Source of the DNA: Candidatus Azambacteria bacterium RIFCSPLOWO2_01_FULL_44_84 | Lineage (GTDB): Bacteria > Patescibacteriota > Minisyncoccia > UBA10092 | Assembly (NCBI GenBank): GCA_001774075.1 | Contig: MEYR01000004.1 | Coordinates: forward strand, 1 to 39,476 | Length of the DNA: 39,476 nucleotides | Reading direction: 5' to 3' | Shown here: piece by piece, positions 1 through 39,476 of the stretch | Layout: each line of letters starts with the position of its first letter | Position numbering within the stretch: position 1 is the first letter of the stretch | The notes under the pieces: generated by a model | What the model was told of the DNA's origin: nothing | Database searches by the model: none | The model's input: only the letters and a program-made list of their open reading frames with translations | Position numbers and translations under genes: made by a program

Positions 1-495
1 CAAAAGTTTATATTTTGGATTTTCATATTTACGTGCGTTACGATATGGGTTTCTTTATTTTTTATTAATAATGCCTGGCCGGTCGAGCCGGCAAATTCTC
101 TCCCGGAAGTTGAAAGCTGGCGGGTTGTTGAAGAAGGCACCAATTTCGGCAACCTCTTTGTGACCAAATTCCATCAGGATCCGAATGATCCGGCTAAGCT
201 GGGGTTCACAATGTGGTTCCCCAATAAGGACAAGAACTTCGAATATGAGGTTTTTGTGAGAATGGTTGATTTTACGAAGAAAGATGGCGGAAAAATAGAT
301 ACTGCTCAGGCCAGAGGTTCCATTAAGCTGGAGAACGGCAATTGGAGCGAGGTTGTTTCCGGCAACAAAACTCTATTGAGTCTCGGCCTGTTTAACGGTG
401 AACGGGCGGCTATTTTCAGATCGACTGACGATCAAGGTGAAACCAAGGCATTTCGCGCCTTTTTGCTGAAAGATTTGGTGAAACCAAAAAATTAA
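1..495 (+). CDS. hypothetical membrane-anchored/secreted protein, 5-prime partial (start upstream of window)
   Basis: Frame 1 is open from base 1 to the TAA at 493-495. The first residues (QKFIFWIFIFTCVTIWVSLFFI) form a hydrophobic anchor, so the GTG at 160 used by the ORF track is probably internal. A hairpin terminator follows. No family recognised. Confidence 0.55.
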   Translation, partial: QKFIFWIFIFTCVTIWVSLFFINNAWPVEPANSLPEVESWRVVEEGTNFGNLFVTKFHQDPNDPAKLGFTMWFPNKDKNFEYEVFVRMVDFTKKDGGKIDTAQARGSIKLENGNWSEVVSGNKTLLSLGLFNGERAAIFRSTDDQGETKAFRAFLLKDLVKPKN

Positions 496-500
496 ATTAA

Positions 501-530
501 AAATCCCTTTTAAAAAGGGATTTTATTTTA
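501..530 (+). terminator. rho-independent terminator after the partial ORF
   Basis: 'aaatccctttt a aaaagggattt' palindrome followed by 'ttttatttta'. Confidence 0.6.
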
Positions 531-598
531 TCTAATTTTATCCATTATCACGCATATGCGCGATAATGGATACGATCTACCACGATTTATTTTGGGCT

Positions 599-2704
599 TT
601 ATTTTTCTTCTTCGACTTCGGTCTCATGGGGCTTCTTCCATGAAGCAAAGTCGCAGTCGGGCCAGCGCGAACAGCCGTAAAAGAATCGTCCTTTTTTGGT
701 CCGCCGTTTTACAATCTGTCCGGGATTATCCCGCTTTGCGGGATCTGGCGAAGCCAGACATTTCGGGCATGGCCCCAGTTTTTCCGCTTCTTTTTTCTCG
801 AGCGGGGCGGTGTATTTGCAGTCCGGAAATCCGGTGCAGGCATAAAACCTTCCGAAGCGGCCCATCCTAATCACCAATTCTTTGCCGCATTGTGGGCATT
901 TAAGATCGGTTTTTTCCGTGGTTACTTCTTTTTTGCTGAGTTCTTTTGTTTTTTTATCGAGGTTTTCTTTAAACGGAATCCAGAACTCTTTTACAACCGG
1001 TATCCATTCTTGTTTGCCTTCGGCGATACGGTCCAAGTCTTCTTCCATGCGCGCGGTAAACTGAATATCAACGATTTTTGGGAAATGTTCGGTTAAGATA
1101 TCGTTGACCAGGATTCCGATGTCGGTCGGTCTGAATCTTTTTTGCTCGTCTTTTTCCACGTAGCGGCGAATTTGGATAGTGGACATAATCGGCGCGTAAG
1201 TTGAAGGCCGGCCGATTCCGAATTCTTCAAGAGTTTTGATAAGCGTCGCTTCGTTGTAGCGCGCCGGAGGCTCGGTTTGGTGTTCAAGGGCCTCCGCTTT
1301 TTCCAATAATAATTTTTGGTTTTCTTTCAAATCCGGCAGTAAAATCTCCTCCATCTTTAACGGATAAACTCTCAGGAAACCGTCGAATTTAAGTTGCGAG
1401 CCGGAAGCTCTAAGGGTGTATTTGTCCGCTTTTATGTCAATTGAAGTGCTTGCTACAATTGTTTCCGGCATTTGCGACGCCATGAATCGTCTCCAAATCA
1501 AATCGTAAAGTTTGAATTGGCGGGGTTCCAGATATTTTTTCAGGCTTTCGGGATCACGGCCGGGATCCGCCGGCCTTACGGCCTCGTGAGCTTCTTGGGC
1601 TGATTTGGATTTAGTTTTGAACACACGCGTCGAATCCAGGGCGTAGCTTTTGCCGAACTCGGAAAGTATTTTTATTTTTGCCGCTTCCAGCGCCTCGACG
1701 GAAATGTTCACGGAATCGGTTCTCATGTAGGTAATAAGACCGGTTGGGCCTTCTTCGCCGATTTCAACGCCTTCATAAAGTTGCTGGGCGATCATCATTG
1801 TCTGCTTTGCCGACCATCTAAATCTCTGGAATGCCGCCTGCTGCATTGTTGAAGTTGTGAAAGGCGGCAGGGGAGAGCGCCTAACTTCTTTTGCCGTGAT
1901 TTTCTCTACTATAAAATCCGATTTTTTGAGTTCGGAAACAATGTCGTCGGCTTCTTCTTTTGTTTTTATGTCGAACTTGCCGACGGTTTTATTTTCTATT
2001 TTTACAAGACGTGTTTCGATCGGGTGAGAATTTTTTAGCAGGGCCGAAATCGTAAAATAAGTTTCCGGTTTGAAATTGAGCACCTCTCGTTCCCGTTCAA
2101 CAATGAGCCGGACCGCGACCGATTGCACTCGGCCGGCCGAGAGGCCGCGGGCGACTTTTTTCCACAAAAACGGAGAAAGTTTGTAGCCGACAAGCCGGTC
2201 TAGAATTCTGCGCGTCTGCTGGGCATCCACCAGATGTTCGTCAATGTTTCGCGGATGCTGAAGCGCTTTTTCGATGGCCGATTTGGTAATTTCGTGAAAA
2301 ACAATCCTTTCAACTTTCGGCATTTGGAGTTTGTCTGACTTCGCCAGATCTCGTGAAGCGGGAGAACTTGGAGTTTGTTTGTGATTTGTAATTTGTGATT
2401 TGGGTTTTTCCAAGCCAAGAGCTTGGATAAGGTGCCAAGAAATCGCTTCGCCTTCACGGTCTTCGTCAGTCGCGAGAATGACTTTTTTGGATTTTTTTAC
2501 TGCGGCCTTAAGCTCGGAAATTCTTTTTTTGGCTTTCGGAAGAATTGTATATTCGGGTTCGAAATCTTTCTCTACATCAATGCCGAGTTTCTTTTGCGGT
2601 AAATCCCGGACGTGTCCGTAGGAAGACTCAACGACAAAATCCCCCCCTAAAAATTTGGAGATTGTTTTCGCTTTTGTCGGAGATTCCACTATGACTAAGT
2701 TCAT
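599..2704 (-). CDS. topA: DNA topoisomerase I
   Basis: 701 aa. Toprim N-terminus 'MNLVIVESPTKAKTISKFLG..SYGHVRDLP', 'ATDEDREGEAISWHL', active-site region 'GLITYMRTDS', and two C-terminal Cys4 zinc ribbons. Confidence 0.97.
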   Translation of the reverse strand: MNLVIVESPTKAKTISKFLGGDFVVESSYGHVRDLPQKKLGIDVEKDFEPEYTILPKAKKRISELKAAVKKSKKVILATDEDREGEAISWHLIQALGLEKPKSQITNHKQTPSSPASRDLAKSDKLQMPKVERIVFHEITKSAIEKALQHPRNIDEHLVDAQQTRRILDRLVGYKLSPFLWKKVARGLSAGRVQSVAVRLIVEREREVLNFKPETYFTISALLKNSHPIETRLVKIENKTVGKFDIKTKEEADDIVSELKKSDFIVEKITAKEVRRSPLPPFTTSTMQQAAFQRFRWSAKQTMMIAQQLYEGVEIGEEGPTGLITYMRTDSVNISVEALEAAKIKILSEFGKSYALDSTRVFKTKSKSAQEAHEAVRPADPGRDPESLKKYLEPRQFKLYDLIWRRFMASQMPETIVASTSIDIKADKYTLRASGSQLKFDGFLRVYPLKMEEILLPDLKENQKLLLEKAEALEHQTEPPARYNEATLIKTLEEFGIGRPSTYAPIMSTIQIRRYVEKDEQKRFRPTDIGILVNDILTEHFPKIVDIQFTARMEEDLDRIAEGKQEWIPVVKEFWIPFKENLDKKTKELSKKEVTTEKTDLKCPQCGKELVIRMGRFGRFYACTGFPDCKYTAPLEKKEAEKLGPCPKCLASPDPAKRDNPGQIVKRRTKKGRFFYGCSRWPDCDFASWKKPHETEVEEEK
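729..760 (+). repeat. 32-nt core repeat (copy inside the topA zinc-ribbon coding region, antisense to topA)
   Basis: 'tcccgctttgcgggatctggcgaagccagaca' is near-identical to the reverse complement of 2332-2363 and to 29315-29346. Confidence 0.8.
2332..2363 (-). repeat. 32-nt core repeat (copy in the topA N-terminal insertion, sense to topA)
   Basis: The minus strand reads 'tcccgcttcacgagatctggcgaagtcagaca', flanked by 'caaatcacaaattacaaatcacaaac' and 'caaactccaaa' word repeats. Confidence 0.8.
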
Positions 2705-3582
2705 TTTACGGTGTATTTCCCGCCGACTTTTCGGATGATTCCTTTTATCTCAAGCATTGAGATTAGAATATTCATTTGAGAGGCGGTTATTTTATTCTCT
2801 TGTATTAGTTCTTCGGCTGTTTTTGGTTCGTTCGCGAGTATAGTCGCAATTTTTAACTCATCTTCAGCCAGGTTGTCAAATCTGCCTGTCACTTGTTGCT
2901 TGTCGCTTGTCACTATTTTAAATCCCAATTCTTCCATTATATCACGAGCGTCCGTCACAATCTTGGCTCCTTCTTTGATAAGCCGGTTCGGGCCGTAAGA
3001 AGTCGGTCGGCCAATGGGGCCGGGGACGGCAAAGACGTCCCGATTTTGTTCAAGCGCGAAGTTTGCCGTTATTAACGCTCCGGATTTTTCGCGGGCTTCT
3101 ACAACAACCGTCCCGAGCGAAAGACCCGAAATGATCCTATTGCGCTGGGGAAAATGGTGAGGAAGTGCTGGCGTGCCGGGAGAAAACTCGGAAATAATCA
3201 CGCCGCAGTCTTCGTCTAAAATTCTTTTGGCGAGCTTAATGTTTGAAGTCGGGTAAATAACGTCAACTCCGGTTCCCAGAACCGCAATTGTTCTACCGCC
3301 AGCATCCAGGGCCCCCTTGTGGGCCTCGGTGTCGATTCCCTGCGCCAGGCCGCTGACTATCGTGACTCCGGCGCCGGCGAGCTGGAAGGCCAATTCGTAA
3401 GCGTTCTTTAATCCTTCGGAGGTAGCGATGCGCGCTCCGACAATCGCAACGGCATTTTTGTCCCGCGGCTCAATAGACCCTCTTACATATAGTAATTGCG
3501 GCGGCAGGACTGTCTCTTTCAGGAGAAACGGATAATCTTTATCCGTAAATTTTATTATTTTAAAATTTTCTTTTCCGCGCAT
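2701..3582 (-). CDS. dprA: DNA-processing protein DprA/Smf
   Basis: 293 aa. 'VAIVGARIATSEG', 'GLAQGIDTEAHKGAL', 'AVLGTGVDVIYP'. ATGA stop/start overlap with topA. Confidence 0.92.
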   Translation of the reverse strand: MRGKENFKIIKFTDKDYPFLLKETVLPPQLLYVRGSIEPRDKNAVAIVGARIATSEGLKNAYELAFQLAGAGVTIVSGLAQGIDTEAHKGALDAGGRTIAVLGTGVDVIYPTSNIKLAKRILDEDCGVIISEFSPGTPALPHHFPQRNRIISGLSLGTVVVEAREKSGALITANFALEQNRDVFAVPGPIGRPTSYGPNRLIKEGAKIVTDARDIMEELGFKIVTSDKQQVTGRFDNLAEDELKIATILANEPKTAEELIQENKITASQMNILISMLEIKGIIRKVGGKYTVK

Positions 3583-3691
3583 GCTACTGACTTTAACATT
3601 TTAAAAAGCTCTTTTGCAAAAAATGCTGACGAGCGCCGCCTGCTCGGAAGGTTTCGAGAAAAGATATCTGACTCGCTTTCTAGAATCCCAA

Positions 3692-3735
3692 AAGCGTTCT
3701 GCCTTGCTGCTTTGAGGAAGCAAGGCAGAACGCTT
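3692..3735. repeat. perfect 16-bp stem hairpin in the dprA/moxR divergent spacer
   Basis: 'aagcgttctgccttgc' (3692-3707), 12-nt loop, 'gcaaggcagaacgctt' (3720-3735). Confidence 0.85.
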
Positions 3736-3840
3736 ATTAAGACTTTAATTGACAGGAGCTTGTTTTCATTTTATTTTAAAGCCAAGCTGACTATTTTAGG
3801 ATAGTCCGCCGTCCCTTAACAATTAAAAGAGGCAAGCACG

Positions 3841-4866
3841 ATGGAAAGAAATCGAGGAAGGCCTGAACGTTTTGACTTCTTTGTTGATAAGCTGCGTCAG
3901 GCTAAAGCCGAGATGCAGAAAGTGATCGTCGGCCAGGAGGAGATGGTTAACTGCTATTTAGCCGCGCTGATTATCGGCGGCCACATCTGGAGCGAGGGGC
4001 CGCCCGGCGTTGGGAAGACTTTGGGCGCTCGCACATTCGCCAAGATTCTGGATATTGAATTCAAAGCCATTCAGTTCACGCCGGATCTTTTACCTACGGA
4101 TATTAAAATTGCCGTTGACTTGCTTTCCGAATCCGATTCCGGCGATGTTCAGGGAGAAGCCGCTTTTTTACTTAAGAAAGTCATCCGCGGCGTTGTCTTC
4201 ACTAATTTTCTTTTGGTGGACGAAGCCAACCGCGCGCCCCAAAAAGTTCAGGCGGCGCTTCTTGAAGTTATGCAGGAGCGCGAAGTTAAGACCGGCGCCA
4301 AGACTCACAAACTCGACAGGCCTTACATGGTGGCCCTGACTTCAAACTTCATTGAACATGAAGGGACTTACGGTATTTCCGAAGCTTTGGCCGACCGTGT
4401 GACTTTGAAAACACGACTTGATTATCCATCCTTTGAGGAAGAATGCCGAGTCGCCGCCATGCGCAAAGACATTGAAGCTGATAGAATCAACCTTAAAAAG
4501 GTTTTTACGAAAGAAGAAATCGTCGAGATGCAGGACTTATTTGATTCGCTTTACCGTTACGCGCCCAATCATCCCTTGACCGAATACGCGGTCGGTATCG
4601 CGCGCGCCGTGAGAGTCCAGAAGGATTTTGTGACCTACGGGCCGACTCCGCGAGGTTCAGCCGATCTTTTGGTTTCCGCGTCGGCTCTTGCAATGATCGA
4701 GGGGACTCTGGAAGTGAGTCCGGACCATGTCAAGAAAATGGCTTTGTCGGCTTTACGCGGCACGTTCAACCTTAAGGCTGACCCCGAGCATGGCGGAAAA
4801 GATCACGACCAAATTATCACCGAAGCTATTGAAAGCGTTAAGGTATTTTCCGAGAAGCGGTCATGA
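3841..4866 (+). CDS. MoxR-family AAA+ ATPase
   Basis: 341 aa. Walker A 'GPPGVGKT', Walker B/sensor 'LLVDEANRAPQKVQAALLEVMQE', N-terminal 'VIVGQEEMV'. Confidence 0.9.
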   Translation: MERNRGRPERFDFFVDKLRQAKAEMQKVIVGQEEMVNCYLAALIIGGHIWSEGPPGVGKTLGARTFAKILDIEFKAIQFTPDLLPTDIKIAVDLLSESDSGDVQGEAAFLLKKVIRGVVFTNFLLVDEANRAPQKVQAALLEVMQEREVKTGAKTHKLDRPYMVALTSNFIEHEGTYGISEALADRVTLKTRLDYPSFEEECRVAAMRKDIEADRINLKKVFTKEEIVEMQDLFDSLYRYAPNHPLTEYAVGIARAVRVQKDFVTYGPTPRGSADLLVSASALAMIEGTLEVSPDHVKKMALSALRGTFNLKADPEHGGKDHDQIITEAIESVKVFSEKRS

Positions 4867-5711
4867 GGGGCCACTTAAGAATTTATCTTAGGCGGTTTGT
4901 TTCCGGGCTGATTGGCGGCATCTATCGTTCCAATGAACCAGGAAGCGGCGGTTATGAACTTAAAGAACTGAAAGAGTTCGGCATTGGAGACGACGTCTCG
5001 GCCGTTAACTTTCTTACGAGCATCAAGCGGGGAAAAGTGTTCTTGGTTTTACGCGAACCGGAGCGGGCTGTCAGGATCCTGTTTCTAGTGGACCTTTCAC
5101 GATCGGGGAAGTTTGGATCATCCGGCGCTTCAGCGTTGGATCTTCAAGCTTCCCTTTTGTCTATATTGAGTGAGGCCGCAGCCGAAGGCACTAATCAAAT
5201 TGGACTTCTGGCGTTTACTTCCCGCGTGGAAAACTTCTGGAAGCCGCGGGTAGGGCTCGGCAGGTTTCTTAGTAGGGTCCAAAAAGCCGCCGGTTTTACC
5301 GATTTGAAATCGGGCACCGATTTAAAGGTTGCGTTTGATTTCGCGGTAAAGTTGAAAAGCCGTCCGGACCTGACCATAATTTGTTCCGACTTTTTGGCGG
5401 AAGAAAATTACAACGAATCATTGGCGCGGCTTAAGTCAAAAAGCGATGTCGTGGCGCTGTTGCTGACCGATCCGAAGGAAAGAGAATTGGAGGCGCCTTG
5501 GGGCGGCCATATATCAATACGCGATTTGGAAAGCAGGGCCTTTAAAAACGTCGGCGGAGTCAAAGTCGATATCTGGCCGGGCGAGGAAACGCTCAAACGG
5601 TCGGCCGTCGATTACGAAGTTTTTTCAACTTCTGACGATAGTGAAGCTCAGAAGGCAAGGTTGCAGCGGCTGTTTGAAAAGAGGCGTATCGCGGGGGTGA
5701 GACTGAAATGA
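4863..5711 (+). CDS. DUF58-like (vWA-fold) protein, MoxR partner
   Basis: 282 aa. ATGA overlap with the MoxR gene. 'EFGIGDDVSAVNF..' followed by 'ILFLVDLSRSG' fits the DUF58 pattern. Confidence 0.75.
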   Translation: MRGHLRIYLRRFVSGLIGGIYRSNEPGSGGYELKELKEFGIGDDVSAVNFLTSIKRGKVFLVLREPERAVRILFLVDLSRSGKFGSSGASALDLQASLLSILSEAAAEGTNQIGLLAFTSRVENFWKPRVGLGRFLSRVQKAAGFTDLKSGTDLKVAFDFAVKLKSRPDLTIICSDFLAEENYNESLARLKSKSDVVALLLTDPKERELEAPWGGHISIRDLESRAFKNVGGVKVDIWPGEETLKRSAVDYEVFSTSDDSEAQKARLQRLFEKRRIAGVRLK

Positions 5712-7972
5712 AGCGGCCGGCCATCTTAATCTTAGTTTTTCTGGCCGGCGTATTTTTAGTCGGTTTTGAGCCATCAACTTTTGCCCAAACAGCATATACT
5801 GCTCAACAGCACTGCGCCGACGGCAAAGATAAAATTGTTGTCGCCAACAGCAACAGAACCAATGCTTTCGCGAGCGGCCAGAATGCCGTTGGCGTCATTA
5901 TTTTCGAATTTTCTCTGGAGTATCTTGTCTGCAAGGAAAAAAGCCCGAAAATTATTGAAACCAAAGAATTGATTCTTTCCGTTGCTGGCGCCAATCTTCT
6001 TGAAATCGAGGACTTCGCTCGAATTTACGTCAAAGATGAGAACGGGAAAGTCTATCCTGCAAGGATTGAAAAAACATCAAATGTTTTTGACTGGAGAGTG
6101 GTCGCTGACCTCGGCACGCGGCTTGAAAGTCAGAAGGCAAGAAAATTCCGGGTCTTTGCCGATTTGCCGAAAATGAAGCCCGGGGCCAGCTTTAACATCA
6201 CTTTCCATACCGGCAAGATGAGCCACTTCATGACCGCCGATGGCAAGACAATTGTTGCCAGCGACCAGACGGGAATGGCCGTTGCGCATTTCAATGGCAA
6301 TCGGCCGCCAAAGTTATATTGGACGGATTACAGCCAGGGCGTGAAATCCGCGGTGTCGCCCTTTTCCGGGCTTTCCGGCGAGCAGTTTGAATTCAGGATC
6401 AAGTACGGCGATGAAGACAATGAAGCGCCTAAGGCCGCGCAGGTCTGGGTCGACTTAAACGGCGATGGTAAATATCAGGCTAATGAAAAGTTCAATATGG
6501 CCATGGTCAATTCGGATCAGAAAAATTTTAGCCAAGGCGACGGCGTTGAATATTTCCGGACATTCCGGATTGTCGTTAAAAAGCCGCAAACCGTAAAGTT
6601 CAGATTCTACTTTACCGACAGTAAACTTGAGGCCGAAAGCAGTGTTCGTGTTGTGAACGAATACTCGTCTGAAGCGGCAAGACAGAAGCCGACGGATGAA
6701 TACAGTTTTACCATTGGCACGCCCGTAGCTTTTGGGTCGGTCCAACTCACCGGCGACAAATTTGTAAAAGGAGAGCCGGTCAAAATAGTTCTGCCGGTGT
6801 TCTATCTGTATCGCGATCTTGAAGTTGACTGGGCAAGCATTGCCCGCAACAACTTTGGACCGTTCAAGCTCCTGCGATGGCAGCTTGGCCGCCGCGGGAT
6901 AGCGAGTCCCGAGTATAAACTTCCGGCCGAAAATTTTGACTTCCAGGAAATTATTTTGTTCCTGGGCACGAGCGGCATTAAGACGAGCGCGGTAAATTTC
7001 CCGGCGCTGAAAATCAGCTATGGCATTAAAGACGCGAAGGGCCAATTTAAAACCCAAAGCGAAAAGTTGGCGTTTCAAAACGTAAAACTGCGGATTGAAA
7101 ATAGCGTCACCAACACTCTGATAAGAGTGGGCGATCAGTTTGTCTACTCGCTGAAGATAATCAGGCTGCCCGATTATGAGCTGGCGGATTTCAAACCCCA
7201 AGAGATGACATTTGAACCTTTTGAAACTTTGAAGTTCGCGAAACAAAGCGATAATCGCGATTTGTACATCGTTGACACTTATGTTTGGACCCTGGCAAGT
7301 TATTATGCCATATCCGATCCGATTCCTTTGCCGAGCTTTGAAATTAGCTGGCGTAAAGTCGCTGGCAAGAAAAATAACGTCCATAAGATTGAATCAGTAA
7401 TGGTCGAAATGGTTCCTATTTTGGGGAAGAACGACAAGGTAATGTCCCAATGGGACACGGGCGCGCGGCCTTGGCCTCCGCTCGCGACTTATCTTTTTAG
7501 TGTTCTGCCGATTGCTCTTGGCGGCGCGGTGCTTGTTGCGTTTTTCGGCTTTTGGGCGGTCAGACGCTTGATGGTCTGGCTCGCGATATGGCAGGAAAGC
7601 AATTACAGGGTTTTTAGGGCAAACCGCCGCAAAGCCCTGCGCCTCATCAAGTCGCTGCTCGGTCAGTTGGAAGGCAGTCTCGTTGAGCTTCTCAACTGCG
7701 TTAAAGTTTTGATCGGGCTCAATTTCGGCCTAACGTCGGAAGCGGCGCAGGCGATGACCGCGTCGGAAATCGAAACTCTGTTATCGATTCGGGGCAATTC
7801 CAAATATCAAGCCCTTAAAGATCGACTCACGGTCAAAGGCACCAATCTATTCGTGCCCAAACTTTTGGAGAAAGCGATTCTCCGGGACGAAGCAGAAGTT
7901 CTTTACTTTGAACAAGTGCTTCTGTGCGTGAAGGCATTCTTGAGAAAAACCAAATACAACCCGCCGGATTAA
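5708..7972 (+). CDS. large secreted, C-terminally membrane-anchored protein (BatD-like position)
   Basis: 754 aa. ATGA overlap with the DUF58 gene. Signal peptide 'MKRPAILILVFLAGVFLVGFEPSTFAQ', late TM 'YLFSVLPIALGGAVLVAFFGFWAV'. The family assignment is only positional. Confidence 0.7.
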   Translation: MKRPAILILVFLAGVFLVGFEPSTFAQTAYTAQQHCADGKDKIVVANSNRTNAFASGQNAVGVIIFEFSLEYLVCKEKSPKIIETKELILSVAGANLLEIEDFARIYVKDENGKVYPARIEKTSNVFDWRVVADLGTRLESQKARKFRVFADLPKMKPGASFNITFHTGKMSHFMTADGKTIVASDQTGMAVAHFNGNRPPKLYWTDYSQGVKSAVSPFSGLSGEQFEFRIKYGDEDNEAPKAAQVWVDLNGDGKYQANEKFNMAMVNSDQKNFSQGDGVEYFRTFRIVVKKPQTVKFRFYFTDSKLEAESSVRVVNEYSSEAARQKPTDEYSFTIGTPVAFGSVQLTGDKFVKGEPVKIVLPVFYLYRDLEVDWASIARNNFGPFKLLRWQLGRRGIASPEYKLPAENFDFQEIILFLGTSGIKTSAVNFPALKISYGIKDAKGQFKTQSEKLAFQNVKLRIENSVTNTLIRVGDQFVYSLKIIRLPDYELADFKPQEMTFEPFETLKFAKQSDNRDLYIVDTYVWTLASYYAISDPIPLPSFEISWRKVAGKKNNVHKIESVMVEMVPILGKNDKVMSQWDTGARPWPPLATYLFSVLPIALGGAVLVAFFGFWAVRRLMVWLAIWQESNYRVFRANRRKALRLIKSLLGQLEGSLVELLNCVKVLIGLNFGLTSEAAQAMTASEIETLLSIRGNSKYQALKDRLTVKGTNLFVPKLLEKAILRDEAEVLYFEQVLLCVKAFLRKTKYNPPD

Positions 7973-7991
7973 TCTCGGTGGGTTTTTTTTA
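7959..7991 (+). terminator. rho-independent terminator
   Basis: 'acccgccg'..'cggtgggt' stem followed by a T8 run; it overlaps the stop codon. Confidence 0.7.
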
Positions 7992-8182
7992 TTACAGTTT
8001 CTGATTGAGTTACTCATCCCACCCCGATTGTCTTTCCGAACCGGGTGTTCTCTTGCTCCAGCGGCAAGAGCCACCACTGCTCTCTCGGCTCAAAACTTCG
8101 CCTGCGGCGAAGACCAAGCTTTTTCGCCTCCGAGAGCTTCTCCAAGACAACCGGGTGGGCTTCATTAATTAGTTTTTAAAAT

Positions 8183-8350
8183 GAGGCGACTAGATGTAAT
8201 TTTTAGCAGGCTACTTTTGCGAGCGGCCAAGGTCTCCGATAAATATCGGAGGAGCGAGAAAAAGTGATCCGAGCCGACGGGCTCGGAGAGTTACTGAGCG
8301 AGTCTCGGGGGGATGAGCGAGGGGTGCTAAAAAATACATCTAGTCGCCTC
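8183..8350 (+). mobile_element. MITE-like element with about 25-bp terminal inverted repeats, copy 1
   Basis: Ends are 'gaggcgactagatgtaatttttagca' and 'tgctaaaaaatacatctagtcgcctc'. The interior aligns to the reverse complement of 14339-14495. Confidence 0.8.
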
Positions 8351-8438
8351 CTTCTACCAGTAAGTTGCATTTTCTCAAATTTTATGGCATTTTAATGGCA
8401 AATTCCGGTTCATTGATAATTCGAAACAAGGGAAGGCA

Positions 8439-9458
8439 ATGCAGGGAATCTCGTTCGAGAATCATTGGCTTCTTTTATTGGTACCTTTAGTCTGTCTTCT
8501 TTTTTTGATCAAGCGCCGCGGAGTGTACTGGGTCGGGCATCAGGTGATGTTGACTCGCCCGCTTGGATTCATCAAAAGAACCTTTCGGAAGATATCGGCT
8601 TTAACGCTTCTTTTGGCGTTTGTTTTCGCCATTATCGCCTGGGCTAACCCGACACAGGGCAAAGAAGAAAAAGTAACTAAAGTAAAAGCCCGGCAGGTTT
8701 GCATGGCGGTGGATATTTCCGGATCAATGTTCGGTTCAGTGTCATATGAGATTCAGGAAAAAAGAATCCAAGTCGCGGCAAAAGCCGGAAACGAATTCGT
8801 CGACGCTAGGGCCGGCGACATGTTCAGTTTTGTGCCCTTTGACGACAAGTCCCGCCTCGGCCTTTCTGTTCCTCTTACTTTTGACAGAGAGCTGATTAAA
8901 AAGCAGTTCCAAGCGGTTGCCGACGGGCAATCAGGCGGCAGCACCGCCATAGGCGAGGGTATCTGGAGTTGTATGATTTTTCTGGTACGCGACGCGCTTC
9001 CGAAAAAGTTCAGTCTGGACATAGGCCAACTTAGACGGTCGCTGGAAAGCGAAGATTTAGGTCCTTATGCGACAAGCGCGGCTCGCGAGATTGGCTGTCT
9101 TAAGCACGCGTTCATCACGGTTTTGACCGACGGCGAAAGCAACGCCGGAATCAACCCCTTGCGGGTGCTTGCCTTTGCCGGCCGGCTTTGCGTAAAGGTT
9201 TACACTATCGCCGCCACGCCGGAGCGTTATCCTGATCTGATTCGGGCGGTTGAAAAGACCGGCGGGCAATACTTTTTTGCCCGCGATATTCAGGAAAGCA
9301 AGCGGTTTTACTCCGATATCAACCGGATTGAAAAGAAAGAAGTTATTGTTGAAAGAGAAACCAGGGCGCGAAGTTTGCGCTGGTATTTTTCTCTGGCAAG
9401 CGCTTTGAGTCTTTTCGTTTTCGGCGTATTCAGACTCGTGGCCATTAAGGTACCGTAG
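8439..9458 (+). CDS. vWA-domain membrane protein (BatA-like)
   Basis: 339 aa. N-terminal TM 'WLLLLVPLVCLLFLI', MIDAS motif 'VDISGSM', C-terminal TM. Confidence 0.85.
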   Translation: MQGISFENHWLLLLVPLVCLLFLIKRRGVYWVGHQVMLTRPLGFIKRTFRKISALTLLLAFVFAIIAWANPTQGKEEKVTKVKARQVCMAVDISGSMFGSVSYEIQEKRIQVAAKAGNEFVDARAGDMFSFVPFDDKSRLGLSVPLTFDRELIKKQFQAVADGQSGGSTAIGEGIWSCMIFLVRDALPKKFSLDIGQLRRSLESEDLGPYATSAAREIGCLKHAFITVLTDGESNAGINPLRVLAFAGRLCVKVYTIAATPERYPDLIRAVEKTGGQYFFARDIQESKRFYSDINRIEKKEVIVERETRARSLRWYFSLASALSLFVFGVFRLVAIKVP

Positions 9459-9469
9459 GGAGTCCGGCG

Positions 9470-10087
9470 ATGAAAAGAAAAATCCGGAGATTTTTTAAGG
9501 TCATCCTAATTGCCGCCGCAATGCTTGCGGTCGTCTTTGGGATTTTTAAGTATCTCGAGCGGAATTTTATCCGCCGCGCGACAGAGCGTCTTGATAAAAA
9601 CGAACCTTACGCGGCGTTAGCCGAGTTCGATTCGTGGCAATCCTTTAAAATTCATCGTCTTGCTCTGGAGTGGGGGCTGATGGATCCACTTTGGTACTAC
9701 CATTGGGGGCTGGCGGCCTTGAGAACGGGAGATTATCAAAAAGCCTATGTTCAGTTCCGGCGGGTTAGCGAAGTTTCCAGCGATCCCGTTCTTAAGAGTC
9801 TCGCATATTTCAATCAAGGAGAAGCGCGACTGTGGCAGTGGGACGCGGGCGCACATGAGAACGCCGCTTCTCTTTATATTGACGCGCTGAAAATCAATCC
9901 CGAAATGGTTATTGCCAAAAAACGTCTTGAGTGGTTGCGCCAGGCGAACTTGGTTAAAACCAAAGCGGAAATGAAAGCCAGGGGCGATAAAGGCAGGCCT
10001 AATCAAGACAGTAAGAACCAGGATGATAAAGACGGGCAAAGCGAAAAATTCAAGTCGACCCAGGGTAAGCAGAGACGGGGCTATTAA
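9470..10087 (+). CDS. TPR-repeat membrane protein (BatC/BatE-like)
   Basis: 205 aa. N-terminal TM, TPR-like 'ALRTGDYQKAYVQFRRV' and 'AYFNQGEARL', basic/acidic tail. Confidence 0.65.
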   Translation: MKRKIRRFFKVILIAAAMLAVVFGIFKYLERNFIRRATERLDKNEPYAALAEFDSWQSFKIHRLALEWGLMDPLWYYHWGLAALRTGDYQKAYVQFRRVSEVSSDPVLKSLAYFNQGEARLWQWDAGAHENAASLYIDALKINPEMVIAKKRLEWLRQANLVKTKAEMKARGDKGRPNQDSKNQDDKDGQSEKFKSTQGKQRRGY

Positions 10088-10089
10088 AT

Positions 10090-11184
10090 ATGTGGTCTAG
10101 CGCGTCGGAATGGATTATTTGGATAAGACAGATTCAATTCGGAAGAACCGATCTTCAGAAATGGGTTTTGGTCTTTCTTGTGTCGGCGCTGTTATTCCAC
10201 ATCGCCGTTGAGATCAGGAGGTATCTGTGGCGGAGAAAAAACTTTGGCCAGAGCCGTCTGATCAAATCTATTTCTCACTGGCCGAGATGGTGGCAGGAAG
10301 TGCTACGGTCTCTGGCGTTTGTTTCCGGTTTAGTTTTGGCCGGCCTTATTGTCCTTGAGCCGATTAACAAAACGGTAGACCATAAGCCCGTCAGGGAGCC
10401 CGCTTTGATCGCGGTCGGGCTTGATGGTTCGATGTCGATGCTGGCGAAGGTCGATCCTTCATCCAGCAAATCACGATTGGACCTTTCCAAGGAACAGATT
10501 GAAAAATTAGTTACCGCTTTGAAAAAAGAAGGCAGCAGCGACAAATTAATACTCTTTACTTTTGCCGAAGAGCCACATAAGGAACTGAAAGATTTTACCG
10601 ATGACTATCCCCGGATTTTCCTGCCGGCGCTGGATTCGGTGGAAGATTTTTATGTCCGGGCGTTCGGATACGGAACTGATTTGTCAAAAGTAATGGAATT
10701 TTGTGCCAAAGCATTTCCTAAGTCGGAGTACCAGAAAATTTGTCTTGTTGTGACGGATGGGGAACTTGAGGGAAAGGATCTTAAGAAACTCGATGAAGAT
10801 TTCCAGAAAAGTTTGAAAGAATGGCGGGTTGTCGGTAAAGGCATAAAACTATATTTTATTGCCGTCGGACACGGCGGCAGGGCGGAAAGGATTCCTAAGT
10901 TCAATATTTACGGCAATGCCACAAATGAGTACGAAACCGACGATGATGGCAAGGATATTAAAACGAGAACGCGTCCCGATTATCTGCGCAAAGCCGCGGT
11001 CCTCGCCGGCGGCGGCTTTATACATCTGCAGGCAAGCAACAGCGACGAAGCGATGCTTGCCGGCGTGGTTGAAAAGGGCAAAAAGATAATCGGCTGGAAA
11101 AAAGTCGAAAAGGTTGCCGACGTTTCAGAAAACTTTATTAAAGTTTATCTGATTATTCTCTTGTTGATTTTGCTGTTTGTTTAA
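10090..11184 (+). CDS. vWA-domain membrane protein (BatB-like)
   Basis: 364 aa. TM segments at both ends and the MIDAS-like motif 'GLDGSMSM'. Confidence 0.8.
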   Translation: MWSSASEWIIWIRQIQFGRTDLQKWVLVFLVSALLFHIAVEIRRYLWRRKNFGQSRLIKSISHWPRWWQEVLRSLAFVSGLVLAGLIVLEPINKTVDHKPVREPALIAVGLDGSMSMLAKVDPSSSKSRLDLSKEQIEKLVTALKKEGSSDKLILFTFAEEPHKELKDFTDDYPRIFLPALDSVEDFYVRAFGYGTDLSKVMEFCAKAFPKSEYQKICLVVTDGELEGKDLKKLDEDFQKSLKEWRVVGKGIKLYFIAVGHGGRAERIPKFNIYGNATNEYETDDDGKDIKTRTRPDYLRKAAVLAGGGFIHLQASNSDEAMLAGVVEKGKKIIGWKKVEKVADVSENFIKVYLIILLLILLFV

Positions 11185-11187
11185 TTA

Positions 11188-11220
11188 AATTCCCTCTTTT
11201 AAAGAGGGGATTTTACTTTT
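11188..11220 (+). terminator. rho-independent terminator of the Bat-like operon
   Basis: 'ccctctt tta aagaggg' hairpin followed by 'attttactttt'. Confidence 0.65.
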
Positions 11221-11359
11221 ATCGGAAGCCGGGTTACTATTGGAACAATACTTCAGAAAGAAAAGGGCATGGCCAACCGCCGTCGACTCTATTCCTACAA
11301 GTGGCGGATTTGGCTTTGCTCTTTTTTGTTTTTTGAAAACTAAAAACCGAGGAGAAATC

Positions 11360-12175
11360 ATGAAAATCGGCGTGCGGATTTTGTTTGTTCTTTTGGTTCT
11401 GATTCTTGCTCCACTGTCAGCGCTGGCCGATGAGAGTTCGATAGTAGAATATGCCAGTGCCCAAAAAGAATTCCGGCGCGCTATTTTTAGAAGCGAAGTC
11501 AAGATTCACACGAGTGTTTTGGTGCGCGATGGGTTATGGAAAAATGGCATCGGCACGGGGGTCGTTGTCGGCCGAGAAAATCAGCCGGATAAAACGATTT
11601 TTTATGTTATCACGGCAGCCCATGTTTTGCTGACGGAGAATTCCGAACTTTTGAAAGAAACAAAGATTGTCGCGGCCTTTCCGGAAAAGAGTATCGCTTT
11701 CCCGGTGGCCCAGACTGGCTATTCCGCTAAATTTTTATTTGTCGCCTGGAATTTGGAATACGTTCTTTTACAGGTAGAGGTGCCAAACAGCGACCTTGGA
11801 AAACTTGATGTCGCTGTCGCTTCAATAGCGCAAAAAGCGCCGGAACGATTAGAGAGTTTCTGGGTTTCCGGATATCTTCGAGGCACGCTTCCTGTCGTTA
11901 ACCAGGCTTATTTTGTCCGCGCCGTCGTTAACGAAAGGGGGCAGGCCGGAGAATTTGTTTATTTCTTACTATTGAATTTTTTTTTCATCGCCGATGGCAT
12001 CAGCGGCCCAGGCATGTCGGGGGGCGGTGTTTTTAACGCCAAAGGCGAACTTATGGCCATGACTTGGGCGGTAGAAAGCGATCACATTGTCAACGCCATT
12101 CCGGCATTTCTGATTCGGCAGGACTTTACTGCACGGCTCGAAGTCTTGAAAAATAAACCAAAAGCCGGGGAGTAG
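11360..12175 (+). CDS. secreted trypsin-like (S1) serine peptidase
   Basis: Start moved to the ATG at 11360 ('gaggagaaatcATG'). Signal peptide 'MKIGVRILFVLLVLILAPLSALA', His motif 'ITAAHVL', Ser motif 'GMSGGGVF'. Confidence 0.72.
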   Translation: MKIGVRILFVLLVLILAPLSALADESSIVEYASAQKEFRRAIFRSEVKIHTSVLVRDGLWKNGIGTGVVVGRENQPDKTIFYVITAAHVLLTENSELLKETKIVAAFPEKSIAFPVAQTGYSAKFLFVAWNLEYVLLQVEVPNSDLGKLDVAVASIAQKAPERLESFWVSGYLRGTLPVVNQAYFVRAVVNERGQAGEFVYFLLLNFFFIADGISGPGMSGGGVFNAKGELMAMTWAVESDHIVNAIPAFLIRQDFTARLEVLKNKPKAGE

Positions 12176-12247
12176 AAAATTAGCAAGCCGAGTAATTTTG
12201 CTTCGCAAAACATTCGGCTTTAAAAAGCCGATTTTCACTTCCCGGTT

Positions 12248-14371
12248 TTAATTTTGTTTTAGAGTTTCTACCGCCTCGCTAAGCATCTGGCAATATAAAT
12301 TAAGACCGATTGCCGAAATGTGGCCTGACTGCTCTCTGCCCAAAATATTGCCCGCGCCTCTGATTTCCAAATCTTGCAAGGCGATATCATCGCCGGCGCC
12401 CAGATCCTGATGCTCCTGAAGCGCCAAAAGCCTCCGTTTGGCTTTATCTCCCGCCCCGTTAGAAGCCGCTCTGCCGGAAGCGCGGCTACGATCGTCTTGG
12501 GACGATCTGCTTCTAACGGGGTCAAATTTTTTTGATTGATACAGGAAATAAGCGTAGGCCTGGGCGTTTGACCTGCCGATCCGGCCTCTTATTTGGTGGC
12601 TTTGAGAAAGCCCCAAACGGGAGGCGCTGTCGACGATTAATGTATTGGCATTCTGAAAATCAAGGCCGTTTTCGATAATGCTTGTCGCGAGAATCATCTG
12701 GATTTCGCCGACGTGGAATTTTTTCATTGTTTCTATTATCTGTTTTTCGGACAGCCGCGCGTGAAGTATCCCGATTTTGAGGTCTGGTTTTATTTTCAGC
12801 AGGCGCCTTTTCACCAACTCTATAGTTTCAATGCGGTTATGAAGATAATAGATTTGACCACTGCGTTCCAGCTCAAAATCAATCGCGTCCCTGATAACTT
12901 TCCGGGAGTAAGGCAAAACGAAAGTTTTTATCGCGAGGCGGCCGGGCGGCGGAGTTTTGATCTGGCTTACGTCCTGCAGCGAAGAGAGCGCGAGATAAAG
13001 CGTGCGGGGGATGGGCGTGGCCGACAAGTTTAGGATGTCGATTTTGGGGTTCAACGACTTAAGTTTTTCTTTTTGCTTAACGCCGAATCGCTGTTCCTCG
13101 TCTATTATCAAAAGTCCTCCCTTTTGGGGGAAAAGATCCGCCAGGTCTTTTGAGAGCAAACGATGAGTGCCGATGACGATGTCAATCTTGCCGTCTTTGA
13201 TTTTTTTAATGACCTCATGCTGTTCCTGTTTTGGTGTCAGGCGGGAGAGCCGCGCGACCATAATCGGAAAACGGCTGAATCTTTTTGAGAAAGTTTCAAA
13301 ATGCTGTTCGCAAAGAATAGTGGTCGGCGTCAGAACCGCCACCGGCAATCCTGAAAGCACCGCTTTGAAAGCGGCTCTCATAGCAACCTCGGTTTTGCCG
13401 AAACCGACGTCGCCGCACACAAGCCGGTTCATCGGCCGTTCTTTTCTAAGGTCAGCGCTGATTTCTTCCAGAGCGCGGATTTGGTCTTCGGTTTCTATAT
13501 ATTCGAATTCTGTAGCGAAATATTTTTCTTGCGCTTCGTCTCCTAGGACCGGTTGTCTTTGAGCCATTTCTCTTTTGGCGTAAAGAGCGATTAGTTCCTG
13601 AGCCAGCTTTATCGTTTCTTCTTTTATTCTTTTTTTGGTATTGAACCAAATCTGGCTGCCCAGGCGGTGAATCTGAGGCGTTGCGAACCCCAAATAAGGC
13701 GACAGTTTGTCAGCTTTAACAAATGGCACATAAAGCGTGTCTGGCGCCGCGCCCGGCCGCGGCGCTCCGTATTCAATTATGAAAAAATCAGAACCGTTTT
13801 GGTCGTTTGAAATTTTGGCTTTGTTTGGAATTTGTAATTTGGGCTTTGTGGTTTCATTTTCCGCGGCAAAGCCGCGGAAAATGCCTATTCCATGGTCGAG
13901 GTGGACGACATAATCGCCGGGCTTGTATCTTTCTTCTATTTTTGATTTTTTGAGACGAGCCAGCGTCGCCGATTCTTTTTCGGCGGCGGTGAGTTTAATA
14001 TCGCTTATTGTTTCGATGATATTGCCAAGCCAATCAATCTTTATGGGCATGACGGCATTTATCGGGAAGACGTCAATACTTCCGCCGAGTTGTGAAAATT
14101 CGCCCCTCGCTCCCAGATAAGAAACTCTTTCATATCCCAAATCGGTAAGCCGCCGCAGTACTTCGGAGATTTTAACGCTTTGGCTAGTTTCCAGAAACAG
14201 GGTGTTGTCTTGCCACCAGGAGTTGGTTTTGGCATGGGTTTTTATTTTTTCAAAATTTTCCTGAAACCATAAAAGCCCCTTCTCCAAAAATGAGGGGGTG
14301 ATTCCGGCAATCAGGATTTCTTGATTTGTTTTCATATCAGGCGACCAAATCTGCTTTTTAGCACCCTTCAC
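12248..14371 (-). CDS. mfd: transcription-repair coupling factor, compact form
   Basis: RID/CarD-like 'GDYVVHLDHGIGIF', 'GDVGFGKTEVAMRAA', 'IIDEEQRFG', 'QIRGRIGRS', TRG motif 'LEIRGAGNILGREQSG'. The GTG at 14371 has a GGAGG SD 5 nt upstream, inside repeat 14339-14495. The ATG at 14335 is the alternative start. Confidence 0.9.
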   Translation of the reverse strand: MKGAKKQIWSPDMKTNQEILIAGITPSFLEKGLLWFQENFEKIKTHAKTNSWWQDNTLFLETSQSVKISEVLRRLTDLGYERVSYLGARGEFSQLGGSIDVFPINAVMPIKIDWLGNIIETISDIKLTAAEKESATLARLKKSKIEERYKPGDYVVHLDHGIGIFRGFAAENETTKPKLQIPNKAKISNDQNGSDFFIIEYGAPRPGAAPDTLYVPFVKADKLSPYLGFATPQIHRLGSQIWFNTKKRIKEETIKLAQELIALYAKREMAQRQPVLGDEAQEKYFATEFEYIETEDQIRALEEISADLRKERPMNRLVCGDVGFGKTEVAMRAAFKAVLSGLPVAVLTPTTILCEQHFETFSKRFSRFPIMVARLSRLTPKQEQHEVIKKIKDGKIDIVIGTHRLLSKDLADLFPQKGGLLIIDEEQRFGVKQKEKLKSLNPKIDILNLSATPIPRTLYLALSSLQDVSQIKTPPPGRLAIKTFVLPYSRKVIRDAIDFELERSGQIYYLHNRIETIELVKRRLLKIKPDLKIGILHARLSEKQIIETMKKFHVGEIQMILATSIIENGLDFQNANTLIVDSASRLGLSQSHQIRGRIGRSNAQAYAYFLYQSKKFDPVRSRSSQDDRSRASGRAASNGAGDKAKRRLLALQEHQDLGAGDDIALQDLEIRGAGNILGREQSGHISAIGLNLYCQMLSEAVETLKQN
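12454..12521. repeat. 68-nt multi-hairpin element embedded in frame in mfd
   Basis: Outer 13-bp stem 'ccccgttagaagc'/'gcttctaacgggg' encloses hairpins 'agccgc..gcggct' and 'gatcgtc..gacgatc'. It encodes the extra 'PVRSRSSQDDRSRASGRAASNG'. Confidence 0.75.
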
Positions 14372-14495
14372 TCATCCCTCCGAAACTCGCTCAGTGGCTC
14401 TCCTCGCCAGTCGGCTCGGATCACTTTTGCTCGCTCGGCTTCGCCTCCTTGGCCGCTCGCAAAAGTAGCCTGCTAAAAACCACATCTGATCGCCT
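14339..14495 (-). mobile_element. MITE-like element with about 25-bp terminal inverted repeats, copy 2 (inverted relative to copy 1)
   Basis: Ends are 'aggcgaccaaatctgctttttagca' and 'tgctaaaaaccacatctgatcgcct'. 'ccttggccgctcgcaaaagtagcctgcta' is the reverse complement of 8207-8235. Confidence 0.8.
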
Positions 14496-14602
14496 AGTGT
14501 GCTTAACTTAAGACTATACATTATCATCTGGTTAGTAACACTTTATCGGGCGCAAGACAATTACCTCTTTTTAAGCGATCGCATGAAAAGTGGCAATCCG
14601 AC

Positions 14603-14631
14603 TTGACATTTATTACCTAATGGTTTATTAT
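14603..14631 (+). promoter_or_regulatory. sigma70-like promoter for the small-membrane-protein operon
   Basis: TTGACA (14603-14608), 17-nt spacer, TATTAT (14626-14631). Confidence 0.5.
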
Positions 14632-14670
14632 CTATTTACTTTGGGTCTTTGTCAAATAGAGGTGGTGATA

Positions 14671-14928
14671 ATGGAGGCGCTATTCGGCAAGTTTTGGACT
14701 ATTTCTCTCGGAGACATGGCCGTGATTATTTTTATAGCTTTCTTCGTCGGCGGTCTACTAATCGGATTCATGTTTGGCCGCGCCGCTACAATCGGCGGGC
14801 CGGAACACCGGGATCCGACCGAGGCGGAAATAAAGGCCGCCAAGGAGCGTTATCGCAACGAATATCTTGAATATCGTGGTCGTCCCAACGATTCTCTTCC
14901 GCCTATTAATCGCTCCGATGAGGAGTAG
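14671..14928 (+). CDS. small membrane protein (85 aa)
   Basis: Start moved to 'gaggtggtgataATG'. One TM ('MAVIIFIAFFVGGLLIGFMFG') plus a charged tail. Confidence 0.6.
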   Translation: MEALFGKFWTISLGDMAVIIFIAFFVGGLLIGFMFGRAATIGGPEHRDPTEAEIKAAKERYRNEYLEYRGRPNDSLPPINRSDEE

Positions 14929-14929
14929 A

Positions 14930-15043
14930 ATGAAGCGCGCCTGGGAAATCACAAGCGCTTTGGGGTTTTTCGCTCTTTATCTTGGCCTATCCTGTTATCT
15001 GTTGGCGCGCGGCGTTAAAGAATGGCCGGAAATGGAGGAGTAA
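14930..15043 (+). CDS. possible 37-aa membrane peptide (below the ORF-track cutoff)
   Basis: 'gaggagtagaATG' provides the SD. Product MKRAWEITSALGFFALYLGLSCYLLARGVKEWPEMEE. It starts 1 nt after the upstream stop and ends 1 nt before the next ATG. Confidence 0.4.
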   Translation: MKRAWEITSALGFFALYLGLSCYLLARGVKEWPEMEE

Positions 15044-15044
15044 A

Positions 15045-15245
15045 ATGTTGGAATTATTTTACTCTATTGTGCTTGGCGCGGCAGCTTTAGCGATATTCTT
15101 TCTTTTGGGTATTGCGGGATTGGCCTTTATCTTGCTAATCGCTGCTCTTTTGATAGTGTTTACAATACGGGCTCTGAGGTTGATAAAGTTCCTGCTCCCT
15201 GTAGTATTCGCTCTAATTGTTCCTAAACTCTTAGGAGTTATCTGA
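15045..15245 (+). CDS. small two-TM membrane protein (66 aa)
   Basis: 'ggaggagtaaaATG'. Product MLELFYSIVLGAAALAIFFLLGIAGLAFILLIAALLIVF.. The 3-prime end overlaps the 3-prime end of pth by 15 nt. Confidence 0.55.
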   Translation: MLELFYSIVLGAAALAIFFLLGIAGLAFILLIAALLIVFTIRALRLIKFLLPVVFALIVPKLLGVI

Positions 15246-15818
15246 AGCCATTTCCAATTGGGAGACGGCTTTTTTTATTGTATTGCCGAGAATTTTTAAT
15301 TCTGCCGGCGTAAATTTTTTCAAAATAATTTTTTCAGCGGGCGTGTGTTTTTTTAGGGTAGGTTGGATACCTATTCTTATTCGCCAAAAATCTTTTGTTT
15401 TTAGAGCCCCGATGATAGATTCAACTCCCTTGTGCCCCCCAGATGATCGTCCGAATGATATTTTAAAACTTTCCCAAAGAATATCAATGTCATCGTGAAT
15501 TATCCAAATATCTTTAGGCTTAATTTTGTAAAATTTTGCCAAAGCCGCGACGGCAACGCCGGATTTATTCATAAATGTTTGAGGTTTGGCCAGAATCATT
15601 GTTTGGGTTTTGATTTTTGGGCTTTGTAATTTGTTTGATTTTTGGGCTTTGTAATTTGGAATTTCGGCTTCCGTTACTTCGGAAAATAATTTTTTCTTAT
15701 AATTGAATTCCGCTACTTTTAGTTGTCTTGCCAGCTCATTAACAAAAAGGAAGCCGGCATTGTGGCGGGTGTTTTCATATTCTTTTTCGGGATTACCGAG
15801 GCCGATGATTAGTTTCAT
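15231..15818 (-). CDS. pth: peptidyl-tRNA hydrolase
   Basis: Start taken at 'MKLIIGLGNPEKEYENTRHNAGF'. 'FMNKSG' and 'HDDIDI' are present. It carries a word-repeat insertion of about 20 aa. Confidence 0.9.
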   Translation of the reverse strand: MKLIIGLGNPEKEYENTRHNAGFLFVNELARQLKVAEFNYKKKLFSEVTEAEIPNYKAQKSNKLQSPKIKTQTMILAKPQTFMNKSGVAVAALAKFYKIKPKDIWIIHDDIDILWESFKISFGRSSGGHKGVESIIGALKTKDFWRIRIGIQPTLKKHTPAEKIILKKFTPAELKILGNTIKKAVSQLEMASDNS

Positions 15819-15927
15819 ATAAAAATATATTATCAGAAGCCATATCAAGAAGCCAGTCGGCTATCTATAATTTGCTTTATTTAAGCCAAAATTTGCTATT
15901 GCAATTGGCTAATTTTTATGATAAAAT

Positions 15928-16235
15928 CAGGAAGTGAAAATTGGACTACCCTCCTAAATTCTTTTGCCCGATTAATCGGTGTTGGGCTAATCATGGTTTC
16001 TCTAACTTACAAAAAGAGCCTGCGCTCTAATGAAGAATTTGGAGGGCAAAAATGCCAGGAAGTAGAAATTCGACAAATTCATTTTTGTCCTTAAAATTCT
16101 TTATTAAAACTCAAGATATATTTTGTGTATAGCGTACACTACAGTGTCAATCTAGAAAAAACGGACAAAAAGAATTTTTAAGGATGGGTCGAATTTTCAC
16201 TTCCTGGAATGAATTTGTCCAATTTCTACTTCCTG
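15928..16235 (+). mobile_element. 308-bp composite repeat, copy A
   Basis: Interleaved inverted motifs: 'caggaagtgaaaattggac' (15928), 'ccaggaagtagaaattcgacaaattcat' (16055), 'gtcgaattttcacttcctgg' (16188), 'aatgaatttgtccaatttctacttcctg' (16208). The right-hand 196 bp or so is near-identical to the reverse complement of copy B. Confidence 0.9.
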
Positions 16236-16250
16236 ATAAAATTTTAGACA

Positions 16251-16814
16251 ATGAAAGAGGCAATGCGTAATTTTTTTGGCTTTATCTGGGAACTTTTTAA
16301 GATCGCCGTCATTGCGTTGGTGCTGGCGGGGCTTGCCCGTTATTTTATTTTCCAGCCGTTTTTCGTGAAAGGCGCTTCCATGGAGCCGAATTTTGACGAT
16401 GGCCAATACTTGATAGTTGATGAGCTAAGTTATTATTTCCGCACTCCTGAAAGGGGCGAAGTGATTGTTTTTAAGTATCCTTTAGACACCCGCACTTACT
16501 ATATCAAAAGGATAATAGGGCTTCCCGGGGAGACGGTTGAGATTAAATCCGGACAGGTGAATGTTTATAATGACGAAAACCCCAAAGGTTTTGTTTTGAA
16601 TGAGGCTTACTTGCCACAAGGCCTCGCGACCGATGGCAATGTCAAACAGCGCCTCAATAGGGATGAATATTTTGTTCTTGGCGATAACAGATTGTCGTCT
16701 TCGGATTCCCGGCGCTGGGGGGTTTTGCCAAAAAGCGATATTGTTGGAAGGGTGTTTGTAAGGGTCTGGCCGGTGGATACTTTTGAATTACTCAATCAGG
16801 CGCCGGCGTATTAG
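16251..16814 (+). CDS. lepB: signal peptidase I
   Basis: 'GASMEPNF', 'YIKRIIGLPGETV', 'VLGDNRLSSSDSRRWG'. Confidence 0.93.
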   Translation: MKEAMRNFFGFIWELFKIAVIALVLAGLARYFIFQPFFVKGASMEPNFDDGQYLIVDELSYYFRTPERGEVIVFKYPLDTRTYYIKRIIGLPGETVEIKSGQVNVYNDENPKGFVLNEAYLPQGLATDGNVKQRLNRDEYFVLGDNRLSSSDSRRWGVLPKSDIVGRVFVRVWPVDTFELLNQAPAY

Positions 16815-16896
16815 ATTAATTTTGAAATTGATTTGGAAATTAGAACTTAAAAATTGATTAAAAATTGAAAATTTGAAATTAAAAATTTAGTTATTT

Positions 16897-18249
16897 ATGT
16901 CACGAAAAGGAAAATCAAAATTATTTCAGGTACCTCGCGGTATGCGCGACATTCTGCCGGCCGAGCAAAAATATTGGGAGCGTTGCGTCAAAATCGCTAA
17001 AGAGTTGGCGCTCTATTACGGTTTTGAACTGATAGAAACCCCGATTCTTGAAAATGCCGAGCTTTTCGCTAAGGGCGTCGGCGCGGGCACTGACATTGTC
17101 GAAAAAGAGATGTACACCCTGCGCACCAAGGGAGGCGATCTTCTTGCTCTGCGGCCCGAAGGAACGCCCCCAATCATCCGCTCTTATCTTGAAAACGGCA
17201 TGGTCAGCCAGCCGCACCCGGTCAAACTTTTTTATATTGGACCGATGTTTAGGCATGACGCGCCTCAAGCCGGACGCTATCGTGAACATCACCAGATCGG
17301 TTTTGAAACTATCGGCGATCCGGACCCGGTGATTGACGCCCAGATAATTCAGCTTATCTACGCTATTTTAACCGAACTGGGCCTAAAAGGCCTAACTATC
17401 CAGATAAACAGCATCGGCGACAAACAATGCCGCCCGAAGTTCAGAGACGAGCTAAAAAATTTCTACCGGAATCGAGTTAACCGGCTTTGCAAGAACTGCA
17501 AAAGGAAATTCAAAGAAAATCCCTTGCGTCTTTTCGACTGCAAGGAGGCTGATTGCGTCGCTTTGAGGAGTCTGGCGCCGCATTTAATAGACCATCTTGA
17601 TGAAAATTGCCATAACCACTTTAAGTCAGTCCTTGAATTTCTTGATGAACTAGGGTTGCCATACAGTTTAAATCCTTATTTAGTGAGAGGGCAGGATTAC
17701 TATACGCGTACGGTTTTTGAAGTTGTTCCCGAAGAGGTAGTAGGGGCACAGTCGGCTTTGGGAGGGGGCGGACGTTTTGATGGCCTTATTGAACTGTTAG
17801 GCGGCAAACCTACGCCGGCTGTGGGCGGGGCTTTGGGACTTGAACGGGTCATTGCCGAAATACAACGAAGGGAACTAAAAATCGCGGCTACAAAGCCGCG
17901 TGTCAGAATTTTCTTGGCTCAATTGGGAGATTTGGCAAAAAGAAAAAGCTTAAAACTTTTTGAAGACTTCAGGAAAGCCGGCGTCCAAGTTGCCGAATCG
18001 TTCGGTCGTGATTCGATAAAAGCCCAACTTAGGGTGGCTGACCGGCTTGGCGCCGACATTTCTTTGATTATGGGCCAAAAAGAAGCGCTTGATAATACCG
18101 TAATTTTGCGGGAAATGCAGTCCGGAACGCAAGAAACGATTCCACTGGCAAAGATCATCGATGAGGTTAAAAAGCGGCTCAAAAAGATTGGGCCTGCTCG
18201 GCGGTCGATTAGTAATTTGACTGATGAGGAAATTGATGATAAAAAATAG
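16897..18249 (+). CDS. hisS: histidine--tRNA ligase
   Basis: 'VPRGMRDILP', 'LALRPEGT', 'YIGPMFRHDAPQAGRYREHHQIG', 'GGGGRFDGL'. Confidence 0.96.
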   Translation: MSRKGKSKLFQVPRGMRDILPAEQKYWERCVKIAKELALYYGFELIETPILENAELFAKGVGAGTDIVEKEMYTLRTKGGDLLALRPEGTPPIIRSYLENGMVSQPHPVKLFYIGPMFRHDAPQAGRYREHHQIGFETIGDPDPVIDAQIIQLIYAILTELGLKGLTIQINSIGDKQCRPKFRDELKNFYRNRVNRLCKNCKRKFKENPLRLFDCKEADCVALRSLAPHLIDHLDENCHNHFKSVLEFLDELGLPYSLNPYLVRGQDYYTRTVFEVVPEEVVGAQSALGGGGRFDGLIELLGGKPTPAVGGALGLERVIAEIQRRELKIAATKPRVRIFLAQLGDLAKRKSLKLFEDFRKAGVQVAESFGRDSIKAQLRVADRLGADISLIMGQKEALDNTVILREMQSGTQETIPLAKIIDEVKKRLKKIGPARRSISNLTDEEIDDKK

Positions 18250-18260
18250 GTTCTGGAACC

Positions 18261-18599
18261 ATGGAGTGCATTTTTTGCAAAATAGCCAATAAAGAGATTT
18301 TTTCAGAGATAATCGCCGAAGATGAGGCATTCGTTGTTTTCAAAGATATAAAGCCGAAAGCGCCAGTTCACCTCTTGTTCATCCCTAAAACGCATTTAGG
18401 TCCGGTGAATACTCTTAGACTAAAAGATACCGAGCTTGTTGGTCGGCTGATACTTAAGGCGAAGGAAGTCGCGCAAAGTTCGGGAATTTCCGAAGATGGT
18501 TACCGATTAATTTTTAATATCGGCCGAGATGCTGGCATGGAAGTTGAACATCTCCACCTGCATCTGTTAGCAGGCAAACCTCTGAAATTGGTAAATTAG
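18261..18599 (+). CDS. HIT-family (HinT-like) nucleotide hydrolase
   Basis: 112 aa; histidine triad 'HLHLHLL'. Confidence 0.9.
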   Translation: MECIFCKIANKEIFSEIIAEDEAFVVFKDIKPKAPVHLLFIPKTHLGPVNTLRLKDTELVGRLILKAKEVAQSSGISEDGYRLIFNIGRDAGMEVEHLHLHLLAGKPLKLVN

Positions 18600-18606
18600 T
18601 AACTTT

Positions 18607-18837
18607 ATGGCAGTTGAAGTCAGAAAAAAAGAAAAAGAAACCACAGCGTCTTTATTGAGGCGCTTTTCCAGGCGTGTTCAGCAAAGCGGCGTCTTATTGC
18701 GCGCCCGCCGTACTCGTTTTTACGAACCCCCGAAGTCGAAGCGCAAGAAAAGAATTGACGCTTTACGGCGAGCGACGATGACCAAAGAACATGAAAAATT
18801 AGTTAAGCTCGGTAAGATAGAAGAAAGACGAAGATAA
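18607..18837 (+). CDS. rpsU: 30S ribosomal protein S21
   Basis: 76 aa, basic; 'SLLRRFSRRVQQSGVLLRARRTRFYEPPKSKRKKR'. Confidence 0.88.
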   Translation: MAVEVRKKEKETTASLLRRFSRRVQQSGVLLRARRTRFYEPPKSKRKKRIDALRRATMTKEHEKLVKLGKIEERRR

Positions 18838-18840
18838 ATT

Positions 18841-18958
18841 ATCATAATCCGAATGATTGGAATCTTTATCCGAATAACCCGAATATGCAGAAACCTAAAC
18901 TAAAATTCATTCGGAATATTCGGATATTAGGATTATAAATTCGGATTATTAAGCGAAG
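18841..18958. repeat. word-repeat hairpin spacer ('ccgaat' / 'attcgg')
   Basis: Left arm 'ataatccgaat..tatccgaata..acccgaata'; right arm 'attcggaat..attcggata..attcggattat'. Confidence 0.8.
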
Positions 18959-18961
18959 CGT

Positions 18962-19456
18962 ATGAATTTAAACCAAAAACTGACCGAAGACATGAAAGCC
19001 GCGATGAAAAGCGGCGATTCACAAACGCTCTTGACCGTTAAACTTCTGATCAGCGCGATTCACAATAAAGAAATAGAAAAAAGAACCAAGCTCTCCAAAC
19101 AAGTCACCGAAGCGCGGGAACTCGAAGAAAAATCCCGTCTGACCGAAGAAGAAATTATCGAAGTGATCTCAAGCGAAGTAAAAAAACGCAAAGACTCCAT
19201 TGCCGCTTACGAATCCGCGAGACCTGACTTGGCGGAAAAAGAAAAACAGGAATTGGAAATCCTAAAAAAATACGCGCCGAAGGAATTGTCCGGGGAAGAG
19301 GTAAGAATAATCGTAAAAGCAAAAATTATCGAGACCGGCGCTTCTTCCACCAAAGATTTTGGCAAAGTGATGGGCAGGGTAACTCAAGAAACCAAGGGAC
19401 GGGCCGATGGAGTTCTGGTAAAGAAGATCGTTGAGGAAGAATTATCCCAACTATAA
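18962..19456 (+). CDS. GatB/YqeY-domain protein
   Basis: 164 aa; 'LTEDMKAAMKSGD...TVKLLISAI' and 'DFGKVMG' fit the YqeY pattern. Confidence 0.82.
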   Translation: MNLNQKLTEDMKAAMKSGDSQTLLTVKLLISAIHNKEIEKRTKLSKQVTEARELEEKSRLTEEEIIEVISSEVKKRKDSIAAYESARPDLAEKEKQELEILKKYAPKELSGEEVRIIVKAKIIETGASSTKDFGKVMGRVTQETKGRADGVLVKKIVEEELSQL

Positions 19457-19563
19457 ATTTTAAATTTCTAATTTTAAATTTTCAATGAATTTCTAATGAT
19501 TTAATGTTTAAAAATTAAGAAATTAGAATTTGATTCAAAATTTAAAATTCAAAATTGGAAATT

Positions 19564-20082
19564 ATGCCGCATGAGATTCTTGTATATAATAAAACGAAGT
19601 TTCTGATACCCCGTAAATTCGTTGTTAATGTTATTTTGAAATCGCTTAAAAACCTCGGAATTAAACAGCCAGTCGAAATGGCTGTTTTAGTTGTCGGCGA
19701 CAAGAAAATTCGCCGGCTGAACCGAATCTGGCGAAGAAAAAACAGGGCCACTAATGTATTGTCTTTTCCACAGATGACAAAAACCGAGTTGAAAAAATCG
19801 GTTAATTTTGGCTCTGGAAGTCGGAAATTGGGAAAACCTGCCCGTCCGGAAGGCGGGTTTGATTTGCAGTCAAAGTCCGTGATATCATTAGGACAAATAT
19901 TGATAGATCCGCACCAAATTCTGTCGGGAATAAAAAAGAATCGAAAAGATTTCGAAAAAGAATTGATAAAACTTGTTATCCACGGCCTTCTGCATCTTCT
20001 CGGATACGATCATAAGACAACAAAAGAAGGGCGTGAGATGGCGGCACGAGAAGAGAAAATTTTAAAAAATATCAAATTATAA
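19564..20082 (+). CDS. ybeY: rRNA maturation endoribonuclease YbeY
   Basis: ATG at 19564 preferred to the TTG at 19555. 'TNVLSFP' and metal site 'HGLLHLLGYDH'. Confidence 0.9.
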   Translation: MPHEILVYNKTKFLIPRKFVVNVILKSLKNLGIKQPVEMAVLVVGDKKIRRLNRIWRRKNRATNVLSFPQMTKTELKKSVNFGSGSRKLGKPARPEGGFDLQSKSVISLGQILIDPHQILSGIKKNRKDFEKELIKLVIHGLLHLLGYDHKTTKEGREMAAREEKILKNIKL

Positions 20083-20111
20083 CTTTTCACTTTAAATTTT
20101 TAATTTCTATT

Positions 20112-21332
20112 ATGACTCGCGAACAAATAATCGTAGGATTGGATGTCGGCACGACGGCTGTGAAAACGGTTGTTGCCCAGAAATCTCGGACACAACTTTT
20201 GCCTCAAATCGTCGGCTGGGGTTCTGCCGACAGTCGCGGTATTAAAAAGGGAGTGGTTGACGACATTGAAGAAGCGGCTTTAGCTATAAGCGAATCCTTT
20301 GAAAAAGCGAGAGCTCACGCGGGCATTAAGTTTGATGAAGCGATTGTCAGCGTCGGCGGCGATCACGTTATCGTTAGGCCGTCGCGCGGTATCGCAATGG
20401 TTTCACGCGCCGACCGGATTATTTCAAACGAAGACATTGAACGCGCTTTGGCGCAGGCGTCATCTTTAACACCCATCCCGAACAGGGAATTGCTGCATAA
20501 TCTGCCCCAGGCCTGGAGCGTTGACGACGATCGGGCAGTCAAGGATCCTCTTGGCATGACAGGAAGCCGTTTGGAAGTTAACACCCTTTTGATTGAAGGT
20601 TTTTCCAAGCCCATAAAAGATTTACGAAAAGCGGCGGACCTCGCCGGAATACGCGTAAAAGAAATAGTTTTTACGCCGCTGGCCGCTTCACGCGCCATCC
20701 TAAACCGGAAACAGCGGGATTTAGGAGCTTTGGTCTTGGATATCGGTGGCGGCACGACGAGTCTCGCGGTTTTTGAAGAAGGGGACATCACTCACGCGAT
20801 GGTCCTGCCTTTTGGTTCTCATTATGTAACGCGGGACTTAGTCAAGGGACTTGTTATAGACGCCGAATCCGCCGAAAAACTGAAAAAGGCCCATGGTTCG
20901 GCATTTGTTGAATCAACCAGTTCCAGAGACATGGTTGACTTGAAAAAATTCGGGGGGGATAAAACCGTTGAGCGCAAAGTAATAGCTGAAATTTGCGAAG
21001 CGAGGTTTTCAGAAATTCTTGAGCAGGTCCAAAAACAGGTTAAGTCGCTGAAAAAATCAATTTATCTGCCGGGAGGCGTGGTGCTGACTGGCGGTGGCTC
21101 AAAGATTCCGAGGCTTGATAAACTGGCAAAAAAGGAGCTCGGTTTGCCGACGGCTCGCGGAGTTGCCGAAGAAATCATCGGGCCAGAAGAAATTCTCCAG
21201 GATTCTTCTTATGCTACGGCTTTGGGATTGGTGATGTGGGGATTTGACGAGGGAAAGGTATTGGTATCCCAAAACGATGAAGAAGGTTTTTGGAGGGGTC
21301 TGATGAACTGGCTGAAGAAATTTGCCCCGTAA
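20112..21332 (+). CDS. ftsA: cell division protein FtsA
   Basis: 'GLDVGTTAVKTVV', 'DIGGGTTSLAVF'; immediately upstream of ftsZ. Confidence 0.93.
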   Translation: MTREQIIVGLDVGTTAVKTVVAQKSRTQLLPQIVGWGSADSRGIKKGVVDDIEEAALAISESFEKARAHAGIKFDEAIVSVGGDHVIVRPSRGIAMVSRADRIISNEDIERALAQASSLTPIPNRELLHNLPQAWSVDDDRAVKDPLGMTGSRLEVNTLLIEGFSKPIKDLRKAADLAGIRVKEIVFTPLAASRAILNRKQRDLGALVLDIGGGTTSLAVFEEGDITHAMVLPFGSHYVTRDLVKGLVIDAESAEKLKKAHGSAFVESTSSRDMVDLKKFGGDKTVERKVIAEICEARFSEILEQVQKQVKSLKKSIYLPGGVVLTGGGSKIPRLDKLAKKELGLPTARGVAEEIIGPEEILQDSSYATALGLVMWGFDEGKVLVSQNDEEGFWRGLMNWLKKFAP

Positions 21333-21341
21333 AGACTTTCT

Positions 21342-21440
21342 CCTACCAATTACGAATGATCGCGAATTACGAATAAATAAAATAAATTTATAATTGGCAT
21401 TTGAAATATTCGTAATTCGGTGTTATTCGTAATTAGTAGG
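21342..21440. repeat. CCTAC-(ATTACGAAT)n hairpin element, copy 1
   Basis: 'cctaccaattacgaat..cgaattacgaat' pairs with 'attcgtaattcgg..attcgtaattagtagg'. The right end 'gtaggaa' sits 8 nt before the ftsZ ATG. Confidence 0.85.
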
Positions 21441-21448
21441 AAATTTAT

Positions 21449-22645
21449 ATGCCTCACATTAAACCGGACATAGAAACATTCGCGCGTATTAAAGTGGTCG
21501 GTGTCGGCGGCGGCGGCGGCAACGCCGTTACCCGCATGGTTAACGCTCAAATAAAGGGCGTTGATTTTATTGCCGTCAATACCGATGCGCAGGATCTGCA
21601 CCATACAAAGGCCCAGGTGAAAATCCACATAGGCAAAAATTTGACCCGGGGTCTCGGCGCGGGGATGAACCCGGACGTCGGCCGGCAGGCGGCGGAAGAA
21701 AACCGCGACGAAATTCAGGACGCCCTAAGGGGGGCTGACCTTGTTTTTATCACCTGCGGTCTTGGCGGCGGAACCGGTTCGGGCGCCTCGCCGGTCATTG
21801 CCGACGCGGCTAAAGACGTCGGTGCTTTGGTAGTGGCAGTTGTTACAAGACCCTTTGGTTTTGAAGGAGCCCAGCGGACCAAGATAGCCGATGAGGCGAT
21901 GACACAGCTGCGCGACCGCGTCGACACTCTCATTACGATTCCGAACGATAAAATCCATAATTTAATTGATAAGAATACGAGCATTTTGGATGCTTTTGGC
22001 ATAGTTGATGACATTTTGCGTCAGGGCGTTCAGGGCATTGCCGATCTGATAACTTACCCCGGCATTGTTAATGTGGATTTTGCCGATATAAAGGTAATCA
22101 TGTCCGAAGCCGGGTCGGCTCTTTTGGGCATCGGCAAGGCCTCGGGTGAAGACCGCGCAGTAAACGCGGCTAAGTCCGCTATTAACTCTCCTTTACTTGA
22201 TGTTTCTATTGACGGCGCCCGGGGTGTTTTGTTCAATGTTTCCGGTGGCGCGGACCTAACAATGACCGACATAAACGACGCCGCGAAAGCTATTACAGAG
22301 TCAATCGATTCCAACGCCAAAGTCATTTTTGGCGCCTTGCATGATACTCGCCTGAAGAAAGGTGAGGTTAAAGTGACTGTAATCGCCACCGGATTTGGAA
22401 GTAATAGAAGTAATAGCAATGGGAATGAGCCGCTTTTTAAAAGTGAATCGCAGCTCAAGCCGCCCTTTAAACCCGCACTGATCCGGCCGGTCATATCGTT
22501 GGATATAAATGGCAATGGTAAAAAATCGGAAGTAATCAAAGGTATTAACGTCTCTAAAAAACCCGAAGTCCAAATCATTGATGAGGAAGAAGACGAGTGG
22601 GATGTACCGGCATTTTTAAGAAGAAAAAAGGATGTTAAGAAATAA
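21449..22645 (+). CDS. ftsZ: cell division GTPase FtsZ
   Basis: 'GVGGGGGNAV', 'GGGTGSGASPVIA', C-terminal 'DVPAFLRR'. Confidence 0.98.
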   Translation: MPHIKPDIETFARIKVVGVGGGGGNAVTRMVNAQIKGVDFIAVNTDAQDLHHTKAQVKIHIGKNLTRGLGAGMNPDVGRQAAEENRDEIQDALRGADLVFITCGLGGGTGSGASPVIADAAKDVGALVVAVVTRPFGFEGAQRTKIADEAMTQLRDRVDTLITIPNDKIHNLIDKNTSILDAFGIVDDILRQGVQGIADLITYPGIVNVDFADIKVIMSEAGSALLGIGKASGEDRAVNAAKSAINSPLLDVSIDGARGVLFNVSGGADLTMTDINDAAKAITESIDSNAKVIFGALHDTRLKKGEVKVTVIATGFGSNRSNSNGNEPLFKSESQLKPPFKPALIRPVISLDINGNGKKSEVIKGINVSKKPEVQIIDEEEDEWDVPAFLRRKKDVKK

Positions 22646-22654
22646 GGGCTTCCT

Positions 22655-22725
22655 CCTACGAATTACGAATGCGGTCGAATTACGAATTTATAATTTGTAA
22701 TTCGCTAATATTCGTAATTAGTAGG
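22655..22725. repeat. CCTAC-(ATTACGAAT)n hairpin element, copy 2
   Basis: 'cctacgaattacgaatgcggtcgaattacgaat' and 'attcgctaatattcgtaattagtagg'. 'taggattgcATG' leads into comEC. Confidence 0.85.
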
Positions 22726-22730
22726 ATTGC

Positions 22731-24092
22731 ATGCCTAAATCAAAAGTTTTTGTTTTGATATTGATGAGTTTTGTGGGAGGCATATTTCTGTATTCATTTT
22801 TAAAAACTCCGCCGATGATTATCGGCGGAGTTTTTGTTTTCGGCGTTTTCATATTACTGAGAGGCGCTTGCCGCAGGTTTAAAGATTTAGAGTTCGTTTT
22901 CGGAATCGTTTTTGGCATTTGCATTTTGATTTTCGGTTTTGGACTCTGGCGCAGCGCAGTGGTTTTTGATAACACAGGGCGAGGGATAACTTCTTATGCG
23001 AGCGGCGACGCTCTAGAGCTTTCCGGTTTGGTATCAGAAGAGCCGGATGTCAGGACAGACGCGGTCTATTATGTTTTAGAAACGCCTGACTTTGGCAAGG
23101 TTCTTTTTAAAACGCCACTCTGGCCGGCATACTCTTACGGCGATTTACTGACGATTAAAGGGATAATTCGTCGGCCGGAAAACTTCGATGACTTTGATTA
23201 TAAAAATTATCTTGCAAAACGGGATATATTTTGGGTTGGACAAAATTTCAAAATTACAAAAGTTGATTCATCCGGCCGCGTGACTCTTTTTGGACGTTTG
23301 TTTTCCTACAAAGGCGCGTTTGTTGCCAGCGTCAATAAAATTTTAAGCGAACCGCACGCTTCTTTTCTAAACGCGCTACTTTTGGGGGCAAGGCGCGGTT
23401 TGCCAAAAGACTTGCTCGAAGCTTTTAATAAAACTGGAACAAGCCATATCGTCGCCATTTCCGGCTACAATATCTCTCTTATCAGTGTCTTAGTTTTCAA
23501 TTTCTTGGCGTATTTGCTTGTTCCGAGGCGTGCCAGTATTTGGATAGTCGGCGCTGGCATAGTTTTCTTTACTGTTATTTCCGGCGCTAGCGCTTCTGTC
23601 GTGCGCGCCGCTATTATGGGGAGCCTTCTGATTATCGCTCGGGCTCGCGATCGGATTTATGGCGTTAGCAATGCGTTGGTTTTAGCCGGAGCGTTAATGC
23701 TCTTTTTAAATCCGCGTCTTTTACGCTATGACGCGGGGTTTCAACTGTCCTTTCTCGCCACTTTGGGGCTTATTTATATTTCGCCATATTTTAATAAATG
23801 GTTTTCGACATTGCCCAATATATTTTCTTTTCGCGCTAATTTGGCGGCGACTCTTTCGGCTCAAGCGGCGGTTTTTCCTGTTTTACTTTTCGGATTCGGA
23901 CAAGTTTCTCTTGTCGCGCCCCTGGCCAATGTTTTAATCTTACCCGCTATCCCTCCGACAATGTTTTTCGGTTTTTTGGCGGGCATTGCCGGCTTCGTGT
24001 CGGTCGGCGCCGCGTCGGTAATAGCGATTCCGGCTTGGATTTTACTTTCTTGGCAACTTTTTATTGTTAAGTTTTTGAGCGGACTATTATGA
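22731..24092 (+). CDS. comEC: ComEC/Rec2 competence channel (N-terminal and membrane domains only)
   Basis: 453 aa, polytopic; signature 'TGTSHIVAISGYNISL'. Confidence 0.88.
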   Translation: MPKSKVFVLILMSFVGGIFLYSFLKTPPMIIGGVFVFGVFILLRGACRRFKDLEFVFGIVFGICILIFGFGLWRSAVVFDNTGRGITSYASGDALELSGLVSEEPDVRTDAVYYVLETPDFGKVLFKTPLWPAYSYGDLLTIKGIIRRPENFDDFDYKNYLAKRDIFWVGQNFKITKVDSSGRVTLFGRLFSYKGAFVASVNKILSEPHASFLNALLLGARRGLPKDLLEAFNKTGTSHIVAISGYNISLISVLVFNFLAYLLVPRRASIWIVGAGIVFFTVISGASASVVRAAIMGSLLIIARARDRIYGVSNALVLAGALMLFLNPRLLRYDAGFQLSFLATLGLIYISPYFNKWFSTLPNIFSFRANLAATLSAQAAVFPVLLFGFGQVSLVAPLANVLILPAIPPTMFFGFLAGIAGFVSVGAASVIAIPAWILLSWQLFIVKFLSGLL

Positions 24093-25042
24093 AGCGTTAT
24101 TTTATTTTCCTGGCGGCAGTTGCGCTTTTTACGGCAGTTATTTGGGGCCTGATTTTTGTAAAAACTCAAGGCGTCCTTTTGGAAGTGATTTTTTTTGATG
24201 TAGGCCAGGGCGATTCTATTTTAATAAAAACGCCTTACGAGCAAACAATGCTGGTTGACGGCGGTCCCGATAATAGAGTTCTAAATAAATTGGGAGACCA
24301 TTTGCCGCCGCTTCAAAAAAGAATCGATATTGTTATTCTCACACATCCTCACGCGGACCATGTTACCGGGCTTGTTGAGGTTCTGAAAAGATATGACGTC
24401 GGAGTGGTCATTATGAGCGCCGCCTATCTGAAGACCGATATATACGGCGAATTTTTAAAAACGCTGCGCGACAAAAATACGTCTATAATATTCGCTAAAG
24501 CTGGTCAGGCGCTTCACTTCGGCCCGAAAATGGATGTTGATATTTTATGGCCGGAAAGAAATAAGCTCGACTTATTCGGCGGATATAATGAAAGCTTCGG
24601 CATGGCCGGCAATGACGTGAATGACGACTCCGTGGTTACGAAGATGAGTTTTGGCGATTTCGCTTTGCTCATGACCGGAGACGCCACATCGGCGGTAGAA
24701 AAACAGCTTTTGGCTTACGGTAACGGCCTGCGGGCGGATATATTGAAAGTGGGCCATCATGGCTCGAAATATTCTTCTTCTTTGGAGTTTCTAAAGTTAG
24801 TTCAGCCTCAAGCCTCGATAATAGAGGTCGGTGCGCGTAATCGCTATGGTCATCCGGCGCCGGCGACTCTGGATCGATTAAAAAATTTTTCGCCTCAAGG
24901 AGCGGACCAGCTTCTCAAGTCTGAAACTTTCGGAGTCGAACGACCTCAGGCTGAAAATATTTCGATATTCCGCACCGATAAAGACAGTGACATCAAAGTA
25001 CTAAGCAATGGTTACACGACGAGCATCTTTAAGGAAAAATAA
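24089..25042 (+). CDS. membrane-anchored MBL-fold hydrolase (ComEC C-terminal domain as a separate ORF)
   Basis: 317 aa. ATGA overlap with comEC, N-terminal TM, 'HPHADHVTGL', 'GHHGS'. Confidence 0.85.
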   Translation: MKRYFIFLAAVALFTAVIWGLIFVKTQGVLLEVIFFDVGQGDSILIKTPYEQTMLVDGGPDNRVLNKLGDHLPPLQKRIDIVILTHPHADHVTGLVEVLKRYDVGVVIMSAAYLKTDIYGEFLKTLRDKNTSIIFAKAGQALHFGPKMDVDILWPERNKLDLFGGYNESFGMAGNDVNDDSVVTKMSFGDFALLMTGDATSAVEKQLLAYGNGLRADILKVGHHGSKYSSSLEFLKLVQPQASIIEVGARNRYGHPAPATLDRLKNFSPQGADQLLKSETFGVERPQAENISIFRTDKDSDIKVLSNGYTTSIFKEK

Positions 25043-25066
25043 ACCACACATTAATAATGTGTGGTT
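25042..25066. terminator. bidirectional hairpin between convergent genes
   Basis: Perfect palindrome 'aaccacacatta a taatgtgtggtt'. Confidence 0.6.
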
Positions 25067-25748
25067 AGGTTGGCAAAATCCGTTTTGGTTGCGGATCTAA
25101 TTCTCCGGATTGCTGCCGGTTCAGAAAATTAATGTAGCGCTGAAGACTGTCGAGCGCGCTGATGGAAAAATTATATCGGACCCCGAGGAATTCTTCCTTA
25201 GCGTGGTAGCCGCCAAGGAAAGCCGCGGTGATACAGCCAAGCTTCTCCGCTTCTTTTATGAAGTGGGGACTATCGTCAATGAAAATCGCTTCTTCCGGTT
25301 TTGCCGGAGCAAGTTCCCGGACCAGATTCCCTATAGTCTCGAGTTTTTGTACATGGTCCATGCCGGCGTAAATTCTAGAAATATAATTTTTTAAGCCGTA
25401 CTTCTCAAGAACGTTCTCGATGATTTTGGTAATTGCCATGCTGACGATAATGACGGTTATGTTTCTTTCATGAAGCCATCGGAGCGTGTCTTCGACGTGG
25501 TCGCAAAGAGGTGCAAAAGGTTTTTGTCTTAATTTCTCTTCGTAAACTCGCCAGATTTCTTCGCGGCTTTGTGTGATGCCCATTTCCCGGTAAAGAGACA
25601 TATAGTCCGGCCGGTAAAGTTTGCGCCAGTTGGCTTCTCCGAAAGGTTGGGCGCCGAAGTGCGCCAGCATCTCGTCAAGCGCCTCGCTGTTAACTCTGTA
25701 GCTTTTGTATAAAGTGCCGTCCCAATCAAAAATAACGAGTTTGATCAC
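25065..25748 (-). CDS. HAD-superfamily hydrolase (phosphoglycolate phosphatase-like)
   Basis: 'MIKLVIFDWDGTL' (DxDGT motif I) and a late 'FIDDS'. Confidence 0.85.
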   Translation of the reverse strand: MIKLVIFDWDGTLYKSYRVNSEALDEMLAHFGAQPFGEANWRKLYRPDYMSLYREMGITQSREEIWRVYEEKLRQKPFAPLCDHVEDTLRWLHERNITVIIVSMAITKIIENVLEKYGLKNYISRIYAGMDHVQKLETIGNLVRELAPAKPEEAIFIDDSPHFIKEAEKLGCITAAFLGGYHAKEEFLGVRYNFSISALDSLQRYINFLNRQQSGELDPQPKRILPT

Positions 25749-26153
25749 TTAAATATCCTTCTGGAAGTACTGATTGAGCCTTTGACTCAAATCAATCAAA
25801 ACATTTTCAAAACTCTTGTGAGGAGTCGGTTTAACATCAGCCGTATTTATGATGACAAACTTCTTAGGGCGCTGGAGGCGCAGGATGATGAAAAACATCC
25901 CAAGATCAAAAACAAAACCGATGCTGTTCTTATCATACCAAATGTGAACTTCATCGGCTTCGAGCATTCTTTCGCGGTTATAGTCGCAAATCAGAAAGCC
26001 GACCCTGTCGGTATTCTGATAAGGGTTGTCTTGGTCGGGCCAATAAACCTCGTATCCGTTTGATTCCATATAATAAACATATCCGTCTATCTTGTTCCTT
26101 ACTTTTTTACTGACGTTTCTTACCGGGCAAATCACGAAGATCTTCTTTCCCAT
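25749..26153 (-). CDS. nucleoside 2-deoxyribosyltransferase-like protein
   Basis: 134 aa. 'KIFVICPVR', 'EADEVHIWYDKNSIGFVFDLGMFF' resembles the Nuc_deoxyri_tr2-type pattern. Called from memory of the family, not from a search. Confidence 0.5.
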   Translation of the reverse strand: MGKKIFVICPVRNVSKKVRNKIDGYVYYMESNGYEVYWPDQDNPYQNTDRVGFLICDYNRERMLEADEVHIWYDKNSIGFVFDLGMFFIILRLQRPKKFVIINTADVKPTPHKSFENVLIDLSQRLNQYFQKDI

Positions 26154-26268
26154 TTCCCGCCTCTATAGATGTTAACGAGCTTTGCCGCTAAATTAAGCTA
26201 TAAAAAGCTCATTGTCAATTAAGACGAACTATGATATTTTTCCTTTACTAAATTAATTTTCTAAAATC

Positions 26269-26865
26269 ATGGCGACAAAAAATCCAAAGGAAGAAAAAAC
26301 GCTAGTGCTGATAAAGCCTGACGGCGTCAAGCGGGGCTTGATCGGTGAGGTCGTTGCCCGCATTGAAAAGCGCGGCCTAAAAGTAATCGCCATTTCAATG
26401 GTTAAGCCGAGTCGCAAGCAGATTGACGAGCACTATCCGAAAGATTTGAAATGGGTGAAGCGTCTCGGTGAAAAGTCGCTTGCCACCTACGCTAAATACG
26501 GCTGGGACCCGAAGAAAGAAATGGGCACCGACGACCCGATGAAAATCGGCAAGTCCGTCCGCAACTGGATTCTGGACTTTATGACCTCCGGTCCCGTCGT
26601 AAAAATCGTCGTGGAAGGGATTCACGCGGTTGATATGGTAAGGAAATTGGTTGGCAATTCCATTCCGGCTTTAGCCGAAATGGGCACCATAAGAGGGGAC
26701 TTTTCGGTTGATTCGGCTGCGTTGGCTAACAAGGGTAAGCGCGCGGTCCATAATCTGATTCACGCGTCTGAAACGCCCGAGGAGGCAAGGCACGAATTGA
26801 AATATTGGTTTAAAGCCGGCGAGATTTTTGAATACAAACGCGCGGAAGAAGACATTATGTTCTGA
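26269..26865 (+). CDS. ndk: nucleoside diphosphate kinase (long form)
   Basis: 'EKTLVLIKPDGVKRGLIGEVVARIEKRGLKV'; active-site His in 'NLIHASETPEEA'. Confidence 0.88.
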   Translation: MATKNPKEEKTLVLIKPDGVKRGLIGEVVARIEKRGLKVIAISMVKPSRKQIDEHYPKDLKWVKRLGEKSLATYAKYGWDPKKEMGTDDPMKIGKSVRNWILDFMTSGPVVKIVVEGIHAVDMVRKLVGNSIPALAEMGTIRGDFSVDSAALANKGKRAVHNLIHASETPEEARHELKYWFKAGEIFEYKRAEEDIMF

Positions 26866-26970
26866 AAATCTCAAATCTCAATTTCCAATTTCTAATAAAA
26901 TCTCAAGCTTCAAATCTCAAATTTATGCTTTTGGTCATTGGGATTTGAGGTTTTATTTGACATTGGGATT

Positions 26971-26997
26971 TTGACATTGGGATTTTTGTCGTATAAT
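26971..26997 (+). promoter_or_regulatory. promoter-like element (perfect hexamers, short spacer)
   Basis: TTGACA (26971-26976), 15-nt spacer, TATAAT (26992-26997). Confidence 0.4.
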
Positions 26998-27003
26998 GTA
27001 CTT

Positions 27004-27192
27004 GGCTTTGGGAGCGGTTCTTTTTGAAGATTTTGGGCTAAAAATATATATTAGGGATTCCTATATCGCTCCGGCGCGTGCGCCGGAGTTGCGGACACCC
27101 ACTTGGATTTAATTCCAATAATCTTCCTAAAGAATTTCCTGAGGCTATTAAAATCCCCGCCGACATCTGCGAAGTTGTGGCGGGGATTTTTT
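27004..27192 (+). ncRNA. candidate small RNA of about 190 nt, unknown class
   Basis: Bounded by the promoter-like element and an intrinsic terminator. No ATG-initiated ORF. Internal palindrome 'ctccggcgc gt gcgccggag' at 27069-27088. Confidence 0.3.
27150..27192 (+). terminator. rho-independent terminator
   Basis: 'atccccgcc' (27153-27161) pairs with 'ggcggggat' (27179-27187), followed by T6. Confidence 0.65.
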
Positions 27193-27500
27193 AATTCTTG
27201 ACCAGGAAGTAGAAATTGGACAAATTCATTCCAGGAAGTGAAAATTCGACCCGTCCTTAAAAATTCTTTTTGTCCGTTTTTTCTAGATTGATACTGTAGT
27301 GTACGCTATACACAAAATATATCTTGAGTTTTAATAAAGAATTTTAAGGACAAAAATGAATTTGTCGAATTTCTACTTCCTGGCATTTTTGCCCTCAAAT
27401 TCTTTATTACATCAGATAAGCTTTTTACCATGTTTTAGAAATTATAATGGTTAAACATTGAATCGCCGGGCAAAAGAATTTGAAAGGGCGTGTCCAATTT
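27193..27500 (-). mobile_element. 308-bp composite repeat, copy B (inverted relative to copy A)
   Basis: The reverse complement aligns end to end with 15928-16235. 27193-27388 is near-identical; a stretch of about 70 bp (about 27400-27465) is divergent. Confidence 0.9.
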
Positions 27501-27578
27501 TCACTTCCTGGTTGACGAATTTTTTTTATCTGTTATTTTGAAGGCGTTCTTTAATCTTTACCAAAACGGAGCAGAATC

Positions 27579-28265
27579 GTGCCCTACGTACCGAGTAAGA
27601 AGACTGACGGTAAATCAACCGATCGCGAAGTAATCGATGCGGCGCTTGAGCCATTAGCTCAGAGCGTGGCCGAAGATATAACCAATAATTTCTCCTTGCG
27701 CCCGATTTACGAGCAGACTTTTATCCGCGTAGCATATGATCTTCGCGATATACTAAAAAGTCCCAGCGTTGTTGGTAATGGCCTGACATGGGATTTGGCT
27801 AAGGCGATTTATGAGACTGGCGCCAAGTACGGCTACGAGGGCGTGTACCTCGGCGAATTCAACTACGCTTTCACGAGATTCATCCAGCGCGTGCCGCAAA
27901 TCAAAGTTAAGAGGGGCGATTGGAAAGACGAACTGCGCTATTGGCTTTATGCCGAGACAGTTACGGCTTTGTGCCATGCTGAAAAAGAGACGGAACATCT
28001 TGAAATCGGCGTGGATGGTGTTTTCAGGGACATCAAGGATGAATACAAGCGGCGCATGAATACTGCTTATGAAGCCGCGCAGATTGTCAAAAGTGGTGAT
28101 TGTTACGATGGGCCATACTACACGCGATTGGTCGAAGTAGTGGATGAAGAGGGTAGGCTGATCGGCCATATGGAAGTAATGTTGAAACGTAGTCAAGACA
28201 CACTGCATAAAGATGTACTCGATCGCCAGCTTGTTCTCAAAAGCAAGAATCCATATACCCCATAA
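27579..28265 (+). CDS. hypothetical protein (228 aa), no family recognised
   Basis: GTG start preceded by 'acggagcagaatc'. Soluble; contains 'YGYEGVYLGEFNYAFTRF'. Ends in a palindromic terminator. Confidence 0.65.
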   Translation: MPYVPSKKTDGKSTDREVIDAALEPLAQSVAEDITNNFSLRPIYEQTFIRVAYDLRDILKSPSVVGNGLTWDLAKAIYETGAKYGYEGVYLGEFNYAFTRFIQRVPQIKVKRGDWKDELRYWLYAETVTALCHAEKETEHLEIGVDGVFRDIKDEYKRRMNTAYEAAQIVKSGDCYDGPYYTRLVEVVDEEGRLIGHMEVMLKRSQDTLHKDVLDRQLVLKSKNPYTP

Positions 28266-28277
28266 TTTATGGGGTAT
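28255..28277. terminator. bidirectional hairpin between convergent genes
   Basis: Perfect palindrome 'ataccccataa t ttatggggtat' followed by 'ttt'. Confidence 0.5.
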
Positions 28278-28278
28278 T

Positions 28279-28875
28279 TTAGTATCCCAACCTTTTTATT
28301 TCTCGTATCAATTCTTTAAGGTTTTTTCTGCGGGCGTTAACTTTTTCATGCTCTTCGCTGGTTAAAAAAGCATAGGGTTTATCGAACTGCGCTACAACCA
28401 TAACCGGGCGGTAGGGGAAACCCGGTCTGACCTCGCCCTGTAACCGCTCGGAAATATAGCCCTCGGTCCAGTTTTCTTTTTTCAATAAATTTCGGCCGTC
28501 CCAAAAAACCAAAAAACCGCCGATGCGGGCTTTTCTTTGATGGAAGGGGACACCGGCCATTTTTTCAATAATTGCCTCGGCCAGTTCCTGATCGGTTGCT
28601 TGCCGGCCAAGCCAGCGGTGGCTGGAAACTCCCGGCGCTCCGCCAAGATAATCAACAATCAGTCCGCCGTCGTCCGCAACGCAGGGAACTCCGGTTTGGG
28701 CGAAATATCCCTTGGCTTTTAGGACCGCGTTTTCTTCAAAAGTTTTTCCGGTTTCTTCAACCGATTTTATATTTTCAAAATCTTTCAAGCTTAAAACCTC
28801 AAAATTGCCTCCGAGAATTGAGACGGCTTCCTGAAGCTTCGAGGGGTTTGTGGTTGCGATTAAAAGTTTACTCAT
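28279..28875 (-). CDS. rdgB: non-canonical purine NTP pyrophosphatase (RdgB/HAM1)
   Basis: Start at 'MSKLLIATTNPSKLQEA'. 'DDGGLIVDYLGGAPGVSS'. The longer track ORF runs into the tRNA. Confidence 0.9.
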   Translation of the reverse strand: MSKLLIATTNPSKLQEAVSILGGNFEVLSLKDFENIKSVEETGKTFEENAVLKAKGYFAQTGVPCVADDGGLIVDYLGGAPGVSSHRWLGRQATDQELAEAIIEKMAGVPFHQRKARIGGFLVFWDGRNLLKKENWTEGYISERLQGEVRPGFPYRPVMVVAQFDKPYAFLTSEEHEKVNARRKNLKELIREIKRLGY

Positions 28876-28948
28876 TTTATTATGTTTACACTGAGCAAAC
28901 GAAGTGAGTCGAAATGCTTGTACTGAGCGAGTGAAACGAGTCGAAGTG

Positions 28949-29019
28949 TCGGGATGCAGGGAATCGAACCCTGGCCGCAAGACCCCCAGCCTTGCATACT
29001 ACCATTATACGACATCCCG
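28949..29019 (-). tRNA. tRNA-Pro (anticodon GGG), CCA not encoded
   Basis: Manual fold: acceptor CGGGATG/CATCCCG, D-arm GTAT-AATGGTA-GTAT, anticodon arm CAAGG-CTGGGGG-TCTTG (U33, G37), T-arm CAGGG-TTCGATT-CCCTG. Confidence 0.85.
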
Positions 29020-29062
29020 TTTCTGAGTGGTTCTAAAAAGGAGAACTTCCGTTCTCCTTTCA

Positions 29063-29284
29063 TTATACTCGAGTTTTGTGCATTGTTTTAATGCAGGTGA
29101 CGCAGGCCTTAACTCTTTTGCCGGAAGCCCCGCCGACGCCAAGGCTTTGGCGGGCAGGCAAATGAACCCATTGGAGATTGGGGTATTTTCTGACTTTCGG
29201 GGCGGGGTTATATTTGCCACGAAGCTTGTTTCTTGGTGTAATTAAAGTTGAAGTTTTGGCGCAAATAGCGCAGACTCGGGACAT
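29063..29284 (-). CDS. rpmB: 50S ribosomal protein L28
   Basis: 'MSRVCAICAK', 'YPNLQ', C-terminal 'CVTCIK'. Confidence 0.88.
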   Translation of the reverse strand: MSRVCAICAKTSTLITPRNKLRGKYNPAPKVRKYPNLQWVHLPARQSLGVGGASGKRVKACVTCIKTMHKTRV

Positions 29285-29314
29285 AGTGTTAAAAAATTTC
29301 TAATTTCTAATTTT

Positions 29315-29346
29315 TCTCGCTTCGCGAGATCTGGCGCAGTCAGGCA
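29315..29346 (+). repeat. 32-nt core repeat, intergenic copy
   Basis: 'tctcgcttcgcgagatctggcgcagtcaggca' flanked by 'aatttctaat' word repeats. Confidence 0.8.
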
Positions 29347-29413
29347 ATTTCTAATCAATTTCCAATTTATAATTTCTAATATTATTACATAAAGTATAAC
29401 TTTTTACAACCCC

Positions 29414-30058
29414 ATGGAGATTTTACTATTTGTTTTCGTAATATTGGTGCTTTTATTTTCGGCAGTCATCCACGAGGTGTCGCACGGTCTCACGGCGAAG
29501 TTTTTAGGGGACGACACGGCCGAAAAAGCCGGTCGGCTGACGCTCAATCCGATTCCTCACCTCGATCTTTTTGGTTCGGTCATCTTACCGCTACTTTTGG
29601 CGATTCCGGCGTTTTTTGGCGGACCAGCTCTTGTTATCGGTTGGGCTAAGCCGGTGCCTTACAACCCCGCCAATCTCAAAAACAAAAAATGGGGACCGTC
29701 GTTTGTCGCCTTGGCCGGGCCGATTTCAAACATAATTCTTGCTTCATTTTTTGGTTTGATGATCCGGTTTATGCTTATTCCCTCCAGTCTTCTTAACACA
29801 AGTTTTCTTTCGTTTATCGCGATAATCGTCTGGATAAATTTGCTTTTGGCGGTGTTTAATATGGTGCCTATTCCGCCGCTTGACGGCTCAAAACTTCTGA
29901 TGGCGGTTCTGCCGCGGCGCTGGGATTGGCTCGGCCTGTGGCTTGAACGCTATGGCTTCATAATCATCTTGCTTTTTGTGTTTTTTGGCTTCAGCCTGAT
30001 CATACCTATTATAAAAGGCCTGTTCTGGCTGATTACCGGCCAGCAGTTTGGGTTTTAG
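29414..30058 (+). CDS. M50-family (site-2 protease-like) membrane metalloprotease
   Basis: 'HEVSHG' and 'NMVPIPPLDGSKL'; polytopic. Confidence 0.85.
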   Translation: MEILLFVFVILVLLFSAVIHEVSHGLTAKFLGDDTAEKAGRLTLNPIPHLDLFGSVILPLLLAIPAFFGGPALVIGWAKPVPYNPANLKNKKWGPSFVALAGPISNIILASFFGLMIRFMLIPSSLLNTSFLSFIAIIVWINLLLAVFNMVPIPPLDGSKLLMAVLPRRWDWLGLWLERYGFIIILLFVFFGFSLIIPIIKGLFWLITGQQFGF

Positions 30059-30078
30059 GCGGGGCGGGAGCTTTTCTA

Positions 30079-30107
30079 TTGACTTTGTTTCAGACTATTG
30101 GTAAATA
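30079..30107 (+). promoter_or_regulatory. sigma70-like promoter for the two-gene cassette
   Basis: TTGACT, 17-nt spacer, TAAATA. Confidence 0.4.
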
Positions 30108-30164
30108 TCAGGAAAATAAAGATATCCACAATTTAACTTAACCAAGTGCGTTTTTGGGTATAAA

Positions 30165-30557
30165 ATGAGTATGAGAGTAAATGCCGATGGTTCTATTGAT
30201 TTCCTGAGAGGGAAACAAACTTATAGGTTCGAAAAGCAGAATTATGACAGACATGCCAAAAAACGTCCGAAGATTTTGCATCAAAAATTTTTGAATGAAA
30301 TAGAAACCACAATTACTGATCCAGATTGTATAACGGTGGGATCGCAATTGAACAAAGAGAATTTTTATAGGGTAGTCTATTTCGATGATATAAGGGGAAC
30401 TAGGTTTTTAACATTTTGGAAAATACCAGTTTTTTATCACAATAAAAATTTTGCTGTCATAGCAACCGCAATCGAGAAAAATGCCCCCAATTTTTATGCT
30501 ATAAATCCTTTAGAAAATAGAAAAGTGCCATGGAGAAAAACAAATTCACAAATTTAA
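30165..30557 (+). CDS. hypothetical protein, possible RelE/Barnase-EndoU-fold toxin (DUF4258/PBECR-like)
   Basis: 130 aa in a low-GC gene. 'DRHAKKRPKILHQKFLNEIETTITDPDCI' resembles the H..K/R..-helix-'PD.I' signature of those nuclease families. Confidence 0.4.
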   Translation: MSMRVNADGSIDFLRGKQTYRFEKQNYDRHAKKRPKILHQKFLNEIETTITDPDCITVGSQLNKENFYRVVYFDDIRGTRFLTFWKIPVFYHNKNFAVIATAIEKNAPNFYAINPLENRKVPWRKTNSQI

Positions 30558-30970
30558 TAAATAGCCTTTCCGCAATAGCTGAAAAAGATCTTTGGATGCC
30601 GAGATACGATAAAGAATTAGATTATTTTTTTTGGACAAGAGAATCAGTATCTAAAAGAGCTAAGCTAATACAGGTTTCTCATGAAGCCTCCCTTTATGTT
30701 AGCCCAAAAGGGAAAATTGAAGGTGTTCTTGTTGAATATTTACAGAGCAACTTTGTCGAGCACAACCCTACATATAAGGATTTTGTTAAAAGTTTTACTA
30801 AGAGAATAGACGATTCCGTCTATACCATTAAAGATACTGACAATGAGAATAAGTATTTATTTGCATTTGGTGAGGCATTACGAGCTGATATATATCAGGA
30901 TGCCAAAGAAATCGGAAAGGGTAAGTTAGATTTAGATGATTTAGCTAAATACGCCTTTGCAAAGAGCTAG
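30530..30970 (+). CDS. hypothetical protein with a DUF2283-like core (possible antitoxin)
   Basis: 146 aa; overlaps the upstream ORF by 28 nt. 'RYDKELDYFFWT' ... 'VSPKGKIEGVLVEY' matches the 'YD.e.D.ly...G.ivGiEi' pattern. Confidence 0.45.
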   Translation: MEKNKFTNLINSLSAIAEKDLWMPRYDKELDYFFWTRESVSKRAKLIQVSHEASLYVSPKGKIEGVLVEYLQSNFVEHNPTYKDFVKSFTKRIDDSVYTIKDTDNENKYLFAFGEALRADIYQDAKEIGKGKLDLDDLAKYAFAKS

Positions 30971-30993
30971 GGCAGGTAAGTGAAACCTCGGTG

Positions 30994-31032
30994 AATAATC
31001 ATGCGACCATATCTTGGTCGCATGATTTATTA
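30994..31032 (+). terminator. rho-independent terminator
   Basis: 13-bp stem 'aatcatgcgacca'/'tggtcgcatgatt' followed by 'tatt'. Confidence 0.7.
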
Positions 31033-31064
31033 GATCTCTGCACCACAACTTTGTCTTTTTCTAT

Positions 31065-31200
31065 GCCTCCACTTTTCTATTTTGAAGAACATCGCGGAGG
31101 CGCGCTGGCTTGGTTTCAGCAGAACAGCGCGCCGAGCGCTGAGTGCTGCCGCTTATCGCTGGAATAAGCGGACAGCCGGTTCGGAAAAATAGAAAGGCGG
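31065..31200. repeat. palindromic GC-hairpin element upstream of the rpsL promoter
   Basis: Outer arms 'ccacttttctattttgaa'/'ttcggaaaaatagaaagg'. Inner hairpins 'ggcgcgctg'(31099)/'cagcgcgcc'(31125) and 'ccgcttat'/'ataagcgg'. Confidence 0.65.
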
Positions 31201-31217
31201 ATCGCGTTATTCTTTTA

Positions 31218-31246
31218 TTGACAAACCCGCCGATTTCGGTTAAATT
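31218..31246 (+). promoter_or_regulatory. sigma70-like promoter of the rpsL-rpsG-fusA operon
   Basis: TTGACA, 17-nt spacer, TAAATT. Confidence 0.5.
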
Positions 31247-31322
31247 GTTGAGGTTATTTAAGTTCGGTCATTTTGACTTTTAATTTTTGAATTTTGAACT
31301 TGACCGAGTAAAGCGAGGGAAC

Positions 31323-31733
31323 ATGCCGACAATTCATCAATTAATGAAACGTCCGCGAAAGCGGAATGTTAAAAAAACCAAGTCGCCGGCCATGCGGCAT
31401 TATTTTAATGTCCTCCAGAACCGGCCGGTTTTTTCGTCTTCACCCTTCAAGCGCGGCGTTTGCGTCAAAGTTTTTACCACCACCCCCAAGAAACCTAACT
31501 CGGCTTTGCGCAAAGTCGCCCGCGTGCGTCTGACCAACGGCATGGAAGTCACCGCTTACATTCCGGGAGAAGGACACAATCTTCAGGAACATTCCGTAGT
31601 CGTAATCCGCGGCGGCCGCGTTAAGGACTTGCCGGGCGTGCGCTATCACATCGTCCGCGGCGTTTTGGATTTTGCCGGCGTCGAAGGCCGCAAGCAACAA
31701 AGGTCTAAGTATGGAGCTAAAAAACCCAAGTAA
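31323..31733 (+). CDS. rpsL: 30S ribosomal protein S12
   Basis: ATG after 'gagggaac'. 'PTIHQL', '[21 protein letters not shown]', '[17 protein letters not shown]'. Confidence 0.97.
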
Positions 31734-31745
31734 TCTAGCATAAAT

Positions 31746-32213
31746 ATGCGTAGAAAACGAGAAGTAAAACGAAATATTCTGCCCGATACCCGCTACAACA
31801 ACGTGCAAGTAGCGAAGTTTATTAATTACCTTATGCGCCAGGGCAGAAAAACCGCGGCCCAGAAAATTCTCTACGGCGCTTTTGATATTATTGAAAAAGA
31901 AAAGAAAGCCAACCCTCTGGAAATATTCGACCGGGCTTTGAGGAATGTTTCGCCGGTGATCGAGGTTAAGTCCAAGCGGGTCGGCGGCGCCAACTATCAG
32001 GTGCCGCAGGAAGTAAGAGGCGAGCGGAAAACCGCTCTGACTTTCCGCTGGATTATCGGCGCGGCCAACGCCAAGAAAGGCAAACCGATGCGCGCCAAAC
32101 TTGCCGAGGAGCTTCTGCTTGCGTCAAACAACGAAGGCAACGCTATTAAGAAAAAATTGGACATGCATAGGATGGCCGAGGCCAATAGAGCATTTGCTCA
32201 CTTCAGTTGGTAA
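31746..32213 (+). CDS. rpsG: 30S ribosomal protein S7
   Basis: 155 aa; 'PDTRYNN', '[16 protein letters not shown]', '[10 protein letters not shown]'. Confidence 0.97.
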
Positions 32214-32337
32214 TTTGCGAATTACCAAAATTTTCAATTTTCAATTTTAAATTTTCAATCAATTTTTAATGATTCAATTTTAAAATTTTCTAATTAGAAA
32301 TTGATTAGAAATTAGAAATTGGAAATTAGAAATTATC

Positions 32338-34440
32338 ATGAACGAGTATCCCATCGAAAAAATTCGTAACATAGGAATTATCGCTCACATAGATGCTGGC
32401 AAAACTACTGTAAGTGAGCGTATTTTATTTTACACTGGCATCTCTCACAAAATTGGAGAAGTGCATGAGGGCGCGGCCATTATGGACTGGATGGAGCAGG
32501 AACGGGAGCGCGGCATCACCATTACGGCCGCGGCGACCACTACTTTCTGGAAGCCGAGCTACTTGCCGGCTGAACAAAGAAAGGAAAATGAGTACCGCAT
32601 TAATATTATCGACACTCCCGGCCATATTGATTTTACCGTTGAAGTTCAGCGCTCGCTCCGCGTTCTTGATGGTGCGGTAGTGGTTTTTGACGGCGTTGCC
32701 GGCGTGGAACCGCAGTCCGAAACCGTCTGGCGCCAGGCCGACAAATACGGCGTGCCCCGCATGTGTTTTATAAACAAGCTCGACCGCATGGGCGCTTCTT
32801 TTGACAAGAGCCTAACCTCGATTCGCGAGCGCTTGACTTTAAACGCTGTCCCGACCGTCACGCCTATAGGCATGGCCGAAACATATGAGGGCGTTATCGA
32901 TTTGATCGAGAACAAGGCCGTCAGGTTTCTTGGGGAAAACGGCGAAAAAGTGGAATTTTATGATATCCCTGCTGAATTGAAAGAAAAAGCCGAGGCCGAT
33001 AGAAAATATATGATAGAGAGAGTCGTTGAGACAAATGACAGGCTGATGGAAAAATATCTTGAGGGCCAGGAGATTTCTAAAGAAGATCTGCGAAAAGCTT
33101 TGCGCGAGGCAACCATCGCCAACAAACTCGTACCGATCATCTGCGGCTCGGCTCTTAAAAACAAAGGCGTCCAGCTGATGCTTGACGGCGTTGTCAATTA
33201 TCTGCCGAATCCGGACGAGGTGCCGCCGACAAAAGGCACGGATTTTAAAGGTCGGGAAATCTTCCGTCATCCCAAAAATGAAGAGCCTTTCGCGGCTCTG
33301 GCTTTTAAAATTGCCACCGACCCGTTTGTCGGCTCTCTAACTTATTTCCGCGTTTACTCCGGCCAGATCGCCAAAGGTTCTTATGTCTTAAACTCGACAA
33401 AGGATTCAAAAGAGCGCGTTGGCCGAATTTTACGAATGCATGCCAACGAGCGAGAGGAAATGGAAGAAATCAAAGCGGGGGAGATCGGCGCCGCAGTCGG
33501 TCTTAAAAATACCACGACCGGCGACACGCTTTGCTCCGAGGACGATCCGATTATTCTTGAAAAAATTATCTTCCCGGATCCGGTTATCTCGCAGAGAATC
33601 GAACCCAAGACCAAAGCCGACCAGGAAAAAATGGGCTTTGCTTTGAAGCGTTTGTCTGACGAAGATCCGACCTTCAGAATCAGGACCGATCAGGAAACCG
33701 GCGAAACGATTATCGCCGGCATGGGCGAACTCCACCTTGAAATCATCGTTGACCGCATGAAGCGGGAATTTAAAGTTGAGGCCAATGTCGGCCGGCCGCA
33801 GGTCGCTTATAAGGAAACCATTAAAAAGACCGCCGAAGCGGAAGGCAAATACATCCGCCAGTCGGGCGGTCGCGGACAATATGGTCATGTCTGGTTGCGG
33901 GTTGAGCCGAATGAACGCGGCAAGGGTTTTGAATTCGTCAACGAAATCAAAGGCGGCCTCATTCCCCAAGAGTTCATCGCCCCGGTGCAAAAGGGCGTTA
34001 TTGAAGCGATGGAAAAGGGCATTAAAGCCGGCTTCCCGGTTGTTGACATTAAAGTGGCGCTTTATGACGGCTCTTACCACGAGGTTGACTCTTCGGAAGC
34101 GGCTTTCAAGATTGCCGGTTCGATGGCCTTGCAAGAAGCGGCCCGCCGCGCTAATTTAGTGTTGCTTGAGCCGATAATGAAAGTTGAGGTAATTACTCCC
34201 GACCAGTTTCTGGGAGACGCGACTGGCGATCTGAACTCCAAACGGGGTAAAATTGAAGCCATGACCGATCGCGCCCAGCTTAAAGTCATTGACGCCAAAG
34301 TGCCTTTGTCTGAAATGTTCGGATACGCCACAAAACTGCGCTCAATGACCCAGGGCCGCGCGAGTTATACAATGGAATTTGATCATTATGAAGAAGTGCC
34401 GGCCAACGTTGTCGAGCTTATTGTCGCCGGAAAGAAATAA
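32338..34440 (+). CDS. fusA: elongation factor G
   Basis: 'AHIDAGKTT', 'DTPGHIDF', 'NKLDR'; 700 aa. Confidence 0.98.
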
Positions 34441-34445
34441 TAGCC

Positions 34446-34510
34446 CCTACGAATTACGAATTTTACCGAATTACGAATTCGTAATTCGAACCCCATTCGT
34501 AATTGGTAGG
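34446..34510. repeat. CCTAC-(ATTACGAAT)n hairpin element, copy 3
   Basis: 'cctacgaattacgaattttaccgaattacgaattcgtaattcgaaccccattcgtaattggtagg'. Confidence 0.85.
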
Positions 34511-34527
34511 AAAATTTTAAAAAATTT

Positions 34528-34854
34528 ATGAACTTCAGTGAATTAAAAAAATTAATGGGTGAAAACGGCAGGCTTGTCATCGTCGAAAATGACAAGGCTG
34601 CGTATGTCGTTTTAACCGCCAGAGAATTTCTGGCGCTGCCCGCCTCTGTTAAGCTTTCCGCCGGAAGCGAGACTCGTCGAGAGTGGCAGGGGAACGAACC
34701 GGAAAATAAAATCACCAAATCGGTGTCAAAACCCGAACTCACGGCCGGCAAGAAAAGCCCCACTTCGTTCGCCAATTTTGAAGATACCGGAGAAGCTCTC
34801 GGACTGCAGGATATAACATTCGAAGATTTGGGTATTGACGAGTTGCCAGAATAG
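34528..34854 (+). CDS. hypothetical protein with a Phd/YefM-like N-terminus and an acidic disordered tail
   Basis: 108 aa; 'GENGRLVIVENDKAAYVVLTAREFLAL' resembles the antitoxin beta-alpha core. No toxin partner is adjacent. Confidence 0.45.
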   Translation: MNFSELKKLMGENGRLVIVENDKAAYVVLTAREFLALPASVKLSAGSETRREWQGNEPENKITKSVSKPELTAGKKSPTSFANFEDTGEALGLQDITFEDLGIDELPE

Positions 34855-34864
34855 GGGAGTGCCT

Positions 34865-34893
34865 TGACAGAGCAGAAGCTTTTGATTAATATA
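34865..34893 (+). promoter_or_regulatory. sigma70-like promoter upstream of tuf (implies a leader of about 230 nt)
   Basis: TTGACA (34865-34870), 17-nt spacer, TAATAT (34888-34893). Confidence 0.5.
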
Positions 34894-34949
34894 TTGATTG
34901 CATCTAAATGTATGGCTCCCCGCCCACTTTTTACGAAGTAAGTAGTTTG

Positions 34950-34999
34950 GCGGCGCGCTGCGCCCAACAAGGGTTCTGCTATTCGCAGTCGCGCGCCGC
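34950..34999 (+). other. GC-rich hairpin in the putative tuf leader
   Basis: 'gcggcgcgctgcg' pairs with 'cgca(gtc)gcgcgccgc'. It resembles the hairpin at 31099-31133. Confidence 0.6.
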
Positions 35000-35128
35000 A
35001 AGAGATTAAGAAGATTATTCTTAACTCGAATCTATACTTTACAGTCATGGTAAAAAGTAAGCGGGATGCTCATATTTTTAGCTAAAAATTTTCATTATTA
35101 AGAAATATAATTCAATTTTTAGAAAAAT

Positions 35129-36322
35129 ATGGCAGAAAAATTCGAACGAACAAAACCGCATGTTAACGTAGGTACTATCGGTCATGTTGACCACGGTAAA
35201 ACTACCCTAACCGCTGCGATCACCCATGTTCTTCACTTGAAGGGCTGGGCGAAGAAAGAAGAGTCGGTCAACGACATTGATAACGCGCCGGAAGAAAAAG
35301 CGCGCGGCATTACGATTGCTCTTCACCACTCGGAATACGAAACCGACAAGCGCCACTACGCTCATATTGACGCTCCCGGGCACGCCGACTATATCAAAAA
35401 CATGATTACTGGCGCCGCTCAGATGGACGGCGCGATTCTCGTGGTTGCCGCCACCGATGGCCCGATGCCCCAGACCCGCGAGCATATTCTTTTGGCCTAC
35501 CAGGTAGGTGTTCCTTCGATTGTTGTTTTCCTAAATAAAGTTGACCAGGTGAGCGATCCGGAATTGGTTGATCTTGTTGAAGCTGAAGTAAGAGAGATTT
35601 TGACTAAGTATCATTTTCCGGGCGATAAAGTTCCAGTAATCCGCGGTTCAGCTCTTAAAGCTTTGGAAGCAAAATCGGCTGATGACGAAGCGGCTAAACC
35701 GATCATGGAATTGGTTAAGGCGTTGGACGAGTCTATTCCCGAACCAGTCCGCCAGACCGACAAACCTTTTCTTATGCCCATAGAAGACATCTTTTCGATT
35801 GAAGGCCGCGGCACTGTCGTTACCGGCCGTATTGAAAGAGGTATGATTAAATTGAACGATGAAGTTGAGGTTATCGGCCTCAAACCGACTCAAAAGACAA
35901 TCATCACCGGCATCGAAATGTTCAATAAATCCCTCGATGAAGGTCGGGCAGGCGATAACGCTGGTATTTTACTGCGCGGTTTGAAGAAAGAAGACGTCGA
36001 GCGCGGCCAGGTTTTAGCCAAGCCCGCTTCTGTCACCCCGCACACTGACTTTGAATCCGAGGTTTACGTTCTGACTAAAGAGGAGGGCGGCCGCCACACT
36101 CCATTTTTCAGCAACTACAAACCGCAATTCTATATCCGCACTACCGATGTTACCGGAAACGTTGCTTTAGCGCAGGGCACCGAAATGGTTATGCCCGGCG
36201 ATACCGCTAAATTTACCGTCCAACTTATTGCGCCGGTTGCTCTTGAAGAACAGCAAAGGTTCGCTATCCGCGAAGGCGGCAAAACTGTGGGAGCGGGCGT
36301 TGTGACCAAGATTTTGAAATAG
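35129..36322 (+). CDS. tuf: elongation factor Tu
   Basis: 'GHVDHGKTT', 'DAPGHADY', 'NKVD'; 397 aa. Confidence 0.99.
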
Positions 36323-36395
36323 GCTGCAAATGTACAAATTTTACGTATGTACAAATTTGTAAATTTGTAAGGATTTGTAAATTCGTAACCTTTAA

Positions 36396-36722
36396 ATGGT
36401 AAAAACCAAAGAAGAAGTAAAGCAAAGAATAAGAATCCGTATCCGGGCGTACGATAACAAGATTATCGATTCTTCGGCCAAGCAAATTGTTGAAACGGCC
36501 GAACGACAGGGCGCTGAAGTTTTGGGGCCTGTGCCTCTGCCAACGGAGGTTCACAAGTACACCGTTAACTCGTCAACCTTTGTGCACAAAAACAGCCGCG
36601 ACCAGTATGAAATGCGGGTGCACAAACGATTGATTGATATTATGAACCCTACCCCCAAAACAATCGACGCGCTGATGAACTTGAACTTGCCGGCGGGCGT
36701 TGATATAGAGATTAAGATGTAA
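36396..36722 (+). CDS. rpsJ: 30S ribosomal protein S10
   Basis: '[25 protein letters not shown]', 'GPVPLPT'. Confidence 0.97.
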
Positions 36723-36795
36723 TTCGTTTTTCGGGTAAAGTCGCTAAAATGCCCCCGAATTGGGGGTATTTAGTTAGATAGCATTGATTCATTCT

Positions 36796-36867
36796 CCTAC
36801 TCCTACGAATTACGAATATTTTCGAATTACGAATATTCGCAATTCGTCATAATTCGTAATTGGTAGG
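36796..36867. repeat. CCTAC-(ATTACGAAT)n hairpin element, copy 4
   Basis: 'cctactcctacgaattacgaatattttcgaattacgaat' pairs with 'attcgcaattcgtcataattcgtaattggtagg'. Confidence 0.85.
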
Positions 36868-36877
36868 GATAAAATTT

Positions 36878-37507
36878 ATGAAGTTTATTTTGGGGAAAAA
36901 ATTAACGATGAATCAGGTTTTTGATGAAACGGGTCGTGTGACGCCGGTTACTTATATTGAGATTGAACCGAATTTCGTGACGCAGGTAAAAACTCAAGAC
37001 AAAGACGGCTACAGCGCCTTGCAAGTCGGCACGACTAAAACCAAAAAAGTTTCAAAAGCGAGGGCCGGCCACCTCCAAAAAATCTCAAATCTCAATTCTC
37101 AAATCTCAAATTTGCGCGATTTGAAAGAATTCAGAATGAGCGGGGAGGAAGCGAAAAATTTTAAAACAGGAGACAAATCGGAAGCCGACACGTTTGCGCA
37201 GGGCGACACGGTGACCGTCATTGGAGTTTCAAAAGGCAAGGGTTTTCAGGGCGTTGTTAAGCGCCACGGGTTCGCGGGAGGGCCTGCCAGCCACGGCCAG
37301 AAAGACAGGCACCGGGCGCCTGGTTCTATCGGTTCGTCTTTTCCGGAACACGTTATGAAAGGCATGAGAATGGCCGGCCGCATGGGCGGAGAAAAAATTA
37401 CGGTGAAAAATTTGAAAGTTATTTCGGTTGACAAAGAAAATCAGTTGATCGCGCTTTCGGGCGCGGTGCCGGGAAGAAAAGGCAGTCTGGTTATTATTAA
37501 GGGATAG
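36878..37507 (+). CDS. rplC: 50S ribosomal protein L3
   Basis: Start at 'MKFILGKKLTMNQVFDE' (the track TTG at 36860 lies inside the repeat). 'GKGFQGVVKRHGF', 'PGSIGSS'. Confidence 0.95.
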   Translation: MKFILGKKLTMNQVFDETGRVTPVTYIEIEPNFVTQVKTQDKDGYSALQVGTTKTKKVSKARAGHLQKISNLNSQISNLRDLKEFRMSGEEAKNFKTGDKSEADTFAQGDTVTVIGVSKGKGFQGVVKRHGFAGGPASHGQKDRHRAPGSIGSSFPEHVMKGMRMAGRMGGEKITVKNLKVISVDKENQLIALSGAVPGRKGSLVIIKG

Positions 37508-37621
37508 AACCTTATAACAATAATTTTAAATTTTTAATTTTAAATTTCGAATCAAATTCGAATTATTTAATGTTTGAAACATTCAGACATTTAAAATTCA
37601 TTTAAAATTCAAAATTTGAAA

Positions 37622-37656
37622 TTGAAAATTAAAGAAAACCCCCGCAGTTGCGGGGG
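37622..37656 (-). terminator. rho-independent terminator for the minus-strand cassette
   Basis: The minus strand reads 'cccccgc aact gcggggg' followed by 'ttttctttaatttt'. On the plus strand no T-run follows the hairpin. Confidence 0.6.
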
Positions 37657-37697
37657 ACGTCGGCGGGGTTTGAACCTGCTGACGATTTGGTAGGGAA

Positions 37698-38549
37698 CTA
37701 GTAGGGAAGCCAGACCTCGGCTCCTCCTGGTTGCACGTAGAGACGGCAGCCGGGAGTTCCCGGATAGCACAACGCTGTCCGGGATGGCGGCAGGTTTAGC
37801 CGTTGGCCGTAGTAGCCGGGAGGCGGGCCGCCGTAAGTGAAGATCGGTGTTAGGACGGTTACATGCGGGACTGGCTGCGGCTGGTAAGCCGGAGCCGGCG
37901 CGTAGTACGACGCATTGATCGGGGGGCCGGTCGGCCCCCCCTCGCTCCTCGTGCAGTTGCAGGGAGCCGGAGCCGGCACTGGAGCCGGCAGTTGCGGCTT
38001 GGGAGCTGGCGCCGGAGGCGCCAGGTCTTTCTTCGGCGCCGGAGCCGGCTTCGCCGGCTTGGCTGGGCGTTCCCATGGCCGGTCGCCGAACTGGCTGACC
38101 GGCGGGGCCACGACTCTGACCTTCTCCATCCGAACCACTGCCGGCGAAAAGCCGGCGAGGTTTGCGATGAGAAGCATGCCGAGGCCCGCAAGCGCCAGGC
38201 CCAGGAAGAACCCAAGCCAAGCGCGCGGTAGGTTACCGCGCGAGCGCCGAGACGCCGCGGGAGGAGCGACAGAGGCCGGGGGTGTGGGAGGGGTCGGCAG
38301 AGTGCCGCGGCGGCGCGGGGCGGCGGGAGCCGGAGGCGGGGTTGGAACGGGCGGAGTCGGTGGGACAGGTGGTGCCGGAGGAGACGGAGACGTTGGCGGG
38401 GCCGGAGGCCTGGGTGGCCGTGGCCGCCGAGGCGGATTCGTTCCACCGACGGCAGACCCGCCGGAAAGCGGAGCCGAGCCAGCCGGAGGATTTCCGGCGC
38501 TCGCGCGGAGTTGCGCCACCATTGCGGCGCGTTGCGCTGCAGTTGCCAT
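37698..38549 (-). CDS. proline-rich single-pass membrane protein (283 aa), no family recognised
   Basis: ATG preceded by 'aaaggaggagtagacc'. Central TM 'AWLGFFLGLALAGLGMLLIANLAGF' preceded by 'RRSRGNLPR'. PPAPP/PAPAP/KPAKPA runs on both sides. The other five frames are also open, so the frame choice rests on the SD and the TM helix. Confidence 0.55.
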   Translation of the reverse strand: MATAAQRAAMVAQLRASAGNPPAGSAPLSGGSAVGGTNPPRRPRPPRPPAPPTSPSPPAPPVPPTPPVPTPPPAPAAPRRRGTLPTPPTPPASVAPPAASRRSRGNLPRAWLGFFLGLALAGLGMLLIANLAGFSPAVVRMEKVRVVAPPVSQFGDRPWERPAKPAKPAPAPKKDLAPPAPAPKPQLPAPVPAPAPCNCTRSEGGPTGPPINASYYAPAPAYQPQPVPHVTVLTPIFTYGGPPPGYYGQRLNLPPSRTALCYPGTPGCRLYVQPGGAEVWLPY

Positions 38550-38563
38550 GGTCTACTCCTCCT

Positions 38564-38692
38564 TTATGCGCTACCAGAGCGCTTGCAGTTTTTCCAGTTT
38601 TTCAGTAGCAAGTAACCGAGAATTAGCCAGCCTCCAGGCAGAATCAGCAGAGGGATTATCCACCACTTATACCACAGCTTCTGTTTGGGCAT
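38564..38692 (-). CDS. possible 42-aa hydrophobic peptide (or simply the 5-prime UTR of the downstream ORF)
   Basis: MPKQKLWYKWWIIPLLILPGGWLILGYLLLKNWKNCKRSGSA. Its stop lies inside the SD region of the 283-aa ORF. Its own SD (GGAG, 1 nt from the ATG) is poorly spaced. Confidence 0.3.
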   Translation of the reverse strand: MPKQKLWYKWWIIPLLILPGGWLILGYLLLKNWKNCKRSGSA

Positions 38693-38749
38693 TCTCCGCT
38701 TTCTCAAGCCAAATATTCAAAATTGACAAACAACCGATTTTATAATAAC

Positions 38750-38778
38750 ATTTTAGCATATTTTTAGCCAAATGTCAA
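38750..38778 (-). promoter_or_regulatory. near-consensus sigma70-like promoter facing away from rplD
   Basis: The minus strand reads TTGACA (38778-38773), 17 nt 'tttggctaaaaatatgc', TAAAAT (38755-38750). Confidence 0.5.
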
Positions 38779-38785
38779 GGGATTT

Positions 38786-39424
38786 ATGAAAGATATTAAA
38801 GTATATAACCAAGAAGGGAAAGAAATAGGAAAATTAGAGCTCAACGAAGCCATTTTTAATTTGTCTTGGAATGCCGATCTGGTTCATCAGGCTTTAGGCA
38901 AGATTTTGGCTAATTCAAGGCGAGTTTTAGCCAATACCAAGGATCGCGCTCAAGTTTCGGGCGGCGGCAGAAAACCTTGGAAGCAAAAAGGCACCGGCCG
39001 GGCCAGGCACGGCTCAATCCGCTCTCCTCTATGGAAGGGCGGCGGCGTGTCTTTCGGACCGACAAGCCAAAGGAACTTCAAAGTCAAAATAAACAAAAAA
39101 ATGGCTCGGAAGGCCCTTTTGACCGTTCTTTCCGCTAAATTCAAAGACAATGAGCTTTTGGTAATTGACCGGCTGAAATTGGCTGGCGCCAAGACCAGGG
39201 AACTTTCAAAAATTTTGGGGGCGTTTCCCAAAATCAAATCGGCTTTGGTGATTCTGCCGAAAAAGGACGATGATATTCTGCGCGCCTCAGCCAATCTTCC
39301 CGGAGTGAAAATAATTACGACCGACAATTTGAATATTTTTGATATTTTAAAATACCAGAATGTGTTTTTAACTAGAGATGTCGTCGATTATCTGCACAAA
39401 ACTTATGGTAAAACTGTTAAATAA
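38786..39424 (+). CDS. rplD: 50S ribosomal protein L4
   Basis: 'GGGRKPWKQKGTGRARHGSIRSPLWKGGGVSFGP'. Confidence 0.96.
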   Translation: MKDIKVYNQEGKEIGKLELNEAIFNLSWNADLVHQALGKILANSRRVLANTKDRAQVSGGGRKPWKQKGTGRARHGSIRSPLWKGGGVSFGPTSQRNFKVKINKKMARKALLTVLSAKFKDNELLVIDRLKLAGAKTRELSKILGAFPKIKSALVILPKKDDDILRASANLPGVKIITTDNLNIFDILKYQNVFLTRDVVDYLHKTYGKTVK

Positions 39425-39476
39425 ATTATTCGGTAAAAAAGAAGAGTCGAAAAAGGCGCCGGCCACCGCCTTCGGC
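39405..39476 (+). CDS. rplW: probable 50S ribosomal protein L23, 3-prime partial
   Basis: ATG at 39405 opens a frame (MVKLLNKLFGKKEESKKAPATAFG..) to the window end and overlaps rplD by 20 nt. Called mainly from S10-operon order. Confidence 0.4.
   Translation, partial: MVKLLNKLFGKKEESKKAPATAFG

Follow-up and report, generated by a model that had tools for sequence, protein, structure and literature searches.

The topoisomerase I gene in the stretch of DNA analysed here (the window, 39,476 nucleotides) raises the question of where an extra segment in the linker of its product came from, and whether that segment belongs to a wider family of mobile DNA. The protein (TopA) had Pfam matches to Toprim, Topoisom_bac and two copies of Zn_ribbon_Top1, and 8000 homologues at an E-value of 1e-50 or below. 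Its gene hosts two copies of a 30-nt element, designated E, and the features concerned are:

599 to 2704, minus strand: topA, encoding a type IA DNA topoisomerase I of 701 amino acids (open reading frame list and Pfam)
2313 to 2393, minus strand: extra linker segment of 81 nt (27 amino acids), TopA residues ~101–127 (DNA and protein alignment)
2377 to 2402, minus strand: 7-nt word repeats CAAATCA CAAATTA CAAATCA CAAAC, encoding KSQITNHKQ (read directly)
2324 to 2334, minus strand: 11-nt direct repeat ACAAACTCCAA bracketing the linker element, with a second copy at 2368 to 2378 (word search)
2334 to 2363, minus strand: decayed E copy, TCCCGCTTCACGAGA followed by TCTGGCGAAGTCAGA, encoding PASRDLAKSD, residues 115–124 (pattern search; covariance model 28.8 bits, E-value 2e-6)
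729 to 758, plus strand: intact E copy, TCCCGCTTTGCGGGA followed by TCTGGCGAAGCCAGA, inside the final topA zinc ribbon (inverted repeat I21; covariance model 51 bits, E-value 2e-12)

The transformation gene dprA adjoins topA.

The linker segment was defined against the nearest relatives, P0002 to P0004 (linker LG-KKHPY-ERIVFHEIT), with the DNA aligned to that of L042, L043 and L044, and its boundaries are uncertain by a few nucleotides. An alignment of 120 homologues showed it to be missing from relatives with 84–88% protein identity, and the spacing from WH to RIVFHEIT was 43 amino acids in the window TopA versus 16 in the relatives. A reading of the DNA made beforehand from the letters alone (the sequence-only reading) had placed about 30 extra residues here; the alignment with orthologues bore out the insert, and its size relative to the nearest relatives came to 27 residues. 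An identical TopA with both inserts is encoded by two independent assemblies, which rules out an assembly artefact. The contig is present in two samples (ERZ4903070 and ERZ28563591). In the AlphaFold model, residues 101–126 form a low-confidence loop (pLDDT < 50); the insert is thus modelled as a disordered loop, in line with the surface loop that the sequence-only reading had asked about.

The linker is a hot spot for variation, as approximately 43 of the 120 homologues were at least 6 amino acids longer than the 13–16 amino acid mode, with K/N/Q-rich, word-like inserts, some of which consisted of words alone (e.g., L166). The ends of the window linker look like those of more distant TopAs, and the difference may be a gain in the window lineage or a loss in the relatives. 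The words in the linker belong to repeat family D2 and match word arrays at 13806–13854 and 15584–15671. The words and the core may have arrived jointly or separately, and the 11-nt direct repeat may belong to the word array and not mark a duplicated target.

A covariance model trained on copies of E from other genomes found three copies in the window (E-values of 2e-12, 1e-8 and 2e-6) and no other significant match. The third copy and its surroundings are:

29315 to 29344, plus strand: intergenic E copy in the rpmB/M50 spacer (inverted repeat I12; covariance model 37 bits, E-value 1e-8; folding)
29290 to 29383, plus strand: AT-rich array of 7-nt words of AATTTCT type, enclosing the intergenic copy (sequence; repeat families D3 and D10)

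This copy has rpmB (29063–29284, minus strand) on one side and the gene of an M50-type protease (29414–30058) on the other; its first hairpin is perfect and its second is decayed. The sequence-only reading had proposed that a 32-nt core in the linker recurs in this spacer with about four mismatches. The recurrence was upheld, as the 32-mer at 2332–2363 (minus strand) was identical to 29315–29346 (plus strand) at 28 of 32 positions, and 100 shuffles gave no chance match at up to three mismatches. The recurring unit is 30 nt, however, and the flanking TG and CA are part of the target rather than of E.

The linker copy is in the minority orientation and folds no better than shuffled sequence (z ~0), consistent with the mismatches in both of its stems. 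The zinc-ribbon copy, the fresher of the two in topA and overlooked by the sequence-only reading, is in the opposite orientation and folds well (z = −4.5); its translation on the gene strand is LASPDPAKRD (residues 650–659), after CPKC. Further copies lie just beyond the window edge. An Rfam scan of the window at the gathering threshold returned tRNA-Pro alone and no family at E.

Element E is comprised of two tandem 15-nt hairpins (consensus TCTCGCTTCGCGAGA followed by TCTGGCGAAGCCAGA) amid 7-nt word repeats. The earlier description of a small palindromic element held as to a recurring element, which has two hairpins and is not one palindrome. Each hairpin follows TC-NNGC-NNN-GCNN-GA, with the pair joined at GA/TC, although the invariance of the TC, GC and GA positions is partly circular as these were held fixed in the search patterns. 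Among the matches listed, the stems were perfect in both hairpins in 152 of 163 unique copies, and four stem types were found in every combination; further stem variants exist beyond the search patterns. The stem variation is compensatory, so that pairing is kept, and the hairpins occur in both circular permutations. The flanks of E in general show a self-match peak at lag 7. The canonical element contains no stop codon in any of the six frames.

Pattern scans recovered about 160 copies or more, nearly all from CPR bacteria of many lineages: 41 loci in the GTDB genomes, nearly all of them in named CPR lineages, and at least 120 loci in metagenomes. The sequence-only reading had called for a search for further copies, and these were found both inside the window and just beyond it, as well as throughout these collections. 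The window's own genome was not among the GTDB matches. Strict matches numbered one to three per GTDB genome, a low copy number that is unusual for a transposing repeat. Two apparent non-CPR copies, L006 (Rhodocyclaceae) and L014 (Acidobacteriaceae), lacked the hairpins and lay in GC-rich coding sequence, and were thus treated as chance matches. L005 and L031 bear the typical AT-rich word flanks or the tRNA-Cys cassette described below, and are probably mis-binned CPR contigs. The metagenome matches L064, L154, L163, L146 and L090/L162 were Gly/Ser-rich or GC-rich coding repeats and were not used to build the covariance model; two pattern matches in IMG/VR viral contigs were both tandem GC-rich repeats and not E. 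No published description of E was found when the literature was searched by sequence, by the peptide LASPDLAKRD and by topic.

More than 25 housekeeping genes contain E in frame. The hosts include UvrA, UvrD/AddA-like helicases, class I and class II tRNA synthetases, RecJ, FtsZ, ATP synthase, a Mur ligase, TsaD, Mfd, MnmA, DnaX and a prepilin peptidase, among others. The reading frame was open through E in every genic copy classified, in agreement with the earlier suggestion that the element can land in coding sequence while preserving the frame. As E is 30 nt long, the frame is always kept; each copy lengthens the protein by 10 residues and persists where loops of essential proteins tolerate it. 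The linker copy is still in frame even though decayed, and must therefore be translated. Relative to the sense strand, E showed an orientation bias of 25:5 within genes (p = 3e-4), and the ratio for co-directional spacers was 8:3.

Empty alleles of the zinc-ribbon site allowed the insertion to be delimited. The site is filled in the window and in L043 and empty in L042 and L044, and the gap between filled and empty alleles is exactly 30 nt at AAGTG^CAAT. No target duplication was present in this or in two further filled/empty pairs from other TopA lineages. Compared at the sequence level, these alleles show that E is inserted between TG and CA as a unit of exactly 30 nt, without target duplication, and that its presence or absence varies among closely related genomes. 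Together with the lack of the linker segment in close relatives, they speak for insertion that is real and recent. The target approximates TTTG^CAAA and the commonest flank pair is TG..CA; among the matches listed, position −2 was T in 80% of the copies and position −1 was G in 63%. Only 6 of the 120 TopA homologues carried the zinc-ribbon copy, and these were scattered through the set; in one TopA (L030), E occupies the same site in the reversed orientation. All three filled TopA alleles have AAT CCN (Asn-Pro) immediately after E, and the empty alleles differ here. This shared sequence would fit a fresh insertion, but equally a spread of the copy through recombining topA alleles or selection at a later time.

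Copies of E also cluster around tRNA-Cys, which was the nearest tRNA within 400 nt for 26 of 162 copies (16%) among the matches listed. A recurrent cassette comprised a tRNA-Cys fragment joined through E to CAAAA, a gene encoding a GIY-YIG protein, an intact tRNA-Cys, and GGTCTG joined through E to the 3' part of a tRNA-Cys; this anatomy was seen in approximately 18 related loci. In these cassettes, beside the gene for the 80-amino-acid GIY-YIG protein, remnant tRNA-Cys fragments are split by E precisely at TG^CA of the anticodon. An intact tRNA-Cys was detected by ARAGORN at 19 of 20 loci scanned. As the cassette dissections place the intact tRNA-Cys beside E, the split pieces are fragments, and the notion of E as an intron-like interrupter of a functional tRNA-Cys was dropped.

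Clustering of the neighbouring proteins placed a GIY-YIG protein within 400 nt of E at 15 loci. It is the only recurrent neighbour for which conserved gene order is not the explanation; the next clusters, an IF-2-like and a likely RbfA-like protein (named by eye), fit the conserved gene order of the tRNA-Cys locus. The GIY-YIG protein matched PF01541 (E-value 2e-16), the PDB entry 1zg2 (UPF0213) and the structure-specific endonuclease SLX1. Its link to E is one of association, from which a nuclease-linked mechanism may be inferred; alternatively, E may prefer the anticodon-loop sequence of tRNA-Cys and the GIY-YIG gene may be an unrelated resident of the locus. The GIY-YIG gene, tRNA-Cys and a cassette of this kind are absent from the window.

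In our reading, E is a mobile element of very small size, built of hairpins, that coding sequence tolerates. The best explanation as a whole, and one we consider probable, is that the TopA insertion, which is in frame, lineage-specific and placed in a disordered loop at the surface, consists of word repeats plus an old, decayed copy of E, a family found in many CPR lineages. The linker words would be of the same kind as those that fill the intergenic spacers of the host genome. A strand-specific, structure-dependent process would copy E, and the orientation bias together with the two circular permutations fits a single-stranded, dumbbell-like intermediate. This process may be tied to the 80-amino-acid, UPF0213/SLX1-like GIY-YIG nuclease encoded beside tRNA-Cys. 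Solo copies, among them the two in topA, would arise at breaks in anticodon-loop-like sites, healed by copying or capturing E, and would have no function of their own in topA, being simply translated. Tentatively, and with considerable doubt, we suggest that E might be the footprint of an unrecognised CPR mobile system, in which a minimal GIY-YIG nuclease, the catalytic domain alone, invades tRNA-Cys and its breaks at other TG^CA sites resembling the anticodon loop are healed by E, possibly through a dumbbell-shaped single-stranded intermediate. In such a system, the nuclease would bring a replacement tRNA into the resident tRNA-Cys gene, and 10-residue inserts would have been seeded in essential proteins across the radiation.

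Other processes could account for parts of these observations. The copies at orthologous positions in the TopA zinc ribbon may have spread by DNA uptake and homologous recombination, akin to the gene conversion of homing, rather than by repeated insertion, and we regard this as a realistic if lesser possibility. Distant TopA lineages share the filled site, which is empty in the close relatives of each, the downstream AAT CCN is common to the filled alleles and unlike the empty ones, E is nearly identical while the flanking synonymous sites have diverged, and dprA lies beside topA. However, the proline codon varies among the filled alleles (CCC, CCG and CCA), as do the stems and loops of E, the element is oppositely oriented at the same site in L030, and recombination cannot account for E at unrelated sites; it thus complements the mobile-element explanation and does not replace it. 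It is unlikely, to our minds, that E is a non-autonomous single-stranded DNA element that an HUH/Y1 transposase (an IS200/IS605 TnpA or a RAYT) mobilises in trans, with the GIY-YIG gene a bystander. The lack of target duplication, the compensatory hairpins, the specific short target and the strand bias are hallmarks of IS200/IS605-type peel-and-paste transposition. Against this, neither RAYT nor TnpA nor any other transposase-like protein recurs within 400 nt of the E copies, where GIY-YIG alone does; the ends of E coincide with the feet of its hairpins, whereas IS200/IS605 ends have their guide and cleavage sequences outside the hairpins; and the REP tags GTAG and CGTC are missing from E.

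Were E a functional RNA motif that selection and not mobility maintains, for example a signal for protein binding or processing or a very small spliced intron, this would explain the covariation that keeps the structure, the orientation bias relative to transcription and the copies in tRNA loops. We consider it highly improbable, as E has no Rfam match, the tRNA-Cys genes split by E are fragments with an intact tRNA-Cys in each dissected cassette, and all classified genic copies are open-frame. The decayed linker copy cannot fold, yet stays in frame in an essential gene, and functional selection leaves the exact 30-nt presence/absence differences in the three empty-site pairs unexplained. Least credible is that slippage in A-rich, low-complexity DNA generated the linker segment in situ, with its likeness to the core a coincidence or local convergence. 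The K/N/Q-rich, words-only inserts of this hot spot would agree with slippage, and the word part of the linker may well have grown in this way; for the core, slippage is already contradicted by the fit to a covariance model from other genomes (E-value 2e-6) and by the recurrence of the 30-nt unit in unrelated genes and spacers across CPR.

Among known systems, the sequence-only reading had drawn a parallel with the Rickettsia palindromic elements (RPEs), reportedly described by Ogata et al. in 2000 as short palindromes in spacers and in frame in essential protein genes. RPEs are approximately 100–150 nt long, form one long palindrome and are confined to Rickettsia, and the added peptide is tolerated at the protein surface. 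The parallel applies to behaviour, as E is likewise found in spacers and in frame within protein genes, and not to the family: compared by description, E differs in its 30-nt length, two hairpins, TG^CA-like target without duplication, occurrence in many CPR lineages, which are hosts unrelated to Rickettsia, and tie to tRNA-Cys and GIY-YIG. The small dispersed repeats of cyanobacteria are said by Elhai et al. in 2008 (cited in PMC3116915) to be mobile, shorter than 30 nt, without a protein and nested in repeats and genes; they differ from E in sequence and hosts, follow no double-hairpin rule and have no reported tRNA or nuclease link. MITEs have terminal inverted repeats and a target-site duplication, whereas the halves of E are near-inverted repeats and no duplication accompanied E in the three filled/empty comparisons. 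With IS200/IS605-derived elements, E shares the lack of target duplication and a specific short target. Group I, group II and bulge-helix-bulge introns are unlike E, which has no Rfam match, lies in frame and is translated through even when decayed.

In form, E resembles some mitochondrial elements. Double-hairpin elements of Allomyces mitochondria (Paquin, Laforest and Lang 2000, cited in PMC4478555) and the GC clusters of yeast mitochondria, flanked on either side by AG target nucleotides (PMC4478555), are described as G+C-rich units of tens of bases in A+T-rich genomes, with presence/absence mobility and an obscure mechanism. E is likewise a G+C-rich sequence of tens of nucleotides with two hairpins in an A+T-rich genome, and is presence/absence polymorphic, a likeness of form that does not imply common descent; the mitochondrial elements are organellar, whereas E is bacterial, fixed at 30 nt, without a duplicated target in the three comparisons with empty sites, and paired with a candidate nuclease. 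REP/BIME sequences are hairpin repeats of 20–40 nt, thought to move in single-stranded form via the hairpin-recognising RAYT (PMC3733652, PMC3116915), and their palindrome begins 5' with GTAG or CGTC (PMC3733652). They are extragenic, high-copy and species-specific, whereas E is often genic, low-copy and common to many lineages, and its hairpins start with TC and end with GA in place of the REP tag. The phage T4 SegB protein is a free-standing GIY-YIG homing endonuclease in a tRNA gene cluster (PMC2330249). The CPR GIY-YIG gene also lies among tRNA genes, and its cassette resembles a nuclease plus a replacement tRNA inside a resident tRNA-Cys; as in homing-endonuclease cassettes, the GIY-YIG domain is encoded beside an interrupted target gene, with cleavage by the CPR protein putative. 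SegB is a full-length, site-specific phage enzyme, whereas the CPR protein is an 80-amino-acid catalytic domain alone, chromosomal, and accompanied by 30-nt hairpin inserts at the split sites. We know of no such inserts described for Seg enzymes.

The proteins and rRNAs of CPR bacteria (Patescibacteria) are known for unexplained insertions, and with E one specific origin can be named that repeatedly gives rise to 10-residue inserts in essential proteins, TopA, tRNA synthetases, FtsZ, DnaX and UvrA among them. It is a caution for phylogeny based on alignments of CPR proteins and for structure prediction, and is usable as a marker of CPR contigs. At 30 nt, with an exact target that is not duplicated, E is among the shortest mobile-looking DNA units described, and many named CPR lineages share its sequence. 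The GIY-YIG protein is a candidate and testable enzyme partner, and its cassette points to a novel means by which a nuclease gene could hold an essential, single-copy tRNA gene, namely by carrying a spare tRNA.

The sequence quoted from topA by the sequence-only reading is present as stated, and the core it described recurs between topA and an intergenic spacer (2332-2363, minus strand, and 29315-29346, plus strand), with 28 of 32 positions identical. The chance expectation for a 32-mer match at three or fewer mismatches is none. Repeat finding identified a third copy, which that reading had not noticed. The features concerned are:

599-2704, minus strand: topA, with a product of 701 aa that matches Toprim, Topoisom_bac and, twice, Zn_ribbon_Top1
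29315-29346, plus strand: second 32-mer site (intergenic copy), in the spacer that separates rpmB from a gene for an M50-type protease
726-760, plus strand: third copy (zinc-ribbon copy), in the last zinc ribbon of topA, in opposite orientation

Alignment of the copies confirmed a recurring core, but resolved the proposed 32 nt into a 30-nt unit, here called E, of two tandem 15-nt hairpins, each a 6-bp stem closed by a 3-nt loop. The consensus reads TCTCGC-TTC-GCGAGA followed by TCTGGC-GAA-GCCAGA; the AGATCT centre is real, but is the GA/TC junction of two hairpins rather than the middle of a single palindrome. Among the matches listed, both stems were perfect in 152 of 163 unique copies, the stems TCTCGC, TCTGGC, TCCCGC and TCCGGC occurred in all combinations, and the loops were variable. 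Stems beyond the search pattern were also found (TCTAGC, TCCTGC, TCCGCC and TCAGCC). The hairpins covary, and the two-hairpin shape is therefore what E conserves.

The window's genome contains an intergenic double hairpin of the same architecture outside the window, ~5 kb beyond its start (L173, 17248-17285; TCCGCC-CGA-GGCGGA + TCAGCC-TCT-GGCTGA), with a related half-unit immediately upstream; this genome thus has more than one stem variant. In another CPR (Patescibacteria) genome, an in-frame double hairpin (TCCGCC-AAA-GGCGGA + TCCGCC-TTT-GGCGGA) is present in a RelA/SpoT-family gene beside topA (L165, 5050-5087), close to the end of the gene part examined.

A covariance model built from E copies of other genomes matched the three known sites in the window (E-values of 2e-12, 1e-8 and 2e-6) and no further site there. 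The zinc-ribbon copy, which lies in the protein region CPKC-LASPDPAKRD-NPGQIVKRR, folds perfectly (z = -4.5), and the intergenic copy retains one hairpin. In the copy in the Toprim/domain II linker of topA both stems are mismatched, and its folding does not exceed that of shuffled sequence; this copy is thus an old E that the ribosome just reads through, one of the decayed copies that are translated, and it probably has no function in topA.

The closest TopA relatives in the homologue search were P0002, P0003 and P0004 (87%, 88% and 84% identity). Their linkers all read ...ALxLG-KKHPY-ERIVFHEIT, which bears out the extra segment claimed for the window TopA, 27 residues longer, and the DNA alignment shows an 81-nt gap at ~2313-2393 of the window. 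In 70 of 120 homologues WH and RIVFHEIT are 13-16 aa apart; in the window TopA, a protein encoded identically by two independent assemblies, the spacing is 43 aa. In the AlphaFold model (mean pLDDT 83.6), residues 101-126 have a pLDDT below 50 and no secondary structure, and are flanked by a Toprim helix and the following strand; the insert is therefore predicted to be a floppy surface loop.

K/N/Q-rich inserts of 6-33 residues were seen between WHL and RIVFHEIT in ~43 of the 120 CPR TopAs, and many resemble translated 7-nt words, the repeats found in spacers. One linker consists of words alone (L166), one has AAATCCG words surrounding a different GC hairpin (L165), and one has words surrounding a degenerate double hairpin (L167). 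The linker is thus a tolerant, general hot spot of length variation. The ends of the window linker (LE-KPKS..., ...KLQMPKVERIV) are closer to more distant TopAs than to the nearest relatives; gain in the window lineage, loss in the relatives and allele exchange are therefore all possible.

The zinc-ribbon insert is present in P0002 and absent from P0003 and P0004. The empty allele reads ...CCGAAGTG^CAATATCGG... and the filled allele ...CCGAAGTG[30 nt]CAATCCCGG..., so that the insert is the two hairpins exactly. No target duplication was present in this alignment, and the Cys codon is TGC in the empty allele and TGT in the filled one. Two further filled/empty pairs were found in other TopA lineages, at AAATG^TAAT and AAATG^CGGC. 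E is gained as exactly 30 nt, without duplication, at TG^CA-like sites. It is also patchily present in close relatives: the nucleotide-identity tree of topA DNA is ((window, L042), (L043, L044)), and only the window and L043 carry the insert among these four, which requires more than one event. The codons after E are AAT CCN (Asn-Pro) in all three filled TopA alleles and differ in the empty ones; flanking bases may have been co-transferred, or the turn may have been selected later.

The mean flanks of E among the matches listed were TTTG-E-CAAA, with T at position -2 in 80% and G at -1 in 63% of these copies. Many intergenic copies are embedded in arrays of 7-nt words, whose sequence varies by genome; the flanks of E show a self-match peak at lag 7, and a word junction such as AAATTA^CAAAT is similar to the E target.

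The proposal that the element can land in coding sequence while preserving the frame held for all classified genic copies, which lie in open frames. Host ORFs were confirmed by Pfam in 30 cases, including UvrA, UvrD/AddA-like helicases, RecJ, Mfd, DnaX, class I tRNA synthetases, one class II tRNA synthetase, TsaD, MnmA, FtsZ (twice), ATP synthase alpha/beta, one Mur ligase and prepilin peptidase. Canonical E is stop-free in all six frames, as are 75 of 116 distinct variants. The most frequent translation was Cys + LASPDLAKRD and copies clustered at CxxC zinc knuckles (TopA, IleRS-like enzymes, DnaX and the class II synthetase), because TG^CA in that frame supplies a TGC Cys codon and then an A-initial codon. 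Hairpin identities on the sense strand were biased (25:5, p = 3e-4), with a bias of 8:3 in the same direction in co-directional spacers, and both orders of the two hairpins were found. This argues for a strand-specific process making E copies, and would be compatible with a circular, dumbbell-like intermediate.

Within rpmB (29063-29284), the gene for ribosomal protein L28, the minus strand at 29118-29160 has an in-frame segment of 39 nt that is G+C-rich and partly hairpin-forming (PARQSLGVGGASG). Its flanks (CATTTG and CAAAAG) are similar to those of the E target; its folding z is only -1.7.

When 185,579 species-representative genomes were scanned once for a degenerate form of the core, 41 loci were obtained, and a metagenome scan with a structural pattern yielded at least 120, supplying the further copies on which the sequence-only reading depended. 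Of the 41 loci, two in GC-rich genes were rejected as chance matches, and two came from MAGs with the labels Bdellovibrionales and Gammaproteobacteria, which are probably mis-binned CPR contigs. The others were in Patescibacteria or in bacterial MAGs that are unclassified; among the named lineages are Saccharibacteria, Paceibacterota, Liptonbacteria, Yanofskybacteria, Azambacteria, Wildermuthbacteria and Staskawiczbacteria.

Many flanks among the matches listed read GGTCTG-E-CAAAACC, the anticodon arm of tRNA-Cys(GCA) interrupted between G34 and C35. At 19 of 20 loci with such flanks an intact tRNA-Cys was detected by ARAGORN, and it adjoins E in the dissected cassettes; tRNA-Cys was the nearest tRNA within 400 nt for 26 of 162 copies among the matches listed. 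An 80-aa ORF between E and the tRNA is a GIY-YIG catalytic domain (Pfam E-value of 2e-16), with UPF0213 BH0048 and the structure-specific nuclease SLX1 as its nearest solved relatives. The recurrent cassette comprises, in order:

tRNA-Cys 5' part, ending ...GGTCTG
E
CAAAA, then the GIY-YIG ORF
intact tRNA-Cys
short spacer, ending GGTCTG
second E
tRNA-Cys 3' part

The two E copies of a cassette are often identical and differ from locus to locus. The tRNA-Cys fragments do not have the same sequence as the intact tRNA, and carry additional hairpins in the D-loop and T-loop. The locus is syntenic, after genes with products that, judged by eye, are IF-2-like (infB) and RbfA-like; the cassette therefore looks like a nuclease gene that has settled, together with a spare tRNA, in the resident tRNA-Cys gene. 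In a parallel tRNA-Leu cassette, E is in the D-arm. GIY-YIG was the only recurrent neighbour of E unexplained by gene order, and no recurrent transposase-like protein was found among those encoded within 400 nt of E copies. Neither the GIY-YIG gene nor tRNA-Cys was found in the window.

Cassette loci were noted at L118 (620-1094, minus strand), L159, L111, L022, L029, L084, L041, L156, L080, L129 and L144, with the GIY-YIG start codon 10-20 nt downstream of E; the leftover tRNA-Cys halves have hairpins inserted in their anticodon, D and T loops. The cassette seems to sit in an older, split tRNA-Cys gene, as though a homing-type cassette had replaced the tRNA gene. The downstream fragments of L156 and L080 have lone 15-nt hairpins (TCTGGCTACGCCAGA, TCTGACTATGCCAGA) in the T-loop, so the 15-nt hairpin may be the basic unit and E a pair of such units. 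The same kind of GIY-YIG ORF lies upstream of tRNA-Leu(taa), tRNA-Leu(gag), tRNA-Glu and tRNA-Val (L046 3506-3954, L050, L035, L072). E splits the tRNA-Leu D-arm fragments on both sides in L046 (GAGGTGGTG-E-GAATTGGTA); a different single hairpin (CCTGCCTGCGCAGGCAGG) takes its role in L050.

Other repeats were observed in the window. Many intergenic spacers at ~16.8-37.6 kb are stop-to-start arrays of 7-nt words (AATTTCT, ATTACGA, GAAAATT, CAAATCT). The word-array spacers are:

16820-16896
19440-19565
20058-20112
21330-21441
22643-22726
26866-26985
32213-32334
34434-34488
36784-36868
37506-37630

Several form long AT-rich palindromes, such as 19456-19509 with 19510-19563 and 21341-21383 with 21399-21441. 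A 214-nt inverted repeat (16039-16252 and 27186-27399, 95% complementary, ~11 kb between) has 29-nt sub-repeats in both arms (CCAGGAAGTAGAAATTCGACAAATTCATT and variants). A second pair (8177-8356 and 14339-14495; 98 nt at 85%, 49 nt at 92%) spans ~6 kb including an Mfd-like gene (12248-14371), and a local 32-nt hairpin is formed by 8177-8208 and 8325-8356.

We consider it likely that E is a mobile hairpin element tolerated in frame. A break or nick at a site resembling an anticodon loop could be repaired with E, giving a new copy either through synthesis off an existing one, primed on TG/CAA microhomology, or through capture of a single-stranded unit that had been excised; the breaking or the excision would be the work of the small SLX1-like GIY-YIG nuclease. 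This nuclease mechanism is a tentative proposal, and a rather doubtful one. Where a site is shared, as in the TopA zinc ribbon, the spread may also be furthered by filled-allele transfer via DNA uptake and recombination.

The Rickettsia palindromic elements, the parallel drawn by the sequence-only reading, are indeed closest to E in behaviour. The Allomyces mitochondrial double-hairpin elements and yeast mitochondrial GC clusters are closest by form (PMC4478555), and cyanobacterial small dispersed repeats by size. REPs are defined by a GTAG or CGTC tag and an extragenic position (PMC3733652), whereas E lacks the tag and is not extragenic; unlike MITEs, of which duplication is a defining feature, E has none. 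The GIY-YIG/tRNA-Cys cassette recalls SegB of phage T4, a GIY-YIG homing endonuclease amid tRNA genes (PMC2330249). No description of E or the cassette in CPR bacteria was found in the literature by sequence, peptide or topic, and there is a real chance that a new mobile system lies behind E, its visible part.

Follow-up and report, generated by a model that had tools for sequence, protein, structure and literature searches.

Nested MITE-like elements at the ends of a lepB-ndk gene block in a patescibacterial genome, and relatives carrying a GIY-YIG nuclease gene

Introduction

The bacterial MITEs that serve for comparison with the repeats described here are the Correia elements of Neisseria (CREE), the pneumococcal RUP elements and the cyanobacterial Nezha elements. 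Target-site duplications (TSDs) of 4–5 bp and ends beginning CC are typical of the IS1380, IS701 and IS5-like families of insertion sequences. Characterised GIY-YIG nucleases leave short 3' overhangs, from which a 4–5-bp duplication is not obviously expected; to our knowledge these nucleases are not known as transposases, and we know of no role for the UPF0213-type GIY-YIG proteins.

The window (the whole 39,476-nt stretch of Candidatus Azambacteria DNA that was analysed) contains two copies, A and B, of a 308-bp repeat in inverted orientation on either side of a block of genes running from lepB to ndk, which a first-pass annotation had proposed to be invertible. With high confidence, each 308-bp repeat consists of two non-coding transposable elements (MITEs) of one family, one nested in the other, and an association of this family with a GIY-YIG gene was observed.

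Results

Repeat pair

The motif CAGGAAGTRRAAATTSGAC was found as an exact match eight times in the window, on the forward strand at 15928, 16056, 27203 and 27232 and on the reverse strand at 16188, 16217, 27364 and 27492. The mean in shuffled sequence was 0.09 and none of 100 shuffles reached eight, so the two inverted repeats reported to bracket lepB...ndk are real. The repeat search gave inverted arms at 16039–16252 and 27186–27399 (214 nt, 95% complementary). On pairwise alignment of the copies the termini and about 197 nt (16039–16235) were near-identical, with about 98% identity over the 197 nt, and roughly 15970–16035 (~65–70 nt) was unalignable, in agreement with the earlier description of ~196 bp of near-identity, shared termini and a divergent stretch of ~70 bp. 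Two substitutions were located within the inner element (16146 and 16185), and one substitution and a 1-nt indel directly to its left. Copy A lies where it had first been placed; copy B, given as 27193–27500, was 10 bp off and occupies 27203–27510, and the bracketed DNA measures 10,965 bp rather than 10,957 bp. Pfam labels on identical contigs bore out the gene list from lepB to ndk. The coding content of the 310-bp composite was just a 58-aa ORF, a gene-caller artefact in one assembly.

Nested architecture

The features of the two copies were as follows.

15922..15926, no strand: left TSD (TAAAA) of composite A, direct repeat
15927..16236, + strand: composite copy A, 310 bp including the terminal T/A; outer ~151-bp element with nested inner element
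15928..15946, + strand: site 1, the GTGA-type end of outer element A, CAGGAAGTGAAAATTGGAC; motif match
15970..16035, no strand: variable centre of outer element A, unalignable with copy B
16051..16054, no strand: left TSD (AATG) of inner element A, direct repeat
16055..16207, + strand: inner 153-bp element A, CCAGG...CCTGG, both ends TTCGAC, GTAG end on left
16208..16211, no strand: right TSD (AATG) of inner element A, direct repeat
16217..16235, - strand: site 4, the GTAG-type end of outer element A; motif match
16237..16241, no strand: right TSD (TAAAA) of composite A, direct repeat
27198..27201, no strand: left TSD (TTGA) of composite B, direct repeat
27202..27511, - strand: composite copy B, 310 bp including the terminal C/G; inverted relative to A
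27227–27230 and 27384–27387: CATT flanks of inner element B, direct repeat
27231..27383, - strand: inner 153-bp element B, differing from inner A at 2 positions
27512..27515, no strand: right TSD (TTGA) of composite B, direct repeat

The outer units of A and B are both about 151 bp long with TTGGAC ends, and in each of them the same inner unit, with TTCGAC ends and in reverse orientation to its host unit, is inserted at AATG, 25–28 nt from the outer GTAG end. Since the GTAG end of inner element A is on the left, this element is oriented opposite to its outer element; it aligned full-length with positions 12985–13136 of locus L080. A TSD was present at every level: the inner element of each copy is flanked by AATG, composite A by TAAAA and composite B by TTGA. 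The sites pair in nested fashion, 1 with 4 and 2 with 3, and the same pairs were joined in the minimum-energy fold of the composite (z = -8.5; z = -6.3 for the predicted fold of the inner unit). The interleaved pairing described earlier (1 with 3, 2 with 4) is contradicted by the TSDs, by un-nested relatives and by the predicted fold. Units of 182 bp and 281 bp, taken from the same description, were rejected, having a TSD at neither boundary. The idea that the four sites of each copy may bind one protein is plausible because all of them are ends of one element family.

Non-coding relatives

The first-pass annotation had proposed to count copies in relatives, and about 30 distinct members, un-nested and 61–155 bp long, were found in the genomes of other Patescibacteria. 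The canonical unit is ~150 bp with 20-nt terminal inverted repeats, CCAGGAAGT(AG/GA)AAATTSGAC. The GTAG-type end continues with AAATTCnTTTTTGCCCTYAAATTCTT and the GTGA-type end with nnGCCCTTYAAATTCTTTTGYCCG. The ends are exact over 19–20 nt, and in the 150-bp class the terminal inverted repeats extend to about 45 nt. Loci L076, L080 (two), L097, L104 and L108 contained un-nested elements of ~150 bp in which one end was of the GTAG type and the other of the GTGA type, and such relatives matched the excised outer units and the inner unit over their full length. Named MAGs of Azambacteria and Parcubacteria contained forms of 61–80 bp, and a Harrisonbacteria MAG contained one of 136 bp; centres differed among members. 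Of 34 elements, 24 were flanked by perfect direct repeats 4 bp or more in length (chance 1/256 each), and the other 10 had no perfect TSD. The commonest TSDs were NATG and TTGA, the remainder being varied sequences of 4–5 bp. Self-nesting was frequent and was seen again in L122. In the source metagenomes the element ends were present at about 5–10x genome depth with many different flanks. Members of the family were markedly associated with gene starts, which bears out the relation suspected from the two copies in the window.

Empty sites were found in two genomes that retain the gene order of the window. In L123 (FtsZ 92% identical) the ndk-DUF6899 spacer was 317 nt long with a single TTGA and no element, the empty site of composite B reading ...GAGATTGACAAAA...; in L124 (FtsZ 75%) the pth-lepB spacer was 43 nt long and contained no element. 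The MITE-like nature first suggested for the units is thus upheld: they are small (less than about 600 bp) and non-coding, with terminal inverted repeats, TSDs, dispersed copies and empty sites.

Promoter-like sites

The outer units are located in the promoter regions of lepB (copy A) and ORF 27579 (copy B). In the promoter scan the left TSD of composite A fell within the -10-like hexamer of TTGCAA-N17-TAAAAT. The end of copy A makes a hybrid promoter-like site, TTGTCC-N16-TAAAAT (16215–16242), whose -35-like TTGTCC is contained in site 4, and the right TSD of composite A ends 10 nt ahead of the lepB ATG at 16251. Upstream of ORF 27579 the right TSD of composite B forms the -35-like TTGACG of TTGACG-N16-TATTTT. 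The earlier suggestion that the element may supply promoters to lepB and ORF 27579 is plausible, both copies lying within promoter-like hexamers. The window element sequence was in none of the RNA runs searched.

Coding relatives

Elements of 305–331 bp with the family ends, found in other Patescibacteria, which are ultra-small groundwater bacteria, had a GIY-YIG nuclease gene (Pfam PF01541) of ~85–97 codons as their sole content. The proteins (85–103 aa) consist of the domain only and belong to the GIY-YIG nuclease superfamily, a membership not claimed for the window; no GIY-YIG gene and no further family element was found in the window plus 19 kb of added flank (~59 kb). Family end repeats surrounded all coding elements examined as DNA (6/6). 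In L077 and L103 the exact end repeats of the window enclosed ORFs of 93 and 90 aa, whose PF01541 matches were above the cut-off (E = 9.2e-16 and 3.9e-19, respectively). A total of 731 homologues was obtained at E <= 1e-10, and the four that were retrieved with DNA all had end repeats and NATG TSDs on start codons (grpE, ileS and others); insertion upstream of a peptidyl-prolyl isomerase gene was seen as well.

The NATG duplication of the coding elements is the start codon of the downstream host gene: the upstream ATG copy and the end repeat are read in frame to give MPGSENST..., and the downstream ATG copy stays with the host gene. Among the best 120 homologues, the N-terminus encoded by the end repeat (MPGSENST) was present in 68 and the exact MPGSE.. 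start in 55. Variants of the end repeat (CCAGGTAGT vs CCAGGAAGT) agreed between a coding element and the MITEs of the same locus. The closest solved structures were UPF0213 proteins (PDB 1zg2 and 1ywl). A homing endonuclease of the I-TevI type was considered and rejected; the proteins are domain-only, scored 19–24 bits against a cut-off of 56 with TIGR01453 (215 positions), and are encoded between end repeats and TSDs.

Discussion

Mobilisation of the family

The GIY-YIG protein may be the enzyme that mobilises the family, at an even chance or slightly less. Acting in trans, it would recognise the 20-nt ends and move coding and non-coding members through a 4–5-nt staggered target cut; the window copies would be passive derivatives and their inverted arrangement incidental. 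A fuller proposal, put tentatively and at a little under even chance, is that the coding relatives of ~310 bp transpose autonomously, their one protein, a GIY-YIG nuclease of ~90 residues, being the transposase. They would insert at start codons and borrow the ribosome-binding site and ATG of the host gene for their own translation, the host ATG being regenerated by the TSD, and the nested units in the window would be their non-autonomous MITEs.

The inner unit might have inserted twice into the same AATG site or, once present in one outer unit, might have been copied into the second by repair (homing or gene conversion). Because the outer centres are unrelated, these two routes are most likely, and a single transposition of the finished composite is less likely. 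That two independent inner insertions should share both site and orientation is improbable, except with a specific target or with copying by repair.

It is rather unlikely that the MITEs are moved by a conventional (e.g. DDE) transposase encoded elsewhere, with the GIY-YIG gene as a passenger or addiction module. The 4–5-bp TSDs and CC... ends do fit DDE insertion sequences, and no description of a GIY-YIG transposase was found in the literature. However, among the scanned loci the end repeats bound nothing longer than 331 bp and no transposase ORF; no locus scan gave a transposase-bearing member with these end repeats, and no transposase Pfam label occurred among the called genes of the window contigs, the flank or the homologue loci. 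The coding elements are filled end to end by the GIY-YIG ORF alone, with hundreds of homologues, and the small size of patescibacterial genomes also argues against this reading.

Orientation of the 11-kb block

The first-pass annotation held that the inverted repeats could recombine, by a homologous or site-specific route, and flip the 11-kb lepB-ndk block; on this reading the near-identical ~197-bp arms would be the substrates and the population would become heterogeneous. The arms are indeed inverted, 214 nt at 95% with about 98% over 197 nt, and in one Logan contig (run X18) the lepB flank is joined to the allele that copy B has at the position of 16185. This allele pattern implies some sequence exchange between copies A and B, but it is impossible by a single crossover and gene conversion suffices; Logan k-mer contigs end inside the 197-bp shared arm and so cannot phase it. 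A single gene order was seen in 24/24 LepB contigs and 24/24 ORF 27579 contigs from many assemblies (short-read). Element-free relatives share gene order and orientation, and the GC skew, positive throughout, nowhere reverses locally. Among the called genes of the window and 19 kb of flank (~59 kb), no recombinase or transposase Pfam label was found. The block is made up of complete housekeeping genes, almost all of which run in the direction of the adjacent genes, without an alternative promoter or gene variant to switch; an adjacent site-specific recombinase and a switched promoter or coding end, as expected of a programmed invertible segment, were not found. Independent insertions with their own TSDs explain the repeats fully, and an invertible block as the point of the arrangement is considered very unlikely, although rare RecA-type inversion between the ~197-bp arms may escape k-mer contigs of short reads.

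It is extremely unlikely that the 308-bp units are, instead of mobile DNA, conserved modules of cis-regulation or structured RNA, whether as four operators for a single regulator or as a hairpin RNA under selection at these promoters. Both copies lie in promoter regions, and the inner unit and composite have strong predicted folds, but end repeats of this kind fold automatically. The units are flanked by TSDs and are missing from the orthologous spacers of relatives; in many genomes they are found at loci unrelated to one another, and their centres vary. Rfam gives just sub-threshold matches to plant miRNA hairpin models, and none of the RNA runs searched contained the sequence.

Significance

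With the repeats read as nested MITEs, an apparent invertible core-gene cassette becomes two mobile-element insertions in promoters, recent but of an ordinary kind. The result matters for annotation, because element ends can easily be mistaken for ORFs or for extensions of an N-terminus. The family is widespread in Patescibacteria, and its coding members land precisely on the start codons of essential genes (grpE, ileS). If the nuclease is the mobilising enzyme, it would be a new catalytic class among prokaryotic transposons, would give a function to UPF0213-type GIY-YIG proteins, and would show how a streamlined genome can come to express a selfish gene almost free of cost. The transposon proposal, if true, would add a class of prokaryotic DNA transposon that has not been described before and may be the smallest. 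Annotated proteins beginning MPGSENST number in the hundreds and are a marker that can be used directly for testing the idea of GIY-YIG mobilisation.

Comparison with known systems

In the Hin/Gin, fim and shufflon systems, as in the window, inverted repeats bracket a block of DNA. The window differs in having no adjacent invertase, in having 310-bp mobile-element arms instead of recombination sites of 14–30 bp, and in bracketing an 11-kb block of housekeeping genes that lacks a promoter or alternative gene end to switch and was seen in one orientation only.

With GIY-YIG homing endonucleases (I-TevI, T4 Seg) the family shares the catalytic domain, selfish insertion near or in essential genes and, possibly, repair-mediated spread with co-conversion of flanks, which would fit the identical inner units in different outer units. 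Homing endonucleases have long DNA-binding domains and no terminal inverted repeats or TSDs, whereas the coding relatives have a bare ~90-aa domain and both of these features.

The REP/REPIN system with its RAYT (IS200/IS605-like Y1) resembles the family in a small nuclease-type gene flanked by dispersed short inverted sequences and in non-coding doublets, and mobilisation in trans by a minimal protein would be common to both. RAYT is an HUH/Y1 enzyme that acts on single-stranded hairpins and leaves no TSD, whereas the present family has a GIY-YIG domain (PF01541) and TSDs, and its coding units, unlike RAYT, are multi-copy and inserted at start codons.

CREE, RUP and Nezha share with the family a size of 60–155 bp, terminal inverted repeats of 20–45 nt and a short TSD; they are likewise non-coding, present in many copies and able to form a long hairpin if transcribed, and they too are intergenic near gene starts, with ends able to form promoter-like hexamers. 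The family in the window differs from them in its varied 4–5-bp TSD, which is not TA, and in its frequent self-nesting; their presumed partners are DDE insertion sequences or unknown, whereas the one coding partner found here with matching ends encodes a GIY-YIG nuclease of ~90 aa.

Structure of the inverted repeats

Eight exact matches to the 19-mer end motif CAGGAAGTRRAAATTSGAC were found in the window, against an expected mean of 0.09; none of 100 dinucleotide-preserving shuffles reached eight. Four lie in copy A, which adjoins lepB, and four in copy B, which adjoins ORF 27579:

15928 (+), end motif, copy A
16056 (+), end motif, copy A
16188 (−), end motif, copy A
16217 (−), end motif, copy A
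27203 (+), end motif, copy B
27232 (+), end motif, copy B
27364 (−), end motif, copy B
27492 (−), end motif, copy B

A repeat search returned inverted arms at 16039-16252 and 27186-27399 (214 nt, 95% identity). In pairwise alignment the termini of copies A and B were identical and a further ~197 nt near-identical; ~65-70 nt (roughly 15970-16035) could not be aligned. Inside the inner element the copies differ by two substitutions (16146 and 16185), and just to its left by one substitution and a 1-nt indel. The first-pass annotation had described this repeat pair correctly overall, as judged by site count and alignment, except for the position of copy B (27203-27510, not 27193-27500) and the length of the bracketed DNA (10,965 bp). 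Its list of bracketed genes was confirmed by Pfam labels on 100%-identical contigs, which give the order Pth (minus strand), LepB, HisS, HIT, S21, YqeY, YbeY, FtsA, FtsZ, ComEC, metallo-beta-lactamase-fold protein, HAD and NDK, followed by DUF6899.

The four sites of each copy had been paired from their RR letters as two interleaved units (1 with 3, 2 with 4). This pairing was overturned by target-site duplications (TSDs), end type, un-nested relatives and predicted fold, which pair site 1 with 4 and site 2 with 3. In both copies the inner element (CCAGG at 16055 to CCTGG at 16207 in copy A) is flanked by AATG/AATG, composite A (15927-16236) is bounded by TAAAA/TAAAA, and composite B (27202-27511) by TTGA/TTGA. 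TTGGAC is common to both outer ends and TTCGAC to both inner ends. The interleaved units of the earlier annotation (281 and 182 bp; 15928-16206 and 16056-16235) have no flanking TSD, and that model also conflicts with the un-nested relatives, nearly all of which carry one GTAG and one GTGA end. One end of each type is present in every 150-155-bp single element of metagenome contigs L076, L080 (twice), L097, L104 and L108; AAATTCnTTTTTGCCCTYAAATTCTT follows the GTAG end, and GCCCTTYAAATTCTTTTGYCCG the GTGA end. The inner unit aligns with these relatives over its full length, as do outer A and outer B when the inner unit and one TSD copy are excised. The minimum-energy fold predicted for the 310-nt composite is a hairpin inside a hairpin, with pairing 1:4 and 2:3 (−108 kcal/mol, z = −8.5). 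Each repeat is therefore a ~151-bp element holding an inserted 153-bp relative, which lies in the opposite orientation, 25-28 nt from the GTAG end of the outer element.

Empty sites and ancestral gene order

In L123, a contig from a relative with 92% identical FtsZ, the ndk-DUF6899 spacer is 317 nt compared with 713 nt in the window. The empty site reads ...TTTTTTAATTTTCTGTAGAGA-TTGA-CAAAATC..., with a single TTGA within a promoter-like TTGACA-N17-ATAATA. The pth-lepB spacer is 43 nt in L124, a 75% relative, and 402 nt in the window. L124 has the order and orientation of the window (pth(−) lepB hisS HIT rpsU yqeY ybeY ftsA ftsZ comEC ... ndk), and L123 keeps the order from the HIT gene, where the contig starts, to ndk. 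Because both keep this order without the elements, the window arrangement is ancestral and the elements were inserted later. Element architecture, TSDs at every level and insertion polymorphism are demonstrated.

Promoters and RNA

At copy A the insertion broke up the −10 hexamer of a promoter-like TTGCAA-N17-TAAAAT (15899-15927); beside lepB, TAAAAT is re-formed by the TSD, and the element end gives TTGTCC at 16-nt spacing (16215-16242). Copy B interrupted the TTGA within a −35-like TTGACG, and a full TTGACG-N16-TATTTT stays upstream of ORF 27579. These promoter calls are consensus matches only, and are compatible with elements that would act as promoter suppliers. The region was absent from six metatranscriptome runs of the same studies. 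At the gathering threshold Rfam returned nothing but tRNA-Pro; at E <= 1 the composites matched only plant miRNA hairpin models, to be read as 'long hairpin' and nothing more.

A probable divergent 6S (SsrS) RNA gene was noted at 26983-27192 (+). Its full-length match to RF00013 (27000-27151) is sub-threshold (28 bits versus a gathering score of 46.4, E = 0.001). It is 94.7% identical to L123, the flanking genes being ~84% identical, and has a promoter-like site, TGTCGTATAAT, upstream and a hairpin with a T-run at 27153-27192. Copy B sits just after this terminator, and one gene caller placed a 38-aa ORF there.

Distribution in Patescibacteria

A 133.6-kb groundwater scaffold matches the window at 100% identity, and the window's FtsZ is 71-75% identical to FtsZ of Candidatus Azambacteria. 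In a scan of one genome per species, closely spaced inverted pairs of the 19-mer were confined to Patescibacteria MAGs (Azambacteria, Harrisonbacteria, Parcubacteria and unclassified), with element sizes of 61-136 bp. The many single matches in Flavobacteriaceae and Nitrospiria lie in conserved coding context and were discarded as unrelated. A metagenome scan added elements of 61-331 bp, and viral contigs gave no matches. Perfect 4-5-bp direct repeats abut CCAGG...CCTGG in 24 of 34 two-ended elements (chance, 1/256 each), the commonest duplications among the 34 being TTGA/TCAA, NATG/CATN and CTTG/CAAG. In the source metagenomes the element ends are covered 5-10 times as deeply as the genome around them (391 versus 38 in run X1, for example) and are joined to many other flanks and other interiors. 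Non-coding members are found on the start codons of an infB-like gene (L036), an ABC-F gene (L037), hrcA (L119) and a 231-codon ORF (L090). Self-nesting, as seen in the window, is recurrent: at L122 (2266-2790) the left end repeat of a coding element is split by two MITEs of 71 bp (TSD AAAA) and 128 bp (TSD CTGCG), and the outer GATG duplication is intact. No further copy and no GIY-YIG gene was found in 19 kb of adjoining genome (59 kb in all with the window).

A groundwater contig, L104, holds two identical 150-bp members (1732-1881 and 5238-5387), inverted, with mirrored flanks, ~3.4 kb apart; they may be part of an inverted duplication that extends beyond the MITE.

Coding relatives

The end repeats are systematically associated with a minimal GIY-YIG gene, and the coding members lie at start codons. 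Two metagenome loci carry the exact end repeats of the window around an ORF that fills the element end to end:

L077, 217-547, 331-bp element, 93-aa ORF
L103, 343-660, 318-bp element, 90-aa ORF

Both ORFs match Pfam GIY-YIG PF01541 (E = 9e-16 and 4e-19, respectively); among solved structures the closest are two UPF0213 proteins of unknown function, 1zg2 and 1ywl. The protein database held 731 homologues at E <= 1e-10. The best 120 of these are nearly all 85-103 aa, and those with a named source come from Patescibacteria lineages or unclassified MAGs. Family end repeats bound all four homologues examined as DNA:

L119, hrcA, element, grpE; TSD TATG
L120, element, ileS; TSD TATG
L121, FtsA-like gene, element, unnamed 396-aa gene; TSD AATG
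L122, element, peptidyl-prolyl isomerase gene; TSD GATG

At each of the four, the start codon of the downstream host gene lies in the right-hand TSD copy, and the left-hand copy sets an ATG directly against the end repeat. Translated in frame, ATG+CCAGGAAGTGAAAATTCGAC reads MPGSENST, and this peptide (MPGSE.. or a one-residue variant) directly follows the initiator Met in 55 of the best 120 homologues. In eight more it follows a longer called N-terminus, and another five begin with MKIR at a GTG within the end repeat, so that N-termini derived from the repeat total 68 of 120. The right-hand repeat is read through (...SRISTTW) in three of the best 120. Among proteins with DNA examined, three called at an internal ATG likewise have the repeat and an abutting ATG. 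The end-repeat variant CCAGGTAGT is used throughout L119 and L122, in coding element and MITEs alike, and CCAGGAAGT in L077, L103 and the window; coding elements and MITEs of the same locus agree in variant.

Proposed mechanism and alternatives

We propose that the GIY-YIG protein would recognise the 20-nt ends and mobilise coding and non-coding members in trans, cutting the target with a stagger of 4-5 nt. Coding copies may persist at NATG targets by using host translation signals, the host ATG being restored. A tentative reading, to which we give a little under an even chance, is that a ~90-aa GIY-YIG enzyme drives the family, which would then be a new class of transposon. The main alternative, which stays plausible, is mobilisation by an unseen conventional transposase, but at every locus seen the end repeats enclose no ORF other than GIY-YIG, and no autonomous element with a conventional transposase was found, single-ended matches being solo ends, a GIY-YIG remnant or unrelated coding sequence. 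The solo ends are truncated and lie upstream of a gene (L095, L110, L111); the matches in L081, Flavobacteriaceae and Nitrospiria were the unrelated coding sequence.

The remnant (L105, 3400-3560) is degenerate, has one end repeat and lies directly against the CCA end of a tRNA gene. A GIY-YIG gene that is more distantly related and lacks the family end repeats (L110, 1560-2000, identical in L095) lies inside or between tRNA-like sequences, which suggests that other GIY-YIG lineages in these bacteria target tRNA genes.

Derivation of both window copies from one transposition of a finished composite is disfavoured: the outer centres are unalignable, yet only 2 of 153 positions separate the inner units. 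A likelier history is that two distinct outer units each received this inner unit at the same AATG, either by targeted insertion or by repair-mediated copying. The latter would also explain the few differing flank nucleotides and a Logan contig from metagenome run X18 (16147-16411), in which the copy B allele (C at 16185) is joined to the lepB flank; this contig points to exchange of alleles, or gene conversion, between the copies in one population or more. Recent activity is suggested by the integrity of all eight ends in the window.

The earlier proposal that the 11-kb block flips between its inverted arms now appears very improbable at any appreciable rate: arms of ~197 bp could in principle recombine homologously, but the same neighbours were present in 24 of 24 LepB contigs and 24 of 24 ORF 27579 contigs from many independent assemblies, the orientation is shared by relatives that lack the elements, the window shows positive GC skew along its whole length, and no gene of the window or the 19 kb of added flank carries a recombinase or transposase Pfam label. 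Public reads were represented only by Logan k-mer contigs, which break within identical stretches of 50 to 197 nt and in which bubble-popping merges alleles; a reported 'opposite strands' joint (16042/16168) was copy B aligned to copy A.

Other repeats in the window

About 6 kb, from the VWA/MoxR-cluster genes to mfd, lies between two inverted copies (85-92% alike) of a further repeat family, ~170 nt long and with a terminal inverted repeat of its own (AGGCGACTAGATGTAATTTTTAGCA ... TGCTAAAAAATACATCTAGTCGCCT); this family may represent either another MITE or a gene for a small RNA. Palindromic elements of ~75-105 nt, CTCCTACGAATTACGAAT-N7-CGAATTACGAAT plus complement, lie directly upstream of ftsZ, comEC, the 34528 ORF and rplC, their 3' end AGTAGGA, which resembles a ribosome-binding site, being 4-20 nt before the start codon. 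AT-rich intergenic arrays have an 8-nt period (TAGAAATTGGAAATT...) and are often palindromic. Their depth in run X1 is 1152-3471 versus ~40 for the genome, so the motif is common to many organisms there; the array core TAGAAATTGGA occurs within the MITE end repeat too.

8177-8356, ~170-nt repeat family
14339-14495, ~170-nt repeat family
21336-21441, palindromic element
22651-22726, palindromic element
34440-34510, palindromic element
36795-36868, palindromic element
16810-16896, AT-rich array
19456-19566, AT-rich array
32226-32334, AT-rich array
37520-37630, AT-rich array
37698-38549 (−), 283-aa proline-rich ORF

The proline-rich ORF, which has no Pfam match, oddly interrupts the S10 ribosomal-protein operon: it separates rplC from rplD and is encoded on the opposite strand. 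The overlapping 1 kb at 38001-39000 has 59% GC versus ~45% elsewhere.

Comparison with known systems

The window feature agrees with a MITE on every testable point, and departs from a programmed invertible segment on two of three. Open-access full text, where absence is not proof, yielded no account of MITEs in the Candidate Phyla Radiation or of GIY-YIG elements flanked by end repeats. The feature is like Correia-type MITEs in its size, position and hairpin shape; its logic recalls REPIN/RAYT, where the repeats on either side of a small nuclease gene are also scattered as non-coding units. What sets it apart from both is the associated GIY-YIG protein, together with 4-5-bp duplications and residence at start codons. 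Unlike GIY-YIG homing endonuclease genes, the elements described here have end repeats and TSDs, and their protein has no DNA-binding extension.

What the first reader, a model, noticed from the sequence alone, without database searches (positions are those of the whole stretch)
37075..37114. Ribosomal protein L3 carries an in-frame stretch identical to spacer words downstream of ndk
'aaaatctcaaatctcaatt' and 'tcaaatctcaaattt' in rplC (encoding QKISNLNSQISNL) are identical to a 19-mer and a 15-mer in the ndk 3-prime spacer (26866-26884 and 26910-26924). In L3 this stretch replaces the usual 'AKAGV..GR' loop between 'AGH' and 'EFR'. So the low-complexity intergenic words also occur in a ribosomal protein gene.
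Basis: partly seen in the sequence, partly recalled or inferred. Interest (0 to 1): 0.6.

Follow-up and report, generated by a model that had tools for sequence, protein, structure and literature searches.

The report
In-frame 7-base repeat in ribosomal protein L3
The odd stretch in the L3 gene is a run of a 7-base unit (AAATCTC, 4.6 copies) that adds seven amino acids to a dispensable loop; it is one of about 60 such runs in this tiny groundwater bacterium, and relatives carry runs of at least nine other units at the same spot.

Summary
rplC (window 36878-37507) shares a 19-mer and a 15-mer with the spacer after ndk.

What they share is a heptanucleotide tandem array. The rplC stretch is (AAATCTC)x4.6 at 37080-37111. 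Three units are 21 nt, which adds exactly 7 residues (KISNL[NSQISNL]R) compared with the short form in relatives (KKIGNLR, KNLGNLR).

Period-7 arrays are specific to this genome's repeats: 61 arrays, against 0-5 for other periods and 0 in a Markov control. They are enriched in spacers. About 29 lie in frame in genes, including IleRS, ArgRS, LeuRS, GatA, TsaD and RsmH.

The ndk spacer is something else. It is one of four copies of a ~120-nt hairpin element whose 5' arm is built from the same unit. rplC has no partner arm.

Among Azambacteria-like L3 genes the site is a hot spot. Of 156 sequences, 68 carry +7 residues and 63 are short. At least nine units are confirmed in DNA. Close relatives differ in the whole unit, while distant ones share perfect arrays although silent sites are saturated.

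I read it as a slippage-type repeat retained in a permissive loop, not as a copy of the spacer.

This scan has reported heptamer arrays in CPR genes before, on other DNA. Heptamer repeats themselves are known.

The parts
36878..37507 (+). rplC, ribosomal protein uL3 (209 aa, P0001)
   Evidence: ORF and translation. Precomputed Pfam PF00297. E = 1e-53 to solved uL3 chains over residues 3-208.
37080..37111 (+). Heptanucleotide tandem array (AAATCTC)x4.6 with one variant unit (AATTCTC). It encodes KISNLNSQISN, residues 68-78.
   Evidence: TRF: period 7, 4.6 copies, 92% matches, score 57. Own census score 17. It adds 21 nt, or 7 residues, compared with short-state relatives.
37079..37097 (+). 19-mer identical to window 26865-26883
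   Evidence: Exact-word search of the whole genome finds 3 copies: C4:26865, C4:37079 and C36:5819 on the minus strand.
37099..37113 (+). 15-mer identical to window 26910-26924. Its last bases, AAT TTG, are the conserved Asn-Leu codons of the L3 loop.
   Evidence: Exact-word search finds 2 copies. N-L-R is conserved in short and long L3 forms.
26865..26990 (+). Hairpin element of about 120 nt directly after the ndk stop codon (TGA at 26863-26865). Its 5' arm is built of AAATCTC-type heptamers, its 3' arm of GGGATTT / GAGGTTT words and TTGACA boxes.
   Evidence: Four aligned copies in the genome with sharp ends. Plus-strand RNA folds at -40.1 kcal/mol, z = -6.0; the minus strand folds at -24.7, z = -3.2. 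Full-length relatives of 70-80% identity occur in other families of the class.
26866..26922 (+). Degenerate period-7 array (unit AAATCTC, 8.6 copies, 67% matches), which forms the 5' arm of the hairpin element
   Evidence: TRF.

Best explanation
The rplC stretch is an in-frame heptanucleotide simple-sequence repeat. It is a product of the same period-7 array-forming process, most likely a form of strand slippage or misaligned repair, that fills this genome's spacers.

A 7-nt unit keeps the reading frame only in steps of three units (21 nt, 7 residues). That is exactly what is added here to the ancestral loop K-x-[I/L]-x-N-L-R.

The A-rich strand AAATCTC has no stop codon in any frame, and every frame gives the same cyclic peptide, KSQISNL. 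The array is therefore translated as a hydrophilic heptad.

It persists because it lies in a segment of uL3 that tolerates change. That segment is a helix end plus a loop before the LKEFR strand, and it is not the loop that reaches the peptidyl-transferase centre. Other CPR lineages have lost or changed this segment.

Across Azambacteria-like bacteria the same site holds arrays of many different units. They turn over as whole blocks, by concerted evolution, re-expansion or recombination.

The match to the ndk spacer arises because the 5' arm of that hairpin element is built from the same common unit.

Shown: the array, its period, the +21 nt, the genome-wide period-7 excess, the hot spot and the unit diversity, the stability of the array in the population, and the absence of a hairpin in rplC. 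Inferred: slippage or misaligned repair as the generator, neutrality of the peptide, and tolerance of the loop on the ribosome.
For: - Array: TRF gives period 7, 4.6 copies.
- Period specificity: 61 arrays of period 7 against 0-5 for periods 4-12, and 0 in a Markov control. Perfect arrays of at least 2 units plus 3 nt: 64 for period 7 against 1-16 for periods 5-10.
- Spread: about 29 arrays lie inside long ORFs, 22 are intergenic and 10 sit at gene edges. Hosts include IleRS, ArgRS, LeuRS, PolX, RsmH, PCMT, a Mur ligase, GatA and TsaD.
- Step size: short-state relatives read GHLKKIGNLRWM or GHLKNLGNLRWL. The long state is +7 residues in 68 of 156 distinct L3 sequences.
- DNA of relatives shows near-perfect arrays at the same site with units AAATCTC, AAATCAC, AAATGTC, AAAATAC, AAGCGAC, AAATTCG/AAATCCG, AAATTCC, AAACCAG and AAATCCC.
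- Turnover: L174 and L169 are 88% identical outside the loop but have wholly different units. L133 and L140 are 93% identical and differ by the same C/G change in several units.
- Long and short states are interspersed on the L3 tree. The best tree needs 26-29 changes, and starred branches alone force at least 9-11.
- Tolerance of the segment: it is absent in G007 (same family) and in several other CPR L3 genes, and it takes inserts of 1-20 residues in others.
- AlphaFold model: helix 60-72, coil 73-80, strand 81-87. The lowest-confidence stretch (residues 146-154) lies elsewhere in the protein.
- No hairpin in rplC: RNA fold z = -1.1, against -6.0 for the spacer element.
- Stability: no insertion or deletion in contigs of four runs from four studies, and an identical protein on 25 contigs.
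Against: - No slippage intermediate was seen. Only contigs could be laid, not reads, so rare length variants are invisible.
- Single-unit steps would shift the frame of an essential gene, so a simple one-unit-at-a-time model cannot apply.
- Short forms with a 7-spaced seed (KKIGNL) are no closer to long forms than KNLGNL forms are. Changes between states look like block replacements.
- Perfect arrays are shared by lineages whose silent sites are saturated. L169 and L175 have third-position identity of 0.50 but identical (AAAATAC)x4. L001 and L174 have 0.46 but 31 of 32 array bases identical. Neutral slippage alone does not explain this. It needs homogenisation, repeated origin of the same unit, transfer, or selection on the DNA or RNA.
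- Why the period is 7 is not known.
- The L3 tree rests on about 190 columns, and recombination in rplC could inflate the number of inferred changes.
Confidence: 0.6

Rival explanations
1. The rplC stretch is a copy, by insertion or gene conversion, of the 5' arm of the dispersed spacer hairpin element found after ndk. On this reading it is a Rickettsia-palindromic-element-like invasion of which only one arm remains.
For: - The 19-mer and the 15-mer occur in the same order in both places. Both share the variant third unit that begins AATT.
- The element is a real dispersed family: 4 copies here and full-length relatives across the class.
- A whole heptamer-armed hairpin does sit in frame in the mnmA-like gene at C30:14491-15732.
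- Contigs with the same array and unrelated flanks are abundant in the same metagenomes. Depth is about 2500 at 37070-37123 against about 11 beside it.
Against: - There is no partner arm and no significant fold in rplC (z = -1.1).
- Identity ends after 19 nt. The element's internal 26 nt are absent.
- Distant L3 genes carry perfect AAATCTC arrays, or arrays of other units, at the same codon positions. P0054, about 63% identical to P0001, has the same ISNLNSQISNL.
- G005 has the L3 array but no AAATCYC 14-mer in its genome.
- Sharing a unit with another locus is the rule: 72% of arrays do.
Confidence: 0.15
2. The seven extra residues are a selected functional extension of uL3, an amphipathic heptad I-x-x-L-x-x-x that lengthens helix 60-72. 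The DNA periodicity is a by-product of this.
For: - The constant +7 length in 68 of 156 sequences, and retention of hydrophobic residues at positions i and i+3.
- The model puts the first array residues in a helix.
- Array DNA is conserved beyond silent-site saturation.
Against: - The variable positions change together in the way a 7-nt unit dictates (I-S/N-L/K-S-Q, I-P/N-P/K-S-Q, I-Q/N-T/K-Y-K, A-T/S-D/K-R-Q). They do not behave as free residues.
- Selection on the protein would not hold synonymous codons periodic.
- Close relatives do without the insert, and some CPR L3 genes lack the whole segment.
Confidence: 0.1
3. The match is a chance resemblance of AT-rich low-complexity sequence, or an assembly artefact.
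For: The genome is AT-rich in its spacers. One 1003-nt public contig (P0007) appears to join a LepA N-terminus to the L3 C-terminal half through array-like words, so arrays can mislead assemblers.
Against: Shuffles never reach the observed word count. A Markov control gives 0 period-7 arrays against 61 observed. Contigs from four independent runs reproduce the site without an insertion or deletion, and the identical protein is on 25 contigs.
Confidence: 0.02

Closest known systems
Heptanucleotide simple-sequence repeats of prokaryotes. Heptamer over-representation was reported by Mrazek, Guo and Shah 2007, as cited in PMC4692102. Examples are GGGNATC repeats of Xanthomonas and Nostoc (Rehm et al. 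2015, PMC4692102), STRR heptamers of Calothrix, and TAACTGA repeats of Beggiatoaceae (PMC4679880).
   Same: Tandem 7-nt units. A genome-wide excess specific to period 7. A preferred size of about four units. Concentration in spacers close to gene ends.
   Different: Here there are about 90 different A/T-rich units (AAAWNNN), not one G-rich unit, and most cannot form G-quadruplexes. About half of the longer arrays lie in frame inside conserved housekeeping genes, one of them a ribosomal protein. [quoted passage not shown] Whole-unit turnover at one orthologous site is not reported there.
Rickettsia palindromic elements (RPEs), repeats inserted in frame into protein-coding genes. This rests on my own knowledge of Ogata et al. 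2000; the term also appears in PMC10969869 and PMC1779305, which the paper search listed but I did not read.
   Same: Repeat DNA of the intergenic type is translated as an extra peptide in a conserved protein, at a site that tolerates it.
   Different: RPEs are palindromic elements of about 100-150 bp that belong to defined sequence families. The rplC insert is a 32-nt one-armed tandem array with no fold. The RPE comparison fits the mnmA-like insert and the ndk spacer element better than it fits rplC.
Phase-variable contingency loci (repeats in coding regions of Haemophilus, Neisseria and others; PMC2651432)
   Same: A short tandem repeat inside a reading frame whose unit length is not a multiple of three.
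   Different: The host is an essential gene, and the length is fixed in all contigs from four studies. Only three-unit states are seen, so the repeat does not act as a switch.

Membership tests
Ribosomal protein uL3 (PF00297) | Full-length similarity to uL3, including the SKGKGFQG and GxRMAGRMG motifs | tested here: met
   Precomputed Pfam PF00297. phmmer E = 1e-53 to solved uL3 over residues 3-208. Motifs are visible in the alignment.
Heptanucleotide simple-sequence repeat | Head-to-tail copies of a 7-nt unit | tested here: met
   TRF: 37080-37111, period 7, 4.6 copies, 92% matches.
Heptanucleotide simple-sequence repeat | Genome-wide excess of period 7 over other periods | tested here: met
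   61 arrays against 0-5 for periods 4-12, and 0 in a Markov control. 64 perfect arrays against 1-16.
Heptanucleotide simple-sequence repeat | Preferred array size near four units | tested here: met
   Perfect arrays fall into two length classes, 14-23 nt and 27-35 nt. Genic arrays measure 29-38 nt. The rplC array is 32 nt.
Heptanucleotide simple-sequence repeat | Unit number varies between strains | tested here: inconclusive
   No length variant in contigs of four runs, but contigs drop rare variants. Between lineages the site differs by 3 units, and in a few cases by other amounts.
RPE-like in-frame palindromic element | Palindromic element that can fold into a hairpin | tested here: not met
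   rplC 37060-37160 folds at -24.0 kcal/mol, z = -1.1; 27 of 200 shuffles fold as well.
RPE-like in-frame palindromic element | Similarity to a dispersed element family over the element's whole length | tested here: not met
   Only bases 1-32 of the 126-nt spacer element match rplC, at 88% and E = 1e-4. The four true copies align over about 120 nt.
RPE-like in-frame palindromic element | In-frame insertion in a conserved protein | tested here: met
   +7 residues compared with short-state orthologues, with the frame intact.
Phase-variable contingency locus | Repeat-number changes that switch the reading frame on and off within a population | tested here: not met
   No insertion or deletion at 37070-37120 in four runs. 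Identical protein on 25 contigs. The gene is an essential single-copy ribosomal gene.

The most novel reading that the evidence does not exclude
The L3 loop is a fixed 'cassette' site. There an active, period-7-specific process writes or re-templates whole arrays of about 30 nt, for example by gene conversion with the genome's other arrays and hairpin elements, or by a dedicated repair or synthesis activity. The DNA or RNA sequence of the array, not the peptide, is what is maintained. That would explain perfect arrays shared across lineages with saturated silent sites, and complete unit swaps between relatives that are 88-93% identical. It would make a ribosomal protein gene a recurrent target of an undescribed repeat-generating mechanism in CPR bacteria.
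Probability: 0.25. Interest if true: 0.75.

Novelty: new variant of a known kind. Interest (0 to 1): 0.5.

Why it matters
Heptamer repeats are a long-noted but unexplained excess in bacterial genomes, and they are usually described as intergenic.

In this genome they sit in frame in an essential ribosomal protein and in about a dozen other core genes. One orthologous site in L3 shows at least nine different units across a clade. That gives a natural series for studying how such arrays arise, how they are homogenised, and how selection on the reading frame filters them. Only three-unit steps survive, and only on the stop-free strand.

The finding also shows how non-coding repeat processes can add peptide material to highly conserved proteins in genomes otherwise known for reduction. 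It marks a uL3 segment that can be lengthened or lost.

There is a practical point as well. These arrays are shared by many organisms in the same samples, so they are likely points of misassembly.

Tried and rejected
- The search for related loci on genome contigs used generic L3 motifs and returned only distant L3 genes of 57% identity or less. It was no use for the loop. A DNA-pattern scan of metagenome contigs for the peptide HGQKDRHRAPG replaced it.
- The order holds only 12 genomes.
- I tested whether the L3 unit recurs in neighbouring spacers of the same contig. Too few other arrays lie on each contig to decide; the unit recurred in only one lineage (L125 and L129, AAATCCG).
- I tested whether short forms with a 7-spaced seed (KKIGNL) lie nearer to long forms than KNLGNL forms do. 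They do not: 0.31 against 0.49 of nearest neighbours are long.
PF05635 was not found in this genome, which is 92% complete.
- No RNA holder was listed among the sequencing runs. Only Logan contigs could be laid, so rare length variants and expression could not be examined.
- The Mrazek 2007 paper is not held. It is cited only through PMC4692102.
- No paper on such repeats in CPR ribosomal proteins was found.
- Solvent exposure on a ribosome could not be computed, because no coordinates are available. It is inferred from natural insertions and deletions and from the model's secondary structure.

Full report
**1. The observation**

The 19-mer AAAATCTCAAATCTCAATT lies at window 37079-37097 and 26865-26883. 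The 15-mer TCAAATCTCAAATTT lies at 37099-37113 and 26910-26924.

rplC is window 36878-37507 on the plus strand and encodes 209 residues. The stretch reads ...AGHLQKISNLNSQISNLRDLKEFR.

The core word AAATCTCAAAT, with up to one mismatch, occurs 10 times in the window against 2.3 expected. No shuffle out of 100 reached 10.

**2. What the stretch is**

Tandem Repeats Finder calls 37080-37111 a period-7 array: unit AAATCTC, 4.6 copies, 92% matches. It calls 26866-26922 a degenerate array of the same unit.

The genome is 597 kb in 41 contigs with 44% G+C. Its L3 relatives carry source names such as Candidatus Azambacteria and Parcubacteria.

Period 7 stands out in this genome:
- My census finds 61 arrays of period 7, against 0-5 for every other period from 4 to 12, and none in a Markov control.
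- Perfect arrays of at least two units plus 3 nt number 64 for period 7, against 1-16 for periods 5-10.
- The units are nearly all A/T-rich, of the form AAAWNNN, with about 90 distinct units.

My crude gene set covers 90% of the genome. By that set, 29 of the 61 arrays lie inside long ORFs, 22 are intergenic and 10 sit at gene edges. Arrays are therefore about ten times denser in spacers, but they are common in genes.

Pfam identifies the hosts of ten in-frame arrays as IleRS, ArgRS, PolX, RsmH, PCMT, a Mur ligase, LeuRS, GatA, an O-antigen-ligase-like protein and TsaD. L3 is one case among many.

**3. Why the match to the ndk spacer arises**

The spacer at 26865-26990 is one of four copies in this genome of an element of about 120 nt with sharp ends.
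- Its plus-strand RNA folds into one long hairpin (-40.1 kcal/mol, z = -6.0). The minus strand folds much less well (-24.7, z = -3.2), because many of the pairs are G-U.
- Full-length relatives of 70-80% identity occur in other families of the class.
- Its 5' arm is made of AAATCTC-type heptamers.

rplC matches only the first 32 nt of the element. It has no partner arm and no significant fold (z = -1.1).

In this genome 72% of exact arrays of two or more units have a unit that recurs at another locus. AAATCTC ranks 10th of 90 units.

Two features are shared beyond the bare periodicity:
- The AATT start of the third unit.
- The final AAATTT. In rplC this is the conserved Asn-Leu codon pair.

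I judge these weak evidence for direct copying.

**4. Comparison of L3 genes**

In the same family, L3 without an insert reads GHLKKIGNLRWMREFR or GHLKNLPKLRWLREFR. This L3 has exactly 7 more residues, equal to 21 nt or three units.

Among 156 distinct L3 sequences of this clade, 68 have the +7 state, 63 have the short state and 25 have other lengths.

DNA of 79 metagenome contigs and of the family genomes shows near-perfect arrays at the same codons with nine units:
- AAATCTC
- AAATCAC
- AAATGTC
- AAAATAC
- AAGCGAC
- AAATTCG/AAATCCG
- AAATTCC
- AAACCAG
- AAATCCC

The peptides follow the logic of a 7-nt unit read through all three phases:
- ISNLKSQ from AAATCTC
- IPNPKSQ from AAATCCC
- ITNHKSQ from AAATCAC
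- IQNTKYK from AAAATAC
- ATSDKRQ from AAGCGAC

Because 7 and 3 share no factor, all three frames of one strand give the same cyclic heptapeptide. The A-rich strand of AAATCTC has no stop codon, whereas its complement contains TGA.

**5. Dynamics at the site**

On an L3 tree built without the loop columns, long and short states are interspersed. The best tree needs 26-29 changes, and starred branches alone force 9-11.

Close relatives can differ in the whole unit:
- L174 (AAATCTC) and L169 (AAAATAC) are 88% identical outside the loop.
- L133 and L140 are 93% identical and differ by the same C/G change in several units.

Distant lineages can share perfect arrays:
- L169 and L175 have third-position identity of 0.50 at conserved residues but identical (AAAATAC)x4.
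- This genome and L174 have 0.46 but 31 of 32 array bases identical. By simple multiplication the chance is about 0.002 and 0.0004 respectively.

The arrays are therefore homogenised, re-created, exchanged or constrained at the DNA level. They do not decay like silent sites.

Short forms with a 7-spaced seed are not nearer to long forms than other short forms are. The changes thus look like block replacements, and recombination between lineages cannot be excluded.

**6. Tolerance of the site**

- The same position also takes GC-rich mini-hairpins (L155, L004, L147).
- A second hot spot lies just after EFR (L122/P0010, G006).
- One genome of the family (G007) and several other CPR L3 genes lack the whole segment from about residue 53 to 80. 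Some lack about residues 30-110.
- The AlphaFold model (mean pLDDT 74.5) puts residues 60-72 in a helix, 73-80 in coil and 81-87 in a strand. The lowest-confidence stretch (146-154) lies elsewhere. From general knowledge of uL3, that stretch belongs to the loop that reaches towards the peptidyl-transferase centre.
- Compared with solved bacterial uL3, the loop here is 5 residues longer.
- I could not compute exposure on a ribosome.

**7. Reality and stability**

Contigs from four runs of four studies cover the site with no insertion or deletion. The identical protein is on 25 contigs.

In the same metagenomes the summed contig depth rises from about 11 to about 2500 exactly over 37070-37123. 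The loose ends on both sides have no consensus. Many unrelated loci and organisms therefore carry the same array.

**8. Reading**

The best explanation (confidence 0.6) is an in-frame heptanucleotide repeat produced by the genome-wide period-7 process. It is kept because three units preserve the frame, the A-rich strand is open, and the uL3 segment is permissive.

A copy of the spacer element's arm is possible but less likely (0.15). A selected heptad extension is less likely again (0.1). Chance or artefact is excluded.

What generates the arrays, and why the period is 7, remains unknown.

**9. Relation to what is known**

Excess of heptamer repeats in bacteria, a preference for about four units and a location near gene ends are published for Xanthomonas and Nostoc (PMC4692102, which cites Mrazek et al. 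2007). Beggiatoaceae also carry heptamer direct repeats (PMC4679880). [quoted passage not shown]

In-frame translation of repeat DNA recalls the Rickettsia palindromic elements, but rplC fails the hairpin and whole-length tests.

I found no paper that describes such arrays in CPR ribosomal proteins.

Earlier notes of this scan describe heptamer arrays and hairpins in CPR genes on other DNA, and an in-frame insert in topA of this window. The phenomenon is therefore not new to the scan. New here are the L3 hot spot, its nine or more units and the block turnover.

Noticed in passing
window 26865-26990; G000 C32:1141-1259(-), C36:5729-5837(-), C38:12469-12573(+): Dispersed hairpin element of about 120 nt with heptamer-built arms and TTGACA boxes. 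It abuts a stop codon (ndk) or lies next to the start codons of divergently oriented genes. It folds much better as plus-strand RNA (z = -6.0 against -3.2). Full-length relatives of 70-80% identity occur in other families of the class, with up to 25 matches in one genome (G033).
   Followed up: partly
G000 C30:14491-15732 (-), locus L200: An mnmA-like gene carries a whole heptamer-armed hairpin in frame. It adds about 29 residues (FPISKSQFPNKSQIQNSKKIENLNIGNSLKIENCKLKI) between the 'ATGHY' and 'KDQSYFL' motifs.
   Followed up: partly
G000 C2:893-4393 (-), locus L190: The isoleucyl-tRNA synthetase holds two in-frame heptamer arrays. It also has a histidine-phosphatase (His_Phos_1) domain at residues 488-655, inside the synthetase.
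   Followed up: no
loci L025 (G007), L113, L124, L139, L171; L143, L176, L188, L115: Some CPR uL3 genes lack the segment from about residue 53 to 80 (VQLGFE-RWLREFR). Some lack about residues 30-110 altogether, yet they keep the SKGKGFQG and HGQKDRHRAPG motifs.
   Followed up: partly
loci L155, L004 (G005), L147: The same L3 loop site also takes GC-rich mini-hairpins (CCCGCC...GGCGGGCAAG, encoding for example SRLRQGSGGQA). This is a second class of short insert at the hot spot.
   Followed up: no
locus L122 / protein P0010; L011 (G006): A second insertion hot spot lies in L3 just after the EFR strand. L122/P0010 has an (AAGTTCC)n array there encoding PQVPSSKFQVSN. G006 has a 10-residue insert, SAIGGPASGW.
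   Followed up: no
protein P0007 (1003-nt public contig): The contig joins a LepA-like N-terminus to the C-terminal half of this L3 through array-like words (ILNSKTQIPSNSQISNL). LepA of this genome has no array at that point (C33). The contig is probably a misassembly at a shared repeat.
   Followed up: partly
window 36800-36867: The hairpin-like element just upstream of rplC also shows very high summed contig depth (about 950 against about 11) and many small insertions and deletions in the metagenome contigs. It too is therefore a widely shared repeat.
   Followed up: no

Follow-up and report, generated by a model that had tools for sequence, protein, structure and literature searches.

The 1,278-bp gap between the ribosomal protein genes rplC and rplD (positions 37508 to 38785 of the window, the whole 39,476-nt stretch of DNA analyzed) holds a real, vertically inherited minus-strand operon, encoding a 42-aa peptide and a putative 283-aa envelope protein, that is probably fixed within one clade and coupled through its promoter to rplD. 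The preliminary description of this DNA had proposed a coding cassette on the opposite strand that is equipped with a promoter, a Shine-Dalgarno site, and a terminator of its own. That proposal was upheld and extends to a whole clade, and each of the sequence features it had named was found at its coordinates (Table 1). From the architecture of the 283-aa product, we infer that it spans the envelope and serves surface display; its expression is probably linked to that of ribosomal genes.

Few gene orders in prokaryotes are as well conserved as that of the S10-spc cluster, on which most phylogenomic marker sets are based. Compared with the canonical S10 operon (rpsJ-rplC-rplD-rplW-...), gene order and orientation on the plus strand are identical here, but the rplC-rplD adjacency is interrupted by the antisense operon, and rplD has a predicted promoter of its own and a leader that either is very short or contains a uORF. 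The reported distance between the two genes proved exact; across 79 other genomes, the median spacing of rplC and rplD is 45 bp and the largest is 688 bp. In the related loci L001 and L091, rplD is followed by rplW-rplB-rpsS-rplV-rpsC-rplP..., and rplD would head the transcription unit of ribosomal-protein genes beyond the cassette. The start of rplC is likely the ATG at 36878 rather than the codon at 36860. The S10 operon of Escherichia coli is subject to autoregulation by L4; a search with Rfam detected no known type of ribosomal-protein leader RNA at the locus and no RNA family in the cassette region, with tRNA-Pro as the only match in the whole window. Literature searches returned no account of such an rplC/rplD arrangement.

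Table 1. Positions of the antisense cassette, its predicted signals, and the flanking genes (window coordinates, or residues of the 283-aa protein)
Feature	Position	Strand	Basis or remark
rplC (uL3)	36860-37507	+	Pfam Ribosomal_L3, 8e-18; convergent neighbor of cassette
AT-rich inverted repeat	37522-37623		24-nt arms, 92% complementary; between rplC stop and terminator
Predicted intrinsic terminator of cassette	37629-37656	-	Hairpin CCCCCGCAACTGCGGGGG (37656-37639), then T-run
283-aa putative bitopic envelope protein	37698-38549	-	ORF, homologues, dN/dS, synteny, AF2
Predicted cytoplasmic Arg/Pro-rich tail	residues 1-108	-	
TM helix	residues ~109-131 (38157-38225)	-	AF2 helix 109-131; Kyte-Doolittle maximum 110-128
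Juxtamembrane motif NLAGFSPAVVRMEKVRVV	residues ~132-146	-	
Putative polyproline stalk	residues ~147-196	-	
Predicted extracytoplasmic Cys/Tyr/Pro-rich head	residues 197-283 (37701-37961)	-	4 Cys (CNC, then C-x7-C); motif RLYVQPGGAEVW
Shine-Dalgarno site AAGGAGGAG of 283-aa ORF	38556-38564	-	Read from sequence; 6 nt from ATG
42-aa small membrane peptide MPKQKLWYKWWIIPLLILPGGWLILGYLLLKNWKNCKRSGSA	38564-38692	-	Accessory first gene of operon
Predicted pseudo-symmetric bidirectional promoter element (~55 bp)	38723-38778	both	Interleaved near-consensus promoters
Predicted rplD promoter	-35 TTGACA 38723-38728; -10 TAACAT 38746-38751	+	Conserved TTGACA-17-TAACAT motif
Predicted cassette promoter	-35 TTGACA 38778-38773; TG 38758-38757; -10 TAAAAT 38755-38750	-	Motif match
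5-codon uORF (ATG TCA AGG GAT TTA TGA)	38772-38789	+	Read from window sequence
rplD (uL4)	38786-39424	+	Pfam Ribosomal_L4, 3e-62; divergent neighbor of cassette

The 283-aa ORF and its Shine-Dalgarno site are present on the minus strand, and the product is dominated by proline as claimed (Pro, 25%; Ala, 15%; Gly, 9%; Arg, 7%). The topology suggested for it, with an Arg-rich N-terminal side, one TM helix, and a Cys/Tyr-containing C terminus, is supported by the distribution of charge and cysteine in 23 homologues. The TM flanks of the window protein carry net charges of +4 on the N-terminal side and +1 on the C-terminal side; the N-terminal flank is positive (+1 to +6) in 22 of the 23 proteins, the exception being L104 (charge 0), for which a start restricted to ATG falls right at the TM helix. 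The C-terminal flank ranges from -1 to +2 except in L094 (+4). All cysteines lie C-terminal to the TM helix in the 23 family members, and their number is even in 22 of them. Structure prediction with AF2 from a 10-sequence alignment placed the TM helix at residues 109 to 131 with a pLDDT of ~94, and the other confident parts were the N-terminal helix and the polyproline run of the tail (residues 41 to 80); the mean pLDDT was 60.6, and the stalk and head (about 50 for the head) are of low confidence. The protein would accordingly sit N-in/C-out, anchored by its single TM helix, and a polyproline stalk of ~50 residues, if folded as a PPII helix, would measure ~15 to 18 nm, enough to cross a cell wall, with a small disulfide-stabilized Tyr/Trp/Pro-rich head at its tip.

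Related heads recur on separate small lipoproteins (66 to 90 aa) encoded in the same slot of relatives, with matches at 73% identity (E value of 2e-18) and 77% identity (E value of 1e-23). Since the same kinds of head occur on both carriers, a fast-evolving head may be displayed near the membrane in one form and on a stalk tip in the other. The sole invariant columns of the family alignment fall in the TM helix and just after it. The Arg/Pro-rich cytoplasmic tail is absent from P0006, P0008, and P0009 and appears to be dispensable; a resemblance of its RRPRPPRPP segment to ribosome-targeting proline-rich peptides was set aside, given that family members do not conserve the tail. The 283-aa protein belongs to a new, unannotated family defined by a TM anchor, the conserved juxtamembrane motif, a putative polyproline stalk, and interchangeable disulfide heads.

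A different reading of the same architecture is that of a cleaved, secreted proline-rich protein, wherein the hydrophobic segment serves as a signal peptide for Sec export, leaving the remainder (stalk plus head) released or wall bound. The tail-less P0006, P0009, and P0008 (the last from its likely true start) begin with M-x-[RK]-[RK]-W, followed by ~19 hydrophobic residues and NLAG|[FY]GPA, a layout resembling the succession of n-, h-, and c-regions known from signal peptides, and a signal peptidase I gene is found in the window at 16251 to 16814. However, 108 residues precede the hydrophobic segment in the window protein and 30 to 55 precede it in many others, the h-region of 19 to 23 residues is anchor-like, and an A-x-A cleavage motif is absent. 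Moreover, conservation in the family is highest in the TM helix and the juxtamembrane motif, not what one would expect of a signal peptide that is cut off and lost. We therefore regard secretion as unlikely.

With respect to selection, the comparison with the orthologue in the same antisense slot of L001 was informative. This locus also retains the promoter, the 42-aa ORF, the Shine-Dalgarno site, and the terminator, and its product shares 43% identity with the 283-aa protein. The dN/dS ratios were 0.39 for the 283-aa ORF, 0.31 for the 42-aa ORF, and 0.14 for rplC and rplD, and all indels in the 283-aa ORF are in frame. Both cassette ORFs are under purifying selection, and the frame of the larger one is kept in relatives, which refutes the notion, entertained in the preliminary description, of a non-coding spacer with a disrupted frame in related genomes.

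P0005 to P0009 and P0012 to P0014 were recovered by screening 1.84 billion representative proteins with a profile and by a second search with a word index, and the profile and motif searches yielded about 25 cassette loci. The productive approaches were the search for the promoter DNA motif in metagenomes and the exhaustive protein profile search; a locus search with the protein alignments, for which the back-translated Pro-rich patterns were too unspecific, confirmed no relative among GTDB genomes, JGI metagenomes, and viral contigs. At every locus with enough flanking sequence, rplD is divergent and rplC convergent. In a tree of L4, the 19 distinct cassette loci formed an exclusive Patescibacteria clade in 20 of 20 bootstraps, with L4 identities of at least 58% between its members and no more than 53% to other genomes. 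The clade consists of groundwater Patescibacteria, and its nearest relatives are Paceibacteria/Parcubacteria-type genomes; its apparent fixation for the cassette carries an ascertainment bias, as the searches used could not recover clade members that lack it.

None of the recovered loci combines the promoter with a slot devoid of cargo, and the cargo of the slot varies, comprising peptides, the bitopic protein, and lipoproteins, with a lipoprotein as the only cargo of L113. P0002 (236 aa) is a frameshift or deletion variant without the TM helix and the head, which hints that the gene may be dispensable or that the assembly is in error; a deletion of this type would remove ~226 nt (38035 to 38260); its source contig was sought and not found.

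The hydrophobic 42-aa ORF, running from the ATG at 38692 to the stop at 38564, was confirmed as well, and it is the ATG version that is conserved, not a 47-aa version starting at TTG. Its product shares 72% identity with the L001 peptide, is partly conserved in L083, and is identical in L114, while other subclades carry unrelated TM peptides of 27 to 42 aa in its place or none. The Shine-Dalgarno site of the 283-aa ORF adjoins the 42-aa ORF and overlaps its stop codon, an arrangement suggestive of translational coupling between the two; equivalent AGGAGG sites precede the main ORF in related loci.

Upstream of both ORFs, the minus-strand TTGACA-17-TAAAAT motif is present as reported, with an 11/12 match and a TG upstream of the -10 hexamer. 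The preliminary description had also reasoned that rplD and the genes after it would need read-through or a new promoter, and a conserved TTGACA-17-TAACAT motif does face rplD, interleaved with the cassette promoter. The TAACAT on the plus strand overlaps the TAAAAT on the minus strand, each with its TTGACA at 17 nt, and the predicted start sites, at ~38743 (minus strand) and ~38758 (plus strand), lie 15 bp apart. Each -35 element would thereby fall inside the transcribed leader of the other gene, and such interleaving would split the S10 operon into rpsJ-rplC and rplD-onward units. Expression of the cassette is probably wired to the ribosomal-protein promoter, in steric competition with it.

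The element was found in all 7 lineages recovered via protein homology, and a metagenome scan with the promoter motif gave 27 matches, 24 of them at rplD with a cassette behind, making the motif almost exclusive to the region upstream of rplD. While the arrangement is conserved in 25 loci, this is partly by construction: for L094 to L120, the cassette extended -10, the rplD -35, and 4 of the 6 rplD -10 bases belonged to the search pattern, so their conservation follows from it. The independent evidence comprises the 7 protein-homology lineages, the ATGTCAA box, and the adjacency to rplD. Consensus match and conservation together point to promoter activity of both arms.

The ancestral start of rplD, ATGTCAA, is the one used by rplD (MSSFKVYNQEG...) in most loci of the clade, and it yields the cassette -35 element when reverse complemented. 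In the window, the same box opens the 5-codon uORF, a putative relic of that ancestral start, whose stop overlaps the present rplD ATG (ATGA). The combination of an ATGTCAA start with an antisense -10 element at 17 nt was seen at only 1 of 80 GTDB representative loci, all 80 from outside the clade; this locus, L007, is also the sole one among them with an antisense ORF in the rplC-rplD gap.

These data raise the question of whether selection acts mainly on DNA or RNA, with the slot serving as a promoter, insulator, or interference module that uncouples the rplD-onward genes from rpsJ-rplC and the proteins being passengers. The promoter is indeed the most conserved part of the slot, being 97% identical to that of L001 where synonymous sites between the two differ by 37 to 53% and the ORF retains 59% amino acid identity, and the variable cargo, reduced to one lipoprotein in L113, would fit such a module. 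We nevertheless consider this explanation quite unlikely: the dN/dS ratios of 0.31 to 0.39 and the in-frame indels point to selection on proteins, as do the conserved TM and juxtamembrane motifs, the even cysteine counts, and the strong Shine-Dalgarno sites, and the promoter never stands before an empty slot among the loci found.

Returning to an envelope protein as the preferred reading, we sought homology to proteins of known function in Pfam, NCBIfam, PHROGs, PADLOC, and the PDB and found none. The 283-aa and 42-aa products, their homologues, and the lipoproteins gave nothing above noise in the first four, the PADLOC defense models giving 0 matches for 8 cassette proteins, and the only matches in the PDB profile search were to linkers rich in Pro and Ala, such as those of cytochrome c_y (6xkw_Y) and the E2 lipoyl linkers, a similarity of low-complexity sequence rather than homology. 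The design of cytochrome c_y-type proteins, a signal-anchor helix, a Pro/Ala-rich tether, and a small head, is nonetheless the same, and the design logic is shared with Gram-positive surface proteins that have Pro-rich wall-spanning regions; unlike these, the cassette protein has neither CxxCH nor LPXTG nor a known head domain. A resemblance to the WXXGXW/YXWGXW repeat lipoproteins (PF12779) was considered, but membership in that family was rejected, as cassette lipoproteins and heads were unmatched even at E values of ≤10.

The preliminary description had likened the topology to that of TonB or an anti-sigma factor. The likeness stands as a loose architectural analogy, and the defining domain of either class is absent. 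Like TonB, the protein combines an N-terminal anchor (TM helix 109 to 131, an architectural feature only), a long, rigid, proline-rich envelope spacer, and a small C-terminal domain, and its gross layout, in which a cytoplasmic N-terminal part is joined through one TM helix to a Pro-rich spacer outside the cytoplasm, is common to both classes. Instead of TonB_C, however, the head is a Cys/Tyr/Trp-rich module of ~40 to 80 aa that also occurs on lipoproteins, and no TonB_C (PF03544) match was obtained for the window protein or 6 to 9 homologues in Pfam, NCBIfam, or PDB profile searches. In the 39-kb window, the ORFs scanned with Pfam included neither ExbB/ExbD or TolQ/R nor TonB-dependent receptors. 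Patescibacteria are, moreover, generally regarded as lacking an outer membrane. As for anti-sigma factors, zf-HC2, RskA, RsdA, and other domains were unmatched in Pfam, NCBIfam, and the PDB, and no anti-sigma N-terminal domain was matched in Pfam or NCBIfam; the cytoplasmic part is low-complexity Pro/Arg/Ala sequence that is missing from several members. In the loci examined, the cassette is always flanked by rplD and rplC, and neither exbBD nor a gene for an ECF sigma factor is its neighbor. We therefore hold an energy transducer of the TonB kind, or a transmembrane signaling protein of the anti-sigma type, to be very unlikely.

The composition of the cassette could suggest that a GC-rich island, foreign or mobile, was acquired recently. 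GC contents of 0.65 to 0.77 over 37700 to 38500, against 0.46 for the whole window, confirmed the GC-rich stretch described earlier, in which each of the six frames carries an ORF of at least 108 aa; the GC content of the cassette is 0.71, and GC3 is 0.69, compared with about 0.52 in neighboring genes. However, host codon usage applied to this amino acid sequence predicts a GC content of 0.669 (0.708 observed) and a GC3 of 0.604, and the codon choices for Pro, Ala, and Gly match those of the host. Amino acid composition and host codon usage thus explain most of the GC excess, as the caveat in the preliminary description had anticipated. The same slot is occupied across a clade whose L4 has diverged to 58% identity, and the viral contigs yielded no relatives. 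Integrase and transposase genes and an adjacent tRNA are absent, no direct repeats or target-site duplications were found around the cassette, and its position is constant throughout the clade. A foreign origin, which had been left unproven, is unsupported in view of host-like codon usage and vertical inheritance, and we hold a recent acquisition to be extremely unlikely.

An assembly chimera or a non-coding GC-rich spacer, to which the sharp composition junctions and the six open frames might point, has a practically negligible chance of being correct, as the same junctions recur in independent assemblies from other samples (L002 and L114) and only the 283-aa frame remains open across divergent homologues.

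Bidirectional promoters with overlapping -10 elements have been documented in E. coli, where start-site spacing has a mode of 18 bp, with 10, 18, and 23 bp as the commonest classes, and where RNA polymerase competition emerges once a -35 element is improved towards consensus (PMC12825309). The element described here is likewise pseudo-symmetric, with overlapping -10 hexamers on opposite strands and divergent predicted starts, and steric exclusion of two RNA polymerases is proposed here as well. In contrast to those promoters, its predicted spacing of 15 bp falls outside the commonest classes, both arms are near consensus and conserved clade-wide, one predicted arm feeds the main ribosomal-protein cluster, and one -35 element was made from the rplD start codon. 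Competition between RNA polymerases is expected because both -35 elements equal the consensus TTGACA, and with its overlapping -10 elements and its start codon-derived -35, the locus offers a natural test case for it.

This opens the way for a broader hypothesis, which we put forward tentatively as a possibility. In this scenario, the clade has rebuilt the start of its rplD cluster around a compact bidirectional promoter of consensus strength, one arm of which drives a hypervariable, modular surface-display cassette with Cys-loop heads on stalks or lipid anchors. If the binding modes of RNA polymerase exclude each other, the synthesis of a surface or host-contact protein and that of a dozen ribosomal proteins would be directly and reciprocally coupled at initiation. 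The making of ribosomes would then be connected to the cell surface in a way not described before, in bacteria that are ultra-small and probably symbiotic. Envelope and host-interaction proteins are poorly understood in Patescibacteria, and the cassette proteins evolve at roughly 3 times the rate of their ribosomal neighbors, a pattern expected of proteins of this kind. A clade-wide antisense operon inside S10-spc also indicates that this operon can be split and re-promoted. On the practical side, the cassette provides a synapomorphy by which an uncultured groundwater lineage can be recognized, and gene callers and operon-based binning should expect a GC-rich interruption of 0.4 to 1.4 kb at this position.

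At its distal end, the cassette is separated from rplC by the AT-rich inverted repeat, which is kept in L001 and absent in most other loci of the clade, whose spacers measure 50 to 110 nt. The GC hairpin and T-run reported as a terminator were confirmed, and a near-identical CCCCCGCGCAACGCGGGGG with a T-run lies 3' of the cassette in 8 related loci. Transcription of the cassette would thus run from a near-consensus extended -10 promoter to a conserved intrinsic terminator before rplC, which reads as unidirectional because the hairpin has no T-run on the plus strand.

Our data best support a scenario in which an operon for clade-specific envelope proteins became fixed within the S10 operon, which would thereby have been divided into an rpsJ-rplC unit and a second unit running from rplD onward. 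In the window, 1,278 bp separate rplC from rplD, both on the plus strand, a gap far beyond the norm, since in 79 other genomes with both genes the median spacing is 45 bp and the longest 688 bp. ORF calls and a consensus scan recovered everything that the preliminary description had placed on the minus strand of this gap: a promoter, a 42-aa and a 283-aa ORF, the Shine-Dalgarno site of the latter (AAGGAGGAG, 6 nt from the ATG), and a terminator.

Features of the rplC-rplD interval, with dN/dS values for the window versus the related locus L001
Feature	Position	Strand	Basis	dN/dS
rplC	36860-37507	+	Ribosomal_L3	0.14
G+C hairpin, T-run after	37656-37639	-	Consensus scan	
283-aa ORF	38549-37698	-		0.39 (214 aligned codons, all indels in frame)
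42-aa hydrophobic ORF	38692-38564	-		0.31
Promoter TTGACA-17-TAAAAT, TG upstream	38778-38750	-	Consensus scan	
rplD	38786-39424	+	Ribosomal_L4	0.14

We searched 1.84 billion representative proteins exhaustively with a profile of the alignment from the transmembrane (TM) helix to the C terminus. This yielded the homologs P0005-P0009 and P0012, to which a further, word-index search contributed P0013 and P0014. In every sufficiently long contig, rplD lies divergently upstream and rplC convergently downstream. The DNA motif of the upstream element matched 27 times in ~241 million metagenome records, 24 of these directly upstream of rplD with the cassette behind. In a neighbor-joining tree of L4, the rplD product, 19 distinct cassette loci formed a clade exclusive of 79 Genome Taxonomy Database (GTDB) representatives in 20/20 bootstraps, although its members were recruited via the cassette or its promoter, a design by which cassette-less members are undetectable. 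Wolfebacteria and Paceibacterota-type metagenome-assembled genomes lie closest to this clade, within which L4 identity is at least 58%, compared with at most 53% to outside genomes. On one contig (Ga0209541_10150969, L092/L111; 1100-2169), the cassette, made up of P0014, a lipoprotein gene, and a terminator, does not border on rplC: at least one more gene on the opposite strand (206 aa, no Pfam match) comes next, which argues that the slot can grow further.

The Arg/Pro-rich N-terminal tail, 108 residues long in the window protein, is missing from several family members and is thus not the functional core. In the AF2 model, confidence was confined to an N-terminal helix, a polyproline stretch (41-80), and the TM helix (109-131). 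Across 23 homologs, net charge over the 15 residues preceding the TM helix ranges from +1 to +6 (L104, with its doubtful start call, has 0), compared with -1 to +2 over those that follow (one outlier, L094, +4). Cysteines lie exclusively C-terminal to the helix, save one in P0008, in an N-terminal stretch that is likely spurious, and their number is even in 22 of the 23. This charge pattern, together with the placement and even counts of cysteines, indicates a predicted N-in/C-out topology with an extracytoplasmic, disulfide-bonded head, in agreement with the Arg-rich N side, single TM helix, and Cys-bearing C side proposed from the window alone. The stalk-and-head layout, lipoprotein paralogs, and fast evolution point to a putative role in surface or wall-spanning display. 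The weightiest of five alternatives to the overall reading, a cleaved, secreted protein, has to be set beside a family alignment that is invariant solely in or just past the TM helix (...L..NLAG[YF]GPA[IV]V..E.VR[IV]V.PP).

The cargo of the slot varies by subclade. One to three small TM peptides are encoded upstream in the window, L001, and L083, while a lipoprotein of 66 to 90 aa follows the bitopic gene in the P0006/P0014 group and others; the slot of L113 has a lipoprotein alone. Lipoproteins and bitopic proteins have head types in common (L105 lipoprotein versus P0013 C terminus, 73% identity, E 2e-18; P0004 versus P0003, 77%, E 1e-23). The recurring heads fall into at least five types; each is short and abounds in Tyr, Trp, His, Pro, and Gly, and most contain a C-x5-8-C loop. 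In L083 (1-270), the main gene comes after three successive ORFs for TM peptides, all of which have a Shine-Dalgarno site of their own and encode a basic C-terminal tail; such peptides appear to be readily gained and duplicated. P0004, a 67-aa lipoprotein whose head is that of P0003 and P0005, lies outside the slot in L121 (68-955, 1127-1330), beside an rve-family transposase gene, and was also present in the groundwater sample that yielded contig L002.

All seven lineages found through protein homology have in common a ~55-bp element, which on the rplD strand reads TTGACAaa-N17-TA[AC][CG]AT-tctatcatattttt.aaatt-ATGTCAA in most loci (for L094-L120, parts of it belonged to the search pattern) and on the cassette strand TTGACAT-N17-(TG)nTA[GA]AAT. 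The -10 hexamers of the two strands share 2 bp, each -35 falls within the initial transcribed region of the opposite unit, and ATGTCAA is the rplD start in most loci. The best-supported reading is that one pseudo-symmetric promoter, its activity being predicted, serves both the cassette and the rplD unit. Bidirectional promoters with overlapping -10 elements are documented in Escherichia coli, where RNA polymerase competition was seen once the -35 was moved towards consensus (PMC12825309); in the element described here, both -35 boxes are at consensus. It is ~97% identical between the window and L001, whose synonymous sites differ by 37 to 53%. Second in weight among the alternatives is an element that is chiefly regulatory DNA, to be judged alongside the coding record of the cassette. 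The preliminary description had considered a noncoding spacer with the 283-aa frame disrupted in relatives; instead, the frame is intact in L001, with the dN/dS given in the table. There, P0003 (269 aa, 43% identity) occupies the antisense slot, and the 42-aa ORF, promoter, Shine-Dalgarno site, and terminator are retained, even though L4 and L3 (the rplC product) are only 85% and 84% identical to those of the window. The GC-rich stretch holds ORFs of at least 108 aa in all six frames, and its other long frames are not kept in L001. The hairpin and T-run at the cassette end are conserved in 8 related loci, with the T-run absent on the rplC strand.

The ancestral ATG of the window now begins a 5-codon upstream ORF (uORF; 38772-38789, ATG TCA AGG GAT TTA TGA), the stop of which overlaps the ATG of rplD (ATGA). 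This uORF is the relic of the start ATGTCAA that most relatives use; rplD may thus be translated by termination-reinitiation or have a very short leader. L001 (6145-6285), L111, and L117 carry extra sequence between promoter and rplD that opens with ATGTCAAcccc..., with a GC hairpin (ccccgccc...gcgggg) in L111 and a 34-codon uORF from the ancestral ATG in L001.

A relative of TonB or of anti-sigma factors ranks third. The family has no match in Pfam or NCBIfam, nor in PHROGs or PADLOC, and a PDB profile search hit only Pro/Ala linkers, which bears out the earlier statement that no domain is recognizable.

A foreign island, raised from the GC content of the 283-aa stretch (0.65-0.77 versus 0.46 in the window), is less probable still. 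With the codon usage of the window itself, the amino acid sequence would be expected to have a GC of 0.669 (observed, 0.708) and a GC3 of 0.604 (observed, 0.691). Codon choice for Pro, Ala, and Gly is the host's, and neither flanking repeats, tRNA, or mobility genes around the cassette nor viral relatives were found; foreign origin is therefore not supported.

The least weighty alternative, the feared chimeric assembly, is ruled out, as the independent groundwater contig L002 (one substitution, between the corresponding rplC and rplD) and JGI contig L114 both carry the 283-aa gene. P0002, a 236-aa database protein with no recorded contig, is identical to the 283-aa protein over residues 1-96 and then follows a different frame, implying a deletion of ~226 nt (window ~38035-38260) that takes out the head and TM helix; a natural null allele or a misassembly between GC-rich repeats could account for it.

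A distant parallel exists in Parcubacteria genome RS_13_30 (L007; L4 identity, 47%), where an antisense 78-aa lipoprotein-like ORF (4651-4887, minus strand) lies between rplC and rplD and has a PCNC motif, as does the window protein. Its putative promoter (TTGACA-17-TATATT, 4967-4995) has a -35 that is the reverse complement of the rplD start ATGTCAA, as in the cassette clade. Of 80 loci from GTDB representatives, none of which belongs to the clade, L007 alone combines this start with an antisense -10, and it alone has an antisense gene in the gap. Proline-rich anchored proteins and bidirectional promoters are known kinds; the protein family, its fixed antisense S10 position, and a promoter embedded in the rplD start codon are new, and full-text literature searches turned up no account of the arrangement.

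Long AT-rich palindromes or inverted repeats occupy the tuf-rpsJ (36327-36370), rpsJ-rplC (36802-36867; 33-nt arms, no loop), and rplC-cassette (37522-37623) spacers and may serve as terminators or as sites of processing or protein binding. The 688-bp fusA-tuf gap (34441-35128), a second break in a usually tight translation operon, holds a sense-strand 108-aa ORF (34528-34854, MNFSELKKLMGENGRLVIVENDKAAYVVL...), a candidate whose N terminus by eye resembles Phd/YefM-type antitoxins, and a promoter-like TTGACA-17-TAATAT (34864-34892) ahead of tuf. A tandem 14-nt repeat in rplC (37080-37107; AAATCTCAAATCTC / AATTCTCAAATCTC) coincides with a 7-residue uL3 insertion (…QKISNLNSQISNL…) relative to L001. 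Just upstream of rpsL, two overlapping ORFs of 130 and 146 aa (30165-30970) were blank in a Pfam scan and have a GC of 0.33-0.34 and a GC3 of 0.29, versus the window mean of 0.46. Elsewhere, genes for a MoxR-type AAA ATPase, a DUF58 protein, and several VWA-domain proteins make up a Bat-like operon (3841-11184), and ComEC is encoded in two parts, one gene having the Competence domain and the other the metallo-beta-lactamase (22731-25042).
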